This document shows, in pieces, positions 1 to 64,000 of a stretch of DNA of 64,000 nucleotides (within the stretch, counting starts at the first letter, position 1; every line of letters starts with the position of its first letter). Position numbers and translations under genes: made by a program. The stretch lies in NCBI GenBank assembly GCA_963674695.2, contig CAXXGI010000001.1:96001-160000 (forward strand), given 5' to 3'. The notes below the pieces were generated by a model, which saw nothing but the letters and a program-made list of their open reading frames with translations, made no database searches and was not told the DNA's origin. The DNA comes from a bacterium (lineage in GTDB: Bacteria; UBA10199; 2-02-FULL-44-16; JAAZCA01).

Positions 1-601
1 CGAGCCGGTGCCATCGACCGTCTTCGAAACGGTGCTAACCGGACGGCGCATGGCACACGGCGTGCGCCGGGACGATCTCGAACGCGTCGAGGAGATCCTC
101 ACCCTCATGCGATTGGAGGATCTGGGTCTGCGCCGCACCACCCACTTGAGCGGCGGCGAGCTGCAGAAGGTGATGCTGGCGCGCGCCATCGCCCAGAAGC
201 CGAAGGTGCTGCTCCTGGACGAACCGGCCAGCCATCTCGACCCCTTCAACCAGATCGAGGTATTGAGCCTGCTGCGAGCCGTGACCGAGGCATTCGGCAT
301 CGCCTCGGTGCTGGTGACCCACGATCTCAACCACGCGCTGCGCTTTGCCGACGCCTTCGTCCTGCTGCGCGAGGGACAAGTGCTCGTCGCAGGCAGTCGC
401 GAGGCGATCACGGCCGAGACGATCCGCGCCACATTCGGCATCGACCCGCTCATCGGCGAGGTGGGGGGCCACCCCGTGGTCGTCCCCCACATCGGTGGCG
501 TGCGTCCCCACTTCCACCTGAACCGCCCCGGAGAGGGAGGAACTCGCCTCCACCGCCACGCCCACTCGGTGGACGACCACGTCTACGATCATGAGCATTG
601 A
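1..601 (+). CDS. ABC transporter ATP-binding subunit (iron-chelate/cobalamin type), 5'-truncated by the window edge, with His-rich C-terminal tail
   Basis: LSGGELQ signature, Walker B LLLDEP and VTHDLN H-loop present. Walker A lies upstream of the window. Tail is HRHAHSVDDHVYDHEH. Confidence 0.85.
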   Translation, partial: EPVPSTVFETVLTGRRMAHGVRRDDLERVEEILTLMRLEDLGLRRTTHLSGGELQKVMLARAIAQKPKVLLLDEPASHLDPFNQIEVLSLLRAVTEAFGIASVLVTHDLNHALRFADAFVLLREGQVLVAGSREAITAETIRATFGIDPLIGEVGGHPVVVPHIGGVRPHFHLNRPGEGGTRLHRHAHSVDDHVYDHEH

Positions 602-646
602 GAACCATTGCGTATTCCCGCATTTCATGGGAGTGTCCCGCCCCTT

Positions 647-2470
<1,824 letters not shown>

Positions 2471-2611
2471 GAGAACGGCCATCCCCAACAACCGATACGG
2501 ACACACCGAACCCGCTGCACGGACACGGTTTCCACATCGGCACATAGCGGTGCCACTCAAAAAATACACCTCTTTTCAATCTGTTAGCATATCCTTGCCC
2601 AACACCCCATC

Positions 2612-2627
2612 TGGCATGCCTCTTGCT
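2612..2627 (+). promoter_or_regulatory. Putative sigma-54 (-24/-12) promoter
   Basis: TGGCAT-GCCTC-TTGCT matches TGGCAC-N5-TTGCW, ~46 bp upstream of the ATG at 2674. Confidence 0.55.
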
Positions 2628-2673
2628 TTATGAAGAAGGCACGTATCGCTCGCCCCTTCGGAAAGGATGACCC

Positions 2674-3783
2674 ATGGAAGACCGTATCGCCGTTCGTGAT
2701 GTCTGCACCGCCTTCACCGCCATCGGAAACGATCTCGAGGGGATGGACGAAATCGGTCGGATCTGCGCCTTCCTCGATCCGCCGGAAGGAGCGTTCACCG
2801 CCGAGGACGCCTATCGGGATGCCCCCGGCGATGGGCAGATGAGCGTCCCCCAATACGAAGAGATTCGCGGGGAGAAAAGCATCAGCCAGCACCGCTTTCT
2901 GCGCGAGGACGGCACCCTTTTGTCGGGCACCTACAGCGACCCCAAGCGCGCCGGTCGCGTCAAGCCGGAGGCGGCACGGGCCTTCATCGCCGCGGCATTC
3001 GGGACCGAAGAACTCAGCCGCTACGACCCCATGGAGGTGGAGACGACACAGACGCTTTCGCGACTGATCGCAGGCTGTCGTACGGACCGCAGCGAATGCG
3101 CCGCATCCGAAGCGCTCCAGGAGGCGCGCACCGCATGGATCACCCGACAGGAGGTTCGGGCGCTCGATGCGACCTATCGCACATTTGCCGAGCGCCTCTC
3201 CGACCGCAGCGCTATCCTCGAACAGACCGAGCGCTGGCGCGACCGTGTCACCTGGACGCAGCCGGAACCGCTCATCGAGAAGAAACAGCGACTCGAATGG
3301 ATGGTGGAGATCGCGCGCGAAGAGTGGATGATCGAGCAGACCAGCATCCTGAACGAGCGAACCGATTGGTTCCTCCAAAGTTTCATCGCGACGGAGAAGA
3401 GACGCCGATTCACCTCCGGGTTCTGGTTCGATCGAACGCGCTTCAGCGACGCCCTCACCAAGGGCCTCGCGGCGATGCCCGAGGGGCAGACCACGCAGGA
3501 GCGCTACTGCGTTGCGCTCAACAGCAAGAAGATGGCGAAGAAACTGTACACCATGATCAACAGCTATCCGCAAAGCGAGCGCTACATCAAACCACGAGAA
3601 CACGAGGTGCGCGACTGGCGGGGAGCCCTCCACATCGTGCGCTATGCAGGACACTACTCCCCACACGGACACGACTATACCCCCGAATACCTTGAACGCA
3701 GCGCGATGGTCTTTACCAACAAGACCTGCACCCTCGAATTTCCCATGGGATATTACCGACCGCTCGATTGGCCCGAGCGATAA
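2674..3783 (+). CDS. Hypothetical protein (369 aa), no signal peptide
   Basis: Long ORF with genome-like codon usage and an AAAGGA RBS. No recognisable motif. Confidence 0.75.
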   Translation: MEDRIAVRDVCTAFTAIGNDLEGMDEIGRICAFLDPPEGAFTAEDAYRDAPGDGQMSVPQYEEIRGEKSISQHRFLREDGTLLSGTYSDPKRAGRVKPEAARAFIAAAFGTEELSRYDPMEVETTQTLSRLIAGCRTDRSECAASEALQEARTAWITRQEVRALDATYRTFAERLSDRSAILEQTERWRDRVTWTQPEPLIEKKQRLEWMVEIAREEWMIEQTSILNERTDWFLQSFIATEKRRRFTSGFWFDRTRFSDALTKGLAAMPEGQTTQERYCVALNSKKMAKKLYTMINSYPQSERYIKPREHEVRDWRGALHIVRYAGHYSPHGHDYTPEYLERSAMVFTNKTCTLEFPMGYYRPLDWPER

Positions 3784-3890
3784 ACCGCCGACTCATCTCA
3801 AGCACTCCCCCATGATCATTGCCGAATGGGGGTTCATGTCCTATATTCAACCACGTGCACCGCAACGGCTTGAACCACGTAGGGAATCAT

Positions 3891-5201
3891 ATGAAGACGC
3901 TTCTCTTTCTCCTGATCATCGTTTCAACACTCGGATGCGGTGATCATCGATCGATGGCGACCGATGCCGCATCATTCAAAGAACGTGCGGTGAGCCGGAC
4001 GGATGGCGATCTGCAGGTGACGATGGCCGCGCTCGGCCCGGCGGAGGCGAAGGCAGTCTTCGGCGTCGACCTGGCCGACCATCATATTCAGCCGGTCTGG
4101 ATTGAAATCGACAACAACAACTCGACCCCCCATTGGTACCTTCCGATCCGCACCGATCCGAATTACTTTTCTCCGGCAGAGGCCGCCTATATGACCCGGC
4201 AGTGGTTTTCTCCGGAAAGGAACAAAGCACGCGACGCCCGGTTTGCGCAGATGACCCTTCCGCATTTCATCGGGCCCCACAGTCGCCAATCTGGATTTGT
4301 CTATACGGGGATGGATCCGGGGCTGAAATATATCGACGTGACGCTGCTCGGACTCGACGGGCTCAAACATTTTCGCTCGGTGGCAAACGTTCCGGGCATC
4401 AAGGCCGATTATCAGGATGTGCCCTTCGGCACCCTCTATGCACCGGAGCAGATCATCGATGGCGATGAAACGCGCCTCCGAAAAGAACTCGAAGGGCTGC
4501 CCTGCTGCACACAGAGCAGCGATGGCAAACGAAATGGAGACCCGCTCAACCTCGTCCTCATCGGCGAAATGAACGACATCCTCACCGCCCTGGTCGGAGG
4601 CGGATGGGCGGTGACCGAGGAGCTCTCTCTGCATTCGGCCTGGCAAACGGTCACATCATTTCTCCTGCGGAGGGAATATCGCCACTGCCCGGTCAGCTCG
4701 CTCTACCTCTTCGGGCGTCGCCAGGACGCCGCCTTCCAGAAACCGCGCAGAAACGTAAACGAGCGAAATCATCTGCGTATCTGGATGACCCCCCTTCGCC
4801 TGCACGGCACCCCGGTCTGGATCGGCCAGATCAGCCGCGACATCGGTGTGAAGTTCACGCTCAAGAGCCCGTTCCTGACAACGCACGTGGTCGACCCCGA
4901 CGTCGACAACGATCGCTACTACCTCATTCAGACCGCTGTCATGGCGGAAGCCATCTCCCAATTCGGATACGTAAAAGGCGTCGGCGCCGCAACACTCGAC
5001 GATGGCCGCACAACACTGGGGGATGATCCCTACTTCACCGATGGCCTCCGTGCGGTCTTGCGCTGCTCGGAATCACCGGTGCCACTGTCCGCTATTCAAT
5101 TTTATGACTGGGAGTTTCCACCGGAGATAGAACCCTACCGCGATATGCTCGAGGGCGTGATCCCGACGACGGGATCAAAACCAAAGCCCCTCGCTCAATA
5201 A
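3891..5201 (+). CDS. LssY C-terminal domain-containing lipoprotein
   Basis: Lipobox-like signal MKTLLFLLIIVSTLGC. GDPLNLVLIG, PVSSLYLFGRRQDAAFQ, RNHLRIW and PYFTDG resemble LssY_C family motifs. Confidence 0.7.
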   Translation: MKTLLFLLIIVSTLGCGDHRSMATDAASFKERAVSRTDGDLQVTMAALGPAEAKAVFGVDLADHHIQPVWIEIDNNNSTPHWYLPIRTDPNYFSPAEAAYMTRQWFSPERNKARDARFAQMTLPHFIGPHSRQSGFVYTGMDPGLKYIDVTLLGLDGLKHFRSVANVPGIKADYQDVPFGTLYAPEQIIDGDETRLRKELEGLPCCTQSSDGKRNGDPLNLVLIGEMNDILTALVGGGWAVTEELSLHSAWQTVTSFLLRREYRHCPVSSLYLFGRRQDAAFQKPRRNVNERNHLRIWMTPLRLHGTPVWIGQISRDIGVKFTLKSPFLTTHVVDPDVDNDRYYLIQTAVMAEAISQFGYVKGVGAATLDDGRTTLGDDPYFTDGLRAVLRCSESPVPLSAIQFYDWEFPPEIEPYRDMLEGVIPTTGSKPKPLAQ

Positions 5202-5214
5202 TCTGAGCCTTCGC

Positions 5215-5257
5215 CTCATAACCGGGTGGTCCCAGGTTCGAGTCCTGGAGGGCCCAC
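5215..5257 (+). pseudogene. 3' half of a tRNA with CAT anticodon (Ile2/Met-type); left att site
   Basis: CTCATAA-CCGGG-TGGTC-CCAGG-TTCGAGT-CCTGG-AGGGCCCA. No D-arm or 5' acceptor strand upstream. Confidence 0.85.
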
Positions 5258-5264
5258 AAAGATT

Positions 5265-5305
5265 ACGGGGAGTTAGCGAACAGCTAGCTCTCCGTTTTCT
5301 TTTTT
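5265..5305 (+). terminator. Intrinsic terminator after the tRNA 3' fragment
   Basis: Stem ACGGGGAGTTAGC / GCTAGCTCTCCGT followed by a T-rich run. Confidence 0.7.
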
Positions 5306-5326
5306 GGGTCCAATTTAGGTCCAATT
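5305..5326. repeat. Putative integrase arm-type sites (left)
   Basis: Tandem TGGGTCCAATT-TAGGTCCAATT. The same motif recurs in tandem at 16350-16371. Confidence 0.7.
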
Positions 5327-5878
5327 TTATTTCCTCTTAATCTGCAAAAAATCATTTTTAGCATCTTCGTATCCTTGCTTATAGATGTCACATTCCTTCT
5401 TCTTCATTTTTGGTGGGCATCGAGGTGTAAGCATTTTCACCGCTGCCGCACCTTCTACGATATATTCGACAGGTCCCCGTGCCCAAGCTTGCCCGGGCAT
5501 CTTGCTCAATTCTTTCTTCGCCAATCGAACTTTGTCCCCAAGGTCTCCAACCTCGACATTTAACTCACTCAGCTTGTCAGTTACCTTCCCTACCTCTACA
5601 GACATTGAGGCTAATCGCTCTTCACTAGCTTCAATTTTTTCTCCAAGCATAGTGGCGGCAGCCGGTAGGGCTTTTGCCACGTCTTTTTGAGTTTCTCTTT
5701 CAAGCGTTGGCAAAATCCATACCAACAGGCCAATTGCCAACAATGCGACTACGACTTTATCGACAACTTCTTTATTATTTTTTTCTTTTTTGAACTTGAT
5801 TATGAGGAATACTGCTATGATTAACGTCGAGATACCCGCGATCCAGAACTGGATAGTTTTAAAACAAATAAGCTCCAT
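5327..5878 (-). CDS. Hypothetical membrane protein (2 TM segments plus coiled coil)
   Basis: ATG overlaps the integrase TGA. Two hydrophobic segments, then a heptad-like region. Low GC. Confidence 0.7.
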   Translation of the reverse strand: MELICFKTIQFWIAGISTLIIAVFLIIKFKKEKNNKEVVDKVVVALLAIGLLVWILPTLERETQKDVAKALPAAATMLGEKIEASEERLASMSVEVGKVTDKLSELNVEVGDLGDKVRLAKKELSKMPGQAWARGPVEYIVEGAAAVKMLTPRCPPKMKKKECDIYKQGYEDAKNDFLQIKRK

Positions 5879-6975
5879 CACATTGCCTCCTTTCTGAAGG
5901 CCGCCTGAATTAGATTTCCCTCTGCAGTAAAGCACACCGTATCTGCCTTATCCACGAGGAAGGTCTTGGAGAGATGGGCGTAGCGCATCGTGGTCTTGAT
6001 GTCGCTGTGACCCAGTATCTCCTTGAGGTGGAAGATGTCGCCGCCGTTCATCATGAAGTGGCTAGCGTATGTGTGGCGCAGATCGTGGAACCTGATCCTG
6101 CGGACCCCCGCCTCCCTTGAGTCCCGGTGGAAGTAGTGCGTGACGTTGCTGCGGTCCTTCGGGTTGCCCGTGATCGTCGAGAACACCAGCTCCCCATCCC
6201 GCCTCGCCTTCATATTCACGAGGTCGTCGTAGATCGCCGAGTTGATCGGCACGTGGCGTAGCTTGCGGCCCTTCGTGGTCTCCTTTATACGCCGCTGATA
6301 GCTGTCGTAGGTCCTGCGGACGGCTATGAGCCGGTTCCCGAGGTCCACGTCGCCCCATCCCAACCCCAAAACCTCCCCCAGCCGCATCCCGGTGTTCATG
6401 GCGAACTTGAACAGTAAGCCCAGATCGCTCTCCCTCCCCTCATATTTCCGGCTGACATACTCCAGGAACTGGCTTGCCTCGTGCCGCTCCCAATAGTCGA
6501 AGGGGGGCTGCTGGGTCTTGAGGAGGCCCACGACTCGTACGGGGTTATAGATCGCCCGCCGCCTCTTCATGGCGTAGTAGAAAATGGCCCTTAAAAGCTC
6601 CAACCGCCTGTTGACGCTGCTCGGAGAAGCCCCCTTGCCCAGGAGAGTGCCAATGATGGCTTCGACGTGTTCTGGGGCAATATCCCTGATCGGCAAGGCC
6701 CCCATCTGTGGCAACAGATCATCCTTGAGCATCTGCCTGTCGGTCCTGACGCTGCTCGGGGCCTTCCTGACCTCGGCATGGTTCTTAATCCACTCCTCGG
6801 CTGCCTGTGAGAACGTGTAGCCCAAGTCCAGCTCGCTGCCCGAAAGCTTTACCTCCCTGTGAAACTCCTTCGCATCTTCGCTTCTGTTGAAGTTCTTGGA
6901 GTAAAGCTTACCGTTCCTCCAAACCTTTACCCTATACACAAAACCCTTCTTGCGCTTAATCCTGGCTATCGACAT
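5878..6975 (-). CDS. Tyrosine recombinase (phage integrase)
   Basis: TGMRLGE (R), RFHDLRHTYAS (HxxR), LGHSDIKTTMRY (H, Y). N-terminal arm-binding-like domain. Confidence 0.96.
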   Translation of the reverse strand: MSIARIKRKKGFVYRVKVWRNGKLYSKNFNRSEDAKEFHREVKLSGSELDLGYTFSQAAEEWIKNHAEVRKAPSSVRTDRQMLKDDLLPQMGALPIRDIAPEHVEAIIGTLLGKGASPSSVNRRLELLRAIFYYAMKRRRAIYNPVRVVGLLKTQQPPFDYWERHEASQFLEYVSRKYEGRESDLGLLFKFAMNTGMRLGEVLGLGWGDVDLGNRLIAVRRTYDSYQRRIKETTKGRKLRHVPINSAIYDDLVNMKARRDGELVFSTITGNPKDRSNVTHYFHRDSREAGVRRIRFHDLRHTYASHFMMNGGDIFHLKEILGHSDIKTTMRYAHLSKTFLVDKADTVCFTAEGNLIQAAFRKEAM

Positions 6976-7205
6976 CGAACGCTCCTCTGTTTGAGCCAGA
7001 TTTCGATGTCGGAGGATTTGAAACGGATATGACGGCCCACCTTGACGAAGGGAATCGTGCGCTTGTGGCACCAGTCCCGGATCGTAGCGATAGGCACGTC
7101 CAGATATTCGGCCAGTCGATTTATTGACCATAGCTGATTGTCAATGAGCGGAGCGGATGACAACGGTTCTGTGGTTACCTCTTGGCTATCATCATGGCAA
7201 GCCAT
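6966..7205 (-). CDS. Excisionase-like HTH protein
   Basis: LAEYLDVPIATIRDW...IPFVKVGRHIRF is the typical Xis/HTH_17 pattern. Overlaps the integrase start. Confidence 0.85.
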   Translation of the reverse strand: MACHDDSQEVTTEPLSSAPLIDNQLWSINRLAEYLDVPIATIRDWCHKRTIPFVKVGRHIRFKSSDIEIWLKQRSVRCR

Positions 7206-7346
7206 CTCTCCTCCTCCTGTTATTTCGCCACCCTTTGGCCCCAGCCCCGGTGTTTTTTCACCGAGGCCGGGGTGTTGGTAGATTCTTCGGTTGATCCAAC
7301 GGCCAAAGGTCCTGCACTTGATTTCCCGCAAACCCTTTTTTTACCG

Positions 7347-7904
7347 TCATTTCCCATACCCTTTGTTGGTAGTAGCTAAATACTCTTCGCTGGTTACTGA
7401 TCCCTGATTGCTTTCTACTGAAAGCTGATCGCTTGTTACTGAACGCTGAACACTCCCTCCAACGACTACTTCCAGAAGCTCATCGACAATCGAATAGTGA
7501 AAGATTTCCGGCTTGGGTTTTCCTTTGAGAGGCCCACTTTCATATTTTGGAACCACCGTCCTCACTTGAGCTCGGAATACTTTATTCTTAAACACTCCTG
7601 GACTCATTCTTGTGATGGAGCGCGGTCTTGCGCCATTCGCAATCGACCAATTTTGGTAATATTTTGAGCGGGGAGGCCATCGATCATAGCTCTTGAACGC
7701 CTGGAATAGTGGCGTACCCATGTAAGGCCCGATAGAGACGACCTTGTAGCGCAAGAAAATACGTCCCTCGTTTGGAGCAAAAACACGGTCTTTTCTGTCG
7801 TAGCCCACATAATTAACTTCATAGACCTCCTCTGGTATCAGGGGATAGGCATCGCGCGCAGGGCGGCCGAGATCATCCATGATGTCATCTTCATCGAACT
7901 TCAT
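7347..7904 (-). CDS. Hypothetical phage protein, possibly a DUF669-like ssDNA-binding protein
   Basis: Acidic N-terminus then LIPEEVYEV and a beta-rich core. Family assignment is by resemblance only. Confidence 0.55.
   Translation of the reverse strand: MKFDEDDIMDDLGRPARDAYPLIPEEVYEVNYVGYDRKDRVFAPNEGRIFLRYKVVSIGPYMGTPLFQAFKSYDRWPPRSKYYQNWSIANGARPRSITRMSPGVFKNKVFRAQVRTVVPKYESGPLKGKPKPEIFHYSIVDELLEVVVGGSVQRSVTSDQLSVESNQGSVTSEEYLATTNKGYGK
7388..7450. repeat. Degenerate heptamer array (9 units, consensus NNCTGAW)
   Basis: cgctggt tactgat ccctgat tgctttc tactgaa agctgat cgcttgt tactgaa cgctgaa. Confidence 0.55.
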
Positions 7905-8134
7905 TCGAGCACGCCCTCTTCATATCCAGAGGAGTTCTCTGGTTCAAATATCGTGCAAACCGGCACGCCCAGGCGCTCGGCAATTTTTGCTGCAAGTTGA
8001 TCGTCCGGCTCGGCATGACCGTTCTCGAAAAAGCTGATCCTGTCGCGGGAGATGCCCAGATCGCGCGCGAGGCGAACGGCGGGGATTTGTGCCAAAGCAA
8101 GGGCAACTCGAAATTTATGGCGAATGAGCTTCAT
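7901..8134 (-). CDS. XRE/Cro-like HTH protein
   Basis: LARDLGISRDRISFFENG...IAERLGV. Confidence 0.85.
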   Translation of the reverse strand: MKLIRHKFRVALALAQIPAVRLARDLGISRDRISFFENGHAEPDDQLAAKIAERLGVPVCTIFEPENSSGYEEGVLE

Positions 8135-8251
8135 CGGATATCCTCCTCAACGATTCGTTGTGAGAAGGATATTGATCGAAGTGGAGATAGACCTCACGCC
8201 AAACAATGAATTATTATTTGGTCAGACGATACTTATGTTTTGATGGGTTAA

Positions 8252-8839
8252 TTAAGAGAAGATAAAGTGTTTGTATTTCTTAACGAAGCGACGCAATTTT
8301 GCCTTTTCGTCGAAAAGTAGCTCATATTCAGGGGAATCGGGCAGGCGTTTCCTGGCCTCTCGTGCGGCATCGATGAGCTGCTCAACGGTTATACCCTCAT
8401 TCGCTCGTGCGTATTCCTGAAATGTTAGCAGCAGAGGCCAATACCGTTTCAGCTTCGGCAGACGCGCAATTTTCGCGATTGCGCGCCCGATGTCCTTGAG
8501 AAACTTATGATCCTCGACCTCCTTCTTTCTTGCCTTGTTCTTATGTTTTGGGAACTCGATCAGTTGCCTTTCAGCTGCCATTATTTCTCCAATGGCATAA
8601 TCCTCAAGCAGAAAGGACTTATCCCATTCGACCAACTGAATTATCGCGCTTCGGTCACCGCGTTTGGCTCTGTCAATCGTCTCATTTTGATTCTCGCCAT
8701 AATTAGCGGAATAATATTCCAATGTGGATTTACGAAGCAGCTCACGCGCCGCCTTCTGTCTAGAAAAACGATCCATGCGTATTATCGGTTTCGCACTCGA
8801 TCGTTTTCGTTTCTTTTGTTTCGACTTGGCCATTTTCAT
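8252..8839 (-). CDS. Hypothetical basic protein
   Basis: 195-aa Lys/Arg-rich ORF, co-oriented with the other element genes. Confidence 0.65.
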   Translation of the reverse strand: MKMAKSKQKKRKRSSAKPIIRMDRFSRQKAARELLRKSTLEYYSANYGENQNETIDRAKRGDRSAIIQLVEWDKSFLLEDYAIGEIMAAERQLIEFPKHKNKARKKEVEDHKFLKDIGRAIAKIARLPKLKRYWPLLLTFQEYARANEGITVEQLIDAAREARKRLPDSPEYELLFDEKAKLRRFVKKYKHFIFS

Positions 8840-8900
8840 GTTCGCCTGTGAGGTTGATTGGGCATATTAAAACAAAGGGGGGAGCCCCCCTGGGGGTGCC

Positions 8901-9146
8901 TTATGCAACCCCGCTCCTCTTCCGTCCTCGCCCGCTGTTATTCTTATGTTTCAGGATGTCGCCTGGTCCGCACTTGAAGAAACAGCAAAGTTTGTCGAGC
9001 GTCGAGGCACAGATGTCATAATCATCCGGCCCCCTTGCGTGGGCGAGCTTGGATATCGTAGCATAGGCCAGGCCGATCTCCCCGGCGAGGGTTCGATAAC
9101 TCTTGTCAGATTTCTTTATGAGGTCACCAACGCGATATTCGATCAT
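8901..9146 (-). CDS. Cro/C1-type (HTH_26-like) transcriptional regulator
   Basis: LAGEIGLAYATISKL...TLDKLCCFFKCGPGDIL. GGAGG RBS. Confidence 0.85.
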   Translation of the reverse strand: MIEYRVGDLIKKSDKSYRTLAGEIGLAYATISKLAHARGPDDYDICASTLDKLCCFFKCGPGDILKHKNNSGRGRKRSGVA

Positions 9147-9156
9147 TCTCCCTCCA

Positions 9157-9216
9157 TGATATGCTAAACTATATCAATCTACTTGACCCTGGCAGGTGAT
9201 ATGCTATGCTATATCG
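9157..9216. promoter_or_regulatory. Two quasi-palindromic operator boxes in the divergent HTH/recombinase intergenic region
   Basis: TGATATGCTAAACTATATCA (9157-9176) and TGATATGCTATGCTATATCG (9197-9216). Confidence 0.65.
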
Positions 9217-9237
9217 CAGGGCATTGGAGGTCAAGGC

Positions 9238-9816
9238 ATGAAACACACAAGGATCGCCATATATGCCAGGGTTTCGACTGACGACCAGCGCGCCGATCTG
9301 CAACTCGATGCCTTGCGGCAATACGCGGAAGAACGAGGGCTAACGGTCCATCGAGAATACGTTGACCGGATTTCAGGGGCCAAGACCACCCGCCCAGCCC
9401 TCGATGAAATGCTGGACGATGCCCGCCGGGGCCGGTTTAACGCTGTGGCGGTCTGGAAGATCGACCGGCTGGGGCGATCCGTAGCCCACCTACTGACCGT
9501 ACTGACCGAGCTTCAATCCCTGGATATTGCCTTCGTATCGCTCCAGGAGGCCATCGACACGGCCACACCGGCCGGTCGCATGGTTTTTACGTTCCTGGGG
9601 GCCGTGGCGGAGTTTGAGAGGGCAATTATAGCGGAGAGGGTCCGGGCTGGGATGAAGGCCGCCAAGAAGCGCGGCAAGCATTGCGGAAGGCCGCGGGTAA
9701 AGGTGGACGCCAAGCTGGTCTGTGATCTCCGCACACAGGGCAAGAGCATGGCCGACATTGCCGCTATCGTCGGCGTATCGGAACCCACCGTATCCCGCCT
9801 CTTGCGGCACTCGTAG
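9238..9816 (+). CDS. Small serine recombinase (resolvase/invertase)
   Basis: IYARVST (catalytic Ser), RPAL, KIDRLGRS, AEFERAII, GRPR and a C-terminal HTH. Confidence 0.95.
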   Translation: MKHTRIAIYARVSTDDQRADLQLDALRQYAEERGLTVHREYVDRISGAKTTRPALDEMLDDARRGRFNAVAVWKIDRLGRSVAHLLTVLTELQSLDIAFVSLQEAIDTATPAGRMVFTFLGAVAEFERAIIAERVRAGMKAAKKRGKHCGRPRVKVDAKLVCDLRTQGKSMADIAAIVGVSEPTVSRLLRHS

Positions 9817-9818
9817 TC

Positions 9819-9917
9819 CTTTCAAAAGGGTCTAAATATGGGCAGGGCTAACGTCCCGAAATAGCAAGGGGCAAAGACGGGCAATTCGGTCTTTCAAAAG
9901 GTAATGGTTTTGAAAGA
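9819..9917. other. Putative res-like recombination site
   Basis: CTTTCAAAAGG at 9819 and 9891. Inverted pair TCTTTCAAAA-N8-TTTTGAAAGA at 9890-9917. Confidence 0.5.
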
Positions 9918-9919
9918 AT

Positions 9920-10309
9920 CTATTTTGTAATCAAAACTGGTATAGGCGTTTGAGGTGAAATGCTTGTTATTCCTTTCTCACCGTCCTTTGCCCATCTTAC
10001 CGCGATCCCCTTTGCAAGACGAACATAGGTGGCAGCAGATATTTCGAAGTTGAGGATCGCGTCGCCACCAGCTTTCGCAGTAATCTTTTGGAGTTTTTTA
10101 CGGGCGCTATTAATTCCAGATGTTTCCGCCGATACGGCTCCGAGTATGATGTATGGGTGAGGTGCCATATCCGACGAGTATATTTCAACGTGAGCGTATG
10201 AACTTTGTAATTTTCCTGCCCCTCCTGGTTTTGGTTTTTGGTATGCAGTCGCCGCACATGGCATGAATATAAACGCAATGGCAAATATAACGATTTTTTT
10301 CATATACAC
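9920..10309 (-). CDS. Small secreted protein, YbjQ-like fold suspected
   Basis: Signal peptide. PYIILGAVSA...AKAGGDAIL...AKGIAVR pattern. Confidence 0.6.
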   Translation of the reverse strand: MYMKKIVIFAIAFIFMPCAATAYQKPKPGGAGKLQSSYAHVEIYSSDMAPHPYIILGAVSAETSGINSARKKLQKITAKAGGDAILNFEISAATYVRLAKGIAVRWAKDGEKGITSISPQTPIPVLITK

Positions 10310-10314
10310 TCCCG

Positions 10315-10875
10315 CTACTTTTTATTTCCAGATGGCTGATCATCGCGATTAACTTGCTTCTTTTTCAATTCAGAGTAGCAATTGTCTGCCGACTCGGCAA
10401 AACCCTTTCCAACATCTGGCATCGCCATTTCAAATGGCCCCGACAGCTTTGGCTCTTGTGGCCTCGTGAGGGCAAGAACTCGCAAATACATCGAATAACT
10501 CTGCGCTTGACGCGCGGGCCACTTCATCGGCAGACAATCGCTATTATACTGATCAAAGAGATCGTATATCTCTATGGCATCACCTGCCTTATCGCCCAAC
10601 ACCTCAACGTCGTTCCTGTCGATGTTCACGTCATAAGGGCATCTGCTTGTTCCTTGAAGAATCGAGCTACACAAATTGAACTCAATGCGGGTCAACTGCT
10701 TCATGTGCTTATGAACTATTTGAGTCCTGTTTATGTCCTCATTGGAACAGCTCCTAATCGCTGGGATGCCAAATACGACTATGAGAATGATGCCTAAAAT
10801 GGCGATAATCAATCCGATAACAATATGATGTCGTTTGATCCATTCCATTTGATGCCTCATTATAATTCTGTTCAC
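10315..10875 (-). CDS. Hypothetical membrane-anchored protein
   Basis: N-terminal TM helix and several Cys residues. Overlaps the hsdM stop. Confidence 0.6.
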   Translation of the reverse strand: MNRIIMRHQMEWIKRHHIVIGLIIAILGIILIVVFGIPAIRSCSNEDINRTQIVHKHMKQLTRIEFNLCSSILQGTSRCPYDVNIDRNDVEVLGDKAGDAIEIYDLFDQYNSDCLPMKWPARQAQSYSMYLRVLALTRPQEPKLSGPFEMAMPDVGKGFAESADNCYSELKKKQVNRDDQPSGNKK

Positions 10876-12413
10876 GCTTGTTTTCTCAATAGCGCGATCG
10901 TCTCCGACAATTCCCTCCCCCTCGCTTCAATCGCATTGAGAATCTCCGTGGGTGTGCGTTCATCGACCACGACCTTGCGGTTGGGGTTAACGGCCTTGAT
11001 GTCGTAGCCGCGCTCCTCTATTTCAGCGCGCGGGATCGTCCAGCTGCGGTCGCTGTCGGCGCGATCCGGCAGCAAGCGGAAGAACTCCTCGAAGTGGGCC
11101 AGCGTCAGAGGCGACTTCTTGCCCATCTTGATGTCCGAGAGGTCATAATACCAGATGCTCTCCGTCGGACCGCCGCGCGTGAAGAACAGGAGGTTGGTCT
11201 TGACCCCTGCACCAGCGTTGGTGAAGGCACCGCCTGGCAAGCTGACGATGCACCAGAGATCGCAATCATCGAGGAGCTTGCGCTTGGTCTGCACGAAGGC
11301 CGTCTCATTGGTGCGGAAAAGGACGCCCTCATCGAGCACCATGCCGCAGCGACCGCCCGGCTTGAGCGAATCGATAACGTGCTGGAGGAAGAGGACCTGC
11401 GTGGCGCCGGTTTTATAGGCAAAGCGGGTCCGTGCCTCCTTGCCCTCTTTTCCTCCGAATGGCGGGTTGGTCATGACAACGTCGAATAGGGCCGGCGCAT
11501 CCTTAAACAATCCACCATATATCTCATTGCCCGTCAGGGTGTTGCCGTGCCAAAGGTGCGGCTCGTCAATCCCATGTAAGACGAGATTGGCCAAGGCGAT
11601 GGGATAGATCAGGTTCTCTTTTTCACGCCCGTAAAGCGCCCTTCTCTTGAGAATATCGATCTGTTCCGCAGTCGAGCCGCTTCCGAGGCCATCCCTCATA
11701 TGGAGATATGCCTGGACCAGAAAGCCGCCAGTACCGCAGCACGGGTCATACACGATCTCACCCGGCTTGGGATCGACCGTGCGCACGATGGCCCTGATGA
11801 CCTCGCGCGGCGTGAAGAACTGACCGCCATCGTTGCCCTTCTCGCCCATCTTGAGCAGAAGCCCTTCATATACCTGTGAGAGTGGGAATACATGAGTGGG
11901 GTCGATGGCCTCGTCTGTAATGTCCTGCACCTTGTCGAGTACATCGAGCAGATTTCGTTCCGTGTCGATTCGCACGCGCTCAACACCGGAGAGAATCTCG
12001 CTGATAACCTTCTGCCTGGGGCCGGCGTTGGGCTTTTCTCGCAGACCGCGCAGATATGGAAGGAGCTCTCCGTTGACGAAGCTGAAAAAGGCCCCGAGCG
12101 CGCCATTTTGCAGTTCTACACGTTTGGCCCCACCCGGCGCGGCCCAATCCTGCCATCGATATGGCGTTTCAAGCGAAGGAGTGAAATCCGATCCAACCGC
12201 CTCGGCTTCCTCCGCCTCTCGCTGTTCCCGCTCGTCCAGGATTCGCAAGAACAGGAGCCACGTCAGTTCAGGAACGTATTGAAGGGCTCCGGCACAGTTC
12301 GAGCGCCGCATGATGTTGCAAATGGATTTTACAGCGGAATTGACCGAGCTCTGCGTGCCCAATCGACGCCCGTTGCCATTTCCATTTTCTTTCTTCTTTC
12401 GTCCTCGTGCCAT
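10872..12413 (-). CDS. hsdM: Type I R-M methyltransferase subunit
   Basis: GQFFTPR, YDPCCGTGGF (motif I), MTNPPF (motif IV) and GVKTNLLFF. Confidence 0.95.
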   Translation of the reverse strand: MARGRKKKENGNGNGRRLGTQSSVNSAVKSICNIMRRSNCAGALQYVPELTWLLFLRILDEREQREAEEAEAVGSDFTPSLETPYRWQDWAAPGGAKRVELQNGALGAFFSFVNGELLPYLRGLREKPNAGPRQKVISEILSGVERVRIDTERNLLDVLDKVQDITDEAIDPTHVFPLSQVYEGLLLKMGEKGNDGGQFFTPREVIRAIVRTVDPKPGEIVYDPCCGTGGFLVQAYLHMRDGLGSGSTAEQIDILKRRALYGREKENLIYPIALANLVLHGIDEPHLWHGNTLTGNEIYGGLFKDAPALFDVVMTNPPFGGKEGKEARTRFAYKTGATQVLFLQHVIDSLKPGGRCGMVLDEGVLFRTNETAFVQTKRKLLDDCDLWCIVSLPGGAFTNAGAGVKTNLLFFTRGGPTESIWYYDLSDIKMGKKSPLTLAHFEEFFRLLPDRADSDRSWTIPRAEIEERGYDIKAVNPNRKVVVDERTPTEILNAIEARGRELSETIALLRKQA

Positions 12414-12414
12414 A

Positions 12415-13632
12415 TTACAATTCTCCGTTAAACGCCCTGCGCAGCATTGCCGCGGGTAACGCGTTGATGTCTGTGAGCTGTTTTTCAAAATGCAATTGTG
12501 CTTGGTTCACTACTTCAAAATGTATTTTGATTTTTTTGGCTATTTGTTTTTGTATATGGATATCCGGCAATGGCAATCGTATCTTGCCAAGCAATGTTGC
12601 GTTAACATTGGGCTGCGCTCCTCCGCGTGAATGTAATCTTACCTGGCGCCAATAATCATCACTTTGAAAATACAAATAGACATAATCATAGTCCGCAAGC
12701 GCACTCACTCTTAAGCGAATTAAATATGACGCAAAGACAGCACGCGGCGGATTCTTGATAAGATAACTTTTCCCCGTCGTCCCACCAGTTCTGGCGAAAA
12801 CTATATCTCCATGACACAAAGTATTCGCCGCTTCATCATCAGGCGATATTTGACAACCTGGCACAGTATGCCAATTTACCTCGCCGCATTGAATGTCTGT
12901 TATTCGCAATAACTTGGGCTCATGAATAGTGAAGTTCGCACTGGCAGTATAACCATAATCAAGGCTCTCGCATATTTCTCTTAAGGTCACACATCGCCAT
13001 CCTTCTGGCAAAGGACTTTCGGTATTTGGGAGTATCTCGCGCAGGAAGGAGGCAGGGAGCGCCTTCGCGGCCTCAAGCTGCGCCTCAACTGCTGCCCGTG
13101 CCTTCTCCACCGCCGCCATCTGCTCATTCAAAATTGCCGCGATACGCTTTTGTTCCTGTAATGGCGGAAAAGGGAAATTTAGGTTCTTAATATCGTTTAT
13201 TGATACATTGTTGACGATAGCATGTTTGCCCATTGCAGAGATACGTTCAAGAGAGATGGAAAGCCAATGCCGAAGCCACTTGGTTTCAATTTTACTTGAG
13301 CTGATCTTTATGATCCGCTGATTGAGTAATGCTGTTGGCCCATCCCACTCCGCCACTTTGAAACTACCTGATAAACTCAAGAGTAAATCACCTGTATTGA
13401 CCACAAATCGAGCATCATATTCTTTCGTCCAATATACGAACGTCGATCTGCTGTTTTCATCCAAATTTTGAATCCTGATAATAGGAATACCGGGCGGCGT
13501 TTTTTCAAAACCCTCTGATGGCCAAGCAAAGCCGGACAAGACCTCACACACGTCCCGCAACTTCACCCACCGCCAGCCGGGGGGCAGCTGCTTCTTCTCC
13601 ACTTCCTTTTTTTTCGGCTGCTCTCTCGTCAT
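12415..13632 (-). CDS. hsdS: Type I R-M specificity subunit
   Basis: Two TRDs with repeated LP(P/E)GWR..LR..C and PPLQEQKRIA / LPDIHIQKQIA spacers. Ends in AFNGEL. Confidence 0.95.
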   Translation of the reverse strand: MTREQPKKKEVEKKQLPPGWRWVKLRDVCEVLSGFAWPSEGFEKTPPGIPIIRIQNLDENSRSTFVYWTKEYDARFVVNTGDLLLSLSGSFKVAEWDGPTALLNQRIIKISSSKIETKWLRHWLSISLERISAMGKHAIVNNVSINDIKNLNFPFPPLQEQKRIAAILNEQMAAVEKARAAVEAQLEAAKALPASFLREILPNTESPLPEGWRCVTLREICESLDYGYTASANFTIHEPKLLRITDIQCGEVNWHTVPGCQISPDDEAANTLCHGDIVFARTGGTTGKSYLIKNPPRAVFASYLIRLRVSALADYDYVYLYFQSDDYWRQVRLHSRGGAQPNVNATLLGKIRLPLPDIHIQKQIAKKIKIHFEVVNQAQLHFEKQLTDINALPAAMLRRAFNGEL

Positions 13633-15968
13633 GCCGCAAACATCCTTTTCTTCGTTTCAAGGAGAACCTCGACCGGCTTCCCTAATGCACGGAGAGCCCC
13701 TAACCCGCCTGCCCGAATAACATCGGGCGTCTGAAAGACGTTAGGATTTTCCAAACCTTCGGTTCCTGCGATGGCAAACTGCGATGCCAAAGCGCGGATG
13801 GCGGTTGACGTGCTTTCTGGCATCCCCTGGAGCCAATGCGTGTGCTTGTAGGTGAACGAATCGGCGCGCTCCAAACGTGTCTTGGGTGCGAGCCCATAGC
13901 CGATCTCGGCCAGGACATCGTAAAGATCAAAATCGCTCATATCCTCGACCTCACGGACAAAGAGCGCAGACCTCCCGGCATCCGGGAGCTGATTCAGGAG
14001 GTCACGGCGGTCCCGCTGGACGATCCAGCGTGCGCGGAACTCCTCTATCGTCGGCACCTCCTTCACGAGGCGCTGTGCCAGGAGCTCCTTGTATTCTTCT
14101 ATGGTGACGGGCGCTGCCTTCCCGTCCACCTCCGTGACGATATATCGGCCAGCGTCTGTAACGCAGACCTCGAAGCCCTGCACGAGGACTGTGCGCTCCG
14201 GTGCCTGCGGTTCGCCGCCTTCTCCGCCTGATCTCGGCGTTGTAGTAACAAAATCCTCACCAAAGAGCCGCGTCGCGTTGGTGTAATCATAGACGCGGAA
14301 CATCAGCTTTGAATCCGGCGCATAGAGGCGTGTGCCCCTGCCGACCATCTGATAGAAGGCAATCGGTGAGCGGACGTATTTGAAGAAAACGATATTTCGG
14401 ACGCAGGGCACATCGACACCGGTTGAAAGAAGATCAACCGTCGTGGCCACATAGTATCGTCGTGAAGCACCACGGAGATCGGCGAGATAATCGCTGCCGC
14501 CTGACGCGGCCGTGCACTTGAAGGCATACTGTTCCGCCCGCTGCCGACCGTTCTTCGCACACCATTCCGCGTAGAGGTTGTTCATCACCGCCGCAACATC
14601 GTCGGCATGGCGGTCACGCACGCAGAATATAATCGTTTTCTGCTCCGCCTGCCCCGTCTCGACGAATTGATCGAAGAGGTCCTTGCACATGGCATGGACG
14701 CGGTCCGGAAGGAGGATGCGGTTTTCATAATCGGTCTTTTCGTATATCTCCCGCAGCTCGTCCGCGCTGATGGGCTGACCGGTGTTGGCGTCGATAGGAT
14801 TCTTGGCAATGATGTCATCGATTGTAATGCCCGTATCGTCTATATTGACCCGCCCTTTGCGAATCTCACAGGCAGCGAGATAGCCGTCCTCAATCCCTTG
14901 CGCCATCTCGTATTCATAGACCGGCTCACCGAACCATTTGTAGTTATCGGCCGTGACCTGCGCATCGGCGCGGGCTTCCTGGCTGTCCTCGCGGATTGCG
15001 AGTCGACGAGGCGTTGCGGTAAGTCCGACCTGCACGGCATCAGGATTCCGGGTAAGGACCTGCGACCATTTGCCCCAGGCCGAGCGATGGCACTCGTCGA
15101 TGATGATATGGCTAAAATAATTTTCAGGGTAGTTGGACAGCAGGAAGTTGGCATCGGCCTCATCGCGATCCACCTGGAGGGTCTGGTAGGTTGCGACGAG
15201 GATGCGGGCGTTCTTCTGGGGGTTGCCGCTCGATACCGCGGCCGCATCGGAGCCAAAGACGTTCTGAAATGCCGCCAGACCCTGCGAGCGCAGTTCATCG
15301 CGGTCGCAGACGAAAAGGGCGCGTCGCAGCTGGCCCGCGTCGGCGATACGCTTGAGCAGATTCACCGCTATGAAAGTTTTGCCTGAACCGGTGGCAAGGG
15401 AGAGCAGGGCCCGTTTCTCGCCCGTGGCGATCTTTTCGAGAACGGCCCTGATGGCGGCGTCCTGATAGTAACGGCGCGTCGCCTCACCACCGCTATACCG
15501 GGCAAGGAGCGGCCGCGCCGGTTCGCTTGCAAGCGAAAACCCCATCCCCTCCTCGTAGCGCTGGCGCAGCTCTTCCGGCGTGGGGAAGGCGGTCAGCTGG
15601 CGAGGTTCGGAGGTCTTGCCGCTGAAACGGTCGAACTCGACGAAGAGGTGGCCGTTGCTGGAAAAAACGAACGGCACATTCAGGCGCTTGCAGGTGGCAT
15701 AGAGCTTGACCTGTTCAAGACCATGATTCGGCGGCAGGTGTTCGGCTTTGGCTTCGATGAGGGCGAGGGCGACAGGTTGGGTATCGCGTGTGATTTTGAT
15801 GCGAAGGACGTAGTCCACTCGACCCTTGGGGCGCCGGCGGGGGCGTCCTTCGGCGATTTCAACGGCGCCTGCGGTTTCTTCCCTCCTGATGAGCTCTTCG
15901 GTCCATCCACGACGATGAATTGCAGGATCGATCAGCTTTGCCCTGGTGTCGGCTTCACCATAGCCCAT
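13629..15968 (-). CDS. hsdR: Type I R-M restriction subunit (EcoAI/EcoEI-like)
   Basis: EADTRAKLID, D-x-IEAK nuclease motif, ATGSGKT, DECHRS, LTATP, TGVDVP and QMVGRGTRL. Confidence 0.93.
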   Translation of the reverse strand: MGYGEADTRAKLIDPAIHRRGWTEELIRREETAGAVEIAEGRPRRRPKGRVDYVLRIKITRDTQPVALALIEAKAEHLPPNHGLEQVKLYATCKRLNVPFVFSSNGHLFVEFDRFSGKTSEPRQLTAFPTPEELRQRYEEGMGFSLASEPARPLLARYSGGEATRRYYQDAAIRAVLEKIATGEKRALLSLATGSGKTFIAVNLLKRIADAGQLRRALFVCDRDELRSQGLAAFQNVFGSDAAAVSSGNPQKNARILVATYQTLQVDRDEADANFLLSNYPENYFSHIIIDECHRSAWGKWSQVLTRNPDAVQVGLTATPRRLAIREDSQEARADAQVTADNYKWFGEPVYEYEMAQGIEDGYLAACEIRKGRVNIDDTGITIDDIIAKNPIDANTGQPISADELREIYEKTDYENRILLPDRVHAMCKDLFDQFVETGQAEQKTIIFCVRDRHADDVAAVMNNLYAEWCAKNGRQRAEQYAFKCTAASGGSDYLADLRGASRRYYVATTVDLLSTGVDVPCVRNIVFFKYVRSPIAFYQMVGRGTRLYAPDSKLMFRVYDYTNATRLFGEDFVTTTPRSGGEGGEPQAPERTVLVQGFEVCVTDAGRYIVTEVDGKAAPVTIEEYKELLAQRLVKEVPTIEEFRARWIVQRDRRDLLNQLPDAGRSALFVREVEDMSDFDLYDVLAEIGYGLAPKTRLERADSFTYKHTHWLQGMPESTSTAIRALASQFAIAGTEGLENPNVFQTPDVIRAGGLGALRALGKPVEVLLETKKRMFAA

Positions 15969-16021
15969 TCATGCCCCCTTGAAATACTCGACGGGGACAT
16001 TATGCCAAAAGGCAATTAATA

Positions 16022-16306
16022 TCAAGGATTTCCACTTGCCCGATAATCCTCAACAATCACCTTAAACTCGTTCTCTCCCTCGGCCTTTACTTCCATGTTC
16101 CGGAGATCGGCCATGACCTTGCGCAGTAGGGCAACCGCCGCGTCTTTTCTCTCGCTGATTGTTGCACCCTCGATCTGGCCATCTGCGAGGGCTTGAAGAA
16201 ATGCGATGCAGCCGACGGCGTTGATCTTCTTTCGAAGCGCTTGGGTCAGGAGATTAGTCGAGCCCTTCTTCCTTCCTGAACCTTCTCTGTATCCGCCTCG
16301 CGCCAT
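16022..16306 (-). CDS. Terminase small subunit-like protein
   Basis: N-terminal MARGGYREGSGRKKGSTN is typical of TerS-like DNA-packaging proteins. GGAGG RBS. Sits at the element end. Confidence 0.6.
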   Translation of the reverse strand: MARGGYREGSGRKKGSTNLLTQALRKKINAVGCIAFLQALADGQIEGATISERKDAAVALLRKVMADLRNMEVKAEGENEFKVIVEDYRASGNP

Positions 16307-16349
16307 AGAACCTCCGAATGATTTAATGGTATTTTTTCAATACGATTCT

Positions 16350-16371
16350 TGGGTCCAATTTTGGGTCCAAT
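16350..16371. repeat. Putative integrase arm-type sites (right)
   Basis: TGGGTCCAATT-TTGGGTCCAAT, matching 5305-5326. Confidence 0.7.
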
Positions 16372-16501
16372 CGACTCAAAAACTGCCGTGAATTACCGTT
16401 TCTCCTCCGACACCGGAATCCGACATAGGTTATTGGTATCCTTCACAAACACTCGTTTTTACTGCCTCCCCCGCAAACGCCGTTTTTATGCGGGTTTCCC
16501 G

Positions 16502-16527
16502 CTCATAACCGGGTGGTCCCAGGTTCG
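16502..16527 (+). repeat. Right att site (26-bp tRNA-derived core)
   Basis: Identical to 5215-5240 and stops within the T-loop. Confidence 0.9.
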
Positions 16528-16533
16528 GGATCT

Positions 16534-16771
16534 ATCCGCCCCCTTGCTGCCCTCCCATCGCCGCTCATCGTGGAACGAACCGTTTTGGCCTGCGAAGGGC
16601 CGCTGGTTGAGATCGGAGATCTCAATTCCGAGTGATGTCTGAACCCGCCATCATCTCATGCGCTCTTCTTCCTTCGGCGGGTGAGTTCACGAGGAAAGGC
16701 GGGTCGAGACAGAGCCAAAACGTGTGAGTGGAACGGAAGAGCTGCGGTGGTAGGGCAGCAAGGGGGCGGAT
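16534..16771 (+). repeat. Structured ~238-bp repeat, copy 1 (MITE-like or ncRNA)
   Basis: Perfect 20-bp terminal inverted repeat ATCCGCCCCCTTGCTGCCCT with nested internal stems. Homologous to 17811-18047 and 19432-19538. Confidence 0.85.
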
Positions 16772-16795
16772 GCTCTGCACTGCAGCCTTAGCATC

Positions 16796-16853
16796 GGGAT
16801 CCTTTCCGCCAAAGGCGGACCCGCCTCTGGCGGGCGCGTTTCTTCGCTCGAGG
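16796..16853. repeat. 58-bp palindromic module, copy 1
   Basis: GGGATCCTTTCCGCCAAAGGCGGACCCGCCTCTGGCGGGCGCGTTTCTTCGCTCGAGG, identical at 18128-18185. Confidence 0.85.
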
Positions 16854-16888
16854 GCGATGGCCTTTGCGAATACGCCATCGATTCACCG

Positions 16889-17290
16889 TCACGCGGAACG
16901 TTGAAGATCCGCTTCCATGCCTTCGAGCTCTTGCAACAAAAACCGCTGCGTCTCCTCGCTCATCGACCCGGATTTCTTCACCCGATTTCTCGCTCGCCGT
17001 ATGTGCGAAAGGAGATCGCGTTCGAGGGCATCCCGCTCCTGCGTATCCCCGAGGAGGCGCTCGATCGGAACGCGGATAACCGGCGAGAGCTTCCGCGCTA
17101 TGCGCGCACCGATCGGCCGGCGTCCATGGATGATATCGCTGAGCGCCTGCTCGCTGATACCCGCACGACGCGCCACCTCGCGTTGTTTGAGCTCCATCAC
17201 CTCACACCCGATCCGCACATATTCCGCCGGCGTGAGATTCGCCGGCTGCGCAACTCGATAGTTCTTCTTTCCTTCCCCTGAAGAGAGCAT
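16889..17290 (-). CDS. higA: HigA-like antitoxin (XRE HTH)
   Basis: TPAEYVR...QREVARRAGISEQALSDIIHGRRPIG...ARKL. Lies downstream of the toxin gene. Confidence 0.75.
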   Translation of the reverse strand: MLSSGEGKKNYRVAQPANLTPAEYVRIGCEVMELKQREVARRAGISEQALSDIIHGRRPIGARIARKLSPVIRVPIERLLGDTQERDALERDLLSHIRRARNRVKKSGSMSEETQRFLLQELEGMEADLQRSA

Positions 17291-17300
17291 AGCAAACTCC

Positions 17301-17579
17301 TTAATATTGATGTGGTGTGATCTCCTCGACAATGACCGTAACAATCGATTGCTCCACCCGATAGATCACACGCCATTGAAGCGAGAGTCGCGACGCACGG
17401 TACCCATACCATTTCCCCGAAAGGGCTTTGTCCCGAAATCCGGGACGATGACAGAGCTCATGCGGACCAGAGTCCAAGAGCACGTTTTTCCAGAAATCAT
17501 ATTTCTCCCGAACCTGCTTGGGGGCACGAGCCAAACGCTTCATCGCCCCCGTCTCTTCCAGCACCGTCCATTTATTCAT
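17301..17579 (-). CDS. higB: HigB/RelE-superfamily mRNA interferase toxin
   Basis: 92 aa with DKALSGKWYGYRASRLSLQWRVIY and C-terminal ITPHQY. Toxin-first gene order. Confidence 0.8.
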   Translation of the reverse strand: MNKWTVLEETGAMKRLARAPKQVREKYDFWKNVLLDSGPHELCHRPGFRDKALSGKWYGYRASRLSLQWRVIYRVEQSIVTVIVEEITPHQY

Positions 17580-17751
17580 GAACGCTCCCTCTATTGTAGC
17601 ACTACTCATTTTTAGGAAACAAGCACTTAGTACACATTTATGGGAAGTACCGCCCGCCGCCGCCATTTGCTGCAGATGCTGCAAAACGCAGCAGCAACGC
17701 ACCGCTAACCCATTGTTTTTAAGAGATCGGCACAGATTGCCTTCTTCAAAC

Positions 17752-17767
17752 AGCAAGTGTCGTGCCA
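17752..17767 (-). promoter_or_regulatory. Putative sigma-54 promoter
   Basis: Minus strand reads TGGCAC-GACAC-TTGCT (perfect consensus), ~170 bp upstream of higB. Confidence 0.55.
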
Positions 17768-17810
17768 AGAAAGGATTCAAAACCATCTGACGCCTTCCAC
17801 CCCCCGTAGA

Positions 17811-18047
17811 ATCCGCCCCGTCGATGGCCTCCCATCGCCGCTCATCGTGGAACGAGCCGTTTTGGCCTGCGAAGGGCCGCTGGTTGAGACCGGAGGTCTC
17901 AATTCCGAGTGATGTCTGAACCCGCCATCATCTGATGCGTTTTTCTTCCGACGGCGGGTGCGTTCACGAGGAAAGGCGGATCGAGACAGAGCCAAAACGT
18001 GTGAGTGGAACGTTGAGCTGCGATGGGAGGGCAGCAAGGGGGCGGAT
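17811..18047 (+). repeat. Structured ~237-bp repeat, copy 2
   Basis: Colinear with copy 1. Left TIR partly degenerate, right TIR intact. Confidence 0.85.
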
Positions 18048-18058
18048 GCTCTCTGGGC

Positions 18059-18191
18059 TGGATCCCCGATAACCCCATTCGGGGATGACAGTGCGGGGGC
18101 GCCCTGGGATGACAATATGAAACACGAGGGATCCTTTCCGCCAAAGGCGGACCCGCCTCTGGCGGGCGCGTTTCTTCGCTCGAGGATGACA
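18059..18191. repeat. REP-like GGATGACA units and 58-bp module, copy 2
   Basis: Three ...GGATGACA ends. 18128-18185 is identical to 16796-16853. Confidence 0.75.
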
Positions 18192-18526
18192 ATCAGGGGC
18201 GGGCGAGCGGGGATATGACAAACGAAGAACATGTCAGAAAAGACGATCACTTTTTCTGACGACGATCCGCTTATCATCATTTTTGCAAAGCATAAGCGTT
18301 AACAATTTCAATGCTTTATGGAATTCCTGGCCCTATCATCACCCTTGCAGACACAACGCTTTGGCCGAATCCTGATGTCGAAAAGTGGTCATAGGCGACC
18401 ATCACAAAGGCCGTTTGTGGTGGTCTGATTTTACCACTTTTGCGCATCAACTTAGCGGAGGGTAATGTTCGGGCGGGCAAGAGGGAGAGAAAGCGCTTCT
18501 TTCAGATATCATCATTCGCTTTAACT

Positions 18527-19126
18527 TTATTGGCGCCCAAAACGCCGCGCGTAGAGGGAAAACGCGCCGACGTTGATGATGATAAGAATGAGGAGCGTTC
18601 CGCTCACCGTCAACGGAAACCGATAGCGAAAGAGGGTCTGGGCGATCACGCCCCCTTCCGTCTCAGCGACGAGTTTCGTCCCGACAAAGGGCGAGAGGTT
18701 GAGCCCCAAGGATAAACTATGCTCTTTTCCCGCGACCAGGTGATCGGGGGGATATTTGGAGACGTCGACCGTAACGAGATTTAAAAAGAAGAGGAAGAGC
18801 AGGAACGCGATGTTGAAGAGGAAGGCGTTGCGCGCCGCACGGCGTACGATGAGTTCTTCGCGTTCGTCGCGTTCTTTCACGAACGCGATCCGCTTCAAGA
18901 GCTGCTCCCGAAATCGAGACGAGAACACGAGACAGACGACCGTGTAGAGCGCCGTGGCAATCCAGAACGCGAAGAGGTATCCGGAAAGCGCGTTGCCCCA
19001 CTCCAGAAGCGGTGAGCCGACGGCGCTTTCAGTCGCAGCAATCTGTGGCCAGATCATGAACGCCACGAGAATGACCGGAAGGGCGATAATAAAATAGGAC
19101 ATGACGATGCGATTGAGCGTCTTCAT
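18527..19126 (-). CDS. Membrane protein (DUF2178-like DERE motif)
   Basis: Four hydrophobic segments and ERDEREELI. Overlaps the stop of the upstream HTH gene. Confidence 0.75.
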   Translation of the reverse strand: MKTLNRIVMSYFIIALPVILVAFMIWPQIAATESAVGSPLLEWGNALSGYLFAFWIATALYTVVCLVFSSRFREQLLKRIAFVKERDEREELIVRRAARNAFLFNIAFLLFLFFLNLVTVDVSKYPPDHLVAGKEHSLSLGLNLSPFVGTKLVAETEGGVIAQTLFRYRFPLTVSGTLLILIIINVGAFSLYARRFGRQ

Positions 19127-19335
19127 TTCGATTCCTCCATGGTGAAGATCTCTTCGATCCCCACGTTGAAAAAATGGGCCAGCTTGAACGCGAGTTCGAG
19201 CGACGGATTGTAGTTCCCCTTCTCGATGGCGATGATCGTCGCCCGCGTCACGCCGACGGCCTCGGCCAGTTTCTCCTGCGTCATCCGCTTCTCGGCACGC
19301 AGGACGTGCAATCGACTCATAATGACGTTCTTCAT
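19123..19335 (-). CDS. XRE-family transcriptional regulator
   Basis: MTQEKLAEAVGVTRATIIAIEKGNYNPSLELAFKLA. Confidence 0.92.
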   Translation of the reverse strand: MKNVIMSRLHVLRAEKRMTQEKLAEAVGVTRATIIAIEKGNYNPSLELAFKLAHFFNVGIEEIFTMEESK

Positions 19336-19376
19336 ATTCCACTCCTCTGTCGCGAAGATGTCATGCGAACTGCGCA

Positions 19377-19406
19377 CTTTGTATAGTTGGCTATACTTTT
19401 TGTCAA
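19377..19406 (-). promoter_or_regulatory. Sigma-70-like promoter with palindromic operator
   Basis: Minus strand TTGACA-N17-TACAAA. Palindrome GTATAG-TTGG-CTATAC (19381-19396) lies in the spacer. Confidence 0.55.
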
Positions 19407-19431
19407 ATACTATTTTCTTTTATTTCGTTCA

Positions 19432-19538
19432 GTTGAGATCGAAGACTCAATTCCGAATGCTGTCTGAACCCGCCAGAATATAGTGCGTTCTTCTTCCGCC
19501 GGTGGGGGAGTTCGCGAGGAAAGGCGAGTCGAGGCAGA
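19432..19538 (+). repeat. Structured repeat, partial copy 3 (core only)
   Basis: GTTGAGATCGAAGACTCAATTCCGA..TGTCTGAACCCGCCA...GAGTTCGCGAGGAAAGGCGAGTCGAGGCAGA aligns to the core of copies 1 and 2. Confidence 0.75.
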
Positions 19539-19599
19539 TGAAGCGCCTCGCCGCATCACAATCGTGTTTCGCTTACGGTTTTATTTTGAAGTGATTCAA

Positions 19600-20391
19600 T
19601 CAGCGTATCCGCTTGAGGACAGCATCTGCAATGGCTCTGGATGACGCCGGGTTCTGGCCGGTGATCAGCTCTCGATCTTCGACGACGTAGGATTGCCAAT
19701 CGGGGCCCTTGGAATATCGGGCTCCCGCATTTTTCAAGGCCGTCTCGGGTGTGATTTTGAGGTGTTTCCCCACCTCGGAGGCGGTCTCCTCCGCATTGCT
19801 GAAAGCGGTCACCCGATAGCCCTCATAGGGAAAGTCACCCCCATCGACGGTGCTGAGCAGGGCAATGGGGGCGTGGCACACGAGCGCCGTCGGTTTCTTG
19901 GCCGCATGGAACGATCGCAACAACCGCCCCACCGCCTTATCCGCCGCGAGGTCTTCCATGGGGGCATGCCCTCCCGGAAAGAAGACCGCATCATAGCCAC
20001 CCCATCCGGACCGTTGGAGCTCCGAGAGGTTGGCAATCGTCCCTGTGTCCAGCACCTCCGCCTTTATCCTCATGGCCTCGTCATAGTCCTTCTTCGAGTT
20101 CCAGAAGAGCGGCTTCCCCTCTTTATCAACCGCGATGCTCGCCGGGTCGGCCACCGGACGATTTCCATTCGGCGTTGCGATGGTGACCTTGACCCCTTTG
20201 TCGCGAAATACTTTATACGGTGTTGAAAACTCCTCGAGCCAATATCCCGTCTGGTGTTTCTCACCGTCCTTTCCCGTGATGTAATCGACACCGGTCACGA
20301 CGATGAGAATAGATTTTGATTTCGAACACGATGTCGTCACACACGAGAACACAAGCGCCACGGCGGCCATAATAATGATGCCGGTTTTCAT
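19600..20391 (-). CDS. DJ-1/PfpI (Hsp31-like) family protein with signal peptide
   Basis: TGYWLEEF, FFPGGHAPMEDL, VCHAP nucleophile and LITGQNPAS. Confidence 0.92.
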   Translation of the reverse strand: MKTGIIIMAAVALVFSCVTTSCSKSKSILIVVTGVDYITGKDGEKHQTGYWLEEFSTPYKVFRDKGVKVTIATPNGNRPVADPASIAVDKEGKPLFWNSKKDYDEAMRIKAEVLDTGTIANLSELQRSGWGGYDAVFFPGGHAPMEDLAADKAVGRLLRSFHAAKKPTALVCHAPIALLSTVDGGDFPYEGYRVTAFSNAEETASEVGKHLKITPETALKNAGARYSKGPDWQSYVVEDRELITGQNPASSRAIADAVLKRIR

Positions 20392-20534
20392 GATATTGTT
20401 CCTTTCGGTCTCGTTGCCCTGTGAACAGGAGATGACTTCTATCCCATCTCACAGCACATGATGGATGACAATATAGAATCGATGAGGACCTTCAAGGATC
20501 ACAACCAGAGGCGGTCGAGCATGGGCCTTCTGTT

Positions 20535-21647
20535 CTATTTTTTCATGAGCCAACCGAAGGCATGCGGGAAGAGGTCTGCCCATGCGTCTTCACAGTGCAG
20601 CCCTCCATCGATCACCGCCTGCTTCAGTATCACCTTAGCTCCCCCGCGGTCTTGCAGCGCCTTCGATATATCCTGCGCGTCGCGCACATACGTTTTGGCG
20701 TCGGCACCCGCCACTTCCATCGTTCCAACGGAGACATGTATTTTCAACGGCCGTGTAACTTGTGTCTGCGAGATGAACTCGAGCAATTTTGACTTCGCAA
20801 ACCAAAACGCCGGCGAGAAGATGAGCGCGCGTGAAAAGGTATCCTGATGCTTCAAGGCCATATAGCAGGATATGAGCCCACCCATAGAACTGCCGCCGAT
20901 GAAGGTGTGATCTCGGTCCGCAATCGTTCGATACCGCGCATCGATCCCTGGCTTGAGCTTCGCAACGACAAAATCACCGTAGACGTCGCCCAATCCGCCC
21001 TGCCCTCGCGAGAGATCGAAATCAACCTCCGTCTTCCACGGCGAATATTCGTTCATCCGCTCCGATTGCCCGTTCTCCATTCCAACAACGATGCATTCCG
21101 ACGACGGATCCTGTCGTGACAGCCGTTCCATCGTCTCATCGATCTTCCATTCGCGGCCATAGGTGCTGGTCTTCGCATCGAAGAGGTTCTGTCCGTCATG
21201 CATATAGAGAACAGGGTAACGTTTATTGGGCTCTTGTGCATAGGAGGGAGGAAGATAGACCCACACACGCCTTTGGGCATTGCGAAACGGCATTTCCAAA
21301 ATTTCAATGACACCCGTCCGCGTCGACTTTCGCTGAATCAGATCGGACCACTGTGCGATATCGACGTCGATCCGCCTGCTTCCCTCTCCAAAGACGATCT
21401 TTCGATTGGGAATGTCGCTGCCATTCGCATCGCGCTCGACCTTCTTCCAATCACCGCGCGTCACCTTGAAGAGCATCACGGAATCTGGAGGTCCATCGAC
21501 AGCGGCACAATATTGATCGCCCTCCCGCTGAAAGCGAAAGCGCGGATCATCAGATCGCCAGTCGTTCAGGTTGGCCCCAAGATAGAAATGAGAATCCTCG
21601 GGCGTCTGTGAGGGCATGGATCGGATGCACACGTTAACCTGTCCCAT
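20535..21647 (-). CDS. Alpha/beta-hydrolase (putative esterase) with N-terminal CBM-like domain
   Basis: FKVTRGDW..VE in the CBM-like region, YPVLYMHDGQNLFD and GSSMGG nucleophile elbow. Confidence 0.88.
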   Translation of the reverse strand: MGQVNVCIRSMPSQTPEDSHFYLGANLNDWRSDDPRFRFQREGDQYCAAVDGPPDSVMLFKVTRGDWKKVERDANGSDIPNRKIVFGEGSRRIDVDIAQWSDLIQRKSTRTGVIEILEMPFRNAQRRVWVYLPPSYAQEPNKRYPVLYMHDGQNLFDAKTSTYGREWKIDETMERLSRQDPSSECIVVGMENGQSERMNEYSPWKTEVDFDLSRGQGGLGDVYGDFVVAKLKPGIDARYRTIADRDHTFIGGSSMGGLISCYMALKHQDTFSRALIFSPAFWFAKSKLLEFISQTQVTRPLKIHVSVGTMEVAGADAKTYVRDAQDISKALQDRGGAKVILKQAVIDGGLHCEDAWADLFPHAFGWLMKK

Positions 21648-21837
21648 AGAGCGACCTCCATTCAACACAGACATAGCACAGAACAAACGAACACCAAGCA
21701 CATTTTGTTGAGCCCCCCGCGCCTTGCACCTTAAACCTGACGCCACAAATTCGCGCCGCACACGATCACAAACGCACATTCAATCACTCCCCACTTTCCC
21801 GTTGTCCTGACATGATGATTGATCTAAAAGGCACCTT

Positions 21838-22536
21838 ATGAAAACCATCGGGCTATTGGGCGGAATGAGCTGGCAATCGACGGTCGAATACTATCGGATC
21901 ATCAACGAGCGCATCGAACAGGAACTCGGCGGACATCACTCCGCTCAAATCCTGATCTCGAGCGTCGACTTCGACCCCCTCGTCGCGCTCGCCCACGAGG
22001 ACCGCTGGATGGAAATCGCCTCACGCTTGAACGATGAAGCGCGAAAGCTCCAACAGGCCGGCGCTGATTTCTTTCTGATCGGCACGAACTCCATCCATCG
22101 CGTCGCGGATGAAATCTGCGAAGGCATCGACATCCCGCTTCTACACATCGTCGATGCAACGGCAGCGGCGATCAATGACGCTGGTATCACGAAGGTGGCA
22201 CTCCTCGGCACAGCGTTCGTCATGAACGACGCCTTCTACCCCGAAATCCTTTCGAGGCACAGCATCGACACGCTCATCCCGGAGGAGACCGACCGAAAGA
22301 GCATCCATCGCATCATCTTCGAGGAACTCGTCCACGGCACAACGACCGATCCTTCTCGCAAGGAGTTTCTGAGGATCATCGACGACCTGAAACATGAGGG
22401 CGCCGAGGGCGTCATCCTCGGCTGCACCGAAATTCCGCTCCTGGTGAAGCAAGAACAGGTCTCCATTCCGGTCTTCGATACGACCACGATCCACGCTGAA
22501 GCGGCGGCGCAGATGGCATTGAACGTGAACACTTAA
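21838..22536 (+). CDS. Aspartate/glutamate racemase family (YgeA-like)
   Basis: MKTIGLLGGMSWQST and ILGCTEIPLL. Confidence 0.93.
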   Translation: MKTIGLLGGMSWQSTVEYYRIINERIEQELGGHHSAQILISSVDFDPLVALAHEDRWMEIASRLNDEARKLQQAGADFFLIGTNSIHRVADEICEGIDIPLLHIVDATAAAINDAGITKVALLGTAFVMNDAFYPEILSRHSIDTLIPEETDRKSIHRIIFEELVHGTTTDPSRKEFLRIIDDLKHEGAEGVILGCTEIPLLVKQEQVSIPVFDTTTIHAEAAAQMALNVNT

Positions 22537-23780
22537 TTGCCAGACGGAGCCCTTAATACAAACAATTGCTGTCTCCCCTTCATGGTCTTCTCGACCAACC
22601 CCCTCTTCTCGAGATCCATGAGATCCTTGCGAGCCGTTTCGTAAACCACATTGAATCTCTTCTGATATTTCTTGATCGTCGTGGGCTCACCACCCCGTTT
22701 CAGATGCACCTTAATGAAACGCCGCTGCCTGTCGTTGAGCTCGGCATGACCTTCCAGATACTTCTTTATGACTTGCTCACGTCCAAACTCCCGCTCCACG
22801 ATATCGATGGCATCGCGAACCATATGGACCGAATAGAAAACGAAATAGGTAAGATCCGTTCCATCGTCCTCAACATTCTTGATCGCGTCATAGTAGGGCG
22901 TTCTTTTCGCCTTTATCGCTTTCGAGATCGAAAAATATTGAAAGAAGCCATATCCCTTCTTCAGCAGATAATGATACATCAGCGCACGGGCGACCCTACC
23001 GTTTCCGTCCACATAGGGATGAATGTAGACCGTATAAAAGTGTATGATGGACGCCTTTACGACCGGATGAAGATAGACAAAATCCGCCGACTCGAAATTG
23101 ATCCAATCGTACAGCTTCTGCATGGGCCCTTCAAGCTGATCAGGAGGAGGTGGCGCATAGACGATCTCACCGCGGGACGAATCCTGGACATACCGCTGAT
23201 CGGGTCGATACATGCCCGCATATGCCTCATCTTCCGGTTCCAATGTACCATCGACCAATATGGCGTGAAGCTCATTGACGAATGCCTTCGAAACATCGCG
23301 TCCGAGATTCTTGCGGATGAACTCGAGGGCGTGAAAGTTGTTGAGCGTCATACGTTCGCTTCTGTCACGCGGGCTCACATGACGCCGCACCATCTCTTCG
23401 GCCCGCTTCCGCGTCGTCCGTGCACCCTCGATCATGCTGGAATAGAGCGCCTCATCGATGATCGCCTCTAGGGCAAGCTCACCCGATATCGGTTGCGGCA
23501 TCGCCTCCCATTTCGAATCTGCTCCTTCGACATCGATCTCATGCAGGATTCTCGCAATCGTCGATGTCGCCCAATACCGAAACGGCTCGCCTGTGAGATT
23601 CGTGAGCACGAAGAGGGATTCCGACTTCTGTCTCCGAATGCCCTCGACAATATCGATGACTTCATCGGCGTCCATTCCCTCGGGCACGCGATAACGAATC
23701 TCCTCCGGCGTGAGATAGCGCTTATTGCAATCCTCGATGAAGAGGAACTTCGCCACGGCCCCACCCTTGTCCTCATTCAT
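22533..23780 (-). CDS. Fic family protein with C-terminal wHTH
   Basis: HPYVDGNGRVAR Fic motif, SSMIEG inhibitory-type motif and TARKDLMDL. Confidence 0.93.
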   Translation of the reverse strand: MNEDKGGAVAKFLFIEDCNKRYLTPEEIRYRVPEGMDADEVIDIVEGIRRQKSESLFVLTNLTGEPFRYWATSTIARILHEIDVEGADSKWEAMPQPISGELALEAIIDEALYSSMIEGARTTRKRAEEMVRRHVSPRDRSERMTLNNFHALEFIRKNLGRDVSKAFVNELHAILVDGTLEPEDEAYAGMYRPDQRYVQDSSRGEIVYAPPPPDQLEGPMQKLYDWINFESADFVYLHPVVKASIIHFYTVYIHPYVDGNGRVARALMYHYLLKKGYGFFQYFSISKAIKAKRTPYYDAIKNVEDDGTDLTYFVFYSVHMVRDAIDIVEREFGREQVIKKYLEGHAELNDRQRRFIKVHLKRGGEPTTIKKYQKRFNVVYETARKDLMDLEKRGLVEKTMKGRQQLFVLRAPSGN

Positions 23781-24055
23781 ATCCCCTCCTCTGCATCTCC
23801 TATTCAGACACCACATCATACCACATAAATACTAATTTAAAACCATTACAAACCATCGCATTACCACCCAAAAACCACAGAATAAGCATATGTATATGAT
23901 ATTAATGGTTTTTATCGCTTCACCCGTGAAGAATAATGACAGCCGCCTGCGCGGGGATGACAAATGAAGAACGCTTCCAACGGAGGCGGGCAGACAGGGA
24001 CGACAAAAAAAGCGGCGTTCGATATCGAACGCCGCTTTTATCAGCAAGATGCATT

Positions 24056-24631
24056 CTACTGACATCTGATTATTGGTACATACAATTCTCCCAATTCTCC
24101 CCTGTCTTCCTCAAGCGCACTCGGCCAACCTCCACACTTGCTGCAAACCATATCTTCTGCTGCGCTCCGTGCACTCTTCAGTGAGGAGAGGGAATCCCCC
24201 TCACGGCATTCACGCGAAAGTTCCGAGCGTCTCTGACGTGCTTCAGCACTCGCGGATCGAGCCGCCTCCTCATATTCCCGGATCACATTCGCACATTCTC
24301 CACGCAACCTGTCGTCAAATGCGATCGAAAAAAGCTCCCATGCCAGGGTATTCTTCTCGTCTGACAGCCTGTCCATACGTTCAGCTCCATTGCAGATAGC
24401 GGCTTTCTCTTCCACCGCCTTATCGGCTTCCTTGTACACAACAATGGCCACGGAACAGTCATCGATTTTTCTGATCTTCTCGAACAAGGCCCGCGTCTTT
24501 ACCTGGGGTTGAGGCTTGAGCCCAGCTGCCCCCGTCTTCTGCATAGCGACCTGTGATGCAAAAACCTGCACGGCGAAAAACGCAAGAAAAATACTTACAC
24601 ATCCTGCAACTACGACTCGAGATGCTTTCAT
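24056..24631 (-). CDS. Hypothetical secreted Cys-containing helical protein
   Basis: Signal peptide ending VFA and several Cys residues. Confidence 0.65.
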   Translation of the reverse strand: MKASRVVVAGCVSIFLAFFAVQVFASQVAMQKTGAAGLKPQPQVKTRALFEKIRKIDDCSVAIVVYKEADKAVEEKAAICNGAERMDRLSDEKNTLAWELFSIAFDDRLRGECANVIREYEEAARSASAEARQRRSELSRECREGDSLSSLKSARSAAEDMVCSKCGGWPSALEEDRGELGELYVPIIRCQ

Positions 24632-24659
24632 GGCAAGGCCTCCTTTTTCCGAGATTCTA

Positions 24660-26495
24660 TCAAACATCCGTCATGTACGCAATCTCGTCATACGGGGTGC
24701 GGTACATCGGTTGTTTGAGGCGTTTTTGGTCGAAGACGTGGCCGAAGATACCGATGGAGCGGCCAACCACGAAGAGCGCGTTCAAGCACCCCATGTCGAT
24801 GATCTCGGTGGTCTCTTCTTTGGTGAAGAGTTCCGGCAATGACCAGAGCAGATCGACGAAGGTGATGCCGATACAACCATCGACGTTGAGGATGAGATTC
24901 CCCTTCTTCTGCGTCGTGATCGCCTCGACTTCGAGCGCATAGTCGAGCAGCTTGTGCTGTGGGAAGTTTTCGTTCACATATTTCTTGAGCATCGTGACCC
25001 GCATGTCGGGGTTGGTGACACTCTTCACGCGGTGCCCGATCCCCTGGATATTCACGCCCTTCTTCTTCATATCGACGATGAATGCCTCGGGCGTTAAGCC
25101 TGCTTCATAGGCCTTCTTGAACATCTGTGCACCGCCGTCGATCGCACCGCCGAAGCGCGGACCGATGGTGAGCAGCCCCGAGACGAGCGAGGAGATGATG
25201 TCCTTGCCCGCGCGCGCGGTGACGATGGCGTTGTGCGCACCGGAGACGGCCGGGCCGTGGTCGGCGGTGAGCATCAGGGTGGTGTCGATATATTTCGCGG
25301 CAAAGGCCGGAAGTTTCCGCTTGAACCAGAGCAGACCGATCACGCCGCCGATGCCGTAGTTTTCGGTCAAGACTTCCGAGATCGGGACGTTGTTGTATTC
25401 GAGCTCCTCGCCCTTCTCGTTGGAGATCGTGCAGATGAACTGCGCGGGTTTGCGAATGGCGCCTTCCTTCATCGCCTGGGCGTAGTCCATAGGAAACTTC
25501 GGCGCGGGTACGTCGGGGGCGGGAACGATTGTCTTCTGCGCCACGAGTTTGTCGTAGGTCTCGCGAATGCGATCGCCGTAGTCGTCGAACGATTGCGGAA
25601 CGATGGCGCCGGCCTCTTTCAGCGCCGCGTTCTTGGCATCGGCCGTCTCGAGCGCCGAGTCCGCCTTGGCACCCGCGTGCCCAAACTGCACGCCCGCGGG
25701 GAACATCTTGGAACAGGTGCCGGTCACCCAGATCACGAGCGGCTTTGTGATCTTCTTCGCTTTCAGCGCCTCGACGATCTTGAGCTCTTCGGTCCCGCCA
25801 ATCTCGCCGAGCGCCGCGATCATCTTGACCTCGGGGATCTGCTCATAGCGCATGATGTGTTCCAGGAGCGTCGAGCCCGGATAGGCGTCGCCGCCGATGG
25901 CGATCCCCTCGTAGAGCCCGTCGGTATTGCGCGCGATGATGTTGTAGCATTCGTTGGAGAGCCCGCCGGATTTGGAAACGAAGCCGACGCTGCCCGGGCG
26001 AAAGAGCTTGGACTCGGCGATATTGTCGATCGTACCCGCCGTGTTGCCCACCTTAAAACACCCCGCCTTCACCCCGCCGACGGTGGCCGGGCCGATGATC
26101 ATCTTGCCCTTCTCCTTGGCGGTGGCAGCGAGAATGCGCGCCTTGCGCTCCGGTACGCCCTCGGCGATGACGGCGATCGTTCGGATCTGGGGGTTGGCCA
26201 GCGCCTCCATCGTCGTATCAAAGGCGCTGCGCTGCGAGGAGAAGTTGACGATGACATCGACGTCCGTGTGTTTTTCGGTCGCCTCGGAAAGCCCGCGATA
26301 CATCGGCAGCAGAATCTCTTTCTGCCCGAAGAAGACCTTGTGCAACCCCGCACGCGACGGATTCACGATCGCCGCGACCGAGGGCGTCTCGCGCCCACAG
26401 GCGAAATCGAAATCGAGCATGCGCTGGATCGCGTTCTGCTGATAGCCGTACACAAGAGCGCGTGTGTCTTTTGAAAAGCGTTCGGCGGAATGCAT
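24660..26495 (-). CDS. aclA: ATP-citrate lyase alpha subunit
   Basis: QRMLDFD, IIGPATVGG, phospho-His QFGHAGA, ADHGPAVSGAHN, GIGHRVKS and LILNVDG. Confidence 0.93.
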   Translation of the reverse strand: MHSAERFSKDTRALVYGYQQNAIQRMLDFDFACGRETPSVAAIVNPSRAGLHKVFFGQKEILLPMYRGLSEATEKHTDVDVIVNFSSQRSAFDTTMEALANPQIRTIAVIAEGVPERKARILAATAKEKGKMIIGPATVGGVKAGCFKVGNTAGTIDNIAESKLFRPGSVGFVSKSGGLSNECYNIIARNTDGLYEGIAIGGDAYPGSTLLEHIMRYEQIPEVKMIAALGEIGGTEELKIVEALKAKKITKPLVIWVTGTCSKMFPAGVQFGHAGAKADSALETADAKNAALKEAGAIVPQSFDDYGDRIRETYDKLVAQKTIVPAPDVPAPKFPMDYAQAMKEGAIRKPAQFICTISNEKGEELEYNNVPISEVLTENYGIGGVIGLLWFKRKLPAFAAKYIDTTLMLTADHGPAVSGAHNAIVTARAGKDIISSLVSGLLTIGPRFGGAIDGGAQMFKKAYEAGLTPEAFIVDMKKKGVNIQGIGHRVKSVTNPDMRVTMLKKYVNENFPQHKLLDYALEVEAITTQKKGNLILNVDGCIGITFVDLLWSLPELFTKEETTEIIDMGCLNALFVVGRSIGIFGHVFDQKRLKQPMYRTPYDEIAYMTDV

Positions 26496-26580
26496 AACCC
26501 CTCCGTGTTGTCTCATATCGTTCGTTGGTGTCGCTGCGAACAGTTCCCGCAGCCAGCTCAGAATGCCATTCCCCATCGCG

Positions 26581-27846
26581 TCAACCCAACGCCATGGAGA
26601 CGATTTTGGTCATGTGCGTCTCGGGGCCGTAGACTTCGATGGGCAGGCCCAGCGTTTCGCCCACCTTCCGCATCTTGGCCAGGCCTTCCTTATAGTTCGG
26701 ACCGCCGCGACGGACGTAAATCTTCACGTTCCCCGCTTTGAGCTTCTCCTGATATTCCGTCAGCGCCTGAATGATGCCGGTGAAGGTCTTGGCCACATCC
26801 GTGAAGTTGGCGATGCCGCCGCCGATGATCAGGAATTTCCCCTTCGGATCGTTCTCGCGCGTCATCAGATCGAGGAGGGTCTTGGCATAGTTGTAGGTCA
26901 ACTCCGTCGAGGGGTCGCCCGAATACTCGCCATAGTTGGCCAGCTCTTTCGAAAACCCCAGATCACAGACAGTGTCGGCGTAGATCACCGATGCACCGCC
27001 GCCGGCGACCATGGTCCAGACGCGGCCCTTGGGATTCAATATCGTGAGCTTGAGCGAAGCGCCGCTCTGATCGTCGAGGTATTTGACGTACTCCTCCTCC
27101 TTCGTGCTGTGCGTGCCAAACGCCCGGGGAAACTCGAGCGCGCCCCAGACGTTGCGGCAATCGAACGCCGCCGTGTCGTCGACCTTGGCCACCATGTCCA
27201 GCGGCACGACCTGCCCGGACTTCGAGAAGGTGAAGGGGTTGATCTCGAGGTAGGAAAAGCCGTTGGCCGCATAGAACTGATAGAGCGCTTTGACAAAGGC
27301 ATAGACCGCGTCGCGGCGATCGCCCCAATCGGCGACCTTGGCCTTCAAGTCCGTCGCCTCGATGTCGCCCAGGATCGGAACCTTGACCTGCATGACTTTG
27401 TCCCAATTCTCCTCGACGAAGATACCGCCCTGCATCGAGAGGTAGATCACGTCCCCCTCGCGCTCGTCGCGGATGGCGACATAGTACTCCTCTTTCTCGT
27501 CATGCGGCGTGAACGGCTCGACGAGAAAGTGCGTGAGCGTCCCCGAGGTCTCGCCCACCTTCGTGGCGGTGTTCATGCGCTCACCGATCCAGGACTGCGC
27601 CTTGCCCCAATCGGCATCGAGCAGCAAAAGCCCATGTTTGCCGCGCTTGCCGAAGAGCTGGTCGGGCTTGACCACGAGTTTTTCCGTGGTCAGCCAGGGA
27701 TATTCCTTGGCGAGCGCCTTCAGATCCGTCTCCGGACCGACGAGCGCCACCTTCCCCTCATAGCCGAATGCATCGCCGAGATATTTCGGCAACTCACTCG
27801 CCAGCATGCGCTTCGCATCGTATTCGCGTATTCCTCGTTGTGCCAT
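26581..27846 (-). CDS. aclB: ATP-citrate lyase beta subunit
   Basis: IREYDAK, KPDQLFGKRGK, WTMVAGGGASVIYADT, NYGEYSG, GGIANFTDVA and RRGGPNY. Confidence 0.93.
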   Translation of the reverse strand: MAQRGIREYDAKRMLASELPKYLGDAFGYEGKVALVGPETDLKALAKEYPWLTTEKLVVKPDQLFGKRGKHGLLLLDADWGKAQSWIGERMNTATKVGETSGTLTHFLVEPFTPHDEKEEYYVAIRDEREGDVIYLSMQGGIFVEENWDKVMQVKVPILGDIEATDLKAKVADWGDRRDAVYAFVKALYQFYAANGFSYLEINPFTFSKSGQVVPLDMVAKVDDTAAFDCRNVWGALEFPRAFGTHSTKEEEYVKYLDDQSGASLKLTILNPKGRVWTMVAGGGASVIYADTVCDLGFSKELANYGEYSGDPSTELTYNYAKTLLDLMTRENDPKGKFLIIGGGIANFTDVAKTFTGIIQALTEYQEKLKAGNVKIYVRRGGPNYKEGLAKMRKVGETLGLPIEVYGPETHMTKIVSMALG

Positions 27847-27854
27847 AAGACCTC

Positions 27855-27903
27855 CGTGACTCGTGACTCGTGACTCGTGAACGGTAAACCGTAAACCGTG
27901 AAC
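27855..27903. repeat. Heptamer array (CGTGACT)x3.7 plus ACGGTAA/ACCGTAA/ACCGTGA units
   Basis: Abuts the aclB RBS and is inverted relative to the GTTCACC array. Confidence 0.85.
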
Positions 27904-27931
27904 AGCAACCAACATCATGTTATACTATCGT

Positions 27932-28092
27932 GTTCACCGTTCACCGTTCACCGTTCACCGTTCACCGTTCACCGTTCACCGTTCACCGTTCACCGTTCAC
28001 CGTTCACCGTTCACCGTTCACCGTTCACCGTTCACCGTTCACCGTTCACCGTTCACCGTTCACCGTTCACCGTTCACCGTTCACCGTTCACC
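27932..28092. repeat. Perfect heptamer tandem repeat (GTTCACC)x23
   Basis: 161 bp. Overlaps the aconitase stop codon. Confidence 0.97.
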
Positions 28093-30028
28093 GTTTACTC
28101 GCTTCCTTCACCTCGTTGAGCTTGCCCCCGGCCGTCACGATGGTGCGTTGACGGTCGGAGAGATCGGCCTTGCAGCGATAGGTCTTGCCCTTGGTCGCAT
28201 TGACGATCTCGACCGGCCCGCCCTTCTCGATCGCTGCACGCCAGCCGGCCACCTCGAGTTTGTCCCCCTGCGCGATGGTATCGAAGTCGCCCGGATTTTC
28301 GAAGGTGAGCGGCACGATGCCGAAGTTGATCAGGTTGGCCGCGTGGATGCGCTCGAAGGATTTTGCCAGCACCGCCTTCACGCCCAGATACATCGGACAG
28401 AGCGCGGCGTGCTCGCGCGAAGAACCCTGGCCGTAGGACTCGCCGGCGACGATCACGTTCTGCACGCCCGCATCGCGGTTTTTCGCGCAGCGCTCGTGGA
28501 AGGAGGCGTCGACATTTTCGAAGACGAAGGTCGAATACTTCTCGACGTTCGAACGATATTTGAGCCTGGGGCCCGCCGGCATGATGTGATCGGTGGTGAT
28601 CTTATCGCCCACGACGATGGCGGCCTCGCCTGCGAGATTTTCCGACATCGGGGCATTTTTCGGCGGCGACCCGATGTTCGGACCGCGCAGAATTTCGGTC
28701 TTCCGCATCTCCGTCGTCGGAAAGATGAACATCCCGTCGTCGATGAGATATTCCTTCGGCATCGTCACGCTCGGATACGCGCCGAGATCCCGCGGATCGG
28801 CGAACACGCCCGTAAGCGCCGCGGCGGCCGCAACCTCGCAGCTGGTCAGATAGACCTGCGCGTCCTTCGTGCCGCTGCGTCCCTCGAAGTTGCGGTTGAC
28901 CGTGCGGATGGAGACACCATTAGAATTGGGCGAGAAGTGGTTTCCGATGCAGAAACCGCAGGCGCTCTCCAAGATGCGCGCGCCCGCGTCGATCAGGTCG
29001 CTCAAATACCCCTCGCGCGCGAGCATCGCCATCACCTGTCGCGAGCCAGGCGCCACGCCGAGCGTCACACTCGGATTCACCTTCTTGCCCTTCAGGATTT
29101 TGGCGACGGTGACGAGATCTTTGTAGGAGGAGTTGGTGCAGGAACCGATGCAGACCTGATCGACCTTCATGCCGGCGAGCTCAGAGATCGGCTTCACGTT
29201 TCCCGGACTGTGCGGGCAGGCCGCCAACGGCTCGATCTCGGAGAGATTGAGATCGATCACGCGATCATAAGCGGCATCGGCATCGGCGATGAGCTCCACC
29301 CAATCCTTCTCGCGACCCTGGGCCTTCAAAAACGCGCGGGTCTCATCATCCGACGGAAAAATCGATGTGGTCACGCCCATCTCCGCGCCCATGTTCGTGA
29401 TCGTCGCGCGCTCGGGAACGGTGAGGGTCGCCACGCCCGGGCCGGCGTATTCGAGCATGACGCCGACGTTCCCCTTCGTCGTGAGGATCGAGAGCATCTT
29501 GAGGACGACATCCTTGGCCGTCACCCAGGGTTTCAACTCGCCGGTGAGGTTGACCTGATAGACCTTCGGTGCGGTGAGATAGAAGAGGCCGCCGCCCATG
29601 GCGACCGCTACATCCAGACCGCCGGCGCCGATGGCGATCTGCCCGATACCGCCGCCGGTCGGCGTGTGCGAATCGCTGCCGAGCATCGTCGTGCCCGGTT
29701 TGCCAAAGCGCTCCAAGTGCACCTGGTGACAGATACCGTTTCCGGGGCGCGAGAAGACGATGCCGTTTCGGGCCGCTACCGTCTGCAGGTAGCGATGGTC
29801 GTCGGCGTTTTCAAACCCGACCTGCACCGTGTTGTGGTCGACATAGGAGACGGAGAGGTCGGTCTTCACTCCAACCATCCCCATCGCTTCAAACTGCAGA
29901 TAGGCCATCGTACCGGTGGCATCCTGCGTGAGCGTCTGATCGATGCGAATGCCGATTTCATTTCCCGCCTGAAGTTCCCCCTCGCGCAGATGCGACGCGA
30001 GTACTTTCTGCACCACGTTCTGACCCAT
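28088..30028 (-). CDS. Aconitate hydratase (~646 aa)
   Basis: TQDATGTMA, GICHQVHLE, GSDSHT, IGSCTN, CGFCIG, NRNFEGRSG and GQGSSREHAA. Confidence 0.92.
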   Translation of the reverse strand: MGQNVVQKVLASHLREGELQAGNEIGIRIDQTLTQDATGTMAYLQFEAMGMVGVKTDLSVSYVDHNTVQVGFENADDHRYLQTVAARNGIVFSRPGNGICHQVHLERFGKPGTTMLGSDSHTPTGGGIGQIAIGAGGLDVAVAMGGGLFYLTAPKVYQVNLTGELKPWVTAKDVVLKMLSILTTKGNVGVMLEYAGPGVATLTVPERATITNMGAEMGVTTSIFPSDDETRAFLKAQGREKDWVELIADADAAYDRVIDLNLSEIEPLAACPHSPGNVKPISELAGMKVDQVCIGSCTNSSYKDLVTVAKILKGKKVNPSVTLGVAPGSRQVMAMLAREGYLSDLIDAGARILESACGFCIGNHFSPNSNGVSIRTVNRNFEGRSGTKDAQVYLTSCEVAAAAALTGVFADPRDLGAYPSVTMPKEYLIDDGMFIFPTTEMRKTEILRGPNIGSPPKNAPMSENLAGEAAIVVGDKITTDHIMPAGPRLKYRSNVEKYSTFVFENVDASFHERCAKNRDAGVQNVIVAGESYGQGSSREHAALCPMYLGVKAVLAKSFERIHAANLINFGIVPLTFENPGDFDTIAQGDKLEVAGWRAAIEKGGPVEIVNATKGKTYRCKADLSDRQRTIVTAGGKLNEVKEASKR

Positions 30029-30061
30029 ATCAGCCTCCCCGTTTCGTTTTTGGCACAAAAA

Positions 30062-30214
30062 AAACCGGGGTCACATGGCCCCTTCACCCATCAGGTCTGC
30101 CTTGAGGATTTCCCCGGCATTCCGCGTGAATGAAACAGCTTGTGACTCCGATTACGCATGTCCTTTGAACGATCGGCTTAATTAACGTTCCCTGGGCGCC
30201 GGCCGCCATCAAAC
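30062..30214 (-). ncRNA. Possible 6S RNA-like or leader RNA
   Basis: Upstream TGTACA-N17-TATACG, U-tract at the 3' end, and segments AAGCCGA..AAAGG, AAATCCTCAAG, ACCTGATGGGTGAAG loosely resembling 6S motifs. Confidence 0.3.
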
Positions 30215-30353
30215 GCCTACCCGTATATAGAAGCCCCCCTCTTTTGTACACCCCCTTTTTCGATGTTTTTTTTCGCAACCGCTCCGCCAATTGGCCTGGT
30301 CATCCCTCATCAACGGTGCTACCCATCCAACACCCTGAACCATTGGAGTTTTT

Positions 30354-31085
30354 TTGCACCATCCCCACCGACACCTTTCGACGATCGATTCCACGCATCG
30401 CTGGTGCATCGAACACGCCCATGAGCTTGCCGACGGCACGATCATCACGGCTGAGGTTCAGACCGAAGGATGCGGACGTCGCGGGCGCACCTGGATCTCG
30501 CCGCCGGGCGATTCACTCCTGGCCTCGATGATGCTCAAGCCCGCAATCGCACCCCAACAGGCGACGCTCGCAACCCCGATTCTGGCCATCGCTGTGGTCG
30601 ATGCGTTGGCAGCGCAAGGTCTTGCGACTCAGATTCGCTGGCCCAACGACGTGGTCGTAGCCGAGCGCAAGATCGCCGGCATTCTGGCGCAAGCGATCCT
30701 CGAGGGGGAGCAGCTCACCTCCCTGGTCATCAGCGTCGGCATCAACGGCAACCAGGATGAGGCAACGCTCTCCGCGATCGACCGTCCGGCAACATCATAT
30801 CGGTGTGAGACGGGACGAACGATCGCACCCGAGGGGCTGCTGACCGCGCTCGTCGACGCCTTCGACCCGCTCTGGGACCTCTTCCTGCGCGAAGGATTCG
30901 AACCCATCGCCGGGAGATGGCGTTCCCATCAGGTTTTGCTTGGCCTCCACGTCGATCTTGATCTCGGCGAAAAAAGATGTTCAGGAACGGTCGTCGCTTT
31001 TCCCGACGACGGCTCGATCGAGATTGAAATCTCGCCGGGAGAACGGCGACGCTTTCATGCAGGCGAAATCGTGCGGGTAGCATAA
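30354..31085 (+). CDS. birA: Biotin--protein ligase (no HTH domain)
   Basis: IDST, QTEGCGRRGRTWISP, RWPNDV and KIAGIL. TTG start after a GGAG RBS. Confidence 0.9.
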   Translation: MHHPHRHLSTIDSTHRWCIEHAHELADGTIITAEVQTEGCGRRGRTWISPPGDSLLASMMLKPAIAPQQATLATPILAIAVVDALAAQGLATQIRWPNDVVVAERKIAGILAQAILEGEQLTSLVISVGINGNQDEATLSAIDRPATSYRCETGRTIAPEGLLTALVDAFDPLWDLFLREGFEPIAGRWRSHQVLLGLHVDLDLGEKRCSGTVVAFPDDGSIEIEISPGERRRFHAGEIVRVA

Positions 31086-31134
31086 GTAAGGGTATTGACC
31101 ATGGGCTATACGAATCGGCGTCAAACCTGGTAGT

Positions 31135-31257
31135 TGTCATCCCCGCGAAGGCGGCTGTGCCCGCCGGTTTTGTGGAGGGGGATCTCGATCGGCAATCACA
31201 ATCGAGATTCCCGCTGGAGCCTGCCCCCGAATGATTGAATCGGGGGCGGGAATGACA
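31135..31257. repeat. TGTCAT-tagged REP-like doublet
   Basis: TGTCATCCCCGCGAAGGCGG...GATCTCGAT/ATCGAGATTCCCGC...GCGGGAATGACA. Confidence 0.8.
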
Positions 31258-31287
31258 TCGAGCGGAAAACCGCTTAAGGAGATACTG

Positions 31288-31530
31288 ATGATCACCGACG
31301 GATTGGAAATCATGGTCGTGGGCATGGGAACGGTATTCGCCCTGCTCATCTTTATCGTTATTGCTATCGCCATCGCCTCGCGCATCCTGCACGCCTGTGG
31401 CTGCCAGGTGCAGACACCGGCAGCGGCAACGGCTCCCACGAAGAAACCGCATTGTGGCGCTATCGCCGCCATCGCCGCGGCGCTGACCCTGTATCGCCGC
31501 AAACAGCACAAGGACGGCTCCCATGACTGA
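31288..31530 (+). CDS. oadG: Oxaloacetate decarboxylase gamma subunit
   Basis: GLEIMVVGMGTVFALL TM segment, Ala/Pro linker and IAAIAAAL. Confidence 0.85.
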   Translation: MITDGLEIMVVGMGTVFALLIFIVIAIAIASRILHACGCQVQTPAAATAPTKKPHCGAIAAIAAALTLYRRKQHKDGSHD

Positions 31531-33292
31531 ACACCGAAAAGTAGGCATCACCGAGGTGGTCCTGCGCGACGCGCACCAATCGCTCCTGGCCACGCGCATG
31601 CGCACCGCCGACATGCTCGCCATCGCGGAGAAGATCAACCGCGTGGGCTATTGGTCGGTCGAGTGCTGGGGCGGAGCGACCTTCGATTCCTGCATCCGCT
31701 TCCTTCGCGAGGACCCCTGGGAGCGCATCCGGCTGCTCAAGAAGGCCATGCCCGACACGCGCCTGCAGATGTTGCTGCGCGGGCAGAATATCCTCGGCTA
31801 TCGGCACTATGCCGATGATGTCGTCGATGCCTTCGTCGAACGCGCGGCAGCAGGCGGCGTGGACGTCTTTCGCATCTTCGATGCCCTCAACGACACGCGC
31901 AATCTGCAGCGCGCCATCGCCGCGGTGAAGCAGACGGACAAACACGCGCAGGGCACCATCTCCTATACGGTCAGCCCCTTCCACACCAACGAGCGCTTCA
32001 TCGAGTTGGGGCAAGATCTCGAGCGCATGGGCTGCGATTCGATCTGCATCAAAGACATGGCCGGGCTGATCACGCCGACGGTCGCCTTCGACCTGGTGGC
32101 TGGGCTCAAGGCCAACATCAAGATCCCGGTGGCACTGCACAGCCACGCCACGACGGGGCTGGCCACCGCATCGCTGCTCAAGGCCATCGAGGCCGGATGC
32201 GACACAATCGACACGGCCATCTCCTCTTTGAGCCTGGGCACCTCGCACGCGCCGACCGAGACCATGGTGACGATGCTCGCGGGAACGCCCAACGACACGG
32301 GACTGCGCCTGGATCTGCTCACCGAGATCGCCGCGCACTTCCGGGTCGCGCGTCGCAGCTATGCGGAATTCGAAAGCGCCTTCTCGGGCGTGGACACGCG
32401 CATCCTCACGAGCCAGGTCCCGGGCGGCATGCTCTCCAATCTGGAGAGCCAGCTGCGCCAACAGAATGCCGCCGACAAGATGGACGCGGTCATGAACGAG
32501 ATCCCGCAGGTGCGCAAGGAACTGGGCTATCCGCCGCTGGTCACGCCCACCTCGCAGATTGTCGGCACGCAGGCCGTGCTCAACGTCCTGCAGGGAGCGC
32601 GTTACAAGACGATCACGGCCGAGACCAAGGCCCTGCTCGGCGGCCATTATGGGCGCACGCCCGCACCGGTCGATCCCGAGATCCAGAAGCAAGCGCTCGG
32701 AGACGAAGAACCGATCACCTGTCGGCCGGCGGATCTCATCGACCCGGAGATGGCGAAACTCAAAGGGGAGCTCAAGGATACGGTCACATCGGTCGAGGAT
32801 ATCCTGACCTACGCCCTCTTCCCGAAGGTGGCCCTCGGCTTCTTCGCCGCACGCGAGGCGGGCGAAACAGCCCCTGCACCGAAGACCGCCGAAGCAACGC
32901 CTGCGACAAGCTCGTCGTCAGCGCCGAGCACCGGCCACTGTTCGATCTATACGGTCTCCGTCGATGGCGTGTCCTACAGCGTCTGCATCGAGGAGGGCGA
33001 GGGCAAGGGTGGCATGGAGATGCGCCCGGCCAAGACGCACCTGACCACCGAAGGTGTCACCGAAGAGGAAGGAACCTCCATCGTCGACGCACCGCTAGCA
33101 GGTCGTGTCATCCGGCACGTGAAAAATCCGGGCGAGAAGATCGCCTCGGGGGAAACGGTCCTCATCATCGAAGCGATGAAGATGGAGACCGAGATCAACG
33201 CGAGCGAAGACGGCGTGCTACACCGCTTCTTCGTCCGCGAAGGCCAGGAGTTCGCGCACGGCGAACCGATGTATGCGTTGAAAAAGGCATAA
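31523..33292 (+). CDS. oadA: Oxaloacetate decarboxylase alpha subunit
   Basis: LRDAHQSLLATRM, ECWGGATFD, IKDMAG, QVPGGM and biotinylation motif EAMKM. Confidence 0.93.
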   Translation: MTEHRKVGITEVVLRDAHQSLLATRMRTADMLAIAEKINRVGYWSVECWGGATFDSCIRFLREDPWERIRLLKKAMPDTRLQMLLRGQNILGYRHYADDVVDAFVERAAAGGVDVFRIFDALNDTRNLQRAIAAVKQTDKHAQGTISYTVSPFHTNERFIELGQDLERMGCDSICIKDMAGLITPTVAFDLVAGLKANIKIPVALHSHATTGLATASLLKAIEAGCDTIDTAISSLSLGTSHAPTETMVTMLAGTPNDTGLRLDLLTEIAAHFRVARRSYAEFESAFSGVDTRILTSQVPGGMLSNLESQLRQQNAADKMDAVMNEIPQVRKELGYPPLVTPTSQIVGTQAVLNVLQGARYKTITAETKALLGGHYGRTPAPVDPEIQKQALGDEEPITCRPADLIDPEMAKLKGELKDTVTSVEDILTYALFPKVALGFFAAREAGETAPAPKTAEATPATSSSSAPSTGHCSIYTVSVDGVSYSVCIEEGEGKGGMEMRPAKTHLTTEGVTEEEGTSIVDAPLAGRVIRHVKNPGEKIASGETVLIIEAMKMETEINASEDGVLHRFFVREGQEFAHGEPMYALKKA

Positions 33293-33316
33293 GGAATTGA
33301 TGACAAGCTCCGATTC

Positions 33317-33420
33317 TGTCATCCCGACCGACCGAGCTAAAGCGAGGAAGTGGAGGGATCTCATGATATACAAGGGATTCCTCCATGCGCTCATTTCTTT
33401 CGCTTAGTCGCGGAATGACA
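33317..33420. repeat. TGTCAT-tagged REP-like doublet
   Basis: TGTCATCCCGAC...GGAGGGATCTC / GGATTCCTCC...GGAATGACA. Confidence 0.75.
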
Positions 33421-33466
33421 ATACAGACTCAGTCAAGGAACACTTACAGCAATCAACGAGGCATCC

Positions 33467-34819
33467 ATGAGAAACACGCTCATCTTCTGTGGCATCATTA
33501 TGGCGCTCTTTGTCGCCATGACCGCGCCCCGCGCCATCGCGCAGCAGTTTGCACCGCCGAGCGCGAGCACGCAGCTGCAATCGCAGGCGCGCGGATTTGA
33601 AGGCGGCATCGCAGGTCTCGTCGATCGCCTCTGGAAGACGACCGGAATCTATCAGTTCGCCAACCGCCAGCAGGGCGATCCGGAACCGGCCACGATGCTC
33701 ATGCCGCACGTGGAGACCGACTATCCGACGGCGGCCGGCTGGATGAAGCTCATCATGATCCTGCTCGGCGGCGTGATGCTCTATCTGGCCATCGCCAAGA
33801 AGTTCGAACCGCTCCTGCTCGTCCCCATCGGCTTCGGCGCGATCCTCACCAACATCCCCATGGGCGGCATCGCCCTCGAGGGGGGACTGCTCAAATACTT
33901 CTTCGACATCGGGATCGCCACCGAGGTCTGCCCGCTGCTCATCTTCATGGGCATCGGCGCGCTGACCGATTTCGGTCCGCTGATCGCCAACCCCAAGACG
34001 GCGTTTCTCGGTGCAGCCGCGCAGTTCGGCGTCTTCGCCACCGTCATCGGCGCGCTCATTCTCACCAAGTATTTCGGATTTGGGTTCTCGCTGCAGGATG
34101 CCTGTTCCATCGGCATCATCGGGGGTGCGGACGGCCCGACCTCGATCTTCCTGTCGAGTCAACTCTCGCCCCAGCTGATGGGCGCCATCGCGGTGGCCGC
34201 CTACTCCTATATGGCGCTCGTGCCGGTCATCCAGCCGCCGATCATGCGGCTTTTGACCTCCGCAAAGGAACGGCGCGTCGTGATGCAGCAGCTCCGCCCC
34301 GTCTCGAAGGCGGAGAAGATCGCCTTTCCGCTCATCCTGCTCGTGGCCTGCATCCTGCTGCTTCCGACGGCCACGCCGCTGATCGGCATGCTCGCCTTCG
34401 GCAACATCCTGCGCGAATCGGGCGTGGTCGAGCGCCTCTCCAAGACCGCACAGAATGAGCTGATCAACATCGTGACGATCGTGTTGGGGTTGGGCGTGTC
34501 GACCAAACTCGCGGCCGAACAGTTTCTCCGCGTGGACACGCTGGGCATCCTGGTGCTGGGGCTCATCGCGTTTTCGATCTCGACCGCCGCGGGCCTCATC
34601 CTGGGCAAGATCATGTGCCGGCTCTCCGGCTGGAAGGTCAACCCGCTCATCGGCGCCGCGGGCGTCTCCGCCGTCCCCATGGCCGCGCGCGTGGCAGCTG
34701 TGGAGGGTCAGCGCGAGAATCCCAGCAACTATCTGCTCATGCACGCCATGGGTCCAAACGTCGCCGGTGTGATCGGAACCGCCGTCGCCGCGGGCGTGCT
34801 GCTGGCGGTGTTTCGATAA
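33467..34819 (+). CDS. oadB: Na+-translocating decarboxylase beta subunit
   Basis: [33 protein letters not shown] and HAMGPNVAG. Confidence 0.95.
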
Positions 34820-34888
34820 AAACGAAGACAAAAAAAGAGGTGCGACACCTGCGTGCCGCACCCCTTCATCATCGAAGAATACAATCCC

Positions 34889-35428
34889 CTACGACCGAAT
34901 AGCCTTTACCAGACCGCTGGCGGCGATCGCCTTGACGAGATCGGCGATGAGAAACGGCGCCACACCCATGGCGACCGCCTGCGACCAGCTCCCGCCGATC
35001 GACAGCTTCAGCCACGCCACGCCCGGGATGTAGATCGCCAGTGCGGCGCTGACGCAGACGAGCGCGGTAGCATACCAACGGTTCGTTCGCACGAAGCCGA
35101 CGATCGCCGCGGCCGCGATGAAACCGACCAGATACCCGCCGGTGGCACCCACCATGTGCTGCCAACCGCTGGCACCAGCGAAGAACGGTGCACCCAACAG
35201 TCCCAGGGCGAGATACCAGCCGACCATCTGGAGCGCATAGTAGCGGCCGAGCAATCCCGCACAGGCGATGAGCGCAAAGGTCTGCAGCGTGATGGGCACG
35301 GGCGTTCCCGGGATGGGGATGCGAACCAACGCCGAAAAACCGACCAGGATCGCGAGCGCGAAACTCGCGGCGGACAGGACGAGCACGTTGCTCGGGACTC
35401 CAATGCGTTCGAGTGCAGCGATTTTCAT
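34889..35428 (-). CDS. bioY: Biotin transporter BioY
   Basis: PVPITLQTF, GAPFFAG, TGGYLVGF and PFLIADLVK. Confidence 0.92.
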   Translation of the reverse strand: MKIAALERIGVPSNVLVLSAASFALAILVGFSALVRIPIPGTPVPITLQTFALIACAGLLGRYYALQMVGWYLALGLLGAPFFAGASGWQHMVGATGGYLVGFIAAAAIVGFVRTNRWYATALVCVSAALAIYIPGVAWLKLSIGGSWSQAVAMGVAPFLIADLVKAIAASGLVKAIRS

Positions 35429-35480
35429 ATCAAGCTCCTTTGTTTGTCATTTTCATACTGCTGATAAAACCTTCTCGTGC

Positions 35481-35577
35481 TGTCATTCCCGCGGGGGTAA
35501 GCGGAAATCTCGATTTTGATGGCACATCGAGATCCCCGCCTTCGCGGGGATGACACCGTGGAGACTCGGGGATGACA
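35481..35577. repeat. TGTCAT-tagged REP-like doublet
   Basis: TGTCATTCCCCGC...ATCTCGAT/ATCGAGATCCCCGCCTTCGCGGGGATGACA plus an extra GGGGATGACA. Confidence 0.8.
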
Positions 35578-35583
35578 CTCCTC

Positions 35584-36141
35584 TTATCTCCGTGCCGGAC
35601 AGTTGCATGCCTTCGGCGCGGCATCCATCGCGCGCGCCGTATTGAGTTCACCCGATGTGCCGCTGGCGACAGGCGCACCCGCCTTCCAGCCCCATGCTCC
35701 GCCGGTCCAGACGGCCATCGGCGTGCGCCCAGCCCCCGCATCGATCTCGAAGCGAACGTCCCGCTTCGCATCGAATGTCTTGGCCACCGCCGGCGCGTAC
35801 ACCGGAAGCCGCTCGGCGAGCACATCGGTGAACGTGCGGATGAGGCGCTGGGCATACGCCTGGAGACGTCCTCGATCGTATTGCAGATCCGGTGCAAGCA
35901 CCGTCATCTCCACATCGATAACACCGTCCTTGGTGAGTCGCGGCGCGAGCGCCACGCGATCGGAGGAGAGATAGAGGCTCACCGTGTCGACCTGTGTGAG
36001 CAGGGCCGCGCGCTCAGTGAGCACCACAGGCTTATTCAGATCGGCCTTTTTGATCTCCGCATGGGCGACGGCCCCGAAGATGAGCAGGATGGCGATGATA
36101 GGAGCGACAAAACGCATGATGGACATCCCCCTCCCCCGCAA
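35584..36141 (-). CDS. Hypothetical secreted protein
   Basis: Signal peptide ending AHA. C-terminal CNC. Confidence 0.7.
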   Translation of the reverse strand: MRGRGMSIMRFVAPIIAILLIFGAVAHAEIKKADLNKPVVLTERAALLTQVDTVSLYLSSDRVALAPRLTKDGVIDVEMTVLAPDLQYDRGRLQAYAQRLIRTFTDVLAERLPVYAPAVAKTFDAKRDVRFEIDAGAGRTPMAVWTGGAWGWKAGAPVASGTSGELNTARAMDAAPKACNCPARR

Positions 36142-36212
36142 GGCTTAAATACGAGGGAGACGGCGGTGTCAAGGAGGGAGAAAAAAGGTCACTGCCCGAT
36201 TTCCGGAATCCG

Positions 36213-36755
36213 TTAGATATACCACGTGAACATGAGCTCGGCGCCGCCGCCGAAGAAGAAGGCGCCCTTGTCGTTTTTCTGCCCGCCGCCGATCAGCATT
36301 TCTCCTCCGAGGTTGAGGGAGATGGGGAGACCGGGGCCTGGCGAGACGATGTTATAGCCGAGTCCAAACATATATCCGATGGACCAGTAGTCGCTGTCGG
36401 AAGTCGTGGGGGTACCTTCAGAGGTGACGGTCTTCTTGCCGTTATCGTCGATGGTGCCCCACTGGCCGAAGAGGCCATTTTTTACACTGAAGTTCACGAT
36501 ATTGCCGAACTTCATGGCGAGGTTATACCCGAGCGACGTGCGGTGCGCAGGGTTGAGATAGAAGTAGGAATACCCCGCTCCGAGTTCGCCACTGAAGGAG
36601 GACGAGGAGAAGTCGCTTTCCGAGGAGCCGCGAAAGGCAAGCCCCGCCTTTGCCCGAACGTCGGGATTGAAGCCGTTGAGGAGATCGCCCCCAACGCCGG
36701 CGCCCACGCCGAGCGTTGGACCAACGCCGAAACCGGAATCGATGTCCGATCCCAC
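36213..36755 (-). CDS. Beta-barrel-like domain (possibly the 3' part of a disrupted gene)
   Basis: Gly/aromatic alternating strands ending FTWYI. In frame with 36762-37148 across one TAA. Confidence 0.55.
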   Translation of the reverse strand: MGSDIDSGFGVGPTLGVGAGVGGDLLNGFNPDVRAKAGLAFRGSSESDFSSSSFSGELGAGYSYFYLNPAHRTSLGYNLAMKFGNIVNFSVKNGLFGQWGTIDDNGKKTVTSEGTPTTSDSDYWSIGYMFGLGYNIVSPGPGLPISLNLGGEMLIGGGQKNDKGAFFFGGGAELMFTWYI

Positions 36756-36761
36756 ATCCTG

Positions 36762-37148
36762 TTACTGGATCCTCGTCCTCCGGACGGCGTAACGCCTCCT
36801 CACCAGCACCTTCTCCGTCGTCGCTTCGTCCTGATCTTCCTCTATCGCCGCCTTGTCCCGACACTTCTCCGTCAAAGCATGCTTGCCGTCGATCTTCACA
36901 TCCTCAATGTCGCGCACGCGTTCGACGTCGCGAAAGAGGTTCGGCACGGCGCGCGCGCAAGAGGAACCCGTCTTCACAAAACGCGATCCGTTCGGGTCGC
37001 TGATTTCGACCTCTTTCATACCCTTCTTCCTCAGGCCGAAGCACTGCCGCACGAGCGTCTTACAGGAACACTCGAACGCATCTCCCTTTTGTGTGCCGAT
37101 TTTTTCACACGGTGGATAGAAGTCCTTCACGCGTTTGACCTTGCCCAT
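36762..37148 (-). CDS. Cys-rich hypothetical protein (possibly the 5' part of a disrupted gene)
   Basis: AAGGAG RBS, six Cys residues, no signal peptide. Confidence 0.55.
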   Translation of the reverse strand: MGKVKRVKDFYPPCEKIGTQKGDAFECSCKTLVRQCFGLRKKGMKEVEISDPNGSRFVKTGSSCARAVPNLFRDVERVRDIEDVKIDGKHALTEKCRDKAAIEEDQDEATTEKVLVRRRYAVRRTRIQ

Positions 37149-37311
37149 AATCGCTCCTTGACTGCCTCCCCCGGAGTCTCATCTATAGTTATCGAGTGCA
37201 CATAGTAAAAGGTGCGCCCTTTTTCCACCCGAACGCACATTTTCATCCATATAGAAGTACCATGGTGACTCCTGCAAATGAGATGCGTTGAGCTGATGGG
37301 CGGTTAGGACA

Positions 37312-39651
37312 TTACTCCGGAATCGGCTTGAGCTTGACGATGACGGGGTTGAACTCGTTCACCGCCAGAGAGATGTTGAGATCGGTGGGGAGATAGCCCG
37401 ACTTCTCGATGCGGATACGGTAGTTGCCCAGCGGAAGCTCGTGGAGGATGACCGGCGTCTTCTGTGCCACCGGCTTGTCGTTGACCACGACATTGGCGCC
37501 CGGCGGTTCGGAATAGACGTAGAGCACCGACCGGAAGGGCGAGAGTTTCTGGAAGAGATCGTTGGCCTCGCGCTTGACCCCCTCGTCCTCGGCCTTGAGC
37601 AACACCTCGACCAAGAGCGGTAGCGCCTTATTCAGCGCCTTCATGCGTGCATAGCCCTCAACGAGACCCAAGAGCGCCTGGTTGCGATATTCATCATTGG
37701 TCTTGGCCTGTTCGAAGTACCCCATCGCCCGCTGGATGTCGTTGAGGCTGAGATAACAGACGCCGAGCAGATAGTTGGCCAGCGCTACCTCGGACGGTGC
37801 CGGCTCGGAGTTCAGCGCCTCAGCCAGCTCGTTGATCGCGTCCTGGTACATCTGACGATTCATGGCCAGACGCGCGTTGTTCACATGCGCACCCGCGAGC
37901 GACGTCTTGAGCTTCACGTTCGCGACGAACGGCGTGTTGATGTCGACCTTCAAGTCCTCGGAGTGTTCGAAGTATCCCTCTTTGCGCACGGTGAGTTTGT
38001 GCTCGCCCAGCGGGAAGGTCCCCTCAAATGGCGTCTTCCCCACCTTCTTGCTGTCGATGTAGACATCGGCGCTGGCTGGCTCAGACTTGATCTTGACCGG
38101 GAAGGTCTCCAGATCGCCCTCCTTGATCTCGAGCGCAAACGCCGGACTCTCCTCGGCCAGGACGAATTCGCGCCGAAAGATGATATCTTCGATGAAGGTC
38201 GGTGACGTCTCGCCCATCTGGCGCGAACGCCGCAGCTCGATCAGGTATTCGCCATACGGCACATAGAAGGGCTTGCCCAGGATCACCTCTTTGATCTTCG
38301 CGCTGCGTTCCTGGAATTTATCGTAGGCAAAGCGCCCCTCGATATAGAGCTGAACGTCGCGCGGCAGATCGTCGATCTTGATGATGCCAATCGGCCCACG
38401 AAAGAGGATGGGGATGACCGACTTGCCCAGCTCGACGGTGAACTCGGCCCGCTGGGTGTACTGCTCTTTGACATCCTCCATCATGAAGCGCGCCTCGGTC
38501 GTGTAGGTCTTGCCCGGTTCGAGCTCCACATTGACGCGCAAGGGGGTTGCCCCCAGCTCCTTGCCCTGAAAGGTGACCGTCGCCGTCGTGGGAGAGGAGG
38601 CGAAGTCGAGAAAGACCGGAATCTTCGGAACGGCCGATTTCGCCGGAGGCGCTGTCTTTGGAGAAGGGGTCTTCGCCGTCGCTCCCTGCTCGGGGATGCC
38701 CGGCGTCGTCTTCGCGGGCATCGCGGCAAGCGCCTTCTCCGACGTGGCCTCTGTTTTTCCCTCCGACTCCGTCTTCTTCGCCGCCGCCTTTGGCTGATCT
38801 TCCGAAGCCTTCACGGCCGGGGCCTTCTCCGTTGTTTTTTTCTTCGCGCCTGCATCCTTCGCCGCCGCCTTTTTGTCCACCTTTGCCGAGCGGGCCTTGG
38901 TCTTCGGCGCCTTGAAAAAATGGCGATAGCCGAAGTAGCCCCCCACGACGAAAATCATGACCAAGAGGGCCCCGAGCATGACGATCGGGCGTCGACGCGA
39001 TGCCTTTGGCTGCGGCACCTCATCCTCCGGACCGGGGAAATCGCCCCGATCATCGTCGGGAGGCGGCAAGAAAGAACCGCTCTCCTCAATCTCTTCGATC
39101 TCTTCAGCACTGCCCAGGCGTGCCGTCTCGCTCTCGGGCGGGGCTGAGACAAAGACGGTTCGATCCGCACTGGCAAGCTCGGGCGGGAGAGTCAGCTCCT
39201 CCTCCACACCGATCGGCTTGGTGATGAGTCGCAGCTGATAGATACCGGTCTTGACCACATCTTTGTGGCCGATAACGGTGGCATCGGTGATGAGCGCCCC
39301 GTTGACGTAGCTGCCATTCTTGCTGCCGAGATCGCGCACCGTGATACCGCTCTCGCCCCGGTTGATCTCGGCATGCTGGCGCGAGACGCTCTGATCGTCG
39401 AGTTGAATGGTATTGGTGGTCGTGCGCCCGATCAGGTTCGGCCCCGCCAACAGGGAAAATCGAGCGCCGATGCGCGGCCCATCGACGACGACCATGTAGG
39501 GCAACTCGGCATGCGGCTTGGCGGGTGTAGCCTCTTCCTCATCCTCGATCGGGCGAATGACGGTACGATCCTCAGGACGCGGCATATCCGGCGTTTCCGT
39601 CGCCTCTTCTGCAACATGCGGATCGGTCTTGTCATTATCGATATCGGCCAT
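37312..39651 (-). CDS. FHA-TM-PEGA-TPR-PEGA membrane protein
   Basis: FHA motifs IGR...VSRQHA...DLGSKNGSYVNG, a TM helix, Lys/Ala/Pro linker, PEGA motifs (SEPASADVYID..GKTP) and TPR helices. Confidence 0.85.
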   Translation of the reverse strand: MADIDNDKTDPHVAEEATETPDMPRPEDRTVIRPIEDEEEATPAKPHAELPYMVVVDGPRIGARFSLLAGPNLIGRTTTNTIQLDDQSVSRQHAEINRGESGITVRDLGSKNGSYVNGALITDATVIGHKDVVKTGIYQLRLITKPIGVEEELTLPPELASADRTVFVSAPPESETARLGSAEEIEEIEESGSFLPPPDDDRGDFPGPEDEVPQPKASRRRPIVMLGALLVMIFVVGGYFGYRHFFKAPKTKARSAKVDKKAAAKDAGAKKKTTEKAPAVKASEDQPKAAAKKTESEGKTEATSEKALAAMPAKTTPGIPEQGATAKTPSPKTAPPAKSAVPKIPVFLDFASSPTTATVTFQGKELGATPLRVNVELEPGKTYTTEARFMMEDVKEQYTQRAEFTVELGKSVIPILFRGPIGIIKIDDLPRDVQLYIEGRFAYDKFQERSAKIKEVILGKPFYVPYGEYLIELRRSRQMGETSPTFIEDIIFRREFVLAEESPAFALEIKEGDLETFPVKIKSEPASADVYIDSKKVGKTPFEGTFPLGEHKLTVRKEGYFEHSEDLKVDINTPFVANVKLKTSLAGAHVNNARLAMNRQMYQDAINELAEALNSEPAPSEVALANYLLGVCYLSLNDIQRAMGYFEQAKTNDEYRNQALLGLVEGYARMKALNKALPLLVEVLLKAEDEGVKREANDLFQKLSPFRSVLYVYSEPPGANVVVNDKPVAQKTPVILHELPLGNYRIRIEKSGYLPTDLNISLAVNEFNPVIVKLKPIPE

Positions 39652-39748
39652 AATCGCTCTAGATGTACCACAAAGCGACCCCCCCGACAAGCGGCGCGCT
39701 CGACGGAGACCTTGATTTTTCGAAGGAAAATCATGATAGTGGCAGTCG

Positions 39749-40819
39749 ATGCCCACCTTCATTCGACATCCCTGGATCATCGTCCTGATCGCAGCCCTGC
39801 TTTTGCCCGCCACGGCCACCGCGCGAGCAAAGGCATGCATCGACTGGCGCAGCGTGATGGCCCAGCAGATGCTGACCACGATGCCACCGGAGGGGTCGGC
39901 AATTCTCGTCGGGCCCTTCACCGACGGCACCAAGCGCTCGGGGGATGGCTGGATCTCGATGGGCTTGCGCAACTACCTGGCGGACCTCCTGGCCACCAGC
40001 GAAAAGCTCCGCGTCTTCTCGGGACTGACCGCCGCCAGCGCCGGCCCCGCCCCGGCACACACCATCACCGGCATCTTTCAGCACTTGAACCCCGGCCCGA
40101 ACGGCACGCTACGCGTCTTCATCCAGCTCAAGGACGGCCCCAGCGGAAAATTGATGCGCCAATTCGAATTGAGCTTCCCCTATCCCGGGAATGCAGCCCT
40201 CTTCCTGGAGATGGCGGGCACCGCCCGTGACATCCTGGGGTACCTCAAGGCCAAATACGACCCTGCCCGTTTTCGGATGATCCGCGATGCGACGGCATCC
40301 GTTCCAACGTTTGCCGCCTACACCAAGGGGCTTGAGGCCTACGAACAGTTCAGCGCCAAGCGGGAAAAGACGGCGAAACTCCTCTTCATCGAGGCCAAGC
40401 GTCTCGATCAGCGCTCACCCCTGGGCTATCGCGGCATGGTCGACCTCTTCACCTTCCGCGGCTTTGCGCACAAGCAGGAGGGCAAGCCCTACGGTCCAGA
40501 TTTTCAGCGGGCTCAGACCGAGCTCATGGAAATGTATCGCTATGTCCCGAGCAGCATGCCCAAAAGGCAGAAGGATGCGCCGACCGGAAACCGATTTCTC
40601 GACAGCAACGTCGCCTTCACCGAGGGACTCCATTTTGCGCAGATAGGAAAGACCGCCGAGACTATCGCGATGTTTCGGCGCGCCGTTGAACTCGTGCCCG
40701 AAGACGCCATCACCTGGCATCACATCGCGCGCCTGGAGGCGCGACAGGGAAATGTGGCCGCATCGCAGGAAGCGCTGCGCAAGGCACTGTCGATCAATCC
40801 GTGTATTGAAAACCCGTGA
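39749..40819 (+). CDS. Secreted TPR-containing protein
   Basis: Signal peptide. C-terminal TPRs (FRRAVELVPEDAITW, RKALSINP). Confidence 0.75.
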   Translation: MPTFIRHPWIIVLIAALLLPATATARAKACIDWRSVMAQQMLTTMPPEGSAILVGPFTDGTKRSGDGWISMGLRNYLADLLATSEKLRVFSGLTAASAGPAPAHTITGIFQHLNPGPNGTLRVFIQLKDGPSGKLMRQFELSFPYPGNAALFLEMAGTARDILGYLKAKYDPARFRMIRDATASVPTFAAYTKGLEAYEQFSAKREKTAKLLFIEAKRLDQRSPLGYRGMVDLFTFRGFAHKQEGKPYGPDFQRAQTELMEMYRYVPSSMPKRQKDAPTGNRFLDSNVAFTEGLHFAQIGKTAETIAMFRRAVELVPEDAITWHHIARLEARQGNVAASQEALRKALSINPCIENP

Positions 40820-40842
40820 CTCGTGACTCGTGACTCGTGACT
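40815..40842. repeat. Heptamer array (CGTGACT)x4
   Basis: The first unit supplies the TGA stop of the upstream gene. Confidence 0.85.
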
Positions 40843-40860
40843 CGCAAGACAAAAGATCGT

Positions 40861-40937
40861 GTTGCCGCGAGGGGAAAAGAGAAACCATTTTTACAGATTC
40901 ACCGGAGAAATGATTTCTCTTTTCCCCGGGAGGCAAC
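40861..40937 (+). other. Conserved long hairpin motif, copy A
   Basis: GTTGCC-GCGA-GGGGAAAAGAGAAA...TTTCTCTTTTCCCC-GGGA-GGCAAC. Confidence 0.65.
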
Positions 40938-40971
40938 CTTGGAACTCGTCATTCGTGAATAGAGGTTCTTG

Positions 40972-42169
40972 ATGAAACATTTCTCCGTTGTTCTCATCAT
41001 CATGGCGCTGCTCGTCGCTCCCCCCCGCGGCGGCCAAGAAGAAGATCACGATGCCGACCGCGCGCGCGGTCTTCCATAACAACCAGGGCATCACCCTTCT
41101 CGACCGAGGAGACGTGAACGCAGCCGAGCTGGAGTTCAAGACCGCCATCGAGCTCTCACCGCAGTATGTGGAGGCCCATAACAACCTCGGCATCGTCTAC
41201 AAGATGAAGGGACAGCTGGACCTCGCCGGTGAGCAATTCCGCAAGGCGATCGAACTCGATAAAAAATACGCCCAGGCCTACAGCCATCTGGGCGCGACCT
41301 ATCTCGCTCAGGGATCGGCGGATGACGCCATCAAGGTGATTAAAAAGGGGCTCAAAAAAGACAGCACGGTCGCCGATGCCCACTATAACCTGGGGCTGGC
41401 CCTCTGGCAGAAAGCCGAAAATAAACCCCAATCGAAATACACCGAAGAGGCGATCGAAGAACTCGTGAAGGCGACCGAGCTCAACCCCCAGCTCACCGCT
41501 GCCCATCGCCTGCTCGCCGATCTCTACAACCGCCGCAATGAGTTGGAGAAGGCCTCCATCCGGCGACGCCTGGCCCTCGGCGACAAGCCGTTGTCGGTCA
41601 CCGACTGGGTGCGTCTGGGAAACACCTTTCTGGAACGCAACGATCCGATCAAGGCGCAGAACTGTTTCCTCAAGGCGCTCGAGATCAACCCCGAATCGGC
41701 CGAGGCCCACATGGGGCTGGGGATGTACTATCTCGCTGAGAACCAGAACGAGAAGGCCGTCGTCGAATTCAAGAGCGTGACCACCCTGACGCCAAACGAT
41801 GAATGGGGCTGGTTTCGCCTGGGCACGGTCTACCTCACGATGGGAAAGTTCAACGCAGCCGCAACAGCGCTCAAACGAGCGAAGGCCGCAAACCCTGCGC
41901 TCGCTGACCCCTCCTTTAATCTGGGCTTGACAATGCTCAAGCAGGGCAAGACACTCGAAGCAATCGCCGAGTGGGAACACACGATCGCCATCGCTCCCGA
42001 CAACGCGCGTGCGCTCTACAACCTGGCCAATCTCTATCAGCACCAGGGCCGAACTGCAGAGGCCATGCCGCTCTATTGTCGCTTCGTCAAGAATGCGGGA
42101 AACGAGTATCCCACGGAGAAGGCAATCGCGGAAAACGTCCTGAAGGCAAACAAAGCGAAGTGTAAATAG
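40972..42169 (+). CDS. Secreted multi-TPR protein with a +1 frameshift in a C7 tract
   Basis: About 10 TPRs in frame 40988-42169. The signal peptide from ATG 40972 joins this frame if 41020-41026 is C6. Confidence 0.8.
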
Positions 42170-42194
42170 GGTCTGCCGGAAAAAGAGTTTTTGT

Positions 42195-42264
42195 TGTCAT
42201 TCCCGAGGAATCGGGAATCCCGAAGTACTTGAAAAATCGAGATTCCCGCCTCCGCGGGAATGAC
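42195..42264. repeat. TGTCAT-tagged REP-like doublet
   Basis: TGTCATTCCCGAGGAATCGGGAATC...GATTCCCGCCTCCGCGGGAATGACA. Confidence 0.85.
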
Positions 42265-42309
42265 AAAAGTCGTTAAAACCGCCTTTTCCCGACAGGTTAT
42301 GAATATCAT

Positions 42310-43359
42310 ATGGCACGATTGATCATCACCAAACGCGGTACGGATGAAAACTGGACGCACGACTGCATGGAAGATGTCATCTCCATCGGTCGGCTCGACC
42401 GCAATATCGTCCAACTGCGTGCGACCGGCGTCTCTCGTCAACATGCCGAGATCCGCCATGGCGATGACCTCCTCTTCTTCATCGACTTGGGCAGCGGCAA
42501 CGGCAGCTACCTCAACGGCATGCGTCTGGAGCCGCAGGAGAAGAATCTCCTGCAGCACGGCGACATCATCAGCATCGACGCCTTCGACCTGCGCCTCCAG
42601 ACGGAAACCCTTGCTGAATTAGCCACCCCGGATGAGGAAGTCACCGAAAGCGACATCCTGGAGGTGAAACTCCTCAAGAAGGTGCTCACCGCTTTCGACA
42701 AAGAGATGGTTCCCTCGCTCGAAGTGCTCAACGGTTCCGCCGAGGGCAAGCGCATCGCTCTCACCGACGGGATCACCGAAATTGTCATCGGCCGCGACCC
42801 CGACTGCGACTTCCCGATCAACGAATACGTCACCTCACGCCGACATGCCAAGGTCATCAAGCGCTGGGGCGGCATCTCCATTCGCGACCTCGAAAGCAAG
42901 AACGGCACGTTCCTCAACAACCGCCGCGTGGTGGAGGAATATCTCCACGATGGCGACCGCATCGCCCTGGGCACGATCGTGCTCATGTTCCGCAATCCGC
43001 AGGAGATCAACGTGGCCGCCCTGGAGCCCGCGCGCCCGAAGTATGCGCCGGCCCCCGTCACGCCGCAGGAGATCGAGGGGCTCGCGGGAGAAGGCGAAGC
43101 GTTCGATGAGGAAGAATATGCCGAGGATGAGGGGGAAGCGCCCAGCCTCGAAGAGGACGCGCAGGAAGAGGAAGCGAACGCCCTCGAGGAGTGGGATGAA
43201 CTCGAGAAAAGTATTTCCCGGCAGGAACCCTATCCGGAACCCAGGGCCAAGGCCTCCATCCTCGGTCGGATGACCCCGGTCGAGATCGGCATGATCGGCC
43301 TGGGCGCACTCGTCATCATCTTCGCCGTCATCACCATCGTCAACCTCCTGATGGCGTAA
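42310..43359 (+). CDS. Tandem FHA-domain protein with acidic linker and C-terminal TM anchor
   Basis: Two FHA motifs (IGR..VSRQHA..DLGSGNGSYLNG and IGR..TSRRHA..DLESKNGTFLN). Confidence 0.88.
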   Translation: MARLIITKRGTDENWTHDCMEDVISIGRLDRNIVQLRATGVSRQHAEIRHGDDLLFFIDLGSGNGSYLNGMRLEPQEKNLLQHGDIISIDAFDLRLQTETLAELATPDEEVTESDILEVKLLKKVLTAFDKEMVPSLEVLNGSAEGKRIALTDGITEIVIGRDPDCDFPINEYVTSRRHAKVIKRWGGISIRDLESKNGTFLNNRRVVEEYLHDGDRIALGTIVLMFRNPQEINVAALEPARPKYAPAPVTPQEIEGLAGEGEAFDEEEYAEDEGEAPSLEEDAQEEEANALEEWDELEKSISRQEPYPEPRAKASILGRMTPVEIGMIGLGALVIIFAVITIVNLLMA

Positions 43360-43389
43360 GCAAAGCACACCTCAGCAGCGAAAAACACC

Positions 43390-44766
43390 TTACTCCGGGC
43401 GACCCCTCATCAATCCGAGTGAAGCGGCCACACTCCGGAGTCCTCGGGCCTTTTTCATGAGGGCATCATGAGCCCTTGTTCCCGCGAGCATTTCGGTCCG
43501 GCGCGCGTAGGATTCATAGAACTGCGGCGCCAATGCGGTCAGCCCCAAGAGCAATCGATCGAGCACAGTAACGTCTTCCTGGACGACATGAGCACGATCG
43601 CGCATCTTTGGCAGCGCATCCACCATGCCATCGACCTCGTCCCAGAAGAGCTGCAGGGCAGCACTTTCACCGTTGTTGTGTGCGGGAAACAACAGCTCAT
43701 TATCGTTCGCTGGATGAGGCACACGCATCGTTGCTTTTCGAATCTCACCGACCAGCGCCATGCGTTCGTCATAATCCCCATGGCCATAATCGACCATCAC
43801 CGGCCACCCCGCATTCTCCGGCGCCAGCTCATGCCGATGCCCGGCGGCTTTAAGAGCCCGCTGCACATATCGTTCCCCCATGTGTTCGGCGACAAATGCC
43901 GAGAGTTCGCGTTTTTCATCCGCGTGTTTCCTCTGCGCACTCGCCGCCCAGGCATTCGCACGCCGCTTGAGTATGCCATACCGTCGACCGACGGAATCGA
44001 GCATGAGCAGAATGCGCGCTTGGGTCAGCCGCGCACCGTGAACATCACCCTCATCAAACATCCGGTGCAACCTCGCCACCTCCGTTATACTGACCGTGGA
44101 CAACAACGCATCTGTCGCCGCCTCCATGGCCTGCATCAGGATGCGCTCATCGATATCTTCGTGCAGGGCCAGCTTCGCCTCAGCATCCAGAATAAGGTCA
44201 ACGGTCGGACGTAAACTCTGAGCGAGAGCCTCGTCGAACCACGCCTCCTTCCACATTTCCTGAGAAAACCCCTCATCAGCGAAAGCATAGATCCATTCGC
44301 CCATCCATGAACCGACCTGCAATCGAAACATCACATCATAGACGGGACCGAACTTCCCGATCACCCCTGGCGTCCGCCCGTTCATCAACCGACGTGAAAT
44401 GTGAGACAGGAAGGCAAGCTGCTCAGAAGGATATTGAAAATCGGTCCGCATCGTTTTCTGCATACCGGCAATCCATCGCCGACTACCGCCAATCTGCGCC
44501 TGATCCGCCATCAACGCATAGGCGCGCCGGCGGGGAAGATCGTTCACGACCTCCGGCTTACGCACCGGCTCATCCAACAGCATCGGAGTAAAGAGCGAGA
44601 CCACCCCCTGTACATCCGCATGCGGAATGTAATTGGGATCGACGGTCACATAGCTATCGAACTGCGTCTCCATCCCCTGCATCGGCGCATACGCCCATGG
44701 ATCCATGAGGGCACTCACCCCCGGACCCGCGTTCGCGAAAAGAGCGGACTGAATTGCGTAACACAT
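43390..44766 (-). CDS. Hypothetical protein (458 aa), no signal peptide
   Basis: GAGGAGG RBS. Helical, with no recognisable motif. Directly downstream of sctV. Confidence 0.7.
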   Translation of the reverse strand: MCYAIQSALFANAGPGVSALMDPWAYAPMQGMETQFDSYVTVDPNYIPHADVQGVVSLFTPMLLDEPVRKPEVVNDLPRRRAYALMADQAQIGGSRRWIAGMQKTMRTDFQYPSEQLAFLSHISRRLMNGRTPGVIGKFGPVYDVMFRLQVGSWMGEWIYAFADEGFSQEMWKEAWFDEALAQSLRPTVDLILDAEAKLALHEDIDERILMQAMEAATDALLSTVSITEVARLHRMFDEGDVHGARLTQARILLMLDSVGRRYGILKRRANAWAASAQRKHADEKRELSAFVAEHMGERYVQRALKAAGHRHELAPENAGWPVMVDYGHGDYDERMALVGEIRKATMRVPHPANDNELLFPAHNNGESAALQLFWDEVDGMVDALPKMRDRAHVVQEDVTVLDRLLLGLTALAPQFYESYARRTEMLAGTRAHDALMKKARGLRSVAASLGLMRGRPE

Positions 44767-44900
44767 ATTCCCTCCTCGACAGCATCATCCGCATCGGTGC
44801 GGCAAGTGTTTTTCGCATGAACGAAGAAAATGTTGCGGGCGAAAACAATGATGATGAAGAGAAAATGGTAACCACGGTTATCGAACGGCGAGGGAGGCGA

Positions 44901-47066
44901 TCACACCGCCGCCATGGCAGCATCGAGGACTTCCTGGGGGAGCCCCACGCGGGCGATCGGCTGGATGCGCAGGTTTTCGGAGAGTTCCTGATAGGAGAGC
45001 ACGGAGAGCTGCGGAAATTCCAGCTCGACGATCTTGCGGAAGTAGCGGCGAATCTCGGCGGTCGTGAGGATGACTGGCGGACGCGCGCCCGGCGGAAAGG
45101 GATGGCTGGCGATCTCCTTGCCGACCGCCTCGACGATCTCCTGGGTGACCTCCGGCTCGAGCGCGAGGTAGTTCCCCTTCTCGGTGCGGCGGATCGCGTT
45201 CTTCACCATGTCCTCGATCTCGGGATCGAGCAGATAGACCGCGAGCGTGTTCTGTGCTCCAGCATATTTATGGGTGATATAGCGCTTCATCCCCGCGCGC
45301 ACGTGCTCGGTGAGCATGAGCGTGTCGCGCTCGATCTCGCCCCACTGCGCGAGCGTTGCAAAGATGGTCTTCAGGTCCCGGATGGCGACGTCCTCCTGCA
45401 CGAGTCGCTGCATGATCTCCGAGAGCTGCATCAGCGTAATCACCTTCGGGACCAACTCTTTCACGAGCGCCGGATGGCTCTTCTCGAGCTCCGTCAACAT
45501 CGTCTGCACCTCCTGGAGCCCCAGGAACTCGTGCGAATGTTTCCGCAGGACATAGGAGAGATGCAGGATGAGATATTCGGCGACGTCCCACATGCGAAAT
45601 CCCGCCTGGGTGGCGACATCCTTGTACTCCTCGGAGATCCAGGTCACGACCGAACCGTCGATCGGATGGATCGTCTCGGTGCCATTGACATTGAAGAGCT
45701 GGAGTTGCTCGAGCGGCTCGCCGACGAGGATGTGCCCCTGCATCACCTTGCCATGCGCGACGGGCACCTCGTTGATGTTGATGACATACGCCTCCGGCTC
45801 CATGTCGACCGTCTGGCCGCGCACCTGGATGCCGGGGAAGTTGACCCCCAGCTCGTAATAGAGGCCGTGACGCAGGAGCGGAATCAGCTCGTTGATGAAG
45901 CGCCCGCCGTCCTGCGAATCGTCGACGAACGGGATGATGGCGTTTCCCACCTCCATGGAGATAGGGCTGGGCATGATGAAGGGCAGCACATCACCGTGTT
46001 TCTTCACCGCTTTCTTCACCGCCTCCTGCTTGGGCGACTCCATGATCTCCTGCACGACCTTCTGCTTCGATTTGATGAGATAGGCGGCAATCACTCCCAC
46101 CACGACCGACATGATGATAAAGGGAATTTTCGGCAGACCCGGAACCACCGCCATCAATCCTAAGATGACCGACGCGATGATGAGTGCCTTCGGATAGGCG
46201 GTCATCTGCGTCACCATGTCGCGACCGAGATTGGACCCCTCGGTCTCGGAACGAACACGCGTAACCACGATACCGGCGGAGACCGAGATGATGAGCGCCG
46301 GGATCTGCTGTACGAGACCATCACCGATGGTCAGCAAGGAGTAGGTGCGAATCGCCTCCCCAAATTCAAGCCCGCGCATCGCCACGCCGATAATGAAACC
46401 ACCGAGGATGTTGATGATCGTCACGATCATGCCCGCGATCGCGTCGCCCTTCACGAACTTCATCGCACCGTCCATGGCGCCGTAGAGCTGGCTCTCGCGA
46501 TGCAGCACCGAACGACGATCGATGGCCTGTTCCATGTTGATGATGCCGGCGCGCAAATCGGCGTCAATCGACATCTGTTTTCCCGGCATGGCATCCAGGG
46601 TAAACCGCGCCGCCACCTCGGAAACGCGCTCGGCGCCCTTGGCGATCACGATGAAGTTGACCAGCGTGATGATAATGAAGAGCACGCCACCGACGACGTA
46701 GTTTCCCTGCACAACGAAGGAACCGAAGGCGCGCACCACCTCGCCCGCGTCCGCGCGCGAGAGAATGAGCCTGGTCGTCGAGATGTTGAGCGAAAGGCGA
46801 TAGAGCGTGGCCACGAGCAGGATCGTCGGAAAAGAGGCGATCTTGAGGGCATCGCTGATGTAGAGAGAAACGAGAAGGATGACGACGGCGAGCGTGATCT
46901 GGATCGTGAGCAGGATGTCGACGAGAAACGTCGGCAGCGGAATCACGATCATCGCAATGACCGCCACCACGAGTGCGGCGAGCACCACGTCGCTGTAGCG
47001 GGTGATCAAGCCATTGAGATTGCCGAGTTGCAACCCACCGCTACCGGGGGCCGGCTGTGTAGCCAT
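44901..47066 (-). CDS. sctV: Type III secretion export gate, SctV/LcrD type (FHIPEP family)
   Basis: GAERVSEVAARFTLDAMPGKQMSIDADL. YGAMDGAMKFVKGDAIAG is the SctV-like variant (FlhA typically has GASKFVRGD). Ends VLSYQEL. Confidence 0.88.
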   Translation of the reverse strand: MATQPAPGSGGLQLGNLNGLITRYSDVVLAALVVAVIAMIVIPLPTFLVDILLTIQITLAVVILLVSLYISDALKIASFPTILLVATLYRLSLNISTTRLILSRADAGEVVRAFGSFVVQGNYVVGGVLFIIITLVNFIVIAKGAERVSEVAARFTLDAMPGKQMSIDADLRAGIINMEQAIDRRSVLHRESQLYGAMDGAMKFVKGDAIAGMIVTIINILGGFIIGVAMRGLEFGEAIRTYSLLTIGDGLVQQIPALIISVSAGIVVTRVRSETEGSNLGRDMVTQMTAYPKALIIASVILGLMAVVPGLPKIPFIIMSVVVGVIAAYLIKSKQKVVQEIMESPKQEAVKKAVKKHGDVLPFIMPSPISMEVGNAIIPFVDDSQDGGRFINELIPLLRHGLYYELGVNFPGIQVRGQTVDMEPEAYVININEVPVAHGKVMQGHILVGEPLEQLQLFNVNGTETIHPIDGSVVTWISEEYKDVATQAGFRMWDVAEYLILHLSYVLRKHSHEFLGLQEVQTMLTELEKSHPALVKELVPKVITLMQLSEIMQRLVQEDVAIRDLKTIFATLAQWGEIERDTLMLTEHVRAGMKRYITHKYAGAQNTLAVYLLDPEIEDMVKNAIRRTEKGNYLALEPEVTQEIVEAVGKEIASHPFPPGARPPVILTTAEIRRYFRKIVELEFPQLSVLSYQELSENLRIQPIARVGLPQEVLDAAMAAV

Positions 47067-47148
47067 AGACGTACTCCTCCGACGAAAAGCCCGCCCACTC
47101 TACCATATAACTCAAGGGAATCAAAGGGGATATCCGCGCATCGCGAGC

Positions 47149-49830
47149 CTACATCCCGCAGCACTTCTTGTATTTCTTGCCGGAGCCACAGGGACAGGGA
47201 TCATTTCGGCCCACCTTTGGCATGTCGCGCTTGACCGTCTCCTGGCGATGACCGGAATCGCCACGCGTCTCGGCGGGTGCGGACTTCTCGAACGCGTTGA
47301 TCTCGTCGTGCCCCATGCGCACTGCTTTCGGTTGCGAACGAGTTGCCTCGGCAGCGCGCTTCACACTGTCTTCGGTGGTGATCTGGACGCGGAAGACCTT
47401 CTCCACGACATCGCTGGTGAACCGGTTCATCATCTCGCCGAAGAGCATGAACCCCTCTTTTTTGTACTCGAGGAGCGGGTCGCGCTGGCCATAGCCCCGC
47501 AGACCGATGCCCTCTTTGAGGTGATCCATCGAGAGGAGGTGATCCTTCCAGAGGGAATCGAGCGTCTGCAACAGGAGGATCTTCTCGATCCGTCGCATGA
47601 TCTCCGGCCCGTTTACCTCTTCGCGCTCGGCATACTTGATGTCGACCAGATCGTAGAGGTGCTTGCCCAGCTCCTCCTGCGTGCGATGGTGCTGCGAAAT
47701 CTCCGTAATGTCGAAGGCGATGTTGAACGCGCCGAGGAGCCCTTCCTCCAGCGGCTTCGGGTCGAATTTTTCGTCGATACGCTCCGGAACGCAGCTGTCG
47801 ATGATCTCGGTGAGCTTCTGGTCGATCATGTCCATGACCATGTCCTTGTTGCTGGCATTGGTCAGGAGATCGCGGCGACGGCCGTAGACCGTCGTGCGCT
47901 GCTGGTTCATGACGTCATCGAATTCGAGCAGGTTCTTACGGATCTGAAAGTTGTGCCCCTCGACCTTGCGCTGCGCGTTGGCGATGGCGCGCGAGAGCCA
48001 CGGGTGTTGGATCTCCTCGTCCTCCTCCATGCCCATGCGCTCCATGAGCGATGAGATGCGCTCGCCACCGAAGACGCGCAACAGATCGTCCTCCAGCGAG
48101 AGATAGAAGCGGGTGCTGCCCGGATCGCCCTGACGACCGGCACGCCCGCGCAGCTGGTTATCGATGCGGCGGCTCTCGTGTCGCTCAGTGCCGAGGATGC
48201 GAAGTCCACCGGCTTCGAGGACCTCCTTCTTCTCCGCGGCACAGACCTCCTTATAGGTCGCCAGCAACCGCTGATATTCCGGTGATTCCTCATCCGCATC
48301 GGCCAAATCCGCTCGCGTGAGGAACTCGGGGTTTCCGCCCAACATGATGTCGGTGCCGCGTCCGGCCATGTTCGTGGAGATCGTGACCGCCCCTTTTCGC
48401 CCCGCCTGCGAGACGATCTCGGCCTCGCGAACGTGATGTTTGGCGTTGAGCACATGATGCGGCACGCCGAAACGCCCCAACATCTTCGAGAGCAGTTCCG
48501 AGCGTTCGATCGAGATCGTACCGACGAGCGCCGGCTGTCCCTTCTCGTGCAGCTCGCGGATTTCCTCGATGACGGCATTGTTCTTGGCCGCTTCGGTCTT
48601 GTAGATCATGTCCGGCTCGTCCTCGCGGACCATGGGCATATGCGTCGGAATGACCATCACCTCGAGGTTGTAGATCTTGGCAAACTCCTCCGCCTCGGTG
48701 TCGGCCGTACCCGTCATGCCGGAGAGTTTCTCATACATGCGAAAAAAGTTCTGAAAGGTGATCGTCGCCAACGTCTGATTTTCGTTCTCGATGCGGACAT
48801 TTTCCTTCGCCTCGACCGCCTGATGCAGGCCGTCGGACCAACGCCGCCCCGGCATGAGGCGCCCGGTGAATTCGTCGACGATGACCACCTCGCCGTCGTT
48901 GACGACATAGTCGACATCCCGCGTGAAGAGCGCGTGCGCACGCAGCGCCTGGTTGACGTGATGTAAAATATTGATGTTGGCGGGATCATAGAGGTTGGTA
49001 ATGCGCAGGCGATTTTCCACCTCGGCCACACCCTCATCGGTGAGAACGACCGACTTGGACTTCTCATCGAGCGTATAGTGGTTGTCCTTCTTGAGATACG
49101 GAACGATGCCGTTGATGACGTAATAGAGTTCGGTCGACTGCTCGGCCTGACCGGAGATGATGAGCGGCGTGCGCGCCTCATCGATGAGCGCTGAATCGAC
49201 CTCGTCGACAATACAGTAGTGCAGCGGACGCTGCACGAACTGGCTCGCATCGAACTTCATGTTGTCGCGCAGATAGTCGAATCCGAACTCGTTGTTCGTG
49301 CCATAGGTCACATCCGCGCCATAGGCCGCCATCCGCTCCTCGTCGGAAAGCCCGTGAACGATCACGCCGACATCGAGCCCCAGAAAACGATAGACCTTTC
49401 CCATCCAGGCCGAATCGCGCCGAGCCAAATAGTCGTTGACCGTCACGACGTGCACGCCCTTGCCGGTGAGCGCGTTGAGGTAGACCGCAAGCGTGGCCAC
49501 GAGCGTCTTGCCCTCACCCGTCTTCATCTCGGCAATCTTTCCCTCGTGCAAAACGATACCGCCGATGAGCTGCACATCGAAGTGGCGCATGCCCAAAACG
49601 CGACGCGACGCTTCGCGCACGACCGCAAAAACCTCGGGAAGGAGATCGTCGATCGTCTCCCCTTTTTTTAACCGTTCGCGAAAGATTCCCGTCTTGGCCT
49701 TGAGCCCTTCGTCATCGAGTTGTTCCATCTCGGGTTCGAACGCGTTGATCTGCTCGACCATCGGAGCCATGCGCTTGAGTTCGCGCTCGTTGTGCGTCCC
49801 GAAGAGTTTTTTCATAATCATCGAAATCAT
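47149..49830 (-). CDS. secA: Preprotein translocase ATPase SecA
   Basis: [36 protein letters not shown] and SEC-C motif [18 protein letters not shown]. Confidence 0.98.
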
Positions 49831-49912
49831 GGAACCACCATCCTTGCTGACAAAAAACCCGATCGCTTCCAACCGCGACCGGGCTTGTGTTTCATGCCTG
49901 CGGCTTCCTCCG

Positions 49913-50899
49913 TCAGAGGCTGCCGGCCAGATAGAGCCGCGGATCGACGGGAACGCCGTCCATGCGCACTTCATAGTGCAAATGCGGCCCCGTGCTGCGA
50001 CCCGTATTGCCAACCGCGGCAATGATCATCCCGCGCTTCACGTGCTGCCCCTCGGCGACGAAGAGCGAAGAGCAGTGACCATAGACCGTGGTGAGACCGT
50101 AACCGTGATCGACCATCGCCGTGCGACCGTAGCCACGCTTGTATCCGGTATAGGTTACCACGCCATCTCCCGGCGCCATGATGGGGGTCCCGGTCGGTGC
50201 GGCGACATCGATCCCGGCATGCCGGCGACTGCCACGACCACCCCAATGGCGACGCGCGCCAAATTCGGAGGTCACCCAGCCCTGCGTCGGCCACGCGGTG
50301 GGCAACGACGCCCAGAAGAAGATGCGATCCTGTTCACGCGCAAAGACCGCATGGATACGTTCTTCCACGCGGTCGCTCTTCTGCGAAAGTTTTTCGAGCG
50401 AAAGATTGAGCCCTGCGGTAAACGATTTCGAAAAAGGAGAGGTCCACGTTCCCTCACCCCGACTCAACATCGCCACGGAAGGAACCGATTGCTGCGGAAG
50501 CGGAAGCCAATTTTCCTCGTCGACCGGCCCGACACCGACGCCCTTTTCCCCATCGACATTGACGGTCGCCTCGATCTTAGCAGCAAAGCGCTGCGTGCGA
50601 GCCACCTGCGACTGGAGCTCCGCCAACCGACCCAGGAGTGCCGCGCGTTCGCGCATATATTTTGCAGCCTCGACCCGTACCTGCTCGGTCGATCGATAGG
50701 CGCTCCGATAAGAAAAAAGTGCGACGACGCTCGCCGCGATGAGGAAGGCGGTCACGCCAAGCACGCTGACGATTCCCACCATCGCTTTTCGAGAGACATC
50801 ACACCGGCGAACGTTCGAACGGTTCCGCGGAATGACCAGGATGCTAAACCGCTCAGCCGGCTTTCTTTTCGGGTCGGTTCGTACCAAGGGACCTCTCAC
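49913..50899 (-). CDS. M23 family metallopeptidase
   Basis: TM plus coiled coil, HAGID and [13 protein letters not shown]. Confidence 0.92.
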
Positions 50900-51058
50900 G
50901 CTGAAATGAATTTCGAAAGAAAATCAAAACGTTGAGACTGTTATACGATTCGTAACACAGCGTTTGAGGGCTGTCAACACTGCGAAAACGATACAACGCA
51001 TTGATATTATTGGGATTTCATTGGCAACCCCGAGAGGAGCCAAAAGGAGCCTAATTTC

Positions 51059-51883
51059 CTACAGTTCCATCGTCGTGTCATCGCCACCGGGGAGGTCGGC
51101 ATCGTCGGTCACTTCCCCCTCGGCGATCGCGTCGATGCGGATGAGCACGACCGTGATATTGTCATCGCCCCCGCGCTCGTTGGCCAGGTCGATGAGCCGA
51201 CGGCACGCGGCCTCCGGTTCGTTCACCAGGATCACATCGCGCATCTCGGCATCGGTGATCATGTTGGAGAGGCCATCGGAACAGAGCAGAAACTGATCGT
51301 CGACTCCCAACGCGCGAATCTCGATGTCGGCCTCGACATCCTCCTGAAACCCAACCGAACGGGTGATGATATTCTTCAGGCGATGCGTGCGCGCGTCCTC
51401 CTCGGTCAGGAGCCCTGCACGAATCTGCTCACCGACGAGCGAATGATCGCGCGTAATCTGAGCGATCTCACCTCCGCGCACGCGATAGACGCGGGAGTCG
51501 CCGACGTTGGCGACATAAGCCTTGCCGTCGCGAATGAGCATGCCCACCGCCGTCGTGCCCATGCCGCGCAGGCTGGGATCGTCCTGAGCCGTATCGTGAA
51601 TGCGTTTGCTGGCCAACCGAACCGCATAGCGGAAATACCCCGAGAAATCTCCGGGTTTGATATGGTTTCCTTCCTGCAGGGTGGTTTCGGGATCCTCTTC
51701 GAGCAGCTCGATCATTTCGCCGATCGTCTGAACCGCGATGCGACTGGCAAAATCGCCACCGAGATGGCCGCCCATGCCGTCTGCCACGAGAAAGAGCCCC
51801 AGCTCCTCATTGACGAGAAAGCTGTCCTCGTTCTTTTCGCGCCGTTTGCCAACATCGGTCATTCCACACGATCTGATCTGCAT
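51059..51883 (-). CDS. PP2C-type Ser/Thr phosphatase (Stp1/PrpC-like)
   Basis: RREKNED, VADGMGG, NVGDSR, LCSDGL and GGDDNIT. Confidence 0.95.
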
Positions 51884-52002
51884 TCAAACTCCAGGAAGAA
51901 AATAGCCTCTCCCGCCCAACCCATCGGGATGACGGTTTTCGACGGAATTAAAATAATAGAATGAAATCATACATCTGAAAAGGGAAATCTGGGGACTCCC
52001 CT

Positions 52003-53340
52003 TCACGCCCCCAGCGTCAACCCCTCGACGAGAAGGCTGGGCGATCCGTAGACCCCCATGAAACGCGTATCATCGGCCACCGCCCTGATGCGACTGAAGA
52101 GGTCGTGAATATTTCCCGCGATGGTCATGCCGCGCATCGGCGCCCCGCGCTGGCCCCCCTCGATGAGTGCCCCCTCCACGCCGAAAGAAAAATCGCCGGT
52201 GATCACGTTGGCGGTGTGCGCCCCGAGTAATTCGGTCACCCAGACGCCCCGCTCGACATCGGCGATGAGGGCATCGACCCCCTTCGGGCCGGGGGCGAGG
52301 AAACAGTTACCGACATCGATCACGGGCAGGGCCGAAAGCGTCTCGCGCACACAGTTGCCGGTGGAAGCAACCCCGTCGCGTGCGGCGCGCGCACCATCGT
52401 AGAGCCAATGTTCGACGGTGCCGTCCGCAATCATCGTCGTGCGACGCTTGGGAATCCCTTCCGCATCGAAGGGAAACGTGCCGAAACCGTCGGGCAGAAG
52501 GCCATCGTCGATCAGCGTGACCGCAGGGCTATAGACGCGTTCGCCGAGACGACCGGCGATCACCGATTTCCCGCGTTGAACGTTCGTGGCAAAAAAGGAA
52601 GGAGCGATGAGTCGCACGAGCGTGGCCGCCGCACGCGCGTCGAAGAGGACGGGCAGGTTTCCGCCATCGAAAGACTGCGCCCCGAGCTTTTCGACGGCAC
52701 GCTGTGCCGCCCGCTTCCCGATCGCATCCATATCGAGCGCTTCGAACCGCGTTGAGAAGTCAAAGTCATAGGCGCTCTCAGAGAGATCGTCCTGAGAGAC
52801 CACCACGCGCAGATCGCCGGAGACCATGCCGCGTTCCGCCTGAGCCTCGGCACCGTGGGAGTTGCTCACCACCATACGCCGCACGAACTCCTCATAGCGC
52901 GGCCGACGCACGCACCGCACACGAGGGTCAGCCGAAACGGCCGCGGCCTCGAGCGCGACCGCCAGCCCCATCTTCTCTTCATCGGAAATGGAATCATAGG
53001 AACGCCCGGGCGCTTCCTCGATCGCGCCGCACGAAGACTGCACCGGCGGAATGATGGCCTCCTCGGAAACGGCCACCTCCTGCATCGCCAGCGCCGCCTG
53101 TTCCACCGCGCGCCCCACCGATGCCATCGAGATGTCGGTCGTCGCCGCCCACCCCATGCGACCCTTGCGCACCAAGCGAATGGCGATACCGCGCATCTCG
53201 TTTCGGCGAAAACTGTCGACGGCCGACTGCTTCGCTTCGATCACGAGGCTACGTTCATTGAGCCCCAACACTTCATAGGCATCGACGCGCTGTTTTTTGC
53301 ATTTCTTCACCGCATTTTCGACGGCGTTTGCCAGTTCCAT
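52003..53340 (-). CDS. pmbA: TldE/PmbA family protein
   Basis: FPFDAEG, STGN, TGDFSFG and TIAGN. No HExxH motif. Confidence 0.85.
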   Translation of the reverse strand: MELANAVENAVKKCKKQRVDAYEVLGLNERSLVIEAKQSAVDSFRRNEMRGIAIRLVRKGRMGWAATTDISMASVGRAVEQAALAMQEVAVSEEAIIPPVQSSCGAIEEAPGRSYDSISDEEKMGLAVALEAAAVSADPRVRCVRRPRYEEFVRRMVVSNSHGAEAQAERGMVSGDLRVVVSQDDLSESAYDFDFSTRFEALDMDAIGKRAAQRAVEKLGAQSFDGGNLPVLFDARAAATLVRLIAPSFFATNVQRGKSVIAGRLGERVYSPAVTLIDDGLLPDGFGTFPFDAEGIPKRRTTMIADGTVEHWLYDGARAARDGVASTGNCVRETLSALPVIDVGNCFLAPGPKGVDALIADVERGVWVTELLGAHTANVITGDFSFGVEGALIEGGQRGAPMRGMTIAGNIHDLFSRIRAVADDTRFMGVYGSPSLLVEGLTLGA

Positions 53341-53375
53341 GATCGATATCCTCTTTAGCGTATAGCGTTCAGCGT

Positions 53376-55052
53376 TTAGGTTTTCGTGTTTTCGAGCATC
53401 TCTTTCGCATGCGTCCGCGTGGTCTCGGTCACGCGTTTACCGCCGAGCATGCGCGCGACCTCTTCGATGCGCGCATCCGGCTCCAACAGATCGAGCGTGG
53501 TGAGCGTGCGACCACCGGCCACGCGCTTGGCGATAAGAAAATGCCGCCCACCGTACACGGCCACCTGCGGCAGATGCGTAATGCACAGGACCTGGCGATC
53601 GGCGGCCACCCGCGCGAGCTTGTGTCCCACGACGTCGGCGACCGCCCCCCCGATGCCGGCATCGACTTCATCGAAGACGGAGGTCGAGGTCATCCCCGTG
53701 CGATCGGCGAGCACGCTCTTGATCGCGAGCATCACGCGCGACAGTTCGCCGCCCGAGGCGATGCGGGCGAGCGCCTTCTCCGGTTCGCCCACGTTCGGCG
53801 CCATCAGAAACTCGATCCGGTCTGGCCCAGACTCATCCCACGCCGTCTCCGGACGCTCCTCGATGCCCACGGTAAAGCGCGTCTTGGCCATACCGAGATC
53901 GGCCAGTTCCTGAGCGATATTTTTTCCCATCTCCTTGGCCGCCGTGCGACGGCTGCGACGCCAACGCTGAACGATGCCACGCCGCGCCTCGGCGGCGAGC
54001 TCTAGCGCTTCGTTCTTCTCCTCGAGGCGCTCGTCGAAGTGCTCGATGGTGTCGATCTCAGCGGCGATCGCATCGCGACGCGCAAGCGCCGCTTCGATCG
54101 AGCCGCCGTGTTTGCGCGCAAGCGTTCGAATGAGGTGGAGCCGCTCCTCGAGTTCTTCGAGCTGTGCAGGATCGGCCTCGCAGGAATCCGCATAGTGCGA
54201 CAGCCCACGCGCGGCCTCCTCGACATCGGCTCGCGCACGATCGAGCGCCTCACGCCAGGCGTCCACGCTTGCATCGAACGGAACACACTCCGAAAGGAGC
54301 TGGGCCGCGCCATCGATGGCCTCCAACGCGGACCCCGCATCGCCATAGAGCTTATCCCAGGCGGCGCGCATCTTCTCCTCGAGCACCCCCGCATGCTTGA
54401 GCCGATTGCGCTGCGCCTCAATCTCAACATCCTCGCTGGGTTTCAGATCGGCGGCGTCGAGCTCCTGAAACTGATAGGTGAGGAAGTCGAGGCGCTCCCG
54501 TGCGGAACGCTTGCCCTCGATGAGCCCGTCGCGTTCACGCGCAATCGTCATCCATCGCGCATGCGCCTCGCGCCAAGAGGCCGCCTGCGCCTCAAGCCCG
54601 CCGAAGCAATCGACGAGCGCGGCGTGCTGCGCGGGATCGAGCAGGAACTGGTGCTCATGCTGGCTGGCCACATCGACGAGCTGCCCCGCGACCGCACGCA
54701 ACGTCCCCGCCGTCACCGGCACGCCGGAAATCGTCACGCGCCCCTTGCCCTGCACGCTCACCAGGCGGTGCACGATGAGCTCCTCCTCCACGGAGATACC
54801 GGCCTCGTCGAGAGCGGAACGCGCGCCGGGATTGAGATGAGCGCTGTCGAAGACCGCCGTCACACTCGCCTGCCCGGCACCCGCACGGATCAGATCGGTC
54901 TGCGCGCGCGCCCCGAGGACGAGCTTGAGGGCCTCGACGATGATCGTCTTTCCCGCGCCGGTCTCGCCGGTCATGACACTCAGACCCGGGCCGAACTCGA
55001 CCGTCAGCTCATCGATGATGGCGAAGTCTTTGATGTGAAGGGAGAGGAGCAT
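53376..55052 (-). CDS. recN: DNA repair protein RecN
   Basis: TGETGAGKT, IASGGELSR, FDEVDAGIGG, ITHLPQVA and EVARMLGG. Confidence 0.96.
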   Translation of the reverse strand: MLLSLHIKDFAIIDELTVEFGPGLSVMTGETGAGKTIIVEALKLVLGARAQTDLIRAGAGQASVTAVFDSAHLNPGARSALDEAGISVEEELIVHRLVSVQGKGRVTISGVPVTAGTLRAVAGQLVDVASQHEHQFLLDPAQHAALVDCFGGLEAQAASWREAHARWMTIARERDGLIEGKRSARERLDFLTYQFQELDAADLKPSEDVEIEAQRNRLKHAGVLEEKMRAAWDKLYGDAGSALEAIDGAAQLLSECVPFDASVDAWREALDRARADVEEAARGLSHYADSCEADPAQLEELEERLHLIRTLARKHGGSIEAALARRDAIAAEIDTIEHFDERLEEKNEALELAAEARRGIVQRWRRSRRTAAKEMGKNIAQELADLGMAKTRFTVGIEERPETAWDESGPDRIEFLMAPNVGEPEKALARIASGGELSRVMLAIKSVLADRTGMTSTSVFDEVDAGIGGAVADVVGHKLARVAADRQVLCITHLPQVAVYGGRHFLIAKRVAGGRTLTTLDLLEPDARIEEVARMLGGKRVTETTRTHAKEMLENTKT

Positions 55053-55176
55053 TTCGTTTTCGACGCCTACCACGACCTTTCCCGGCCTGTCCAGCGTTTC
55101 GCCTCAGAAGGATCTATGAGACGAACGCTGTTTTTGGGGCTTGCCGTGAGTCCGCGGGACGTCTATTTTGGAGGGC

Positions 55177-56796
55177 ATGCGCACTCCTCTTCGAGCCCTC
55201 CTGCTCTTCCTGGCCACGCTGGCATTGGTCTTTTTGACCTATCGCCTCTTTTTCCGCTATGGATTCACGCACGAGTTCGGCATCTACGCCGACATCGGGC
55301 GCTCGTTGGCCAGCGGCGAAGGGTTTTCCACGCTCGCACTCCACCCGTCGAACCTGGCCTGGTTCGATGCCGCCGGTCTCGAATCGGCGCGGCTCATGCC
55401 CGCGGCCGATCGCTTTCCGCTCTGGGGGCTCTTCATCTCCGGCGTGATGCGCGTCATCGGTGCCACCGATCTAGCGATGGTCTTGGCCTGCGGCATCTCG
55501 CTGGCGCTGTTCGTCGTCGCCACCTATCTTCTCGGCAGAAAACTCTTCGATGAGACGACGGCACTGGTCGGAGCATTGCTCATCATGCTCTGCCCCACCT
55601 TTCTGAAATTTTTTGTCCTCTGGGGATATGCCGCCTTCCTCTTTGGGATCGCCACGCTCGCGCTGCTCTGGATGCTCACCGTCCTGCCCGAATCGAAACC
55701 GCGCCGGCAGATGCTCCTGGCCCTACTCATCGGCGCCACACTCGGGCTGGGATATCTCATCCGCCCGAACATGATCCTCTGGCTCCCGATCGCCCTCATC
55801 GCCGAAGCGTATGTCCTGCGCGGATGGCGTGCCGTGGGGGCGATGGCACTGACGCTCGGGGCGGGACTTCTGGTGACCGCGCCGTATCTGATCTGGATGG
55901 AGGGAACCTTCGGCACGCTCGTGCCGATGGCCTTCTCGCACAACCTGGGCTCACTCGGCAGTGGCGCGGCGCGCCCGTTTCTCGATTATGCCGCGCACGA
56001 CACGCTGGCCACCGTGACGACCCAGCCGCTGGCCCTGCTGACCAAAGCGGCGCGCAACCTCCTGGCGTACCTGACGGATCTGCCGCTGTTGTGGCAGATG
56101 ACGCTCGTCTTTCCGTTCTTCGTCGTCGCGATCTTCCAACGAAACGCAGCGCGCCCACGACGCCTGTTGACGATAGCCCTCATCTTCCTGGCGACCTGCA
56201 TCGCGGCATTTGCCTTTGTGCGCTATGAACGCTTCGGCCCCTTCGCCAAGGGACGCTATTTCGTCTGGTTCGCCCCCGTTCTCGTCCTCTTCGGCGTCGA
56301 AGGCTTCCGTCGACTCGCTGCACGTTTTCTCCCGGCACAGGCAAAAACGGCGCTGCGCATCTTTGTACTCGCAACGATGGCGCTCTATGCGCTCGTCTTC
56401 AGCTTCGTCTACAACAACATCGCCGATGAAACCGGGGGACGCGCCCTCATCGAAACGCCCGCCTTTGTCGCGTTGGCAAAAATTCCGGAGGAAAATGCAC
56501 GGATCGCCACGAACATCCCCGCGCAGGTGGCCTGGTATCTCGACCGCCCGAGTGTGAGCCTCCCCAATACGCCGGAGGAACTCGTCGCCCTGCAATCGCG
56601 CCACCCGATCAGCGCCCTCTTCATCAGCACGCTCGTAGCCGGCGAGATGCACCACCACGAGGCGTGGACACGCATGCTCACCGATCCGAATCAACTCGAC
56701 GCGTTTCTGCACGCCACCGGCCTTAGCACCGTGGTCACCTTCCCGAAGGGAATTTTGCTCCTGCCACAATCCGCCCCTCAACATCCGAATTCGTAA
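55177..56796 (+). CDS. GT-C (ArnT/PMT-like) membrane glycosyltransferase
   Basis: More than 10 TM segments, YADIGRSLASGEG, YLLGRKLF, LIRPN and RYF patterns. Confidence 0.7.
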   Translation: MRTPLRALLLFLATLALVFLTYRLFFRYGFTHEFGIYADIGRSLASGEGFSTLALHPSNLAWFDAAGLESARLMPAADRFPLWGLFISGVMRVIGATDLAMVLACGISLALFVVATYLLGRKLFDETTALVGALLIMLCPTFLKFFVLWGYAAFLFGIATLALLWMLTVLPESKPRRQMLLALLIGATLGLGYLIRPNMILWLPIALIAEAYVLRGWRAVGAMALTLGAGLLVTAPYLIWMEGTFGTLVPMAFSHNLGSLGSGAARPFLDYAAHDTLATVTTQPLALLTKAARNLLAYLTDLPLLWQMTLVFPFFVVAIFQRNAARPRRLLTIALIFLATCIAAFAFVRYERFGPFAKGRYFVWFAPVLVLFGVEGFRRLAARFLPAQAKTALRIFVLATMALYALVFSFVYNNIADETGGRALIETPAFVALAKIPEENARIATNIPAQVAWYLDRPSVSLPNTPEELVALQSRHPISALFISTLVAGEMHHHEAWTRMLTDPNQLDAFLHATGLSTVVTFPKGILLLPQSAPQHPNS

Positions 56797-56822
56797 CATG
56801 GGGATCTCCAATCATTCTGATG

Positions 56823-56902
56823 TGCCGCCGCGAGGGGAAATCGGGTGTGTCTGGAACAAGCTTCATCTGTGAAGATGCACCCGATTTCCCCGGGAGGCGG
56901 CA
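56823..56902 (+). other. Conserved long hairpin motif, copy B
   Basis: TGCCGCC-GCGA-GGGGAAATCGGGTGTGTCT...AGATGCACCCGATTTCCCC-GGGA-GGCGGCA. Confidence 0.65.
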
Positions 56903-56975
56903 AACAAACCCCAGCCTTTCGAGATACCCATGTTTCTCCTTGCGGTGTGAACGGGGGGCGTGTTTACCTGCTCCC

Positions 56976-58319
56976 ATGAGCACCCTCTTCTCGCAGACCG
57001 GACGACAGCCGCTGGCCGAGCGCATGCGCCCACGCATGGTCGCAGAGGTCGCGGGGCAACAACATCTCATCGGCCCGGGGAAACCGCTCACCGCACTGAT
57101 CGAGGCCGACACCGTTCCCTCGCTCATCTTCTGGGGACCGCCGGGAACGGGAAAGACGACGCTCGCGCGCATCATCGCGGGGCAGACCAAGGCCAAATTC
57201 CATCATCTCTCTGCGGTCCTGTCCGGCGTCGCCGAGCTGCGCGAGATCATCAAGGCCGCGCGCGCCGAGCGCGATTTTCAGGGACGCCCCAACATCCTCT
57301 TCATCGATGAGATCCACCGCTGGAACAAGGCGCAGCAGGATGCGCTGCTGCCGCACGTCGAGGATGGCACGATCACGCTGATCGGCTCGACCACCGAGAA
57401 CCCGAGCTTCGAGGTAATCGGTCCGCTGCTCTCGCGCACGAAGGTCTATGTCTTGGAACCCATCGATCCGGAGGAAATTCGCACGCTCGTCATGCGCGCG
57501 CTGGAGGATAACGAGCGCGGCCTCGGGCGGATGAAACTGAGCATCGACGATGATGCACTGGCATTCGTCTGCGATGGCGCCGATGGCGATGCGCGCCGCG
57601 CCTACAACACGATCGAGATTGCGGCCGATTTGGCGAGTCAGGCGAGTCAGGCGAGTCAGGCCAGTCAGGCCAGTCAGGCCAGTCAGGTAAAGCGGATAAC
57701 GTTATCGTTGGTTGAGGCGGCGGTTCAACGCAAAAGCCTCTTGTACGACAAGAAGGGCGAGGAGCATTACAACGTCATCTCCGCGTTCATCAAGAGCATG
57801 CGCGGTTCGGATCCGGATGCGGCCGTCTATTATCTGGCGCGGATGCTGGAGGCCGGCGAGGATCCGCTCTTCGTCGCGCGCCGCATGGTGATCTTCGCCT
57901 CAGAGGATGTCGGCAACGCCGACCCGCACGGAGTGCAGGTGGCGATCAGCTGCATGCAGTCCTACAATTTTGTCGGCATGCCCGAGGGCTGGATTCCGCT
58001 CGCACAGTGCGCAACCTATCTGGCCTCGGCCCCGAAGAGCAACGCGAGCTACATGTCCTACAAGCGCGCCAAGGCCGACATCAATGAACACGGCATCCTC
58101 CCCACGCCGAAACACCTGCGCAACGCGCCGACAAAGATGATGAAAGAGATGGGGTACGGCAAGGACTACAAATACGCCCACGACTTCGAGGGCCACATTG
58201 TGCCGAACGAACAATACCTGCCCGACGCGCTCAAAAACGCGCGCTACTACAAACCGACCGAGAATGGATATGAGAAGATTATTTCCGAGCGATTGAAGGG
58301 ATGGAGAAAGGTGAAGTAG
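56976..58319 (+). CDS. rarA: Replication-associated recombination protein A
   Basis: [49 protein letters not shown] and HLRNAPT. Confidence 0.96.
57633..57686 (+). repeat. In-frame 9-bp VNTR (GC[G/C]AGTCAG)x6 encoding (ASQ)6
   Basis: Three GCGAGTCAG units then three GCCAGTCAG units inside rarA. Confidence 0.92.
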
Positions 58320-58441
58320 CGCCACCGGCTCTAAAGATCCCGCCTGTCAATTTCTTGACGAACATCCGTCAAATTCCCATGCTGATTTAGTGGGAAGTAG
58401 TAAAACTCATTTTATTTCAACGCATTACTACTGCACCGCAC

Positions 58442-58457
58442 TGGCACACACCTTGCT
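58442..58457 (+). promoter_or_regulatory. Putative sigma-54 promoter
   Basis: TGGCAC-ACACC-TTGCT, ~44 bp upstream of ATG 58502. Confidence 0.6.
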
Positions 58458-58501
58458 ACAATATAAGCTTGCCGGGGACAGTCGAGAGGAAGGCATTTCA
58501 A

Positions 58502-59809
58502 ATGAAACTCAAACACGTCGCGGTAATTTTTTACTGCCTCGCAGCCATTCCGCTCATCGCCGGATGCAGGGGGGGCGGACAGATCACGGGTGGTTTTTTC
58601 GATTCGACCGGCGCAAGCTCCGAAGGCGACGGCGACATCGGAATCATCATGGACGATCCCTCGTCCGACGAGCCGGGCAACCTGACACCGCCCGCCGATG
58701 AAGGCCAAGACATCGCCAACCGCGGTGATATCGCCCAGGGTGACGACGATGATGACAGCACCCCTCCCGCCGGAGACGATGATACCGGCGATCAGGGCGA
58801 TGACGATGACGACAATATTGGGGAACCCGTTCGTGCCATCAAATCGATCACACTCCTGAATAACAACAACATGCTCATGAATGAGATCACATTTTCCTAC
58901 GATGAGAACAGCCACACACTCAGCGAAGCCGAAGCAAAACCTTACCTCCCACACCCCTATGATAAATACGAATCGTATCGGATGAAATACCACTGGAACG
59001 AGCAAGGCATCGATGAAGTCGCCATCCTCCTCAAAAAACAGGGTACTCAGGATGAAATGAAGTTTCGTTTTCGGCTCAACCGAGACTCCGACGGAACGCT
59101 CGAATCGAGCAGGCTCGATTTCTTTCCCGACGACATCCAACCCCCCATTTGGATCCCGGTGGCAAGCACAACCTACACCTGGTCGACAGACCGGAGCGTT
59201 CGGAGCGACGTGACCGCCTTCTTTATGCAAGGATCCACGATCTTCGAGACCCCCGCCGACACCACCCGCATCACCGACACCGTCACGTTCGGCGATGGCG
59301 AGCAACCACAGCAAAGATGTCGGTGTCACTTCACGGACACCGGAAACCAGTGTCAGTGGACCTCGTATGCATACGACAGTGATGGCCGGCTGGATAAGTT
59401 CTCCACCTACCGCACAACGAAATGCACGGAGCAAGACCAACTGATTCGAAAACTGGACATCGTCGGCAACACCCAAGACGACCTGGTGGCATCGATCCTA
59501 CTGTCTACGTTTGATGAAACGCAACAGGACATTATCTCGTTCAAGGGAGACCTCGTACACGATACAGCGACGAGTAAAATGCTGATCCTTCAGCCACCGA
59601 ATCCCGACGCACTGCTCGACATCGACTACGCATTCGAATTGCTCCCTGAGCCGCCACGGATGCCACCGATCGATCTGCTGCCGGATATGCTCATCCATCA
59701 ATATCTGAACTCGGCGGTGGCCGTCACAGATCTCTGGCTATTCCAGTCGCTGGCAATCATGAACTACAGCGCCGTCTTCAGGGATGGCAGGGGCCTCGTT
59801 ATACAGTGA
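58502..59809 (+). CDS. Hypothetical lipoprotein with Asp/Gly-rich linker
   Basis: Lipobox LIAGC, acidic linker, and a beta-rich region with YD-like motifs (FSYDEN, YAYDSDGRL). Confidence 0.75.
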   Translation: MKLKHVAVIFYCLAAIPLIAGCRGGGQITGGFFDSTGASSEGDGDIGIIMDDPSSDEPGNLTPPADEGQDIANRGDIAQGDDDDDSTPPAGDDDTGDQGDDDDDNIGEPVRAIKSITLLNNNNMLMNEITFSYDENSHTLSEAEAKPYLPHPYDKYESYRMKYHWNEQGIDEVAILLKKQGTQDEMKFRFRLNRDSDGTLESSRLDFFPDDIQPPIWIPVASTTYTWSTDRSVRSDVTAFFMQGSTIFETPADTTRITDTVTFGDGEQPQQRCRCHFTDTGNQCQWTSYAYDSDGRLDKFSTYRTTKCTEQDQLIRKLDIVGNTQDDLVASILLSTFDETQQDIISFKGDLVHDTATSKMLILQPPNPDALLDIDYAFELLPEPPRMPPIDLLPDMLIHQYLNSAVAVTDLWLFQSLAIMNYSAVFRDGRGLVIQ

Positions 59810-59862
59810 AGACCGACCAGGCATGCGCCGCGCGTCTGAAAAGCTGGCGAAAGCCTTCATGA

Positions 59863-60822
59863 TCAGAGCGACCTTCCGCTGAGCACGGCCGAGACCGCAA
59901 CGCCCAACACCAACAACAATCCGAAGAGGAACATGAGTTTGGCCGTCTCTTCCGGCGCACCCGTCAGCGCGGAGGGCCCGACGACGCGTGCGGCGCGCGC
60001 CTGAAGGACGAGGGCGATCGCCAGCGGAATCGTGCCGAGCATGGCGAGCGACCCCCACGGCAGCGACCCACCGATGACGGCCATGACCGTCATCACATAG
60101 GCTGCGGACAGAATCAGAATAAAGAAATGCGCTCCCGCGCGAAGGCCAAGCCGCCCCTCGAATGTCGTCACGCCCGCCGCGCGATCGTCTTCGATATCGC
60201 GCAGATTGTTCATGATAAGGATGGCCGCGACAAAAAGCCCCAAGGGAATGGCCGCGACGATCGCCGTCCAGGAGAACGCTTCGGCCTGCACGAGATACGC
60301 ACCCAGCGTAATTCCAATGCCGAAAGTGAAGAATACCGTCACATCCCCCAACGCGCGATACTTGAGCGACAACGGCGGGAAGCCATACCCGAATGCGGCG
60401 AGCGCCCCCAGGATCATGAGTGCCGCGATCGGCCAGCCGACGGCGATGATCAGCGGCACGCCGCAGGCAAAGGCGATGGTGAGCGCGACGCCTGCCCCCA
60501 CGAGCGTTTCGCGCATCGTCATCTGACCCGTCACCAGCAGTCCGTTGCCGCCCTGCGTCCCGGGTCGATCGACGCCGCGGCGAACGTCTTCATAATCGTT
60601 GATGAGGTTTCCCCCCGTATGCGCGGCGATGACGCCGACGAGGACGAGGAGCGCGCGATCGAGGTGAAAGGGATAGCCTTGGGCCCACGCGAGCACGGTT
60701 CCCAAAAGGGCGGGCATGATGGAGGCGGGATAGGCGTAGGGGCGAACGGCACGAAACCATCGCAAAACCCGTGACGCGTGACTCGTGACACGTGACTCGT
60801 AAAGAGCACCATCATCAGTCAT
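59863..60822 (-). CDS. menA: UbiA-family prenyltransferase, MenA-like
   Basis: AVRP, NLINDYED...GVD, KYRALGD and NNLRDIEDDRAAG. Confidence 0.85.
   Translation of the reverse strand: MTDDGALYESRVTSHASRVLRWFRAVRPYAYPASIMPALLGTVLAWAQGYPFHLDRALLVLVGVIAAHTGGNLINDYEDVRRGVDRPGTQGGNGLLVTGQMTMRETLVGAGVALTIAFACGVPLIIAVGWPIAALMILGALAAFGYGFPPLSLKYRALGDVTVFFTFGIGITLGAYLVQAEAFSWTAIVAAIPLGLFVAAILIMNNLRDIEDDRAAGVTTFEGRLGLRAGAHFFILILSAAYVMTVMAVIGGSLPWGSLAMLGTIPLAIALVLQARAARVVGPSALTGAPEETAKLMFLFGLLLVLGVAVSAVLSGRSL
60770..60797. repeat. Heptamer array (CGTGAC[G/T/A])x4
   Basis: Lies in the 5' end of menA. Preceded by AAAACC, as at 40815. Confidence 0.8.
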
Positions 60823-60847
60823 AGCAAATCGCTCCCCATGGAATACA

Positions 60848-61678
60848 TCAAGAAAACGACAGATAGGCGATACTCGAAAGGCCGGCGGCCCAGCAGTAGT
60901 AGGCGAACCAGGAGAAGTGACCGCGGCGAATGATCGCGAGCAGCCACTTGATGCAGACGACCCCCACGATGGCGGCGACGACCGTACCGACGATGGTCGC
61001 GATGATGCTGGCCTGAGAGAGCGCGGCGAGATCATCGAGCTTGAGCACCGTCGCCCCGGCGATCACCGGAACCGCGAGCAAAAAGGAGAAGCGCGCGGCG
61101 AGCGTGCGATCGATGCCGAGATAGAGACCGGTTGAAATCGTCGTCCCGGAGCGCGAGATCCCGGGGATAATCGCCAAGGACTGCCCCAGCCCGATGGCGA
61201 GCGAATGCCACCAGCGCATGCGCGAGAGTCCTGCTCCATCACGTCGGACAAACCGCGTGCCGAAGAGGATCGTGCCGGTCACGAGCAGCATCACCGCCGC
61301 CGCGATCGGCGAGGAGACGAGCCGCTCGAAGAACTCCTCGAACCCCAGGCCGATGATCACGGCGGGAATCGTGCCGAGGATGATGAACAGCCCCAAACGC
61401 CGGGCCAGCTTCGGTTCGAGCGAAGCCCCGCCCCGCGCCGGTCGATTGATGAACCCGCGACAGATGTCGATGATATCCCGTCGAAAGACGATGAGCACGG
61501 CCACGAGCGTGCCGAAGTGGAGGCAGACATCGAAGGCCAAAAGTCCCGCCCCTTCGAGCTCGATGCCGAGGAGATATTGTGCGATGACGAGATGACCGGA
61601 GCTGGAGACCGGGAGGAACTCGGTCGCCCCCTGCAGGGCCCCGAGCAGAACGGCTTTGATCAGAGAGAGATCGTGCAT
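60848..61678 (-). CDS. uppP: Undecaprenyl-diphosphatase
   Basis: QGATEFLPVSSSGHL, PGISRSGTT and ARFSFLL. Confidence 0.96.
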   Translation of the reverse strand: MHDLSLIKAVLLGALQGATEFLPVSSSGHLVIAQYLLGIELEGAGLLAFDVCLHFGTLVAVLIVFRRDIIDICRGFINRPARGGASLEPKLARRLGLFIILGTIPAVIIGLGFEEFFERLVSSPIAAAVMLLVTGTILFGTRFVRRDGAGLSRMRWWHSLAIGLGQSLAIIPGISRSGTTISTGLYLGIDRTLAARFSFLLAVPVIAGATVLKLDDLAALSQASIIATIVGTVVAAIVGVVCIKWLLAIIRRGHFSWFAYYCWAAGLSSIAYLSFS

Positions 61679-61701
61679 AAAAAAATACGGAATGCATCCA
61701 G

Positions 61702-61775
61702 CGGGGCTGACGGGACTCGAACCCGCGACCTCCTGCGTGACAGGCAGGCGATCTAACCAATTGATCTACAGCCCC
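61702..61775 (-). tRNA. tRNA-Asp (GTC)
   Basis: Cloverleaf GGGGCTG...CCTGC-CTGTCAC-GCAGG...GGTTCGAGTCC...CAGCCCCG. CCA not encoded. Confidence 0.96.
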
Positions 61776-61866
61776 GCTGAGTGCATTCCGTCCTTCGGCG
61801 CGCCCTTTTATTGGATTGGCCAATAAAGTCAAAACATTTCAACGAGAGCCGCCGGGGAAAACCCTG

Positions 61867-61938
61867 TGGGCGTTGCAGGATTTGAACCTGCGACCCTCCG
61901 CGTGTAAGGCGGACGCTCTCCCGCTGAGCTAAACGCCC
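61867..61938 (-). tRNA. tRNA-Val (TAC)
   Basis: GGGCGTTTAGCTCAG...TCCGC-CTTACAC-GCGGA...GGTTCAAATCC...AACGCCCA. Confidence 0.96.
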
Positions 61939-62035
61939 GAATCGAGGCGCACCATGCCAACGCATGACGAGAAGATCAAGCGAAATCAAGGGGATGAAGG
62001 GAGTGCGCAAACCCTGCCGCAGAGCGCCCACAGAA

Positions 62036-62059
62036 AGGCCGGGGGCATGCCCCCGGCCT
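62036..62059. terminator. GC-rich perfect palindrome, possible terminator
   Basis: AGGCCGGGGGCATGCCCCCGGCCT downstream of 62141-63538. Only a short U-run follows. Confidence 0.45.
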
Positions 62060-62140
62060 GCTGATGGTAGGCCCTGTTATTGTCATCCTGGGACTTTATC
62101 AGCAATCTGATCCGGGGAGATGCCCGCAGATAACACCCTC

Positions 62141-63538
62141 CTAAAATAGCACCAGGTCCTCATACGGAAAGGCCGATGTATTGAGAACCGTCAGGCGATT
62201 TCCATCGGTCGTGTCGATCGTACCGATGACATAGGTGTTGTCCGAAAAACGCAGGCCATCGAAGTAGATCAGCCCCGACTGCGCATAGTCGAAGTGATAG
62301 ACCTCGATGTCGTTTGCACCGAGGAGGTCGATCTCCTCAGCCGTACTCGGCGTGAAGAGCACGAATCGGTTCGCAAGCGCCTGATCGTATCCAGCAATGA
62401 GCAGCTGATCGAGAATATTGCGCACCAGCGTCGGGCGATAGACCGATGTGTCGATCGGCTTCACATCCGGATAGTACTGCCACACCGATGTCATATCAGG
62501 ATATCCGACGATGGTGTACACCGCACCGGAGGGCACGCGCATGACCTGCTCGACCCAACTTCCTTGGGACAGGCAAAAACCATAATGCAGGTCCCACGCA
62601 TCGCCCTCACAGGAATCCTGTTCATTATCACCGACGTCGTAAACAACGCCATATCCCTCAACATTATCGGCCCCGATGAAGATATCCGAATAGAATCCAT
62701 TACCATCAATCCGATAGACACCGCGTTCATTGATCTGTTGAACAGAAACAAAGACATCTTCGCCAAGCTCGACAAGCTCACCCATCTCCCAACCGAGATT
62801 GATATTCGCCAAACCGGCATTACGATCGAAACGGCGCAAAAACTGGGAACCAGTGGAAACCGTCCTGCCATAAAGATACACCGTACCATCGCCACCGACC
62901 AAAAACCGATCCAAATCGATATTGTCATTGAGCAACTCTTCGTTCCCGCTCTCAATAGACCAGCGGCGCAAAACGGCTTTTCCACTCCCGTCAATCCCCG
63001 CGTAATAAACGCCCCCGTCCGAATCATATTGAATCCAATCGTTCACACCGTTCTCACAACTGACGCTTGCGAGATCCCGATCGATACAGACAAAGGTACT
63101 ATCCTGACCCACGCGAAGAAGGATACAGGGCCCATCACCATCATCGATCGGACTGGCCAGAACAATAAAGACGGAGCCATCCGATGCAATCATCAAATCA
63201 CTGATGGAGAGCGAATCGTCGAACTCAACAAATTCATCGATCGCGCCATCCGTAAGGAGCTTCCCATATCGCGTTTGAAACGCCCGCCCCTCCTTCGAAA
63301 CGCTTTGCGCTCCCAGTTCTGGCGACAACCGAACAAACCCAACCGCACCATCCAAAGTAAACTGCAACCCCTTCTGAACCGTCTCTTCCTCTGTTTGATT
63401 TGTCTCTTCCTCTGTTTGATTTGTCTCTTCCTCCGCAACACTTTCATCTGCCGCTTCCCCCGCAGGATCACCACCCGGCGCGCCACCACCACATCCGACG
63501 ATCAGTAAACAGGCAAGAATGATATACGCCTTTTTCAT
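62141..63538 (-). CDS. Acidic lipoprotein, probable beta-propeller
   Basis: Lipobox LIVGC, GGAGG RBS, repeated DG-x-VY/VF blades, and a 21-bp repeat (EEETNQT) at 63381-63433. Confidence 0.75.
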   Translation of the reverse strand: MKKAYIILACLLIVGCGGGAPGGDPAGEAADESVAEEETNQTEEETNQTEEETVQKGLQFTLDGAVGFVRLSPELGAQSVSKEGRAFQTRYGKLLTDGAIDEFVEFDDSLSISDLMIASDGSVFIVLASPIDDGDGPCILLRVGQDSTFVCIDRDLASVSCENGVNDWIQYDSDGGVYYAGIDGSGKAVLRRWSIESGNEELLNDNIDLDRFLVGGDGTVYLYGRTVSTGSQFLRRFDRNAGLANINLGWEMGELVELGEDVFVSVQQINERGVYRIDGNGFYSDIFIGADNVEGYGVVYDVGDNEQDSCEGDAWDLHYGFCLSQGSWVEQVMRVPSGAVYTIVGYPDMTSVWQYYPDVKPIDTSVYRPTLVRNILDQLLIAGYDQALANRFVLFTPSTAEEIDLLGANDIEVYHFDYAQSGLIYFDGLRFSDNTYVIGTIDTTDGNRLTVLNTSAFPYEDLVLF

Positions 63539-63562
63539 AACACCTCCTCTTGTATAAACCCA

Positions 63563-64000
63563 TTATTGAGCGATGACGATAAAGTCGAAGCAGGCGCTCG
63601 CTCCGGAAGAAACATAGGTATAACCACCGGCAGTCTTATCGAGAATCTGATAGATCATGTTTCCGCTATTCGGCGTCTGTTCAAACAGCGGTGTCACGAC
63701 CAGCGCATAGTGTTCATGGGGCATAGCCACACCGAAGGTCACCCGAACACTGTTGACGCCGTTGGCGGCGACCGAAAAGTTCCCGCCGCCATTCTTCATT
63801 GAAGCACACACGCTCCCCCAAGCATTGGCATGAAACTGCGGGAGTTCCGGCGGATTCAGGGCGGGGTCCATTCCATTGATGCGCTGATTGATAGCATCGT
63901 CCGCCAGCCGTCGCGCCTCTGCCTCCGCATCGATCGCCGCCTGCAACGCCGTATCCGCACTCGCGCGCAATGCCGCCTCACCATCGATATTCGTTTGAAG
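63563..64000 (-). CDS. 3' end of a fibre-like protein (coiled coil plus tail-fibre-like tip), truncated by the window edge
   Basis: EAALRASADTALQAAIDAEAEARRLADDAI repeats followed by a short beta-rich C-terminal domain. Confidence 0.55.
   Translation of the reverse strand, partial: LQTNIDGEAALRASADTALQAAIDAEAEARRLADDAINQRINGMDPALNPPELPQFHANAWGSVCASMKNGGGNFSVAANGVNSVRVTFGVAMPHEHYALVVTPLFEQTPNSGNMIYQILDKTAGGYTYVSSGASACFDFIVIAQ

Follow-up and report, generated by a model that had tools for sequence, protein, structure and literature searches.

An interspersed structured repeat with a conserved core and copy-specific outer arms in an uncultured bacterial family

Results

The genome analysed here carries about 15 copies, a number far beyond chance, of a structured repeat (family A) in which the fold is conserved rather than the outer sequence. 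Family A is a real structured element of an undescribed family: each unit of about 245-300 nt consists of a conserved, asymmetric core of about 175 nt (stems P2-P5 with conserved internal loops) inside a long outer stem, and the predicted fold of copy 1 is a long branched hairpin. We give roughly even odds to the view that family A represents a lineage-specific foldback element, interspersed in the genomes of an uncultured bacterial family, comparable to REPINs, ERIC and MITEs and acting as a folded single strand, either RNA or ssDNA. It is also the specific insertion target of the only IS110-family IS in the genome. Coordinates (Table 1) refer to the window, that is, the whole 64,000-nt stretch of DNA that was analysed.

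Table 1. Family A copies, predicted helices of copy 1 and neighbouring features in the window
Feature	Position	Strand	Remarks
Family A copy 1, full length	16533..16776	+	Covariance-model match of 265.7 bits, model positions 1-245; predicted fold
Copy 1, outer stem P1	16534-16566 with 16739-16771	+	
Copy 1, P2	16579-16593 with 16708-16725	+	
Copy 1, P3	16597-16604 with 16698-16705	+	
Copy 1, side hairpin P4	16606-16626	+	
Copy 1, P5	16627-16649 with 16676-16695	+	Variable apical loop 16650-16675
P5 internal-loop motif in copy 1	16681..16689	+	Contains GAGTTC; conserved across genera
58-nt repeat, 3' of copy 1	16796..16853	+	100% identical pair; terminator-like site
Toxin-antitoxin pair between copies 1 and 2	16892..17582	-	RelE/StbE toxin and HigA-like HTH_3 antitoxin
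HigA-like HTH_3 antitoxin	16892-17293	-	HTH_3 match; HigA model below cut-off
RelE/StbE-family toxin	17304-17582	-	TIGR02385, 33.4 bits against a cut-off of 27.9
Family A copy 2, full length	17810..18052	+	92% identical to copy 1; covariance model 246 bits
58-nt repeat, second copy, 3' of copy 2	18128..18185	+	100% identical pair; terminator-like site
HTH_3 regulator and membrane protein between copies 2 and 3	18530..19338	-	
Membrane protein	18530-19126	-	Weak DUF3796
HTH_3 regulator	19126-19338	-	HTH_3, E 2.6e-16
Promoter-like site	19358-19387	+	About 45 nt upstream of partial copy 3; within shuffle expectation
Family A partial copy (copy 3)	19430..19540	+	nhmmer model positions 38-148; covariance-model positions 72-166, 69.5 bits
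DJ-1/PfpI family gene, right of the partial copy	19603..20391	-	

Family A copies in the window and across the genome

An earlier reading of this DNA from its letters (the sequence-only reading) had reported two full copies and one core-only copy of a repeat, and we found all three at those places as members of family A. Copies 1 and 2 are 93% identical over 202 nt (16534-16735 against 17811-18012), and a 98-nt core with 82-92% identity is common to the three (16616-16713, 17893-17990 and 19441-19538). Copy 3 lacks the outer stem and P2 on both sides and is reduced to the inner region, with P4, P5 and some of P3. A census of the 3.03-Mb genome gave 11 full, 2 IS-split and 2 partial copies, and truncated copies were seen with profile and covariance-model searches. 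The + strand of the element lies on the G-rich strand in 8 copies and on the other strand in 7, which amounts to no replication-strand bias.

Three local direct pairs were found, namely window copies 1 and 2, C1:1002.7k/1003.8k and C3:385.7k/391.8k. Clustered changes in the left arm of copy 2 reduce the complementarity of that copy's outer stem to 77%; the best pairing of the copy 2 right arm (95%) is with the left arm of copy 1, which itself is only 89% complementary to its own right arm. Hybrid arms of the Campbell type are suggested for these two copies only and were rejected as a wider account, the other local pairs having self-consistent arms. The 58-nt repeat that follows copies 1 and 2 consists of two short G+C hairpins, the second succeeded by a T-rich run, and forms a terminator-like hairpin on the + strand. 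It was not found beside any family A copy other than these two, and is part of a local duplication rather than of family A generally. It is by local duplication that the three copies of the window sit in a defence/accessory island.

The fold covaries in every helix and favours one strand

The + strand of copy 1 folds at -136.8 kcal/mol, compared with -91.3 +/- 5.6 in 200 shuffles (z -8.1), and the predicted fold is closed by 20 consecutive pairs, in agreement with the perfect 20-bp inverted repeat reported earlier. The - strand folds well too (-127.2, z -8.9). When the structures predicted for both strands are pooled, the core holds 31 G-U cells (13 pairs) against 4 A-C cells (3 pairs) when read on the + strand, an asymmetry of wobbles that the sequence-only reading had pointed out; in other genera, G-U again outnumbers A-C on this strand, by 34 to 9 in the arms and by 27 to 6 in the core. 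The fully compensatory pair that it had singled out in a small hairpin is likewise present, with columns 82 and 88 of alignment A1 being U-A in 7 copies and C-G in 4.

Covariation is strong in every helix of family A, and the data comprise about 70 sequences from at least nine genomes and from metagenomes. In alignments fitted to the structure of the covariance model, which biases the pair counts toward pairing, double changes occur in 72 of 84 pairs among 39 sequences, 94.4% of their pairing cells are paired (66.4% in shuffles and 33-41% with slid partners), and an independent metagenome set shows double changes in 54 of 83 pairs. Unpaired nucleotides of the core are conserved across genera, up to class level, and the helices persist across genera while P4 and the apical hairpin vary in length. 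Together, these results support a structure that is under selection with the + strand favoured, as had been supposed from the window copies, and family A shows the feature of a single-stranded hairpin with compensatory changes.

The outer arms diverge faster than the core yet stay paired

The outer stem spans 27-36 bp, differs in sequence between copies and pairs near-perfectly within each copy. It is essentially perfect in 9 of the 11 full copies, and 352 arm cells comprise 336 Watson-Crick, 3 G-U, 5 A-C and 8 other combinations. Copies differ by a mean pairwise distance of 0.14 across the core and 0.33 across the apical loop; for the arms this value rises to 0.57-0.58, compared with the 0.73 expected of unrelated sequence. 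The distance between left arms shows no relation to that between cores (rho 0.02), and the distance between right arms a weak one (rho 0.29); the neighbouring copies C1:1002.7k and C1:1003.8k are separated by 0.07 in the loop and by 0.67 in the arms. One arm may time and again be copied anew from the other through template switching within the molecule, the process by which quasipalindrome mutations are described as arising (PMC7202029); alternatively or additionally, the cores may be homogenised by gene conversion. It is to one or both of these processes that we would attribute arms that diverge faster than the unconstrained apical loop and yet remain complementary.

Arms as a separate palindrome family, or as empty target hairpins, were considered and rejected. 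BLAST of all 22 arms matched only their own partners, recent duplicates and one family-B element, an arm motif scan returned 49 matches that were nearly all random, and the whole genome holds 27 short-loop hairpins with at least 16 perfect pairs. Therefore, there is no reservoir of empty palindromes. The family A core may insert into rare pre-existing hairpins.

Family A in relatives and metagenomes, and two further families

The covariance model gave full-length matches in six other genera of the same family (E 1e-33 to 1e-53) and likewise in two more distant genomes of the class. Across 12 same-family genomes, the number of full-length matches per genome ranges from 0 to 10, with no match at all in 4 and weak matches only in 2 more, and copy number between related genera varies from 0 to about 15. 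One relative (G005) carries ten near-identical copies, arms included, at different loci. In metagenomes, full-length family A homologues were found at 32 loci by a cross-genus pattern search and the covariance model; several metagenomes hold head-to-head pairs, spaced 31-37 nt apart, at apparently orthologous loci, and their arm differences are compensated in place. BLAST of the 175-nt core against 40 relatives found it in none, because, as the covariance model shows, the relatives are too diverged for BLAST. A pattern derived from two own-genome blocks had no match in genome contigs or in metagenome contigs. The pattern derived from cross-genus blocks matched 12 loci in genome contigs, 11 of them in two MAGs (G005 and G001) and one a probable chance match, and had no match in viral contigs.

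The same genome holds two more families, B and C, that are unrelated to family A and share its plan of a core with variable arms. Family A nests with other repeat families, and for 13 of the 29 family C copies the distance to a copy of A or B is no more than 350 nt. A -10-like word on the minus strand of family C was rejected as a promoter; it lies in a variable loop and is not conserved.

An IS110-family element inserts at one position of family A

The only IS110-family element of the genome (PF01548 and PF02371) is present in two copies, which account for the only two PF01548 matches genome-wide. Both are inserted at the same position of family A, in the conserved P5 internal loop (equivalent to 16681-16689 of copy 1), with the same 4-nt sequence at the junctions of both. 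The insert measures 1.4 kb and has its own 14-bp ends; it was rejected as a parent IS of family A, being an unrelated IS110-family element. A search for guide-target complementarity in its 198-nt 3' non-coding region returned only 6-7-nt matches, which is chance level. IS110 elements are described as targeting conserved intergenic stem-loop repeats (bioRxiv 10.64898/2026.03.19.712850). With the IS always at a single defined site within a structured, multi-copy repeat between genes, the arrangement here resembles that of IS621 in REP and of ISPpu10 in a conserved intergenic stem-loop (compare also PMC11208160). This relation tells what uses family A, not what family A is.

Neighbouring genes, mobilising enzymes and transcription signals

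In the window, each copy lies 3' of a minus-strand gene unit, as the sequence-only reading had observed: a RelE-family toxin with a HigA-like antitoxin, an HTH_3 regulator with a membrane protein, and a DJ-1/PfpI gene. Its further proposal, that the repeat punctuates accessory genes and delimits cassettes, did not hold. Outside the window, the genes on either side of a copy are mostly housekeeping ones (Fic/mnmG, purF/epimerase, cdd/MFS, racemase, trmB/cysZ), arranged convergently, divergently or in tandem, and 26 loci in other genomes again have mostly housekeeping neighbours, in any orientation. Copies are thus placed irrespective of accessory genes, an arrangement that the sequence-only reading had itself named as speaking against the cassette part of its proposal. 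Both neighbours are antisense to the element at 4 of 12 own copies and at several foreign loci. A Fic gene adjoins family A both in this genome and in G005, as does a Gp49/HigB-like gene in G003.

Of the linked enzymes suggested as a check, neither an integron integrase nor a RAYT is linked to family A. The tyrosine recombinase at 5881-7131 scores 55.3 bits on the integron integrase model TIGR02249, against a cut-off of 265, and looks Xer-like, and none of the five PF00589 matches in the genome adjoins a family A copy. The covariance model found no copy in 15 Y1-transposase loci of about 3 kb each (4 own and 11 from relatives, out of about 60 Y1 matches). Y1 genes occur in 13 of 13 genomes of the family, including the four without a family A match, so their presence does not discriminate and was discarded as uninformative. 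The single RT of the genome belongs to a DGR, and no RT is linked to family A. With mostly housekeeping neighbours and no linked integron integrase, RAYT or RT, the cassette reading fails: family A does not specifically mark accessory gene cassettes and is not an integron-type cassette boundary. No longer parent element carrying the core was found by BLAST or nhmmer. Five copies read by eye, in which the true element ends are uncertain, showed no direct repeat outside the outer stem as a target-site duplication, and contigs from three DNA runs of one study, which break at repeats, showed no excision or empty-site joint.

No conserved upstream motif is present, and the sequence outside the core is copy-specific. 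A promoter scan detected a single site, where shuffled sequence would lead one to expect 1.7, and none beside window copies 1 or 2. The absence of a known RNA family, noted earlier by eye, was confirmed against 4227 Rfam families, none of which matches family A at the gathering threshold; at that threshold, the whole window contains two tRNAs only. At E values up to 10, the region 16300-19700 gave chance-level matches only, none on full copies 1 and 2, the best being Ocean-V at 19412-19447 (E 1.3), which overlaps the start of partial copy 3. With E limited to 0.1, a search of five other loci with A, B and C copies returned a tRNA and, elsewhere, a single weak match resembling a miRNA.

Discussion

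REPINs and REPs are described as short, non-coding extragenic repeats that form long hairpins in ssDNA or mRNA, with compensatory stem changes and lineage-specific distribution, and family A resembles them in its interspersed extragenic non-coding hairpins, compensatory changes, occurrence as singlets and clusters, and lineage-specificity (PMC3116915). However, REPINs have conserved ends (the REP sequences) and a free middle, whereas family A has a conserved middle and free ends; two conserved inverted REP ends are absent, as the arm and core distances (0.57-0.58 against 0.14) make plain. Family A is also 2-3 times longer than a REPIN and has a side branch. Each of the 13 genomes of this bacterial family is rich in Y1/HUH transposase genes, a further likeness to the REPIN system, but the 15 Y1 loci searched have no family A copy at their sides. 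ERIC/IRU and Correia (NEMIS) elements are non-coding, imperfect intergenic palindromes of 100-300 nt that occur in either orientation and in taxon-variable copy number; they and their kin have conserved terminal inverted repeats, some with target duplications. Family A is like them in its foldback form, intergenic siting, variable copy number and absence of coding capacity, but differs in its copy-specific arms, in having no visible duplication in the five copies read and in having no parent IS. The terminal inverted repeats common to all copies and the parent IS that would mark a MITE are absent.

Integron attC sites share with family A a strand-specific folded form, variable sequence and conserved pairing, and the window copies follow small accessory genes. 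An attC-style folded single-strand recombination site delimiting mobile gene cassettes, the second option of the sequence-only reading, would account for three direct window copies each placed after a small accessory gene unit, for the Fic and Gp49/HigB-like neighbours and for the better pairing of the copy 1 left arm with copy 2 than with its own partner, a hybrid pattern that insertion into one ancestral site would leave. We nevertheless consider it highly improbable. The conserved inverted core sites and variable centre of attC are reversed in family A, which lacks conserved end boxes and has hypervariable ends around a most conserved centre; at 245-300 nt, it exceeds the smaller size range of attC; and in place of a tandem array of promoterless cassettes there are the three window copies and, elsewhere, singletons or pairs among mostly housekeeping genes. 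The remaining local pairs have non-hybrid arms, no integron integrase is present, and the low-scoring tyrosine recombinase, the only one in the window, lies 9 kb off behind a type I R-M system.

A multi-copy structured ncRNA, in which the core of about 175 nt would be functional and the outer stem would be a processing stalk that releases it from a passing transcript, much as RNase III stalks flank rRNAs, is possible but rather doubtful. It is favoured by the covariation in every helix in both sequence sets, the excess of G-U over A-C on one strand here and in other genera, the class-level conservation of unpaired loop nucleotides, the helices kept despite length changes in P4 and the apical hairpin, the compensated arm differences at apparently orthologous loci and the terminator-like hairpin after window copies 1 and 2. 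That hairpin, however, follows these two copies alone; flanks are copy-specific with no conserved promoter, the lone promoter-like site is at shuffle level, and head-to-head pairs 31-37 nt apart leave no room for two outward promoters. Copies with both neighbours antisense, the lack of an Rfam match, and truncated copies, near-identical bursts and 0-15 copies among related genera, unusual for an RNA gene, also weigh against it. A DNA-level host element without mobility of its own, for example a platform for nucleoid or replication proteins whose ancient fixed copies keep similar cores by selection and gene conversion, seems distinctly improbable. Such an element would fit arms near saturation around similar cores, the apparently conserved position of head-to-head pairs across metagenomes and a core conserved up to class level, but strand-asymmetric wobbles are unexpected for a duplex binding site, the ten near-identical G005 copies at unrelated loci indicate recent spread, and truncated copies and same-family genomes with no match or weak matches only sit poorly with it.

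In the preferred account, that of a REPIN/ERIC/MITE-like foldback element acting as a folded single strand, family A would multiply or duplicate within genomes, often locally, and selection would act on the + strand fold. This fold might serve a host function, or else the copying or mobilisation of the element in the form of ssDNA or RNA; either need would account for the persistence of the core sequence and of every helix from genus to genus. The 0 to 10 full-length copies per genome, the burst in G005, the local pairs, the truncations, the unrelated neighbours and the shared plan and close spacing of families B and C are features typical of mobile or duplicating elements. Against this account stand the least conserved ends, where known ssDNA recombinases act, the lack of a linked mobilising gene, the flanks of five copies with no visible target-site duplication, the contigs of three DNA runs with no excision or empty-site joint, and the even distribution over the replication strands. 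The class-level conservation of core loops and the compensated pairs at apparently orthologous loci are as compatible with a host function as with a purely selfish element, or more so.

The covariation data for family A are unusually strong. Bacterial interspersed repeats such as REP, REPIN, ERIC and MITEs are defined by conserved ends, and family A reverses this plan. A further question is which machinery could copy an element that has no recognisable signal at its ends. It can be tested directly whether selection on a single strand or the recopying of one arm from its partner keeps the arms of a long hairpin matched. In addition, family A presents a defined target of natural origin for IS110 within a structured repeat, a case relevant to the choice of safe sites by RNA-guided recombinases. 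More broadly, and in our view unlikely, families A, B and C could constitute a new class of self-contained structured RNA or ssDNA modules, in which a conserved catalytic or protein-binding core is excised from whatever host transcript contains it at a long, fully paired stalk of free sequence, the stalk is renewed arm from arm, and the modules spread and nest in each other's hairpins. If true, this would be a genetic element based on RNA or ssDNA that has no protein of its own and is conserved across an entire class of uncultured bacteria.

Family A in the window and in the source genome

The source genome (G000; 3.03 Mb in three contigs, C1 to C3, 58-59% G+C), in which the window spans C1:96001-160000, is highly repetitive, with 755 repeated regions detected by self-BLAST. 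A profile search for family A, a branched foldback repeat of ~245 nt, recovered 11 full copies of its ~175-nt core, two further copies each split by a 1.4-kb insert, two partials and, additionally, a few fragments. The two full copies and the core-only copy that a sequence-only reading had placed in the window were found again at the same positions, together with the gene units that it had named beside them. The + strand of copy 1 forms an extended, branched hairpin of -136.8 kcal/mol (-91.3 +/- 5.6 for shuffles, z -8.1) with 20 consecutive predicted pairs at its ends, and the perfect 20-bp inverted repeat noticed earlier proved to be the outer end of this copy's outer stem. The reverse strand folds nearly as well, because any near-palindrome must.

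The surroundings of the three window copies resemble an accessory island, and an island-like stretch with recombinases and a type I R-M system (window 5881-15968) lies upstream of them. Copies 1 and 2 are each followed on their 3' side by a 58-nt unit, duplicated along with them, which consists of two G+C hairpins with a T-rich run after the second on the + strand. Since this repeat is common to both and absent from the other family-A copies of the genome, copies 1 and 2 represent a local duplication. A 34-nt portion of the unit recurs elsewhere in the genome.

Positions of family-A copies, neighbouring genes and other features of the source genome (R-M, restriction-modification; DGR and RT as used in the text)
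Feature	Position	Strand	Remark
Family A copy 1, full	window 16534-16771	+	92-93% identical to copy 2
Family A copy 2, full	window 17811-18047	+	92-93% identical to copy 1
Family A copy 3, core-only	window 19432-19538	+	profile match 19431-19540
Family A, other partial	C3:719823-719921		profile search
Xer-like tyrosine recombinase	window 5881-7131		one of three ~1.26-kb paralogous copies in the genome
Serine recombinase	window 9196-9813
Type I R-M system	window 10875-15968		hsdM 10875-12488, hsdS 12418-13632, hsdR 13632-15968
58-nt unit, two copies	window 16796-16853, 18128-18185		terminator-like on + strand
34-nt portion of 58-nt unit	C1:869881-869914, C3:238372-238405, C2:634287-634320
HigA-like HTH antitoxin	window 16892-17293		paired with the toxin below
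RelE/StbE-family toxin	window 17304-17582
Membrane protein	window 18530-19126		beside HTH_3 protein
HTH_3 protein	window 19126-19338
DJ-1/PfpI gene	window 19603-20391
Family B, copies listed	C1:433893-434254, C1:439917-440089, C3:729267-729498, C2:591544-591764, C2:786839-787044, C1:755338-755512, C2:403831-404005, C2:649577-649753, C2:708637-708811
Family C, examples	C1:755040-755200, C3:385488-385602, C2:271778-271895
Small hairpins	C3:7055-7132, C3:635656-635731, C3:919414-919473
IS110-family element	C3:391975-393409
IS110-family element	C1:838786-840218	-
DGR (L050)	C2:705800-708850		working-looking
DGR RT	C2:707195-708148		317 aa
DGR template repeat	C2:708152-708291
DGR variable repeat	C2:706542-706682		end of FGE-sulfatase/EgtB-like gene

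A conserved fold with a strand preference

RNAalifold analysis of the 11 full copies predicted 84 pairs, with double changes in 43 of them. In the predicted fold, the outer stem (P1) is followed by helices P2 and P3, a side hairpin (P4) and a long helix (P5) that is broken by a conserved bulge and an internal loop and ends in a variable apical loop. When each copy was aligned with its flanks, the core was found to be enclosed by an outer stem of 27-36 bp whose sequence is copy-specific, yet whose two arms are complementary within the copy. Across 352 arm cells, 336 were Watson-Crick, 3 G-U, 5 A-C and 8 other; the imperfect outer stems are those of window copies 1 and 2.

The core, read on the + strand, contained 31 G-U cells (13 pairs) vs 4 A-C cells (3 pairs). 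For this count the structure predictions for the two strands were combined as a union, so the wobble asymmetry is not an artefact of folding a single strand. The consensus energy was -126.6 for the + strand and -117.2 for the - strand. Among 21 full-length sequences of other genera, G-U again exceeded A-C, both in the arms (34 vs 9) and in the core (27 vs 6), so that the wobble asymmetry first noticed on the + strand of the window copies extends beyond this genome.

Across 39 genome-derived sequences, 94.4% of cells were paired, compared with 66.4% after shuffling and 33-41% with slid partners, and 72 of 84 pairs showed double changes; for 32 distinct metagenome sequences the values were 93.4%, 75.7% and 32-46%, with double changes in 54 of 83 pairs. 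Both alignments were fitted to a covariance model and are thus biased towards pairing, but both the control with slid partners and the magnitude of the effect speak for a real result. All outer-stem pairs covary in both sets. Several unpaired blocks are kept across genera, and P4 and the apical hairpin vary in length. Together, the covariation and the excess of G-U over A-C on the + strand support strand-specific selection on the family-A structure, as had been proposed from the window copies.

Distribution among relatives and metagenomes

BLAST searches of family A against 40 relatives gave no match, and a pattern derived from blocks of the source genome alone had 0 matches in public collections. 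With the covariance model built from the 11 full copies, full-length matches with E values of 1e-33 to 1e-53 appeared in six further genera of the taxonomic family: 7 strong matches in G001, 10 in G005, 2 each in G003, G008 and G012, and 1 in G011. Four of 12 same-family genomes (G002, G004, G006 and G009) had no match to this model and two more had weak matches only. The search of 93 genomes belonging to the class added two that are more distantly related, G020 (E 1.7e-22) and G056 (two matches near 1e-18). A cross-genus block pattern, run against a collection of 185,579 species with a single genome each, identified only two MAGs, which correspond to G005 and G001; one further match is probably due to chance. 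The same pattern had no match in viral contigs and retrieved 32 loci from metagenomes, with 34 model matches, 29 of which were full-length with E <= 2e-47.

Outer-stem arms diverge more than the core

Mean pairwise distances between copies were 0.14 in the core, 0.33 in the unconstrained apical loop and 0.57-0.58 in the arms, with 0.73 expected for unrelated sequence. Arm distance was uncorrelated with core distance for the left arm (rho 0.02) and weakly correlated for the right (rho 0.29), and the neighbouring copies at C1:1002.7k and C1:1003.8k have a loop distance of 0.07 and an arm distance of 0.67. The arms are not random, since inner arm segments of some copy pairs are clearly homologous, with all differences compensated. 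Ten recent copies in G005 carry the same arms at different loci with a few compensated variants, and apparently orthologous copies in different metagenomes show compensated differences; one metagenome copy has mismatched arms and looks recombinant. At metagenome loci L114, L123, L141 and L122 (the last cut off) and at L084 of G001, two copies lie head to head, 67-72% identical and 31-101 nt apart, and such a pair recurs at apparently orthologous loci in several metagenomes.

Two processes would account for these observations. One arm may be repeatedly re-templated from its partner. Intramolecular template switching is described as making quasipalindromes perfect (PMC7202029), and it would also let the stem grow outward into the local flank. 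The cores would be homogenised between copies by selection together with gene conversion. Since G-U but not A-C is tolerated in the core, these processes must be joined by selection on a single-stranded fold. A search of the source genome for empty palindromes as possible targets found no reservoir, and contigs of three DNA runs showed no empty family-A site.

Other repeats with the same plan and an IS110-family insertion

Two further families of the source genome, B and C, are unrelated to A and share its plan, in which complementary arms that differ from copy to copy enclose a conserved core. Family B comprises two subfamilies with at least 10 copies in all; its core measures ~175-232 nt. 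The arms of its copy at C1:433.9k are homologous to those of a family-A copy 7 kb away (C1:440.9k), with all five differences compensated, and the cores differ. Family C (29 BLAST matches) has a ~97-nt core containing a terminator-like hairpin with a T-run. For 13 of the 29 C copies, an A or B copy is found no more than 350 nt away, with the C copy mostly 50-220 nt upstream of it in the same orientation, which suggests composite units; one C copy takes the place of a B copy's centre. Three small hairpins repeat the arrangement of free stem and fixed centre at reduced scale, with differing perfect stems of 24-33 bp and 12-nt loops that resemble one another. A related word is also present inside the arms of the A copy at C1:440.9k and the B copy at C1:433.9k.

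The 1.4-kb insert in the two split family-A copies is an IS110-family element (PF01548 + PF02371), of which the source genome has only these two copies. It measures 1435 bp, with 14-bp terminal inverted repeats, non-coding regions of 100 nt (5') and 198 nt (3'), and an open frame of 397 aa from stop to stop, or 390 aa from the first start codon. Both insertions occupy the same position, the internal loop of P5 that is conserved across genera, with identical four bases at both junctions. This agrees with the known preference of IS110 elements for conserved stem-loop repeats in intergenic regions as targets (bioRxiv 10.64898/2026.03.19.712850; PMC11208160). Complementary matches of the target with the 3' non-coding region are short and at chance level.

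Genomic context and the nature of family A

The sequence-only reading had considered family A either an RNA or a single-stranded site that delimits gene cassettes. Neighbours in the source genome, which may be tandem, convergent or divergent, include Fic/mnmG, purF/epimerase, cdd/MFS transporter, racemase, trmB/cysZ and a PAP2 gene; at 26 loci of other genomes they are prfB, dnaK, queA, folE, rsmG, nadE and similar genes, with one Fic and one Gp49/HigB-like gene. Family-A copies do not mark accessory genes. By our own reading, copy orientation shows no replication-strand bias (8 vs 7). The original observation was confirmed and extended, and strand-specific selection on the structure was supported; the role as a cassette delimiter was not. 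An integron-like site, the reading closest to that role, is very improbable: a search for an integron integrase found none, and the central conservation and free ends of family A do not fit the defining features of attC sites.

A processed multi-copy ncRNA we regard as unlikely. Rfam searches with families A, B and C returned no matching family, as anticipated for A, and orientation to neighbouring genes is inconsistent, with 4 of 12 copies in the source genome antisense to both. A fixed DNA-level host element is less probable still. No family-A copy was found at any of the 15 Y1-transposase loci searched for a linked enzyme. Y1 (IS200/RAYT-like) transposase genes occur in 13 of 13 genomes of the taxonomic family (2-9 matches per genome, a good number of them within 200-350-aa open frames), and three of the four in the source genome belong to a ~890-bp three-copy repeat. 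The only RT of the source genome belongs to a diversity-generating retroelement (DGR), in which 20 of 23 mismatches between template and variable repeat fall at template adenines; a DUF559 gene lies in between, and a family-B2 copy lies ~220-320 nt beyond the template repeat.

We give roughly even chances to family A being a foldback element that duplicates or moves and works as a single strand in folded form. It behaves like REPINs and ERIC elements, but with conservation confined to the centre and free ends, it lacks the defining features of REPINs, as it does those of MITEs. Family A is filed as a bacterial interspersed foldback repeat, REPIN- or ERIC-like in behaviour.
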